Below are positions 1 to 33,982 of a stretch of DNA of 33,982 bases, in pieces. The notes below the pieces were generated by a model. It ran no database searches and had not been told where the DNA came from. It was given only the letters and a program-made list of their open reading frames with translations. Every line of letters begins with the position of its first letter. Positions within the stretch are counted from its first letter, which is position 1. This DNA is from Nemertoderma westbladi (Eukaryota; Animalia; Xenacoelomorpha): NCBI GenBank assembly GCA_032718475.1, contig JAUCBJ010006443.1, positions 1-33,982 on the forward strand, in the 5' to 3' direction. The position numbers and the translations under genes are program-made.

Positions 1-3000
1 TACCTGTTGGTTGTACTCCAGTGACACCCCCCACCTACCTGTTGGTTGTACTCCAGTGACACCCCCCACCTACATGTTGGCTGTACTCCAGTGACACCCC
101 CCACCTACCTGTTGGTTGTACTCCAGTAACACCCCCCACATACCTGTTGGTTGTACTCCAGTAACACCCCCCACATACCTGTTGGTTGTACTCCAGTGAC
201 ACCCCCCACCTACCTGTTGGTTGTACTCCAGTGACACCCCCCACATACCTGTTGGTTGTACTCCAGTAACACCCTCCACATACCTGTTGGCTGTACTCCA
301 GTGACACCCCCCACCTACCTGTTGGTTGTACTCCAGTGACACCCCCCACCTACATGTTGGCTGTACTCCAGTGACACCCCCCACCTACCTGTTGGTTGTA
401 CTCCAGTGACACCCCCCACATACCTGTTGGTTGTACTCCAGTGACACCCACCACAAACCTGTTGGTTGTACTCCAGTGACACCCCCCACATACCTGTTGG
501 TTGTACTCCAGTGACACCCCCCACATACCTGTTGGTTGTACTCCAGTAACACCCCCCACATACCTGTTGGTTGTACTCCAGTGACACCCCCCACCTACCT
601 GTTGGTTGTACTCCAGTGACACCCCCCACATACCTGTTGGTTGTACTCCAGTAACACCCCCCACATACCTGTTGGTTGTACTCCAGTAACACCCCCCACA
701 TACCTGTTGGTTGTACTCCAGTGACACCCCCCACCTACCTGTTGGTTGTACTCCAGTGACATCCCCCACATACCTGTTGGTTGTACTCCAGTAACACCCT
801 CCACATACCTGTTGGTTGTACTCCAGTGACACCCCCCACCTACCTGTTGGTTGTACTCCAGTAACACCCCCCACATACCTGTTGGTTGTACTCCAGTGAC
901 ACCCCCCACATACCTGTTGGTTGTACTCCAGTAACACCCCCCACCTACCTGTTGGTTGTACTCCAGGGACCCCACCCCACATACCTGTTGGTTGTACTCC
1001 AGTGACACCCACCCAAACCTGTTGGTTGTACTCCAGTGACACCCCCCACATACCTGTTGGTTGTACTCCAGGGACCCCACCCCACATACCTGTTGGTTGT
1101 ACTCCAGGGACCCCACCCCACATACCTGTTGGTTGTACTCCAGTGACACCCACCCAAACCTGTTGGTTGTACTCCAGTGACACCCCCCACATACCTGTTG
1201 GTTGTACTCCAGGGACCCCACCCCACATACCTGTTGGTTGTACTCCAGTGACACCCACCCAAACCTGTTGGTTGTACTCCAGTGACACCCCCCACATACC
1301 TGTTGGTTGTACTCCAGTGACACCCACCCAAACCTGTTGGTTGTACTCCAGTAACACCCCCCACATACCTGTTGGTTGTACTCCAGTGACACCCCCCACA
1401 TACCTGTTGGTTGTACTCCAGTGGCACCCCCCACCTACCTGTTGGTTGTACTCCAGTGACACCCCCCACATACCTGTTGGTTGTACTCCAGTGACACCCC
1501 CCACATACCTGTTGGTTGTACTCCAGGGACCCCACCCCACCTACCTGTTGGTTGTACTCCAGGGACAACAGCCCACATACCTGTTGGTTGTACTCCAGTG
1601 ACACCCACCACAAACCTGTTGGTTGTACTCCAGTGACACCCCCCACATACCTGTTGGTTGTACTCCAGTGACACCCACCACAAACCTGTTGGTTGTACTC
1701 CAGTGACACCCTCCACATACCTGTTGGTTGTACTCCAGTAACACCCCCACATACCTGTTGGTTGTACTCCAGTAACACCCCCACATACCTGTTGGTTGTA
1801 CTCCAGTGACACCCCCCACCTACCTGTTGGTTGTACTCCAGTGACACCCCCCACATACCTGTTGGTTGTACTCCAGTGACACCCCCCACATACCTGTTGG
1901 TTGTACTCCAGTGACACCCCCCACATACCTGTTGGTTGTACTCCAGTGACACCCTCCACATACCTGTTGGTTGTACTCCAGTGACACCCCCCACATACCT
2001 GTTGGTTGTACTCCAGTGACACCCCCCACATACCTGTTGGTTGTACTCCAGTGACACCCCCCACATACATGTTGGTTGTACTCCAGTGACACCCTCCACA
2101 TACCTGTTGGCTGTACTCCAGTGACACCCCCCACATACCTGTTGGTTGTACTCCAGTGACACCCCCCACATACCTGTTGGTTGTACTCCAGTGACACCCC
2201 CCACATACCTGTTGGTTGTACTCCAGTGACCCCTCCCCCCCATACATGTTGGCTGTACTCCAGTGACACCCCCCACCTACCTGTTGGCTGTACTCCAGTG
2301 ACACCCACCCAAACCTGTTGGTTGTACTCCAGTGACCCCTCCCCCCCATACATGTTGGCTGTACTCCAGTGACACCCCCCACCTACCTGTTGGCTGTACT
2401 CCAGTGACACCCACCCAAACCTGTTGGTTGTACTCCAGTGACCCCTCCCCCCCATACCTGTTGGCTGTACTCCAGTGACACCCCCCACCTACCTGTTGGT
2501 TGTACTCCAGTGACACCCCCCACATACCTGTTGGTTGTACTCCAGTGACACCCCCCACATACATGTTGGTTGTACTCCAGTGACACCCTCCACATACCTG
2601 TTGGTTGTACTCCAGTGACACCCCCCACATACCTGTTGGTTGTACTCCAGTGACACCCCCCACATACCTGTTGGTTGTACTCCAGTGACCCCTCCCCCCC
2701 ATACATGTTGGCTGTACTCCAGTGACACCCCCCACCTACCTGTTGGTTGTACTCCAGTGACACCCCCCACATACCTGTTGGTTGTACTCCAGTGACACCC
2801 CCCACATACCTGTTGGTTGTACTCCAGTGACACCCTCCCACATACCTGTTGGTTGTACTCCAGTGACACCCTCCACATACCTGTTGGCTGTACTCCAGTG
2901 ACACCCCCCACATACCTGTTGGTTGTACTCCAGTGACCCCTCCCCCCCATACATGTTGGCTGTACTCCAGTGACACCCCCCACCTACCTGTTGGCTGTAC

Positions 3001-5252
3001 TCCAGTGACACCCACCCAAACCTGTTGGTTGTACTCCAGTGACACCCCCCACATACCTGTTGGTTGTACTCCAGTGACACCCCCCACATACCTGTTGGTT
3101 GTACTCCACTGACACCCCCCACATACATGTTGGTTGTACTCCAGTGACACCCCCCACCTACCTGTTGGCTGTACTCCAGTGACCCCTCCCCCCCATACAT
3201 GTTGGCTGTACTCCAGTGACACCCCCCACATACCTGTTGGTTGTACTCCACTGACACCCCCCACATACCTGTTGGCTGTACTCCAGTGACACCCACCCAA
3301 TACCTGTTGGTTGTACTCCAGTGACACCCCCCACCTACCTGTTGGCTGTACTCCAGTGACCCCTCCCCCCCATACATGTTGGCTGTACTCCAGTGACACC
3401 CCCCACATACCTGTGGGTTGTACTCCAGTGACACCCCCCACCTACCTGTTGGTTGTACTCCAGGGACCCCTCCCCCATACATGTTGGTTGTACTCCAGTG
3501 ACACCCCCCACATACCTGTTGGTTGTACTCCACTGACACCCCCCAGATACCTCTTGGTTGTACTCCAGTGACACCCCCCACCTACATGTTGGTTGTACTC
3601 CAGTGACACCCCCCACATACCTGTTGGTTGTACTCCAGTGACCCCTCCCCCCCATATATGTTGGCTGTACTCCAGTGACATCCACCCAAACCTGTTGGCT
3701 GTACTCCAGTGACACCCCCCACATACCTGTTGGTTGTACTCCAGTGACACCCCCCATCTACCTGTTGGCTGTACTCCAGTGACACCCACCCAAACCTGTT
3801 GGTTGTACTCCAGTGACATCCCCCACATACCTGTTGGTTGTACTCCACTGACACCCCCCACATACCTGTTGGTTGTACTCCAGTGACACCCCCCACATAC
3901 CTGTTGGTTGTACTCCAGTGACACCCCCCACATACCTGTTGGTTGTACTCCAGTGACACCCCCCACATACCTGTTGGTTGTACTCCACTGACACCCCCCA
4001 CATACCTGTTGGTTGTACTCCACTGACACCCCCCACATACCTGTTGGTTGTACTCCAGTGACACCCCCCACCTACCTGTTGGTTGTACTCCAGTAACACC
4101 CCCACATACCTGTTGGTTGTACTCCACTGACACCCCCCACATACCTGTTGGTTGTACTCCACTGACACCCCCCACATACCTGTTGGTTGTACTCCAGTGA
4201 CACCCCCCACCTACCTGTTGGTTGTACTCCAGTAACACCCCCACATACCTGTTGGTTGTACTCCAGTGACACCCCCCACCTACCTGTTGGTTGTACTCCA
4301 GTAACACCCCCACATACATGTTGGTTGTACTCCACTGACACCCCCCACATACCTGTTGGTTGTACTCCAGTGACACCCCCCACCTACCTGTTGGTTGTAC
4401 TCCAGTAACACCCCCACATACCTGTTGGTTGTACTCCAGTGACACCCCCCACCTACCTGTTGGTTGTACTCCAGTAACACCCCCACATACCTGTTGGTTG
4501 TACTCCACTGACACCCCCCACATACCTGTTGGTTGTACTCCACTGACACCCCCCACATACCTGTTGGTTGTACTCCAGTGACACCCCCCACCTACCTGTT
4601 GGTTGTACTCCAGTAACACCCCCACATACATGTTGGTTGTACTCCAGTGACACCCCCACCTACCTGTTGGTTGTACTCCAGTGACCCCTCCCCCCCATAT
4701 ATGTTGGTTGTACTCCAGTGACATCCACCCAAACATGTTGGCTGTACTCCAGTGACACCCCCCACATACCTGTTGGTTGTACTCCAGTGACACCTCCCAC
4801 CTACCTGTTGGCTGTACTCCAGTGACACCCCCCACATACATGTTGGTTGTACTCCAGTGACACCCCCCACATACCTGTTGGTTGTACTCCAGTAACACCC
4901 CCCACATACCTGTTGGTTGTACTCCAGTGACACCCCCCACATACATGTTGGTTGTACTCCAGTGACACTCCCCACATACCTGTTGGTTGTACTCCAGGGA
5001 CCCCACCCCACATACCTGTTGGTTGTACTCCAGTAACACCCCCCCCCCCCCCACATACCTGTTGATTGAACTCCAGTAACACCCCCACCTACCTGTTGGT
5101 TGTACTCCAGTGACACCCCCACCTACCTGTTGGTTGTACTCCAGTGACCCCCCCCCCCCCCCATACATGTTGGCTGTACTCCAGTGACCCCCCCCCCCCA
5201 CCTGTTGGCTGTACTCATGTGACACTCCCCCCATACCTGTTGGTTGTACTCC
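1..5252 (-). repeat. 35-bp tandem minisatellite (~150 copies, runs off window start) derived from the exon/intron junction of the SIK exon at 5388-5237
   Basis: Plus-strand unit TACCTGTTGGTTGTACTCCAGTGACACCCCCCACA with 34-36 bp variants. On the minus strand it reads GGAGTACAACCAACAG|GTATGTGGGGGGTGTCACT, i.e. the last 16 exon nt plus ~19 intron nt. Confidence 0.97.
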
Positions 5253-5388
5253 TGTGGCTGTTCTTCTATTGGTACAGTGTGTGGCTCCCGTCCAACCGCC
5301 TGGGTCCATCTGTGTTTCCTTATTTGAATGGCTGTAAGTCGTCTGTTGGGATCCACAACCAACATTCGTCGAATTAAATGCTCGCAAT
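5237..5388 (-). CDS. SIK2: SIK2-like kinase exon (end of kinase domain, linker, start of UBA region)
   Basis: Acceptor ...TTTGGTTACCGTAG at 5390-5389, donor CAG|GTATGG at 5236. The 152 nt give (D)CEHLIRRMLVVDPNRRLTAIQIRKHRW...QEYNQQ, matching SIK-family DCEHLIRRMLVLDP. Phase fits the preceding exon (G|AT = Asp). Confidence 0.9.
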
Positions 5389-5645
5389 CTACGGTAACCA
5401 AAGAAACGAAATACTGAATGACTAATTAACAGATACATTTTACTTATTTACTTACAAGTAACTTTTTTAAAAGTCGAATTTTTGAGAGCTTGAGATCGGA
5501 TGAGTTAAAAGATATTTTATAAAGTTTCACCCGAATCTTTACACTGTATCTCTTTATTTCCTCTGTACTTGTTTTTCTACTTACCTTGCAAATATGGCCA
5601 AATGTCTCATCTACCAGGCCATATAATGAAGTCTATGGTACTAAA

Positions 5646-5929
5646 ATTAATTAGATTAATTAATTAATTAGATTAATTAATTAATTAGATTAATTAATTA
5701 ATTAATTAGATTAATTAATTAATTAGATTAATTAATTAATTAGATTAATTAATTAATTAGATTAATTAATTAATTAGATTAATTAATTAATTAGATTAAT
5801 TAATTAATTAGATTAATTAATTAATTAGATTAATTAATTAATTAGATTAATTAATTAATTAGATTAATTAATTAATTAGATTAATTAATTAATTAGATTA
5901 ATTAATTAATTAGATTAATTAATTAATTA
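5646..5929. repeat. 17-bp AT-rich minisatellite G(ATTA)4, ~17 copies
   Basis: Near-perfect GATTAATTAATTAATTA tandem units. Confidence 0.95.
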
Positions 5930-6141
5930 TAGTATAGTAGGTTTTAGTAGTAGTAGTAGTAGTTAGTAGTAGTAGTAGTAGTTAGTAGTAGTATAGTAGG
6001 TAGTAGTAGTATAGTAGTTTTAGTAGTAGTAGTAGTAGTTAGTAGTAGTAGTAGTAGTATTAGTAGTAGTATAGTAGTTTAGTAGTAGTAGTAGTAGTTT
6101 TAGTAGTAGTAGTAGTAGGTTTAGTAGTAGTAGTAGTAGTT

Positions 6142-6178
<37 letters not shown>

Positions 6179-6243
6179 GTAGTAGTAGTAGTAGTAGTAG
6201 GTAGTAGTAGTAGTAGTAGTAGTTGTAGTAGTAGTAGTAGTAG

Positions 6244-6289
<46 letters not shown>

Positions 6290-7325
6290 GTAGTAGTAGT
6301 AGTAGTAGTAGGTTTAGTAGTAGTAGTAGTTAGTAGTAGTAGTAGTAGTAGTAGTTGTAGTAGTAGTAGTAGTAGGGTTAGTAGTAGTAGTAGTAGTTGT
6401 AGTAGTAGTAGTAGTAGGTTGTAGTAGTAGTATAGTAGTATTAGTAGTAGTATAGTAGGTAGTAGTAGTAGTAGTAGTAGGTTTAGTAGTAGTAGTAGTT
6501 GGTAGTAGTAGTAGTAGTAGTTAGTAGTAGTAGTAGTAGTAGTAGGTAGTAGTAGTAGTAGTAGTAGGTAGTAGTAGTAGTAGTAGTAGGTAGTAGTAGT
6601 AGTAGTAGTAGGGTTTAGTAGTAGTAGTAGTAGGTTGTAGTAGTAGTATAGTAGGTAGTAGTAGTAGTAGTAGTAGGTAGTAGTAGTAGTAGTAGTAGGT
6701 AGTAGTAGTAGTAGTAGTAGGTAGTAGTAGTAGTAGTAGTAGTTGTAGTAGTAGTAGTAGTAGTATTAGTAGTAGTATAGTAGGTAGTAGTAGTAGTATA
6801 GTAGTAGTTAGTAGTAGTAGTAGTAGGTAGTAGTAGTAGTAGTAGTAGTTGTAGTAGTAGTAGTAGTAGGTATTAGTAGTAGTAGTAGTAGTTGTAGTAG
6901 TAGTATAGTAGGTAGTAGTAGTAGTAGTAGTAGTTTTAGTAGTAGTATAGTAGGTAGTAGTAGTAGTAGTAGTAGGTTTTAGTAGTAGTATAGTAGGGTA
7001 GTAGTAGTAGTAGTATGGTAGTAGTAGTAGTAGTTAGTTTAGTAGTAGTAGTAGTAGGTTTTAGTAGTAGTATAGTAGGTTTTAGTAGTAGTATAGTAGG
7101 TTTTAGTAGTAGTAGTAGTAGGTTTTAGTAGTAGTATAGTAGGTTTTAGTAGTAGTAGTAGTAGTTTTAGTAGTAGTAGTAGTAGGTAGTAGTAGTAGTA
7201 TAGTAGGTTTTAGTAGTAGTATAGTAGGTTTTAGTAGTAGTAGTAGTAGGTTTTAGTAGTAGTATAGTAGGTTTTAGTAGTAGTAGTAGTTGGTTTTAGT
7301 AGTAGTATAGTTGGTTTTAGTTTAG
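5929..7325. repeat. Long degenerate (TAG)n/(CTA)n microsatellite, ~1.4 kb
   Basis: Continuous TAG triplets interrupted by TAGG, TTTT and TATAG variants. Confidence 0.97.
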
Positions 7326-7724
<399 letters not shown>

Positions 7725-10700
7725 TTAAAGTAATAAAATAAATAATGAGACTATATTACGTGTTATATCGTGTTAGTAGTTAGTTGCTATGCGGTGTCTC
7801 AAGCGCACCACCTTGTCCTTGTGCTACTGGGATAGATACTAGGATACTCTAAATGCGAGGTTCAGTCCGCAACTGTTTCGCCGACGCAACGATGAGCGAC
7901 TTAGTTGCTCATTGGGGAGCAAATAAGTGTTGGATAGTGATGAGAGATGAACCTTGGGAGTAAAAGTGCCTCACTCTATGCGTCACAAGGTAAGAACAAA
8001 GGAGACCCGCAATATAATAAACGGCATCCTCATGTATCAATAATGGCGTCTATGGCAGTAATCAAACACTTACCATTAGATCTCTGTGCACCACTTTGTG
8101 GTTGTGGCAGTAATCAAACACTTACCATTAGATCTCTGTGCACCACTTTGTGGTTGTGGCAGTAATCAAACACTTACCATTAGATCTCTGTGCACCACTT
8201 TGTGGTTGTGGCAGTAATCAAACACTTACCATTAGATCTCTGTGCACCACTTTGTGGTTGTGGCAGTAAGCAAACACTTACCATTAGATCTCTGTGCACC
8301 ACTTTGTGGTTGTGGCAGTAATCAAACACTTACCATTAGATCTCTGTGCACCACTTTGTGGTTGTGGCAGTAATCAAACACTTACCATTAGATCTCTGTG
8401 CACCACTTTGTGGTTGTGGCAGTAATCAAACACTTACCATTAGATCTCTGTGCACCACTTTGTGGTTGTGGCAGTAATCAAACACTTACCATTAGATCTC
8501 TGTGCACCACTTTGTGGTTGTGACAATAATCAAACACTTACCATTAGATCTCTGTGCACCACCTTGCGGCTGTGGCAGTAATCGAACACTTACCTTTAGA
8601 TCTCTGTGCACCACTTTGTGGTTGTGGCAATAATCAAACACTTACCATTAGATCTCTGTGCACCACTTTGTGGTTGTGGCAGTAATCGAACACTTACCTT
8701 TAGATCTCTGTGCACCACTTTGTGGTTGTGGCAATAATCAAAAACTTACCATTAGATCTCTGTGCACCACTTTGTGGTTGTGGCAGTAATCAAACACTTA
8801 CCATTAGATCTCTGTGCACCACTTTGTGGTTGTGGCAATAATCAAACACTTACCATTAGATCTCTGTGCACCACTTTGTGGTTGTGGCAGTAATCAAACA
8901 CTTACCATTAGATCTCTGTGCACCACTTTGTGGTTGTGGCAATAATCAAACACTTACCATTAGATCTCTGTGCACCACTTTGTGGTTGTGGCAATAATCA
9001 AACACTTACCATTAGATCTCTGTGCACCACTTTGTGGTTGTGGCAATAATCAAACACTTACCATTAGATCTCTGTGCACCACTTTATGGTTGTGGCAATA
9101 ATCAAACACTTACCATTAGATCTCTGTGCACCACTTTGTGGTTGTGGCAATAATCAAACACTTACCATTAGATCTCTGTGCACCACTTTGTGGTTGTGGC
9201 AATAATCAAACACTTACCATTAGATCTCTGTGCACCACTTTGTGGTTGTGGCAATAATCAAACACTTACCATTAGATCTCTGTGCACCACTTTATGGTTG
9301 TGGCAATAATCAAACACTTACCATTAGATCTCTGTGCACCACTTTGTGGTTGTGACAATAATCAAACACTTACCATTAGATCTCTGTGCACCACCTTGCG
9401 GCTGTGGCAGTAATCGAACACTTACCTTTAGATCTCTGTGCACCACTTTGTGGTTGTGGCAATAATCAAACACTTACCATTAGATCTCTGTGCACCACCT
9501 TGTGGTTGTGGCAGTAATCAAACACTTACCATTAGATCTCTGTGCACCACTTTGTGGTTGTGGCAATAATCAAACACTTACCATTAGATCTCTGTGCACC
9601 ACTTTGTGGTTGTGGCAGTAATCAAAAACTTACCATTAGATCTCTGTGCACCACATTGTGGTTGTGGCAGTAATCAAACACTTACCATTAGATCTCTGTG
9701 CACCACTTTGTGGTTGTGGCAGTAATCAAACACTTACCATTAGATCTCTGTGCACCACTTTGTGGTTGTAGCAATAATCAAACACTTACCATTAGATCTC
9801 TGTGCACCACTTTGTGGTTGTGGCAGTAATCAAACACTTACCATTAGATCTCTGTGCACCACTTTGTGGTTGTGGCAGTAATCAAACACTTACCATTAGA
9901 TCTCTGTGCACCACTTTGTGGTTGTGGCAGTAATCAAACACTTACCATTAGATCTCTGTGCACCACTTTGTGGTTGTGGCAGTAATCAAACACTTACCAT
10001 TAGATCTCTGTGCACCACTTTGTGGTTGTGGCAGTAATCAAACACTTACCATTAGATCTCTGTGCACCACTTTGTGGTTGTGGCAGTAATCAAACACTTA
10101 CCATTAGATCTCTGTGCACCACTTTGTGGTTGTGGCAGTAATCAAACACTTACCATTAGATCTCTGTGCACCACCTTACGGCTGTGGCTGTAATCAAACA
10201 CTTACCATTAGATCTCTGTGCACCACTTTGTGGTTGTGGCAGTAATCAAACACTTACCATTAGATCTCTGTGCACCACTTTGTGGTTGTGGCAATAATCA
10301 AAAACTTACCATTAGATCTCTGTGCACCACTTTGTGGTTGTGGCAGTAATCAAACACTTACCATTAGATCTCTGTGCACCACTTTGTGGTTGTGGCAATA
10401 ATCAAAAACTTACCATTAGATCTCTGTGCACCACTTTGTGGTTGTGGCAGTAATCAAACACTTACCATTAGATCTCTGTGCACCACTTTGTGGTTGTGAC
10501 AATAATCAAACACTTACCATTAGATCTCTGTGCACCACTTTGTGGTTGTGGCAGTAATCAAACACTTACCATTAGATCTCTGTGCACCACCTTGTGGCTG
10601 TGGCAGTAATCCAACACTTACCATTAGATCTCTGTGCACCACTTTGTGGTTGTGGCAGTAATCAAACACTTTCCATTAGATCTCTGTGCACCACCTTGTG

Positions 10701-12974
10701 GCTGTGGCAGTAATCCAACACTTACCATTAGATCTCTGTGCACCACCTTGTGGCTGTGGCAGTAATCCAACACTTACCATTAGATCTCTGTGCACCACCT
10801 TGTGGCTGTGGCAGTAATCCAACACTTACCATTAGATCTCTGTGCACCACTTTGTGGTTGTGGCAGTAATCAAACACTTACCATTAGATCTCTGTGCACC
10901 ACTTTGTGGTTGTGGCAGTAATCAAACACTTACCATTAGATCTCTGTGCACCACTTTGTGGTTGTGGCAGTAATCAAACACTTACCATTAGATCTCTGTG
11001 CACCACTTTGTGGTTGTGGCAGTAATCAAACACCTACCATTAGATCTCTGTGCACCACGTTGTGGTTGTGGCAGTAATCAAACACTTACCATTAGATCTC
11101 TGTGCACCACTTTGTGGTTGTGGCAGTAATCAAACACTTACCATTAGATCTCTGTGCACCACTTTGTGGTTGTGGCAGTAATCAAACACCTACCATTAGA
11201 TCTCTGTGCACCACGTTGTGGTTGTGGCAGTAATCAAACACTTACCATTAGATCTCTGTGCACCACTTTGTGGTTGTGGCAGTAATCAAACACTTACCAT
11301 TAGATCTCTGTGCACCACTTTGTGGTTGTGGCAGTAATCAAACACTTACCATTAGATCTCTGTGCACCACTTTGTGGTTGTGGCAATAATCAAACACTTA
11401 CCATTAGATCTCTGTGCACCACTTTGTGGTTGTGGCAGTAATCAAACACCTACCATTAGATCTCTGTGCACCACGTTGTGGTTGTGGCAGTAATCAAACA
11501 CTTACCATTAGATCTCTGTGCACCACTTTGTGGTTGTGGCAGTAATCCAACACTTACCATTAGATCTCTGTGCACCACTTTGTGGTTGTGGCAGTAATCA
11601 AACACTTACCATTAGATCTCTGTGCACCACTTTGTGGTTGTGGCAGTAATCAAACACTTACCATTAGATCTCTGTGCACCACCTTGTGGTTGTGGCAATA
11701 ATCAAACACTTACCATTAGATCTCTGTGCACCACTTTGTGGTTGTGGCAGGAATCAAAAACTTACCATTAGATCTCTGTGCACCACTTTGTGGTTGTAGC
11801 AGTAATCAAACACTTACCATTAGATCTCTGTGCACCACTTTGTGGTTGTGGCAATAATCAAACACTTACCATTAGATCTCTGTGCACCACTTTGTGGTTG
11901 TGGCAGGAATCAAAAACTTACCATTAGATCTCTGTGCACCACTTTGTGGTTGTGGCAGTAATCAAACACTTACCATTAGATCTCTGTGCACCACTTTGTG
12001 GTTGTGGCAATAATCAAACACTTACCATTAGATCTCTGTGCACCACTTTGTGGTTGTGGCAGGAATCAAAAACTTACCATTAGATCTCTGTGCACCACTT
12101 TGTGGTTGTAGCAGTAATCAAACACTTACCATTAGATCTCTGTGCACCACTTTGTGGTTGTGACAATAATCAAACACTTACCATTAGATCTCTGTGCACC
12201 ACTTTGTGGTTGTGGCAGTAATCAAACACTTACCATTAGATCTCTGTGCACCACTTTGTGGTTGTGGCAATAATCAAACACTTACCATTAGATCTCTGTG
12301 CACCACTTTGTGGTTGTGGCAGGAATCAAAAACTTACCATTAGATCTCTGTGCACCACTTTGTGGTTGTAGCAGTAATCAAACACTTACCATTAGATCTC
12401 TGTGCACCACTTTGTGGTTGTGACAATAATCAAACACTTACCATTAGATCTCTGTGCACCACTTTGTGGTTGTGGCAGTAATCAAACACTTACCATTAGA
12501 TCTCTGTGCACCACTTTGTGGTTGTGGCAGTAATCAAACACTTACCATTAGATCTCTGTGCACCACTTTGTGGTTGTGGCAGTAATCAAACACTTACCAT
12601 TAGATCTCTGTGCACCACCTTGTGGTTGTGGCAGTAATCAAACACTTACCATTAGATCTCTGTGCACCACTTTGTGGTTGTGGCAGTAATCAAACACTTA
12701 CCATTAGATCTCTGTGCACCACTTTGTGGTTGTGGCAATAATCAAACACTTACCATTAGATCTCTGTGCACCACTTTGTGGTTGTGGCAGTAATCAAACA
12801 CTTACCATTAGATCTCTGTGCACCACTTTGTGGTTGTGGCAATAATCAAACACTTACCATTAGATCTCTGTGCACCACTTTGTGGTTGTGGCAGTAATCA
12901 AACACTTACCATTAGATCTCTGTGCACCACTTTATGGTTGTGGCAGTAATCCAACACTTACCATTAGATCTCTG

Positions 12975-13149
12975 TTTGGTACGAGATGAAAGTGTTTATA
13001 AATATAGTGTCATCCATCCCTGTTACAATGTTGTTCTAGAAAGTTTAAGTGCATAGTGTAGCCGTGGCGGGAAATTCAAAAGGTGATATACAGTCTAGAC
13101 CGTAGGAAATAAGATACCGGTAGAAATTTGAATTAGTTATAACATAGTG
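12975..13149 (+). repeat. 175-bp insert in the 52-bp array, copy of 18116-18290
   Basis: TTTGGTACGAGATGAAAG...TTATAACATAGTG, identical by eye to 18116-18290. It replaces ~22 bp of one repeat unit. Confidence 0.93.
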
Positions 13150-13999
13150 TAATCAAACACTTACCATTAGATCTCTGTGCACCACTTTGTGGTTGTGGCA
13201 GTAATCAAACACTTACCATTAGATCTCTGTGCACCACTTTGTGGTTGTGGCAGTAATCAAACACTTACCATTAGATCTCTGTGCACCACTTTGTGGTTGT
13301 GGCAATAATCAAAAACTTACCATTAGATCTCTGTGCACCACCTTGTGGTTGTGGCAGTAATCAAACACTTACCATTAGATCTCTGTGCACCACCTTGTGG
13401 TTGTGACAGTAATCAAACACTTACCATTAGATCTCTGTGCACCACCTTGTGGCTGTGGCAGTAATCAAACACTTACCATTAGATCTCTGTGCACCACTTT
13501 GTGGTTGTGGCAATAATCAAACACTTACCATTAGATCTCTGTGCACCACCTTGTGGTTGTGGCAGTAATCAAACACTTACCATTAGATCTCTGTGCACCA
13601 CTTTGTGGTTGTGGCAGTAATCAAACACTTACCATTAGATCTCTGTGCACCACTTTGTGGTTGTGGCAATAATCAAACACTTACCATTAGATCTCTGTGC
13701 ACCACTTTGTGGTTGTGGCAGGAATCAAAAACTTACCATTAGATCTCTGTGCACCACTTTGTGGTTGTGGCAATAATCAAAAACTTACCATTAGATCTCT
13801 GTGCACCACTTTGTGGTTGTGGCAATAATCAAACACTTACCATTAGATCTCTGTGCACCACTTTGTGGTTGTGGCAGGAATCAAAAACTTCTCTGTGCAC
13901 CACTTTGTGGTTGTGGCAGTAATCCAACACTTACCATTAGATCTCTGTGTACCACTTTGTGGTTGTGGCAGTAATCCAACACTTACCATTAGATCTCTG

Positions 14000-14174
14000 T
14001 TTGGTACGAGATGAAAGTGTTTATAAATATAGTGTCATCCATCCCTGTTACAATGTTGTTCTAGAAAGTTTAAGTGCATAGTGTAGCCGTGGCGGGAAAT
14101 TCAAAAGGTGATATACAGTCTAGACCGTAGGAAATAAGATACCGGTAGAAATTTGAATTAGTTATAACATAGTG
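14000..14174 (+). repeat. Second copy of the 175-bp insert
   Basis: Same sequence and same junctions as 12975-13149, 1025 bp downstream. Confidence 0.93.
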
Positions 14175-17100
14175 TAATCAAACACTTACCATTAGATCTC
14201 TGTGCACCACTTTGTGGTTGTGGCAGTAATCAAACACTTACCATTAGATCTCTGTGCACCACTTTGTGGTTGTGGCAGTAATCAAACACTTACCATTAGA
14301 TCTCTGTGCACCACTTTGTGGTTGTGGCAGTAATCAAACACTTACCATTAGATCTCTGTGCACCACTTTGTGGTTGTGGCAATAATCAAACACTTACCAT
14401 TAGATCTCTGTGCACCACTTTGTGGTTGTGACAGTAATCAAACACTTACCATTAGATCTCTGTGCACCACTTTGTGGTTGTGGCAGTAATCAAACACTTA
14501 CCATTAGATCTCTGTGCACCACCTTGTGGTTGTGGCAATAATCAAACACTTACCATTAGATCTCTGTGCACCACTTTGTGGTTGTGGCAGGAATCAAAAA
14601 CTTACCATTAGATCTCTGTGCACCACTTTGTGGTTGTGGCAGTAATCAAACACTTACCATTAGATCTCTGTGCACCACCTTGTGGCTGTGGCAGTAATCC
14701 AACACTTACCATTAGATCTCTGTGCACCACTTTGTGGTTGTGGCAATAATCAAAAACTTACCATTAGATCTCTGTGCACCACCTTGTGGTTGTGGCAGTA
14801 ATCAAACACTTACCATTAGATCTCTGTGCACCACTTTGTGGTTGTGGCAGTAATCAAACACTTACCATTAGATCTCTGTGCACCACTTTGTGGTTGTGGC
14901 AGTAATCAAACACTTACCATTAGATCTCTGTGCACCACTTTGTGGTTGTGGCAATAATCAAACACTTACCATTAGATCTCTGTGCACCACCTTGTGGTTG
15001 TGGCAGTAATCAAACACTTACCATTAGATCTCTGTGCACCACTTTGTGGTTGTGGCAGTAATCAAACACTTACCATTAGATCTCTGTGCACCACTTTGTG
15101 GTTGTGGCAATAATCAAACACTTACCATTAGATCTCTGTGCACCACTTTGTGGTTGTGGCAGTAATCAAACACTTACCATTAGATCTCTGTGCACCACTT
15201 TGTGGTTGTGGCAGTAATCAAACACTTACCATTAGATCTCTGTGCACCACTTTGTGGTTGTGGCAGTAATCAAACACTTACCATTAGATCTCTGTGCACC
15301 ACTTTGTGGTTGTGACAGTAATCAAACACTTACCATTAGATCTCTGTGCACCACTTTGTGGTTGTGGCAATAATCAAACACTTACCATTAGATCTCTGTG
15401 CACCACTTTGCGGCTGTGGCAATAATCAAACACTTACCATTAGATCTCTGTGCACCACTTTGTGGTTGTGGCAGTAATCAAACACTTACCATTAGATCTC
15501 TGTGCACCACTTTGCGGCTGTGGCAATAATCAAACACTTACCATTAGATCTCTGTGCACCACTTTGTGGTTGTGGCAGTAATCAAACACTTACCATTAGA
15601 TCTCTGTGCACCACTTTGTGGTTGTGGCAATAATCAAACACTTACCATTAGATCTCTGTGCACCACCTTGTGGTTGTGGCAGTAATCAAACACTTACCAT
15701 TAGATCTCTGTGCACCACTTTGTGGTTGTGGCAGTAATCAAACACTTACCATTAGATCTCTGTGCACCACCTTGTGGTTGTGGCAATAATCAAACACTTA
15801 CCATTAGATCTCTGTGCACCACCTTGTGGTTGTGGCAATAATCAAACACTTACCATTAGATCTCTGTGCACCACCTTGTGGTTGTGGCAGTAATCAAACA
15901 CTTACCATTAGATCTCTGTGCACCACTTTGTGGTTGTGGCAGTAATCAAACACTTACCATTAGATCTCTGTGCACCACTTTGTGGTTGTGGCAGTAATCA
16001 AACACTTACCATTAGATCTCTGTGCACCACTTTGTGGTTGTGGCAATAATCAAACACTTACCATTAGATCTCTGTGCACCACTTTGTGGTTGTGGCAGTA
16101 ATCCAACACTTACCATTAGATCTCTGTGCACCACTTTGTGGTTGTGGCAGTAATCAAACACTTACCTTTAGATCTCTGTGCACCACTTTGCGGTTGTGGC
16201 AATAATCAAACACTTACCATTAGATCTCTGTGCACCACTTTGCGGCTGTGGCAATAATGAAACACTTACCATTAGATCTCTGTGCACCACTTTGTGGTTG
16301 TGGCAGTAATCAAACACTTACCATTAGATCTCTGTGCACCACTTTGCGGCTGTGGCAATAATCAAACACTTACCATTAGATCTCTGTGCACCACTTTGTG
16401 GTTGTGGCAGTAATCAAACACTTACCATTAGATCTCTGTGCACCACTTTGTGGTTGTGGCAATAATCAAACACTTACCATTAGATCTCTGTGCACCACCT
16501 TGTGGTTGTGGCAGTAATCAAACACTTACCATTAGATCTCTGTGCACCACTTTGTGGTTGTGGCAGTAATCAAACACTTACCATTAGATCTCTGTGCACC
16601 ACCTTGTGGTTGTGGCAATAATCAAACACTTACCATTAGATCTCTGTGCACCACCTTGTGGTTGTGGCAATAATCAAACACTTACCATTAGATCTCTGTG
16701 CACCACCTTGTGGTTGTGGCAGTAATCAAACACTTACCATTAGATCTCTGTGCACCACTTTGTGGTTGTGGCAGTAATCAAACACTTACCATTAGATCTC
16801 TGTGCACCACTTTGTGGTTGTGGCAGTAATCAAACACTTACCATTAGATCTCTGTGCACCACTTTGTGGTTGTGGCAATAATCAAACACTTACCATTAGA
16901 TCTCTGTGCACCACTTTGTGGTTGTGGCAGTAATCCAACACTTACCATTAGATCTCTGTGCACCACTTTGTGGTTGTGGCAGTAATCAAACACTTACCTT
17001 TAGATCTCTGTGCACCACTTTGCGGTTGTGGCAATAATCAAACACTTACCATTAGATCTCTGTGCACCACTTTGTGGTTGTGGCAATAATCAAACACTTA

Positions 17101-17621
17101 CCATTAGATCTCTGTGCACCACTTTGTGGTTGTGGCAGTAATCAAACACTTACCATTAGATCTCTGTGCACCACTTTGTGGTTGTGGCAGTAATCAAACA
17201 CTTACCATTAGATCTCTGTGCACCACGTTGTGGTTGTGGCAATAATCAAACACTTACCATTAGATCTCTGTGCACCACTTTGTGGTTGTGGCAGTAATCA
17301 AACACTTACCATTAGATCTCTGTGCACCACTTTGTGGTTGTGGCAATAATCAAACACTTACCATTAGATCTCTGTGCACCACTTTGTGGTTGTGGCAATA
17401 ATCAAACACTTACCATTAGATCTCTGTGCACCACTTTGTGGTTGTGGCAGGAATCAAAAACTTACCATTAGATCTCTGTGCACCACCTTGTGGTTGTGAC
17501 AATAATCAAACACTTACCATTAGATCTCTGTGCACCACCTTGCGGCTGTGGCAGTAATCGAACACTTACCTTTAGATCTCTGTGCACCACCTTGCGGCTG
17601 TGGCAGTAATCCAACACTTAC

Positions 17622-17737
17622 CTTTAGATCTCTGTGCACCACCTTGCGGCTGTGGCAGTAATCGACTGCTGATAATATCTGCCAGAATACTTTCCGAGCT
17701 TGATGTTCCGGCATTCGCCCCTTTCCAGCTAAATATT
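17622..17737 (-). CDS. SIK2: SIK2-like kinase exon ending in the catalytic loop HRDLK
   Basis: Acceptor TTTTATTTATTTTATAG at 17739-17738, donor AAG|GTAAGT at 17621. The 116 nt give (E)[38 protein letters not shown], which joins in phase 0 to AENLLL of the next exon. Confidence 0.93.
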
Positions 17738-18049
17738 CTATAAAATAAATAAAATATTTCCTTTTTACATTAGAAATGGAACAAATTACGCAATATAACG
17801 ATACGATATAACTATATCATCGCCCGAGACTAGCACCCTTGTGACTCAAAGTCGCCAGGGCGACATATTTTCAAAATTTACATCACACTGCGACATTATT
17901 TCTCAGTATGTCCCTACGCCATGCATTTACTATAATATGTCCACATTGTCCAGTATATCACCGCGTCATTATTCTTACATTAGTACAATTACATTGGAAT
18001 ACAAACTATAACAAAATTCACAATAATTATTCCAAAACAAAAATGTAAT

Positions 18050-18115
18050 TGGGGAGAATCGAATCAGCGGCCTTTACATTAGTAACCCGACGCGAAATCT
18101 ACTACGCTACGCTAA
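18050..18115 (-). other. Degenerate tRNA-like (SINE head-like) sequence
   Basis: Minus strand GTAGCGTAGTAG...GCTGATTCGATTCTCCCC has imperfect A-box-like and B-box-like motifs at tRNA spacing. Confidence 0.3.
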
Positions 18116-18516
18116 TTTGGTACGAGATGAAAGTGTTTATAAATATAGTGTCATCCATCCCTGTTACAATGTTGTTCTAGAAAGTTTAAGTGCATAGTGT
18201 AGCCGTGGCGGGAAATTCAAAAGGTGATATACAGTCTAGACCGTAGGAAATAAGATACCGGTAGAAATTTGAATTAGTTATAACATAGTGACAGCAACAG
18301 ATTCTATTTTATTAACCTTGCATTGACTTAATTATCGCATCGCCACAATAGTTACAATTAATTCCCCACAAATAAATAAATTTACATTCGCCCCGTTGTT
18401 CATAATTCAGCACTTTAAAGCTTTTACGGCCCTTGTTTTGTTATTTTTAAGGAATAATGACGTATATAGTTATTATTATGTGGTGAAGTAGAAATAGCCA
18501 GATATGCCTCATATAT

Positions 18517-18778
18517 TTAATTATAGGAACTGGTCTAGGGGTCTTAATAATGAATGAATGATAAGTTTATTTTACCCAAAATAATTTAATCTTTTATTGG
18601 CGCAATTGTAGGACTAATCCCACCACATGCGTACTTTTTAACCGGAATTGAAATTAATATCTCATATCTCTCCAAACCACGTACGCATTTCGACCTTACT
18701 GGGTCTCATCAGCCTGGTGTCGGATTCGAACCTGGGACCTCGAGGTGGAAGCCAAGACAACAACCACTAGGCCACAGG
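18517..18778 (-). mobile_element. tRNA-headed SINE-like element with hammerhead motif (retrozyme/Sm-alpha-like organisation)
   Basis: Pol III A box TGGCCTAGTGG (18774-18764) and B box GGTTCGAATCC (18732-18722), followed directly by a hammerhead core. The body recurs inverted at 18809-19007. Confidence 0.6.
18676..18718 (-). ncRNA. Type I minimal hammerhead ribozyme motif (slightly degenerate)
   Basis: ACCAGG-CUGAUGA-GACC(CAGUAA)GGUC-GAAA-UGCG-UA|CGUGGU: intact core boxes, perfect 4-bp stem II, minimal stem III, GUA cleavage triplet, and stem I with one G.G mismatch. Confidence 0.7.
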
Positions 18779-18808
18779 TTCTTGAGATATGGAGTATTAA
18801 TTTCAAAG

Positions 18809-19007
18809 CCCAGTAAGGTCGAAATAAGTAAGGACGTGGTTTGGAGAGCTATGAGACATTAATTAATTGGAATATAAAAATTACGCGATTCTTAAATTTG
18901 TACAATACCCGGATAAAAAGTACGCATGTGATGGGATTAGTCCTACAATTGCGCAAATAAAAGATAAGTTATTTTATTTAAGACCCTAGACGAGTTCCTA
19001 TAATTAA
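18809..19007 (+). repeat. Inverted, 5'-truncated second copy of the SINE-like body (fold-back with 18517-18703)
   Basis: For example TTAATTATAGGAACTGGTCTAGGG vs CCCTAGACGAGTTCCTATAATTAA, and GCGCAATTGTAGGACTAATCCCA vs TGGGATTAGTCCTACAATTGCGC. Confidence 0.85.
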
Positions 19008-19074
19008 CTGTATATTAATAACACCTCGAAAATTATATCATCATTCATCATGATATTCGCCACAACACCTCGTT

Positions 19075-21202
19075 GTGGCAGAACCATCTGATCCGCGGGG
19101 TAACCCTGCAACCCACCCAATACCCGTATTGAACTGGTTTGCGGAACACCCTGTCGCTACCGTTTCGAACTGCCGCGCCGAATCGACGGAGATGTGGTCG
19201 ACGGGTGGATTTAGCCTCTACTGCTCTCGTCGGGGAAGAAGATCTTGGGTCTCCTCTCCACGATCTAGAGGCCTAATCGCTAAACTCTGTCTACTGTCTC
19301 TGGCTGGGGATGTTGAGACCAACCCAGGACCCAGCAGGACGCGGGCCCCGAAGATCAACTGTCCCGTCTGTCAACGAGCAAACTCTCGGAGTAAGATCGT
19401 CCAATGCGAGAGTTGTGACACATTTGTACATTTAAAATGTTACCGTAGGAAAAGCAGTAATTTATTCTCCACCAGAAACAATCTTGAACCAAGTTTTCTC
19501 TGCAATAGCTGTATTTTTACCGAACTTCCCTTTCATGATACTATTTTAGAATCAGAAACCGACGATTCATTCCTCACATCGCCTCTGCAAACTCCAAGTG
19601 ATGCTGAGAGTGAAACTTTTAAATTTTTTAGGAAAAAAGGTCTGCATTTTTTGCATTTAAACGCACGATCTCTGCTTCCCAAACTTTCCGAAATTCGTAT
19701 TTTAATCAATAAATCCAACCCAGCAGTTTTAACAATCTCTGAAACTTGGCTCGATGATAGTGTTTCTGATGGAGAAATTTATATTGATAATTACGTAGTT
19801 TTACGTAAGGATAGGGACAGACACGGTGGTGGTGTCTGTACTTACATTCAATGTGATTTAGCTTTTAATCGTAGGGAAGATTTAGAGACTTGTGACGAAG
19901 TTTTACTGGTGGAACTTTTACTTCCTAAAACTAAACCTATTTTAATCGGTACTTTATATCGACCCCCTAAACAATCGGATTTTTTGGAAAATTTTGAAAA
20001 TACAATTTTATGTAATCTTAGGTCAGACTGTGAAATATATTTCTTAGGTGATTTTAATATCTGTTACTATCACAAAGCATCCCCCATCTGTAAACAGTAC
20101 CAAAGTATTTTAAATTTGTTTGGTTTAAAACAAATTATTCGAGATTCTACCAGAATTACCAGTAAAACTTCTACTTTACTAGATCACATCCTTTGTAATA
20201 ATACCGATATTATTTCTCAATCTGGGGTTTTACCTATAGGTCTAAGCGATCATTTTATAGTTTTTTGTACAAGAAAGACACAAAAATCTTTTTTTGGGGA
20301 TCATAAAACAGTAACAGTTAGATCTATGAAAAATTACAGCAAGGAACGCTTTTTAAGTTTGTTAGTTAATTCTGACTGGGAACCCTGTTTTAAGGCTGCT
20401 GACATTAACCTTGCGTACACTGTTTTTAAAAATATATTTCTAAAGGCATTTAATACTGTAGCACCAATTAAAGAAATTAGTCTTAAACAACGCACTGAGC
20501 CCTGGATGACCTCGGGTATTCTTAGTAATATCAGAGAAAGAGATAACTATTTGTATAAATTTAGGAAATACCTTGTTTTAGCTGATTATAATAATTACTG
20601 CAAATATAGAAACCTTGTCCAACGGGAAATAAAAAAAGCTAAATCTGAATATTTGTACAACAAAATAAGTGAGAATAAAGATAATCCTAAAAGTCTATGG
20701 TCTACCCTAAAATCTTTAGGTTATAAAAACCTTAAATCTAAATCGAATATTGTTCTGCAAGATAACGGTGAGCTGATTCATGATCATACTCTAGTTAGTA
20801 ATTTATTTAATAATTATTTTACTAATGTTGCCTCTAATTTAGTTAAGAAGTTACCGTTACCAAGTAATAAATATAGTATAGGGTCCGAAACTCTAAATAA
20901 TTTTTATTTAGAAAAGTTACAAAATTCAGAAAAGTTATTTTTAAAACCCGTTTCTGAGGATTTCGTTTTTCCAAATCTATTTAGCCTATCAGCCTCAAAA
21001 AGTACCGGTCTAGACCTAATACCTGCCCGTTTTCTTAAGGATGGTGCTGAAGTACTTAAAGTGCCTATTACTTTTATTATTAATTACTCTATCGTAGATA
21101 ATGTAGTACCAGACGAACTGAAATTAGCTAAGGTTGTTCCTCTGTATAAAAAGAATAGTAAAGTAGAACCCTGTAATTACAGACCTGTTTGTATCTTAAG
21201 TA
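19075..21202 (+). pseudogene. LINE ORF part 1: 2A-like peptide, PHD-like finger, AP endonuclease, start of RT
   Basis: GDVETNPGP; CPVC..CESC...HLKC..CNSC; APE motifs LNARSL, SETWL, GGGV, YRPP, GDFN, LDHI, SDH; RT N-terminal KSTGLD, VVPLYKK, NYRPVCILS. First in-frame ATG is at 19192. Confidence 0.93.
19273..19332 (+). other. 2A-like ribosomal StopGo sequence LIAKLCLLSLAGDVETNPG|P
   Basis: Exact D(V/I)ExNPGP consensus preceded by a leucine-rich stretch. Confidence 0.88.
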
Positions 21203-22340
21203 TTTTTATTTTTATTTTTTTCACTGAACGTGATTAAATTATTATTATTCAATAATATGAGAAACCCACCACCAAACTAAAATATTTGCATATACAAATG
21301 TATTAATTAACCGTGAAAAAAACAAAGGGCGGGGGAAATTGAAATTTGTCAAGTTTGCTGTCTGTCTCCTTTCAAGTTAGGCTTGTGTCCGCATTGGCCA
21401 GACGGATGGATTCTTCGACCATGGCGTGGACAGGGCGCTTACGGGCTGACCTGGACCCGCATACACACATAAGGGAGGCCCGCAGCAGTGCAAAGTTCAG
21501 TTCTCGCCGAACCCAATTCATGCCCTCACTGTACCGTATCTCGCGGCGCTCCGCCAACTTTGAAGCGAGTTGCTTCACGAACAGCGTAGAGGAAGGTAAA
21601 GTACCCCCCAACGCGGAGAAGATGAGCGGAGTAAATGTAGTGTGCTCAACCTCTCGGATCTGTTCGAGATACTTATTGCGCTTCCGATTTTCGTGGAACA
21701 GATGGGCGGCGTCGAGATTCATAGCTGCGTTCGTCGGGGCAAGGGGGTTGAAAACGAAGACGTCGATATACGTCTTCTGATAGCGATTCCCCCAGAAACT
21801 GGAAACCGAAACGTCCAGTCGGGCTTGCTGGTCGACGGAAGTGGACGCGCGGACGAAATGCTCGCCAGTGATTGGCTGCAGGTGCGGCTCGATGACGACA
21901 TTATGGGCGACTTCCGTGAGGGTGGAGGCGACGAAATCCCATAATTCATTGTGCCTTATCGACAGATAACCGCCGGTGGGACAAGACAAGATATGGTTTA
22001 TAGAAAATCTTGTCCAACAAGCACAACGGGCGGGGAGCGACTCCGGTTGCCACCCATAATGCAAGCACAGCGCGTCGCGAAACTCCTCTTTACTGAGATG
22101 GGTATCGTGTAGAGTTATCGGGCGCACGTTGAGCCAGGCCGAGGCTCCAGGTTCAGCAACTAACTCCCTCAACTTCTGCTGATGTTCAGGTAAGTTGTAA
22201 CTGACCTTCTCTATTTTATCCTTTAAAGTTGGAACTGCCCTGGCCTTTAATCTTGTCACGATGTGTCGCTGGGCTTCCTTTATGGCCGCTGGGTTTTCCA
22301 GCTCCGTGTAGGGTTCGCAAATCAACCTAGAAGAAGAAGA
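21203..22340 (-). mobile_element. 5'-truncated CRE-like non-LTR retrotransposon (restriction-like endonuclease type)
   Basis: TSD ATCTTAAGTA(TT) at 21193 and 22341; A-rich tail on the minus strand at ~21203-21221. ORF 21372-22325 has a CxC..H..C knuckle and RH, ARLD, IDV, ExxKxxKY, FTPLIFSALGG motifs of RLE domains. Confidence 0.82.
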
Positions 22341-22458
22341 ATCTTAAGTATTGTATCTAAAATTCTAGAACGTTCTGTTTTTCTACAGCTGGAAGCACAT
22401 CTTAGTAGGCTAAATCTGATCTATGAACTTCAGTCCGGTTTTTGTAAATCATATTCTA
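22341..22458 (+). pseudogene. LINE ORF part 2 (RT segment between two insertions)
   Basis: ILSIVSKILERSVFLQLEAHL...QSGFCKSYS, in frame with parts 1 and 3 once the insertions are removed. Confidence 0.9.
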
Positions 22459-23102
22459 TGTGAGCAGATTCAATTCCCTACATTGCCCAGCCAAAATGGG
22501 ACCAGTGGCATTTTACCAATATAGTTGGCAATGCGAGATTACCAATAATAATCTCGTCTCATAACCAACTCGGGGGGGGGGGGGGGACACGCCCTAAGCC
22601 ACAGAGAGAGGTGAGAGGTCAAAGCACCTCAGAGGGACAACCCAGCTAGCGAGGCTAGCACCAGGGAGTAACACCTACAGGGAGTGGTGAAGTGACAATT
22701 AGTATATAAGCCAATAGCGGACATGGAAGCACGTGGGGAAGGACAGGAGGGCATCCATTGGGTATCAAAGGCCACAGTAGCGTAGAGCTGAAACCAATAT
22801 GTAGCAATCATATATTTACTCTAGTTACTGATTTACTGGTCAGTTGTTGATTATCACACAGTTGCGGACCGGCATAGTTTTGACCGTCATTTCATATGTG
22901 CTGCTGTCGTCATTTATGCTATACTGATTATTGTTACTATACCTGTATACATCTGACTATGCTATTATTTCTGAGATCATTAACACTGAGAAACAAACTC
23001 TGTTATTTTCCCCAATGGCCTTCGGCCAAAGATACCAGCCCAGCAGCCAAGTGACGCGTACAAATCTTACCCGGTCGGGATCTCAGACTCGATCCCGTCA
23101 CA
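22459..23102 (+). repeat. 5' LTR (644 bp)
   Basis: TGTGAGC...CCCGTCACA; direct repeat of 28392-29035. Confidence 0.93.
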
Positions 23103-24404
23103 GTCAAAACTACCAACACGAACTGTGACCACAACTCGAGGAGGAGGAAGAAAAGATGAGTGAACGACACCAGACGCCCCAGATTCCAGATGGAGAAAAA
23201 ACGCCACCGCGGACCCCGGACGACACCAACCAAATGATCCGAGAGGCTGCGACGAGGTGATACCATCCCGTCACCCCGGATTCGCCAGCGAGGGACGATC
23301 CGGATGCCCAAGCAGAGGGCGGCCGACGACAAAGAGGGAGAGATAACGAGGAGTCGACGCGAGACACCAACGGCGGTCGGAGTACCGAAGTCGCCGGCCA
23401 ACCACAGGCCGCGGGCGACAAACGGCCCACCGGAATGGCGATGGTGGGGCCGACGGTACGACGCTGGACGAGCAGGGCAGGTAGAGTCAACGAGGAGGAC
23501 GTCGGGACAAGTGATCGCCTGCGACGGGCCTACAACTCTACCAAGAAGATATTAAAAGAGGCCAAGGAAGGGAGAAAGGTAGACCAGCCTAAACTATATC
23601 AGAGGCTAAGTGAGTCTAATGAACACTTTCGCTACTTAGTCCGTTATGGACAGGGAGAACTGGCGAGTGAGAGGGCTAGGGGGGTCACCACATAACTGTT
23701 TGAATTGTGGCGATCCAAGGTGATGGAGGCGGACGTAGTGTACGTAGGGCCTTACTTAGTGGATGCCAGGGGAATTAAATTAGTGGGATGGGCGGACCCG
23801 CACGACGGCGAATCCAAGGTTAACCCCGATGATTCGGTGTCGTCGGTTAGTAGGAACCCCAGTAAACGGGGGGAAATTAGTAGGACAGAGAGGCGACGGG
23901 AGTCCGTCGCGACCGATAAGTCCGCTACATCCTCCGCGAAAGCAAGACGGGTGTTAGAGATAGATCTGGCGTGTCAATTAGACATTGTTGCGCTGGATCA
24001 AAAGGAACTGGAAAGGCAGTTAGATGAGGGAACTGCGTTGTTAGAGAGGGAGAGAGAATTAGCGAGAGAGTGTAAAGAGAGGGCCGAGAGGGTGGCGAGA
24101 AACTATAGGGAGCGGGAGGAGAGAGAGATGAACGAGCGTAGAGAGCGAAAGGCGAGGGAGACAGAGTTAGCCAACCAGAGTATGAGGGAGGATAGAGAGA
24201 GAGAGAGAGAGGGCGGGCAAGCGCTTGCGGGATGAAATGCATACCCAGTTGAGAGGGTTAATGCAATACCAAGCGAAACGAAAGTGCCGGTTAGAACTGG
24301 CGCGAATGGGTTTATCGGAGAGTGAGGCTGGTTCGGGTAGTATTTATGAGGAACAGGTACCGGACGACAGACCCAAGACCGTACGGATGGGGGGGGGGGG
24401 GGGG

Positions 24405-24660
24405 TAATAACAATACGCTTGGTGAAGTTAATATTAATAGTACCATAATAGATAACCCTAATCAAACCTTTTTTGCAGGAAATAATATTTTACCCGGTAA
24501 TAATAATCCTAATTTAAATGTGCAAAATAATTTAAATAATAATAGAAATAATACCGAACAAAATAATTTAAATAATTTAAACAATAATTCAAATAATAAT
24601 ATGATAAATATTAATGGCGTAGTAAACGAGGGTAAAATTATTAACGGTGCAATTAATACA
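24405..24660 (+). repeat. AAT-rich low-complexity tract (Asn-rich in one frame) inside the LTR element
   Basis: Repeated AATAAT/AATTTAAAT motifs, with an abrupt composition change after a G-run. Confidence 0.7.
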
Positions 24661-27229
24661 AATGTAAGGGGAATAAGCGAGCCAGCCAATGAGAGCCTGC
24701 GAGGCCACGCAGTTATGCAGGGAGGAGTGGGGGTGAATAAACCCACCAATGAGAGCCTGCAATGCCATACAGTTGCTCAGAGAGGAGCGGGGGTGAATAA
24801 ACCCAGTGAGGGTAGAGATAATGCGTCGACTAGTGGGGGGCGTGGAGGAAAGAGGTGAGATGAGAAGTGACGGGTGGGGGGGTACATGTACCCCACCACA
24901 AGCGATTAACGATGAGAGGGGGGGGGGGGCAGAGAATATCCCACAAGCGTCGACGGGTAATGTGCGCGGTGAGTTAAGTGAACCGTGGCACCCGACGGTG
25001 GGCGAGAGGGAGGGGCAGAGAATGTCCCACGAGCGTCGGCGGACAATGCGCATGGTGAGTTAAGGGAACCGTGGCACCCGACGACATAAGAGAATAGAAG
25101 GGCGGTGAATATTTACGAGGCCGTGCAACCGTGTAAAGGGAAAAGCATTCACGCCGCGAGCGGCCAAACGAGGGAATGTCGAGCCCACTCAGGAGACGGA
25201 AGGAGAACGATAGAGTTCATCCGGGAGGTCGATACGAGACCTCATGAATGTAGGTATAACGCCGGGAGTAGAGGACGCGAAGAGGGCGATAGAGACAATC
25301 GAGGAAGCGTTGCTACGAGTAACCGGAAGGGAAGGACGGACAGTGAACCATCAGTAGTCGAGATGGAGACAGAGAGCCAGTGGGGTCGTACTCCGGGAGA
25401 TTGCCGTCACCCCGGAGAAACACAACCTGGTTAAATATACCACACTCAGGGAGAGGAGTGCAACCAAAACACTAAACCATCCAACCCGGACCTGGACGAA
25501 ACGGGGACTTCTAGTCCACATAACAGCCGTGGTGACTATGGAGGAAAACACACCCCTGATGCGGGTTTATACAACCAAAACAACAAACCATCGGACCTGG
25601 ACGAAATACGCAAGACGCTATACAGGGAGCGTTATAACCCATTCTATAGGTGTCAAATATATAGGAAGCATGTGCATATGTGGGATACGACACATAAGAC
25701 CATTGATTGTGACCAGTGGCGGGCACTGCTGAAAGAAGATCGATTAGACTATACAGGGAGATTTGGGTTATGCCATAGATGCTCGAGGGGGGGGGGGGGG
25801 GGGGGACATAAGAAGGCTATGTGTCGAGAGAAACCACCAAAGTACACTGAGACTGATGAGACTGGAGGCCAAACCATGGCGACGAGCACCATGAGAGCAA
25901 AGAGGAAGAGGATGGTACTACTCGGAGTAGCACCAGTGAGAATAACAGGAGAAGACGGGCTATCGGTCACAACACTAATGTTGGTCGATAGTGGAGCAGC
26001 GTTCACGCTAATGGAGGGTTGGGTGGCCGAAAAGGGTTACGAACGAGGCCAAGCAAGATGGCGGTAACCACTATCTTGAGTAAAGACGAGGTCTTGAAGA
26101 TGAGAACGGGGCGTTGCAAAATATCAGCGATAATGCCAGGGTGCGATTATGGGGCGACCATCGATCCCATTCAAATAATAGAATCAATTAATATAAACGC
26201 CAGGTGGCCCACAAAGATCGAGGTCGAGCAGTACCGGTTCCTGGATGATATTGATTTCTCCGTGCCTGAACTGGACGTCCCGAAAGTATCTCTCATAGTC
26301 AGAATGGACTGCCCGACAGCCACGGGAGACTACGGGCCATGTTCGGAGAGGATGAGGGGCGAGGCCCGATGGCGATTCTCACGCCATTTGGATGGACACT
26401 CAGCGGCCCAATCAAGTCTAGAATTCCGTTTAGCGTGTCGGAATCCTCAGGGTGCATGTTCGCAGGCACAATGAGAGAAATGGAGGACTAAGGAGCAGAG
26501 GAGAAACCAAAGATGGGCGATGGGGAGGTCCCATATGGGAAGTGGCCCAAGGGAGAACACCAGGAGTCGGGGATGGGTATGGATCTGGAACCACGCATAG
26601 TGGAGCGTGGTAAAAGGGTGGAGGACAAGTCCAGAGAAATACCGCCGACAGACGAATCAGGAGGCGAAACAACAGCAGGAGAGTGGGCGGAGGAGAATGG
26701 GTTCGACGCAGAGGACCTAGAGGCAATGGGATGGAACATAGATGTTCCTGGTGAGTATCGGTATGGGGATGGAGAAGAGTGGATGGCGAGATATCGGGAG
26801 AGGTGTCCGGAACAGACGCTGGTCCAGTTGAGAAGCATACCGATGGGGAGGAGGTCGAGTAGGAGGACAGGGTGGAACGGAAGAGGACGTAAAAGGATTA
26901 GACCAAGGGCGGAGAAGCCCATGATGAAGCGTGACAAAGGAGGCGTGAAAGTTGCAGAGGGGGTGTTGTACACGCACATGGAGCTGGCAAAGTGCGAGGG
27001 GCATTGAATGGTAAGCCATTATGCGTACCAAAGGATGACCGAGGGTCATCGGGGGCTTTAACGCCGGCGCACATATTGACGGGGAGGCCAGCAAAGGTGG
27101 CATATACCAGTGAGGATGACAAGAAGGGCAGCATTCTACAGCCAAGTGACGACGATATGAAGGGTGGCATTTTGCCGCTAGAGGATGATGATGAGGAGTT
27201 CTGTGGGGCGGAGGAGAGACCCGATTTTA

Positions 27230-27388
27230 GGGTGGAGGAGAAGGGAAGGTCAGATCCAAGAGAGTTGGAACTGACAAGGGGGTCAGATCCAAGAGAGTTG
27301 GAACTGATGGAGGAGAAGGGAAGGTCAGATCCAAGAGAGTTGGAACTGACAAAAAGGTCAGATCCAAGAGAGTTGGAACTGACAAGGA
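27230..27388 (+). repeat. Four-copy short tandem repeat GGTCAGATCCAAGAGAGTTGGAACTGA
   Basis: Translates as repeated SDPRELEL in ORF 26992-27468. Confidence 0.85.
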
Positions 27389-27577
27389 GAGTGGGGCGAA
27401 GTGTAAGAGGACCTATAGGGGGACAGTGGGAGAGTTGCCTGCTGCAAGAATCGCCCTTAGGATGTTGAGTCGTCCAATAAGTTGGACTGAGGGGGGTGGG
27501 AATGAGGGCGATACACCCTTCCCACAAATTAATAATATAAAATAATATATATAAAAAAAATAATATGAGTAGGTACA

Positions 27578-27915
27578 ATTACGTACATCTGATAGGTACA
27601 TAATGTACAAATACATACATAGTAACGTATGGTACGACGTACCAATGTACAGTAATTTATGCACGCCGGGTCAATGGGACCATACATACGCACTAACCAA
27701 TTATGTACGTCTGATGGGTACATAATGTACAATTACAACGTATGGTACGACGTACCAACATACAGTAATTTATGCACGCTGGGCCAATGAGACCATACAT
27801 ACGCACTAACCAATTAAATACGTCTGATGGGTACATAATGTACAAATACGTACGTACTAACGTATGGTATGACGTACCAACGTACAGTAATTTATGCACG
27901 CCGGGTCAATGGGAG
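27578..27915 (+). repeat. ~120-bp tandem repeat, ~3 copies, in the LTR element internal region
   Basis: Recurrent TCTGATGGGTACATAATGTACAA...AACGTATGGTACGACGTACCAA...CAGTAATTTATGCACGC. Confidence 0.85.
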
Positions 27916-28391
27916 CAAAATACTGGATCAACGGGAGTAATGACTAGAATAGTAGGACGAGATAGACGGATCTCACTGACATGATGTACGTATGTATGGG
28001 ACCCGATGGGAGTGCGGAGAGTGGCAACGGGGACGGTTTGAGAATGAGGGTATGGAGGGAGTGAAAGAAGTGCAAGATTCAAGAGTGGGGGGGGGGGGGG
28101 GGGGGGGTGAGCATAGAGGGGGATGAGTCCCAAGGGACTTGTGAGTGAGGAAAATTGTGTGGAGAGTGAGGACAATGGTCTCAAACAGAGACACCAGATA
28201 CCTTGGTGCAACATAGCTCGTGATTGCACCAAGGATGGGTAGCAATTACAGACCCATGAGGGTCGGTCTGGAAAGCCGACCCCAAGAAGAAAACTCCACT
28301 GCCACATCCAATATTAGATTGGGTTCCAGCGGAATTGAAGCGCACTTAAGGTTGATGCTATCTTCTCACCGGGAAGATAGCATGGGTGGAG

Positions 28392-29035
28392 TGTGAGCGG
28401 ATTCAATTCCCTACATTGCCCAGCCAAAATGGGACCAGTGGCATTTTACCAATATAGTTGGCGATGCGAGATTACCAATAATAATCTCGCCTCATAACCA
28501 ACTCGGGGGGGGGGGGGGGGGGGGCGACCCACGCCAAGCCACAGTGAGAGGTGAGAGGACAAATCCACCTCTGAGGGACAACCCATCTAGCGTGGCTAGC
28601 ACCAGGGTAGGGAGTAACACCTACAGAGAGTGGTGAAGTGACAATTAGTATACAAGCCAATAGCGGGCAGGGAAGCACGTGGGGAAGGACAGGAGGGCAT
28701 CCATTGGGTATCAAAGGCCACAGTAGCGCAATATGGATCAATCATATATTTACTCTAGTTACTGATTTACTGGTCAGTTGTTGATTATCACACAGTTGCG
28801 GACCGGCATAGTTTTGACCGTCATTTCATATGTGGTGCTGTCGTCATTAATGCTATACTGATTATTGTTACTATACCTGTATACATCTGACTGTGCTATT
28901 ATTTCTGAGATCATTAACACTGAGAAACAAACTCTGTTATTTTCCCCAACGGCCTTCGGCCAAAGATACCAGCCCAGCAGCCAAGTGACGCATACAATCT
29001 TACCCGGTCGGGATCTCAGACTCGATCCCGTCACA
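28392..29035 (+). repeat. 3' LTR (644 bp)
   Basis: Direct repeat of the 5' LTR, preceded by purine-rich GGGAAGATAGCATGGGTGGAG (possible polypurine tract). Confidence 0.93.
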
Positions 29036-29040
29036 TTCTA

Positions 29041-30252
29041 CAGACACCTGCCTTATTAACTTAACTGATACAATTAGATATAATAACGCAAAGGGTTTAT
29101 ATACTGGTATGGTAATGTTGGACCTACAAAAGGCTTTCGATACTGAAGATCACGAAATTCCGCTTGGTAAGTTAGGCCTGATAGGTGTAGGTTCTATAGA
29201 CTGGTTCAAGTCCTACCTGTCAGACAGAAGTCAAACTGTAGTCATTAGCAAATCGCAGTCTACTGTACACGAGATTACCTGTGGTGTACCGCAAGGTAGT
29301 ATATTAGGTCCTCTGCTTTTTGTATGCTATGTAAATGATATGATAAGTAGTATAGATCCCGATTTTAAACTCATTTTATATGCCGACGACAGTGCTCTTA
29401 TTTTCTCTCATAAAGATCCTCTCCATATTTCCCAAAAGTTAAGTGCAGTTCTAGAATCCTGTAATGAGTGGTTGGTTGATAATAAGCTATCCATTCACTA
29501 CGGTAAGACTGAAAGTATTTTGTTTGGTTCCAAAAGAAAGTTAAAGAAGGTAACTAAGTTTGAAGTCACTAGTAATGGACATAAGATTGAAAATAAAAAG
29601 GAAGTTAAATATTTAGGCGCCACATTGGATAACTGCTTATCAGGAGAAAGTACAGTGAAAAATATTTTCTCGAAAGTTAACAGTAGGCTTAGGTTTCTAT
29701 ACAGAAATAAAAATAGTTTAAACACCGACCCCGCAAGTTACTTTGCTCTTCTTTAATACAGTGTCACATGGACTATGCGTGCTCTTCTTGGTATGAAATG
29801 AAGGCTTAACCAAACAGCTTAAATGTAAATTACAAGTAGCTCAGAATAAAGTAGTACGATTTATTAAAGACTACAAACCTAGGCACCACCTAACTCCAGA
29901 TGACTTTTCTGAATCTGGACTACTTAACTTAGATGGTAGAGTTAAGCAGCTACGCCTTAACCATGTGCATAAAGTGTATAATGGGAAGTGTCTCAAATAC
30001 CTAAAACAAAAATTCAACAGAGTACGCGATACACACTCTTACAGTACCAGAGCTAGTGCTTCAAACTTTTACCTCCCGAATTGTAAATCCTTTGAATCTG
30101 ATACTTTCTTTTTTAACGGTATTAAAAATTGGAACGCTCTGCCTAATGAAATTAAAAACCTAGATAATCAACATTCTTTTAAATCTGCAGTTAAATCTCA
30201 CCTCCGTGTGCAATGTAAAAATAGGTACAATAGTCCTACAGTAAGTTATTAG
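29041..30252 (+). pseudogene. LINE ORF part 3: RT core and C-terminus, with two frameshifts
   Basis: [30 protein letters not shown]; frameshifts near 29730 and 29798; then [36 protein letters not shown]...FKSAVK. Confidence 0.92.
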
Positions 30253-30694
30253 TTTATTAATTATTTACTATTTATACTGTAATTACGTTTTATAATAAAT
30301 TGTTCTGTACATTACATCTTTATCGTTGAGTCGGACATTGTCACGCTCTCGGTAAAGTTGTACATGTACATAGTGTAATTACGTTTTATATTGGTTTTAG
30401 GTTAGCGTAGTGTAATATTGTATTTGTAACTAAGTAACACGTTCGTGGGGCCTTCGCGCAGCACGAGGCCCAGTTATGAGATACAAATTAAAATTGAGCG
30501 ACTGTATCACAAAATCAGTATTTGAGAAATTTAACCACACCGCCAATCAATCAAAGAAAGGGGGACAGGACAGTACGTGTCCAGCCCTTTTAATCTGCCC
30601 CCCCCCCCCTCCCACCAACCAATACATAACCGCGACATCTACCACCCACTGGCTGACGGGGCGGAAGGGTAGCACAAACTTATTTCCAATCGCA

Positions 30695-31050
30695 CATTCA
30701 ATATGCGAAGCCATGTGGTTTATAGGAATATAATAAACGCAGTACTCGTCTTCATTATAAGCATCGTTGAGTTCGTCCTGTTTTGTATTTAAATATATTT
30801 CTTAAACGCAGGCTGACGATCTTTATAATAATAATAACTAGGAATGCGTTCAATATGTGAAGCCAGGTGGTTTATATAATAATAATAGTCAACGCAATAC
30901 TCGTCTTCATTATAAGTCTCGTTGTGCTCGTCCTGTTTTGTATTTAAGTATCTTTCCTAAACGAAGACTGACGATCTTTATAATGCGTTCAATAGGCGAA
31001 GCCAGGTATGGTTTTGGTTTATAGGAATATAGTCTACGCAGCACTCATTC
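30695..31050 (+). repeat. ~140-150-bp tandem repeat, ~2.5 copies
   Basis: Recurrent TTCAATATGCGAAGCCA.GTGGTTTATA...ACGCA.TACTCGTCTTCATTATAAG at ~30697, ~30849 and ~30988. Confidence 0.8.
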
Positions 31051-32136
31051 CTCATGAGCCCGAGTTATAGTGAGGCAATGTAGATGTAGCAGTTGCACCC
31101 GACCAGCCGGAAACTCGGAGCAATAGGCATACTGCTCGTACAATGCGTGTCAATTTCAACACCGCCGGGCACTGGGTGATGGCAGAGTGAGATTAAAAAA
31201 CCGGATTATTTCATCCTTGGTTATGGTTAGTCCAGTTTGCCCGTAGCGGCAGCGATACCGAAAGTCGAGGTCAACAGACAGAGGCGGCCTTGGTGGTGAG
31301 TTGTTTGATTTCAATTCCAACACTTTTCTGGGCAGACTCTGGTAGTGGGTACCTGATCTTAGAATGCCGGTCAGCTGGTTAGTCCGCATAACTTCCATTG
31401 TTGCAGTTGCCGAGTCGATGGATGGTTGGTAGGGGTAGGCCTATTGCTATTGTTGTATTGGCAGATTGGTATTTACATCTACATCTGATTATACCAGTTG
31501 CCGGTGCCGTCGGTCGTACCAATTACCAATACATAGTCTTTAATTAATACATTTAACCGTTAACAAGAGTAGAAACAGCAAACGAAGAAATTCATTTTCT
31601 GCCGTAGTTCAGTACCGGTCAGCCGGTACCGTACCGGCAGTTCTGTAGTTGGCAGTTGCTACCAGTCCGGTTCTACAGTCTGACACTGACAGTAGTAGGG
31701 CGGTACGGCGCCAACGGACCCTCTAATCTAATTCAGGACCACAGTCCAGCACTCCGGATTCCGCACTGCAGTGCATAGCATGGCAAATTAGGGCCTACAG
31801 AATTAGGCCTGTCCTGTAGGCTACCAGTATACGTGATCTATAATCACTGCACCGGTACCGCGGTACCAGTCAGCCAGTACCGTAAAACACCGAATACAGT
31901 ATGGTATTGCAGTATTGCTGTATTGTCTGATTGCAGGATTCCTAATTCAGGGATTGACATTGAGTATAGTACCGGTACAGGCAGACAGGCCACAATGCTA
32001 TTACTGCAGTACTGTAATTTCGTAATTTGCTAGAAACCCAGCTGATTTAGTCTCCTAGCAACCTGCTGATGTCAAGCGTTATAATTTTGGATAAATAAAT
32101 TTATTATAACTGTAAGACAGTTACACTGGTGCTCCA

Positions 32137-32425
32137 CGAAGGCCCCAAGCAAATTCAACTTGGAAAATTTCTAAACTTTTGACAGACTATTTGTGTACCA
32201 AGTTTGGTTACATTTCATCGAGGATTGATCGAGTTATTAACGTTCAAAATTAAACACCGCAAAAAAATACCGTAATCAACTCTAATTAACTGCTATTATC
32301 TTAGCTTCTCGAAGGCCACACGGAAATTCAACTTGGAAAATTTCTAAACTTTTGCCAAACAACACGTGTACCAAGTTTGGATAGATTTCATCGAAGATTG
32401 GCCGAGTTATTAACGTTTAAAATTG
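32137..32425 (+). repeat. Two-copy repeat with ~173-bp period
   Basis: CGAAGGCC...AAATTCAACTTGGAAAATTTCTAAACTTTTG...GTGTACCAAGTTTGG...GAGTTATTAACGTT at 32137 and 32310. Confidence 0.85.
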
Positions 32426-33982
32426 AACAAGAACGACAGAACGACAGGTTGATTAATGGTACCACTACGCTAAGGTTCACTCACTTCGTGGCTCGCCCCA
32501 CATAAAGGACCCCCTTGGAAATAAGCTGCAAAGCTTTAGGGGTAATCCTATATGTTATGTTGGACAATACCTTTATACCGGTACATTGTTTGGTGTATTT
32601 GTTATTGTTTTTAAATAATGTATAAATAAATCTATAACACCTCGAAAATACAGCACATTGTTGCTATCATATATTCAAAACAGATAGGACTAACGGCGAA
32701 TGGGGCGGCCTACGTCATTCAAGCAGACTGGAAGATGACTAACTCAGACACCGATGTAGGGCTGTACTGGTAGATAACGATATGACGGCCACTAAATATC
32801 CGATATAAGTTAACGAGTTAACCACTTTGTAAACATTTGAGAATATAAGAAATTAGACCAACAGATTTCTTTATCAAAAAAATAATAGTGGTTTTCCATT
32901 AACAGTTTCATACCGTTTCACATCCTGTACTTGTTGAAATGCGCTTCACTGCGCTAACTTTATTTGGACTCACTCTTTACGCTCGTTTGTGTAACAAACC
33001 CACACGGATCAGCAGACTAAACAGCGTCACTTGACTTCTTTACAATAATTATTATTATTATTCCTCGAACTGTTTCACTTAGAATAGCGAGTAGGGTATA
33101 AGGCAGACGAAGACGGTAAGGTAAGTTACATTGTGATTGTCGACTGGCTGGCGCCTCTCTTCCTACAAGCAGCTCTGACTCTCACTCACACACAGCTCAT
33201 GTTAATATTGGGGTATTGACATATTGGTTGGTTGATTAGTTCTACAGGAAGGACTTGTGATATGTGTCTTGTATTGAATTCAATGGCGGACGCAAGTGCT
33301 GTCACAAAAGGTCCTTGGCTAGCCCATCAACTATAGTAACTGTATGAGATTTTCGTCTTAATTCCCGCTTTGAGGTTCTGAAGGATGAGTTGATTCCACT
33401 GTTTAGCTGTTATTTAGGTGAAACAAAGGATAAGAATAGGACGTAAAGAAACACTTTATATTTTCACTTAATTAACAGCAGAAATGTCTTGGAATTGAAG
33501 GTATTAATTTTAGTAGATATCTTTCTCCAGAAATGTCTGAAAGACATTTTTGAAAATCAGCGAGATTTTTGTGAAAGTGTCTTTTAAAAATGAGTGTAAG
33601 TCAGCCAATGGGCATAGCTGAATTAACATTATGTTTTTTTTGCAATAACGCGCCATAGAATAACATGGAGTAACTATGACAATACCATGGTTAGGGCCAG
33701 TCCTTAGCATATAATTAATAATTGTCTCTAGCGGGCACCCCCCCCGGCCGTCTGTCTGTAGCGTCTCTAGCGGTGGTAATAAATTCATACTGTGCCACGT
33801 GGTGGTGTCTTACACTATTCCTATTCTACATAATTAATAAGGGGGAAGGGAGGGATATTATTTCTTAGAAGATAATAATGCATAGTGTGGGACGTGGGTA
33901 TATTGTGATAGCTGTATCTTGGGTTCTCGTGGATGAAAAATGCTGATTTAAAGTTCTTTAGATTCACTGTAAATTGATCTTT

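Follow-up and report, generated by a model that had tools for sequence, protein, structure and literature searches.

Why should three consecutive exons of one kinase gene each have their 5′ splice site copied, in two cases more than a hundredfold, into the intron that follows? The question is raised by contig JAUCBJ010006443.1 of Nemertoderma westbladi (assembly GCA_032718475.1), of which we analysed 33,982 nt on the forward strand (hereafter the window). The three exons are:

17622..17737, minus strand: SIK exon A, 116 nt, its final codons forming the HRDLK catalytic loop; donor AAG/GTAAGT, phase 0
7415..7709, minus strand: SIK exon B, 295 nt, with the DFG motif and activation loop; donor CGG/GTGAGT, phase 1
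5237..5388, minus strand: SIK exon C, 152 nt, with the end of the kinase domain and linker; donor CAG/GTATGG, phase 0

Joined, exons A, B and C give a single open kinase frame, and its predicted kinase domain is nearer to SIK than to MARK, judged by best matches rather than by a tree. The closest named full-length matches are of SIK2 type (82-86% identity) and a solved SIK3 structure scores 174 bits against 158 for MARK, which bears out the identification of a SIK gene in the preliminary description; the sole match to exon C is turtle SIK2. A tblastn search with 6 homologues found no further SIK exons upstream in the window. In two relatives (P0013 and P0029) homology ends where donor B lies, suggesting that this intron position may be old. 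The window also contains a LINE whose named relatives, at 43-54% identity, are in a fish and in oyster, clam, brittle star, feather star and lobster.

The donor of each exon is copied into the following intron, as these features show:

8053..17663, minus strand: array A, a 52-bp donor-spanning minisatellite (TRF); 178 units including the real donor
7326..7444, minus strand: donor B duplication, 48 nt present twice (7397-7444 real, 7326-7373 copy), 71 bp from start to start
1..5256, minus strand: array C, a minisatellite of 35-bp units that span the donor and contain a G run of variable length (TRF, 149.7 copies); at least 150 units

All three repeat units span the exon-intron boundary, combining exon end and donor: unit A has 42 exon and 10 intron bases, unit B 30 and 18, and unit C about 20 and 15. 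With array extents taken from TRF and units counted by an anchor search that includes the real donor, there are 178 copies of 52 bp (A), 2 of 48 bp (B) and at least 150 of 35 bp (C), the last being a lower bound because the array runs past the start of the window. Arrays A and C together cover 14,867 of 17,737 bases (84%), and the GT is intact in 177/178 units of array A, 148/150 of array C and both copies of B. The three units arose independently of one another. When 40-nt probes were taken from the six junctions, the three donors scored 63-76 against downstream DNA; the three acceptors scored 20-26 against the whole window, where shuffled probes average 21-26 with a maximum of 32, and no acceptor copies were found. 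Thus the preliminary description was accurate in reporting three unrelated units (35, 48 and 52 bp), each across a donor, in at least 150, 2 and about 179 copies, with arrays filling some 15 of the first 17.7 kb and no acceptor duplicated. Its picture of tandem donor copies holds for A and C, which run head to tail, but not for B, which is interrupted and spaced at 71 bp.

The two copies of the B unit are 98% alike, with 23 unshared bases between them, and the 9-base donor of the copy is identical to the real one; the repeat can be read either as 71 bp duplicated with the second copy truncated or as 48 bp duplicated with an interruption. Intron B-C contains two further repeats, neither of them junction-derived:

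5945..7311, no strand assigned: TAG microsatellite (TRF), just past the point where the second B copy is truncated
5645..5929, no strand assigned: AT-only tandem repeat of 17 bp (TRF)

Unique sequence is confined to 343 bases in intron A-B and 256 in intron B-C, each intron keeping its own acceptor. The 16.2-kb intron upstream of exon A carries 6 other duplications of 60-173 bp, over about 4% of positions.

These arrays are likely to be very large examples of ‘mirage’ minisatellites, so that the suggestion that they are not a named system is refuted: mirages are named in PMC3087553 and PMC3902484, the consulted parts of which include acceptor cases and PGBD5, with two donors. According to those parts, mirage units measure 10-160 bp, their origin is ‘unclear’, and they occur in the lancelet globins BflGb6 (of acceptor type) and BflGb9 (PMC3087553), in lancelet troponin C, and in PGBD5, where two exons in succession are affected at their 5′ splice sites (PMC3902484); passages citing Canestro et al. 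2002 add lancelet Adh3. As described there, lancelet mirages resemble the SIK arrays in having tandem units across an exon-intron boundary, a repeated splice signal and a normal mRNA (here a probable feature, seen in one spliced contig, X6, described below), in an interior that is homogenised without the boundary units, and in affecting several junctions per gene. Our units of 35, 52 and 71 bp (48 shared) lie inside the lancelet range. In contrast, the 178 and at least 150 copies found here compare with 2-7 for the globins and PGBD5 (larger numbers may be listed in the supplements), only donors are involved here whereas lancelets have both donor and acceptor types, and array A contains a foreign 175-bp insert, which distinguishes it from the lancelet mirages described in those parts. 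What is new here is the size of the arrays and, inside one of them, a 175-bp insert apparently copied from the upstream intron.

A second relative is the 37-bp VNTR of human F7 intron 7, where, in the portion of PMC1557585 consulted, the most upstream of five to nine identical donors alone is used, and an upstream donor is preferred even against stronger downstream sites. As in F7, so far as that portion describes it, the first unit here spans the donor, downstream units are functional-looking 5′ pseudo-sites and the most upstream site is used (here at exon B). Unlike F7 with its five to nine units, the SIK gene carries as many as 178 and has such repeats in three introns in a row, with donor choice read from sequence and a contig rather than experiment. 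In the model of Rogers, as summarised in PMC3087553, a new intron results when an exon segment containing AG/GT is duplicated in tandem, so that splice signals are likewise copied; we reject intron gain by this route, since the SIK copies sit in introns that already exist, the introns keep a unique part (343 and 256 bases) and their own acceptors, and no acceptor was copied.

Array A itself records how such a repeat may change:

15437..17040 (ends approximate), minus strand: higher-order block duplication, 15 successive units identical at a 16-unit lag (832 bp)
9344..9446, minus strand: 103-bp tract about 8 kb from the three units nearest the exon (units 1-3) and identical to them
8512..8614, minus strand: second 103-bp tract identical to units 1-3
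12975..13149, no strand assigned: 175-bp insert, identical to 18116-18290, replacing about 24 unit bases
14000..14174, no strand assigned: second copy of the insert, 1025 bp from the first and joined to the array in the same way
18116..18290, no strand assigned: sequence in the intron that precedes exon A, 380-550 bases away from its acceptor, which likely served as template for the insert

In 5 of its 52 bases, including donor position -2 (A to T, in 171/178 units), the consensus of array A departs from the exon, and units diverge from that consensus by a mean of 2.1%; the far end is an 11-base partial unit. Units 0-2 have 0-1 differences from the exon and most interior units 4-7, so that the interior is homogenised with the boundary units left out, as concerted evolution predicts. 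There are 35 distinct unit variants, arranged in ordered blocks, and the run of 15 identical units compares with a mean of 5 and a maximum of 8 in 100 shuffles of unit order. Array A has therefore undergone block duplication and homogenisation. The 175-bp insert has roughly one base of overlap where it joins the array, no target-site duplication and no Rfam match of note, and, with some 24 bases lost, we reject its being a transposon. Its source was probably a DNA-level template switch, although it may instead be a dispersed repeat; if it was a switch, the pasted piece would be a recent trace of template switching within a growing array.

Two DNA runs from two studies (X1 and X2, one of which may be the source of the window itself) contain the B duplication as a 101-base loop contig, and both yield a 676-base contig from 7407 that equals the stretch of unique 31-mers at 7407-8082; this match in extent implies that both runs have repetitive sequence at the edge of array A. 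Reads thus support the duplication at donor B and the far edge of array A, while array C and the copy numbers of A and C are those of the assembly. Both runs are identical to the window across 7336-8052, including the 343 intron bases. A third run, X3 (share 0.29), gave no contig on exon B and, with 17 other runs (shares 0.07-0.24), was excluded as evidence; these runs may match the TAG microsatellite.

The spliced contig X6 covers 7415-7711 and continues into exon C and exon A sequence, its loose ends being the 3′ end of exon A and the 5′ end of exon C; what it shows of donor choice concerns exons A and B. It exits exon B at 7415 rather than at the identical donor 71 bases further downstream, so that the first donor is used at exon B in this one contig, the only place where the F7-like feature is observed; the contig comes from a single run lacking a library record, and contigs lose rare forms, which makes leaky decoy use invisible. 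X6 runs on for 144 letters, 114 of exon A and 30 more, and its end at exon A is compatible with two sites only, the real donor and its first copy; had splicing used that copy, 12 31-mers would have occurred twice and the contig would likely have broken, so the real donor was probably used here too. As X6 is spliced in the normal exon order, the arrays are likely tolerated. The first in-frame stops past the real donors lie at +100 (A), +6 (B) and +112 (C) and earlier decoys shift the frame, so every decoy donor is out of frame or beyond an in-frame stop, and we reject decoys as in-frame coding extensions, with the effect of the first three C decoys depending on the next exon (outside the window).

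The preliminary description noted that the repeats extend only downstream. This is no evidence of a directional mechanism, as geometry alone produces it: where the first donor is used, all further copies are intronic by construction. It also held three of three donors to be unlikely by chance. Against the local background of about 4%, three donor hits would indeed have a probability of about 7e-5, but this figure is post hoc, the window having been chosen for this pattern among some 250,000, and the background sample is tiny; if donors and acceptors were equally hit, three donors among three hit junctions would have p = 0.05. The literature searched contained no genome-wide test of junction enrichment among mirages.

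Our preferred reading, to which we give a probability of about 65%, is that these are three independent mirage minisatellites of ordinary birth, which survived through first-donor splicing and of which two grew to kilobases. Short duplications across a donor would arise, likely by ordinary slippage or template-switch repair, and would likely survive because the first donor is taken and the mRNA is unchanged; two of the three may then have expanded, at least partly via block duplication, with stray decoy-spliced RNA presumably removed by nonsense-mediated decay. A repeat copy wholly within an exon would break the protein, so that surviving exon-holding repeats all straddle a junction. The first AG tends to be used as acceptor; short copies straddling an acceptor should therefore be harmful more often, tilting short units towards donors. 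This reading is supported by an anatomy that fits the published mirage definition, by the exit of X6 at 7415 and its end at A, which favours the real donor, and by the stops and frameshifts at decoys together with the upstream-donor precedent of F7. It is supported also by repeats away from junctions (six in the intron before exon A and another two between exons B and C), by turnover in array A (the 16-unit block copy, the exon-like first three units and the tracts 8 kb away), and by decoy strength, which shows no consistent direction of selection: decoys are weaker than the real donor in A, equal in B and better matched in C, where 110/150 units fit the donor consensus at 8/9 bases and the real donor at 7/9. 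Against it, a neutral filter clears exons without enriching junctions, and three of three donors remains at about 7e-5 uncorrected.

That figure gives some weight to a less probable account, in which birth itself is biased to junctions: repair or recombination would begin in conserved transcribed exons and slip at exon ends, by candidate routes such as a co-transcriptional R-loop, a donor pause or strand invasion failing where the intron differs, so that arrays would be seeded at junctions far more often than at background, with later tolerance and growth as in the preferred reading. The 175-bp local template pasted into array A indicates that template-switch repair is likely active here, the transcript strand of array C is G-rich (GC skew +0.39), and the origin of mirages is the point that PMC3087553, in the part consulted, leaves open. 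However, the window was post hoc and the donor-only p is 0.05, the skew is weak in A (+0.11) and B (+0.18), and the match of X1 and X2 over 7336-8052 gives no sign of high allelic divergence; a donor-only process is further opposed by the acceptor mirages in that same part of PMC3087553. No unit folds clearly better than its shuffles (z -0.64 to +1.34, 6/6 folds), so the units have no special folding and hairpin-driven slippage is rejected. A G-quadruplex origin is likewise set aside, array C having one such motif and A and B none. We consider it very unlikely that the decoys are under selection, whether binding U1 snRNP and so shielding long introns against premature polyadenylation or tuning SIK levels via RNA decay. 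The near-complete retention of GT and the better-matched C units could be read in this way, but ten exon-derived positions of array A outside the search anchor are equally without departure from the consensus, so GT is not specially conserved; moreover the donor sequence in A has changed towards a weaker one, B consists of just 2 copies, and introns without their arrays (about 0.3 kb) offer little to protect. We likewise consider it very unlikely that the arrays are far shorter in the genome or were inflated by the assembler: the A and C copy numbers do come from the assembly and not from reads, and homopolymer lengths vary among the first C units, but the B loop and the 676-base contig recur in X1 and X2, and the 35 ordered variants of array A would be hard to obtain via collapse or looping.

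Two introns whose unique sequence is about 0.3 kb have here been enlarged mostly by copies of their own donors, which makes the locus an extreme instance of a known oddity. The F7 rule, by which the donor lying furthest upstream is used, would be extended from 9 competing sites to 178, with array C decoys that outmatch the real site. It offers a test case for the origin of mirages, called unclear in the part of PMC3087553 cited above. If birth were biased to junctions, splice-site architecture would be tied to mutation and intron size. More tentatively, exon-end duplication linked to repair or transcription might make junctions, and donors in particular, the principal starting points of minisatellites and a leading cause of intron growth here and in many marine invertebrates, while a strict first-donor rule would permit hundreds of intact decoys, some of them better matched than the real donor.

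Three minus-strand exons, joined, give one open kinase frame, and their relatives uphold the SIK assignment of the preliminary description: SIK2-type kinases are the top named full-length matches of exon B (82-86% identity; best 120 of 7,977 candidates scored), its score among solved structures is higher for SIK3 (174 bits) than for MARK (158 bits), and the sole match of exon C is turtle SIK2. No further SIK exon was found beyond exon A within 17738-33982, so the intron upstream of exon A exceeds 16 kb. The exons and their donor repeats are:

17737-17622, minus strand: SIK exon A (AG before, GT after)
7709-7415, minus strand: SIK exon B (AG before, GT after)
5388-5237, minus strand: SIK exon C (AG before, GT after)
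8053-17663, minus strand: array A, 52-bp unit (42 exon + 10 intron bases), 178 units with the real donor counted
1-5256, minus strand: array C, 35-bp unit, at least 150 units, continuing past the window start
Donor of exon B, minus strand: B duplication, 48 bases twice at a spacing of 71, the pair interrupted

Junction probes found the donors copied in 3/3 cases (scores 63-76) and the acceptors in 0/3 (scores 20-26), with shuffled probes at 32 or below. Donors copied into the next intron, acceptors never, and three units without sequence relation had been described from the sequence, as had arrays filling ~15 of the first 17.7 kb (arrays A and C make up 84%); all of this stands. Tandem copies had been claimed at all three donors, which is true of arrays A and C, but the B pair is interrupted. 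The 23-base spacer inside it (7374-7396) holds another donor-like site, with 7/9 consensus bases by eye. The 178 units of array A are a fixed-anchor count; the TRF figure of 185 takes two inserts as units.

Among 23 listed sequencing runs, four were compared with the stretch 7312-8052. Two of these come from different studies (X1 and X2), and both contain a 101-base loop contig across the B duplication as well as a 676-base contig that begins at 7407. In the window, unique 31-mers likewise extend over 676 bases (7407-8082), so both runs are repetitive at the far edge of array A; either may be the source of the window itself. X3 gave no contig over 7312-8052. Read support covers the B duplication and the far edge of array A; how many units A and C hold, and the very presence of array C, are taken from the assembly. 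The 35 unit variants of array A lie in ordered blocks, which argues against an assembler loop. X1 and X2 are also identical to the window over 7336-8052, including 343 intron bases, reflecting either low variation there or related material.

Within 7312-8052 the contig from the fourth run, X6, whose record lists no library type, covers exon B alone and runs on into sequence of exons C and A; being spliced, it is read as transcript-derived. It leaves exon B at 7415, the first donor, despite the same 9 bases in the downstream copy. At exon A its end fits the real donor (17622) or the first copy (17570); use of the first copy would repeat 12 31-mers and probably break the contig, which continues for 144 letters (114 of exon A plus 30), and we infer that the real donor is used. 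On the far side of exon C the contig extends by another 317 letters, and array C allows only 122 bases after the donor before a 31-mer repeats, so exon C was probably joined to a further exon, with either the real donor or one among the first copies in use. This evidence is one contig, a form of data in which rare forms are invisible. The first in-frame stops lie 100 (A), 6 (B) and 112 (C) bases past the donors, and the decoys (intronic donor copies) ahead of them shift the frame; stray decoy-spliced products are thus likely substrates of decay. As use of the first donor would make every other copy intronic, the downstream-only extension noted earlier is a matter of geometry.

Whether a repair or recombination process seeds arrays at splice junctions above background is a separate question. 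Three hits out of three had been called unlikely by chance, and against the local background they would be: six other duplications of 60-173 bp occupy ~4% of positions in the upstream intron, which would give a probability of about 7e-5. However, that background is six events, four of which sit inside a single LTR element, and the window was selected because it shows the pattern; with three hits among six junctions, and donors and acceptors equally prone, an all-donor outcome has p = 0.05; and the intron between B and C also gained two repeats without junction origin. We consider junction-biased birth of the arrays rather unlikely.

The upstream intron also contains mobile elements and a further repeat that resembles one:

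19054-21204, 22330-22458, 29039-30250: LINE (PHD finger, endonuclease, reverse transcriptase)
22459-29038: LTR element, LTRs 92% identical, 5-base target-site duplication
18511-19013: nested inverted repeats (95% complementary, arms of 57 nt at most)

The LINE is broken up by the LTR element and by an unrelated reverse-strand fragment (~21205-22343) with no Pfam match. The LTR element has gag- and protease-like pieces with many broken frames, no reverse transcriptase among the ORFs scanned, and four local duplications of 60-113 bp; the inverted repeats resemble a foldback element or MITE. Older local duplications at 30697-31046 (155-bp unit) and 32131-32429 (126 bases at 173 spacing) lie in unique intron DNA, distant from any SIK junction found.

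The first three units of array A differ from the exon by 0-1 bases and the interior consensus differs from it by 5, with the interior diverging 2.1% from its own consensus (over 176/178 units, excluding the 2 that the insert breaks). Fifteen consecutive units recur at a lag of 16 (shuffled order at most 8, 100 shuffles), and a 103-base tract exactly matching units 1-3 is found twice more, ~8 kb off. Three identical pieces bear on how the array grew:

12975-13149, in array A: 175-base insert, 100% identical to 18116-18290
14000-14174, in array A: second copy, 100% identical, same junctions
18116-18290, upstream intron: matching 175-base piece

The insert lacks a target-site duplication, and ~24 bases were lost at its site. 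It is likely a recent template switch spanning at least 4 kb, which would have happened once and then been copied within a 1025-base block. Together the unit block, the exon-like tracts and the insert point to growth by DNA-level repair and unequal exchange rather than RNA-mediated copying. Adjoining the intron piece, 18052-18115 (minus strand) looks by eye like a tRNA or SINE head, without Rfam support.

By matches to a 9-base donor consensus, 167/178 units of array A score 7 (real donor 8) and 110/150 of array C score 8 (real donor 7), so decoy strength has no consistent direction of change; folding of the units showed no clear gain over shuffles in 6/6 folds. The array A consensus (8053-17621) would place Met where HRDLK has its catalytic-loop Lys. 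Its variants are accordingly derived, and gene conversion from the array into the exon would probably be harmful.

Repeats of this sort had not been recognised as a named system, yet two lancelet papers call them mirages (PMC3087553, PMC3902484). There, exon-intron boundaries, both 5' and 3', are duplicated in tandem: the unit measures 10-160 bp, BflGb6 has 3-6 copies, the gene is spliced normally, length is unstable, interiors are homogenised and the origin is described as unclear (PMC3087553); troponin C and PGBD5 are further cases, and in PGBD5 two consecutive exons have repeats next to their 5' splice sites, in 2-7 and 3-6 copies (PMC3902484). Human F7 intron 7 has five to nine identical donors, and across 50 constructs the most upstream is the sole one used (PMC1557585). 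Human repeats have been tied to splicing variation, the exon-end donor class being absent from the parts covered (PMC10078293). A literature search with few subscription journals and without supplements found neither a genome-wide test of junction enrichment nor a mirage under that name outside lancelets. The donor repeats of this Nemertoderma SIK gene are real and of a known kind, and unusual in their size.
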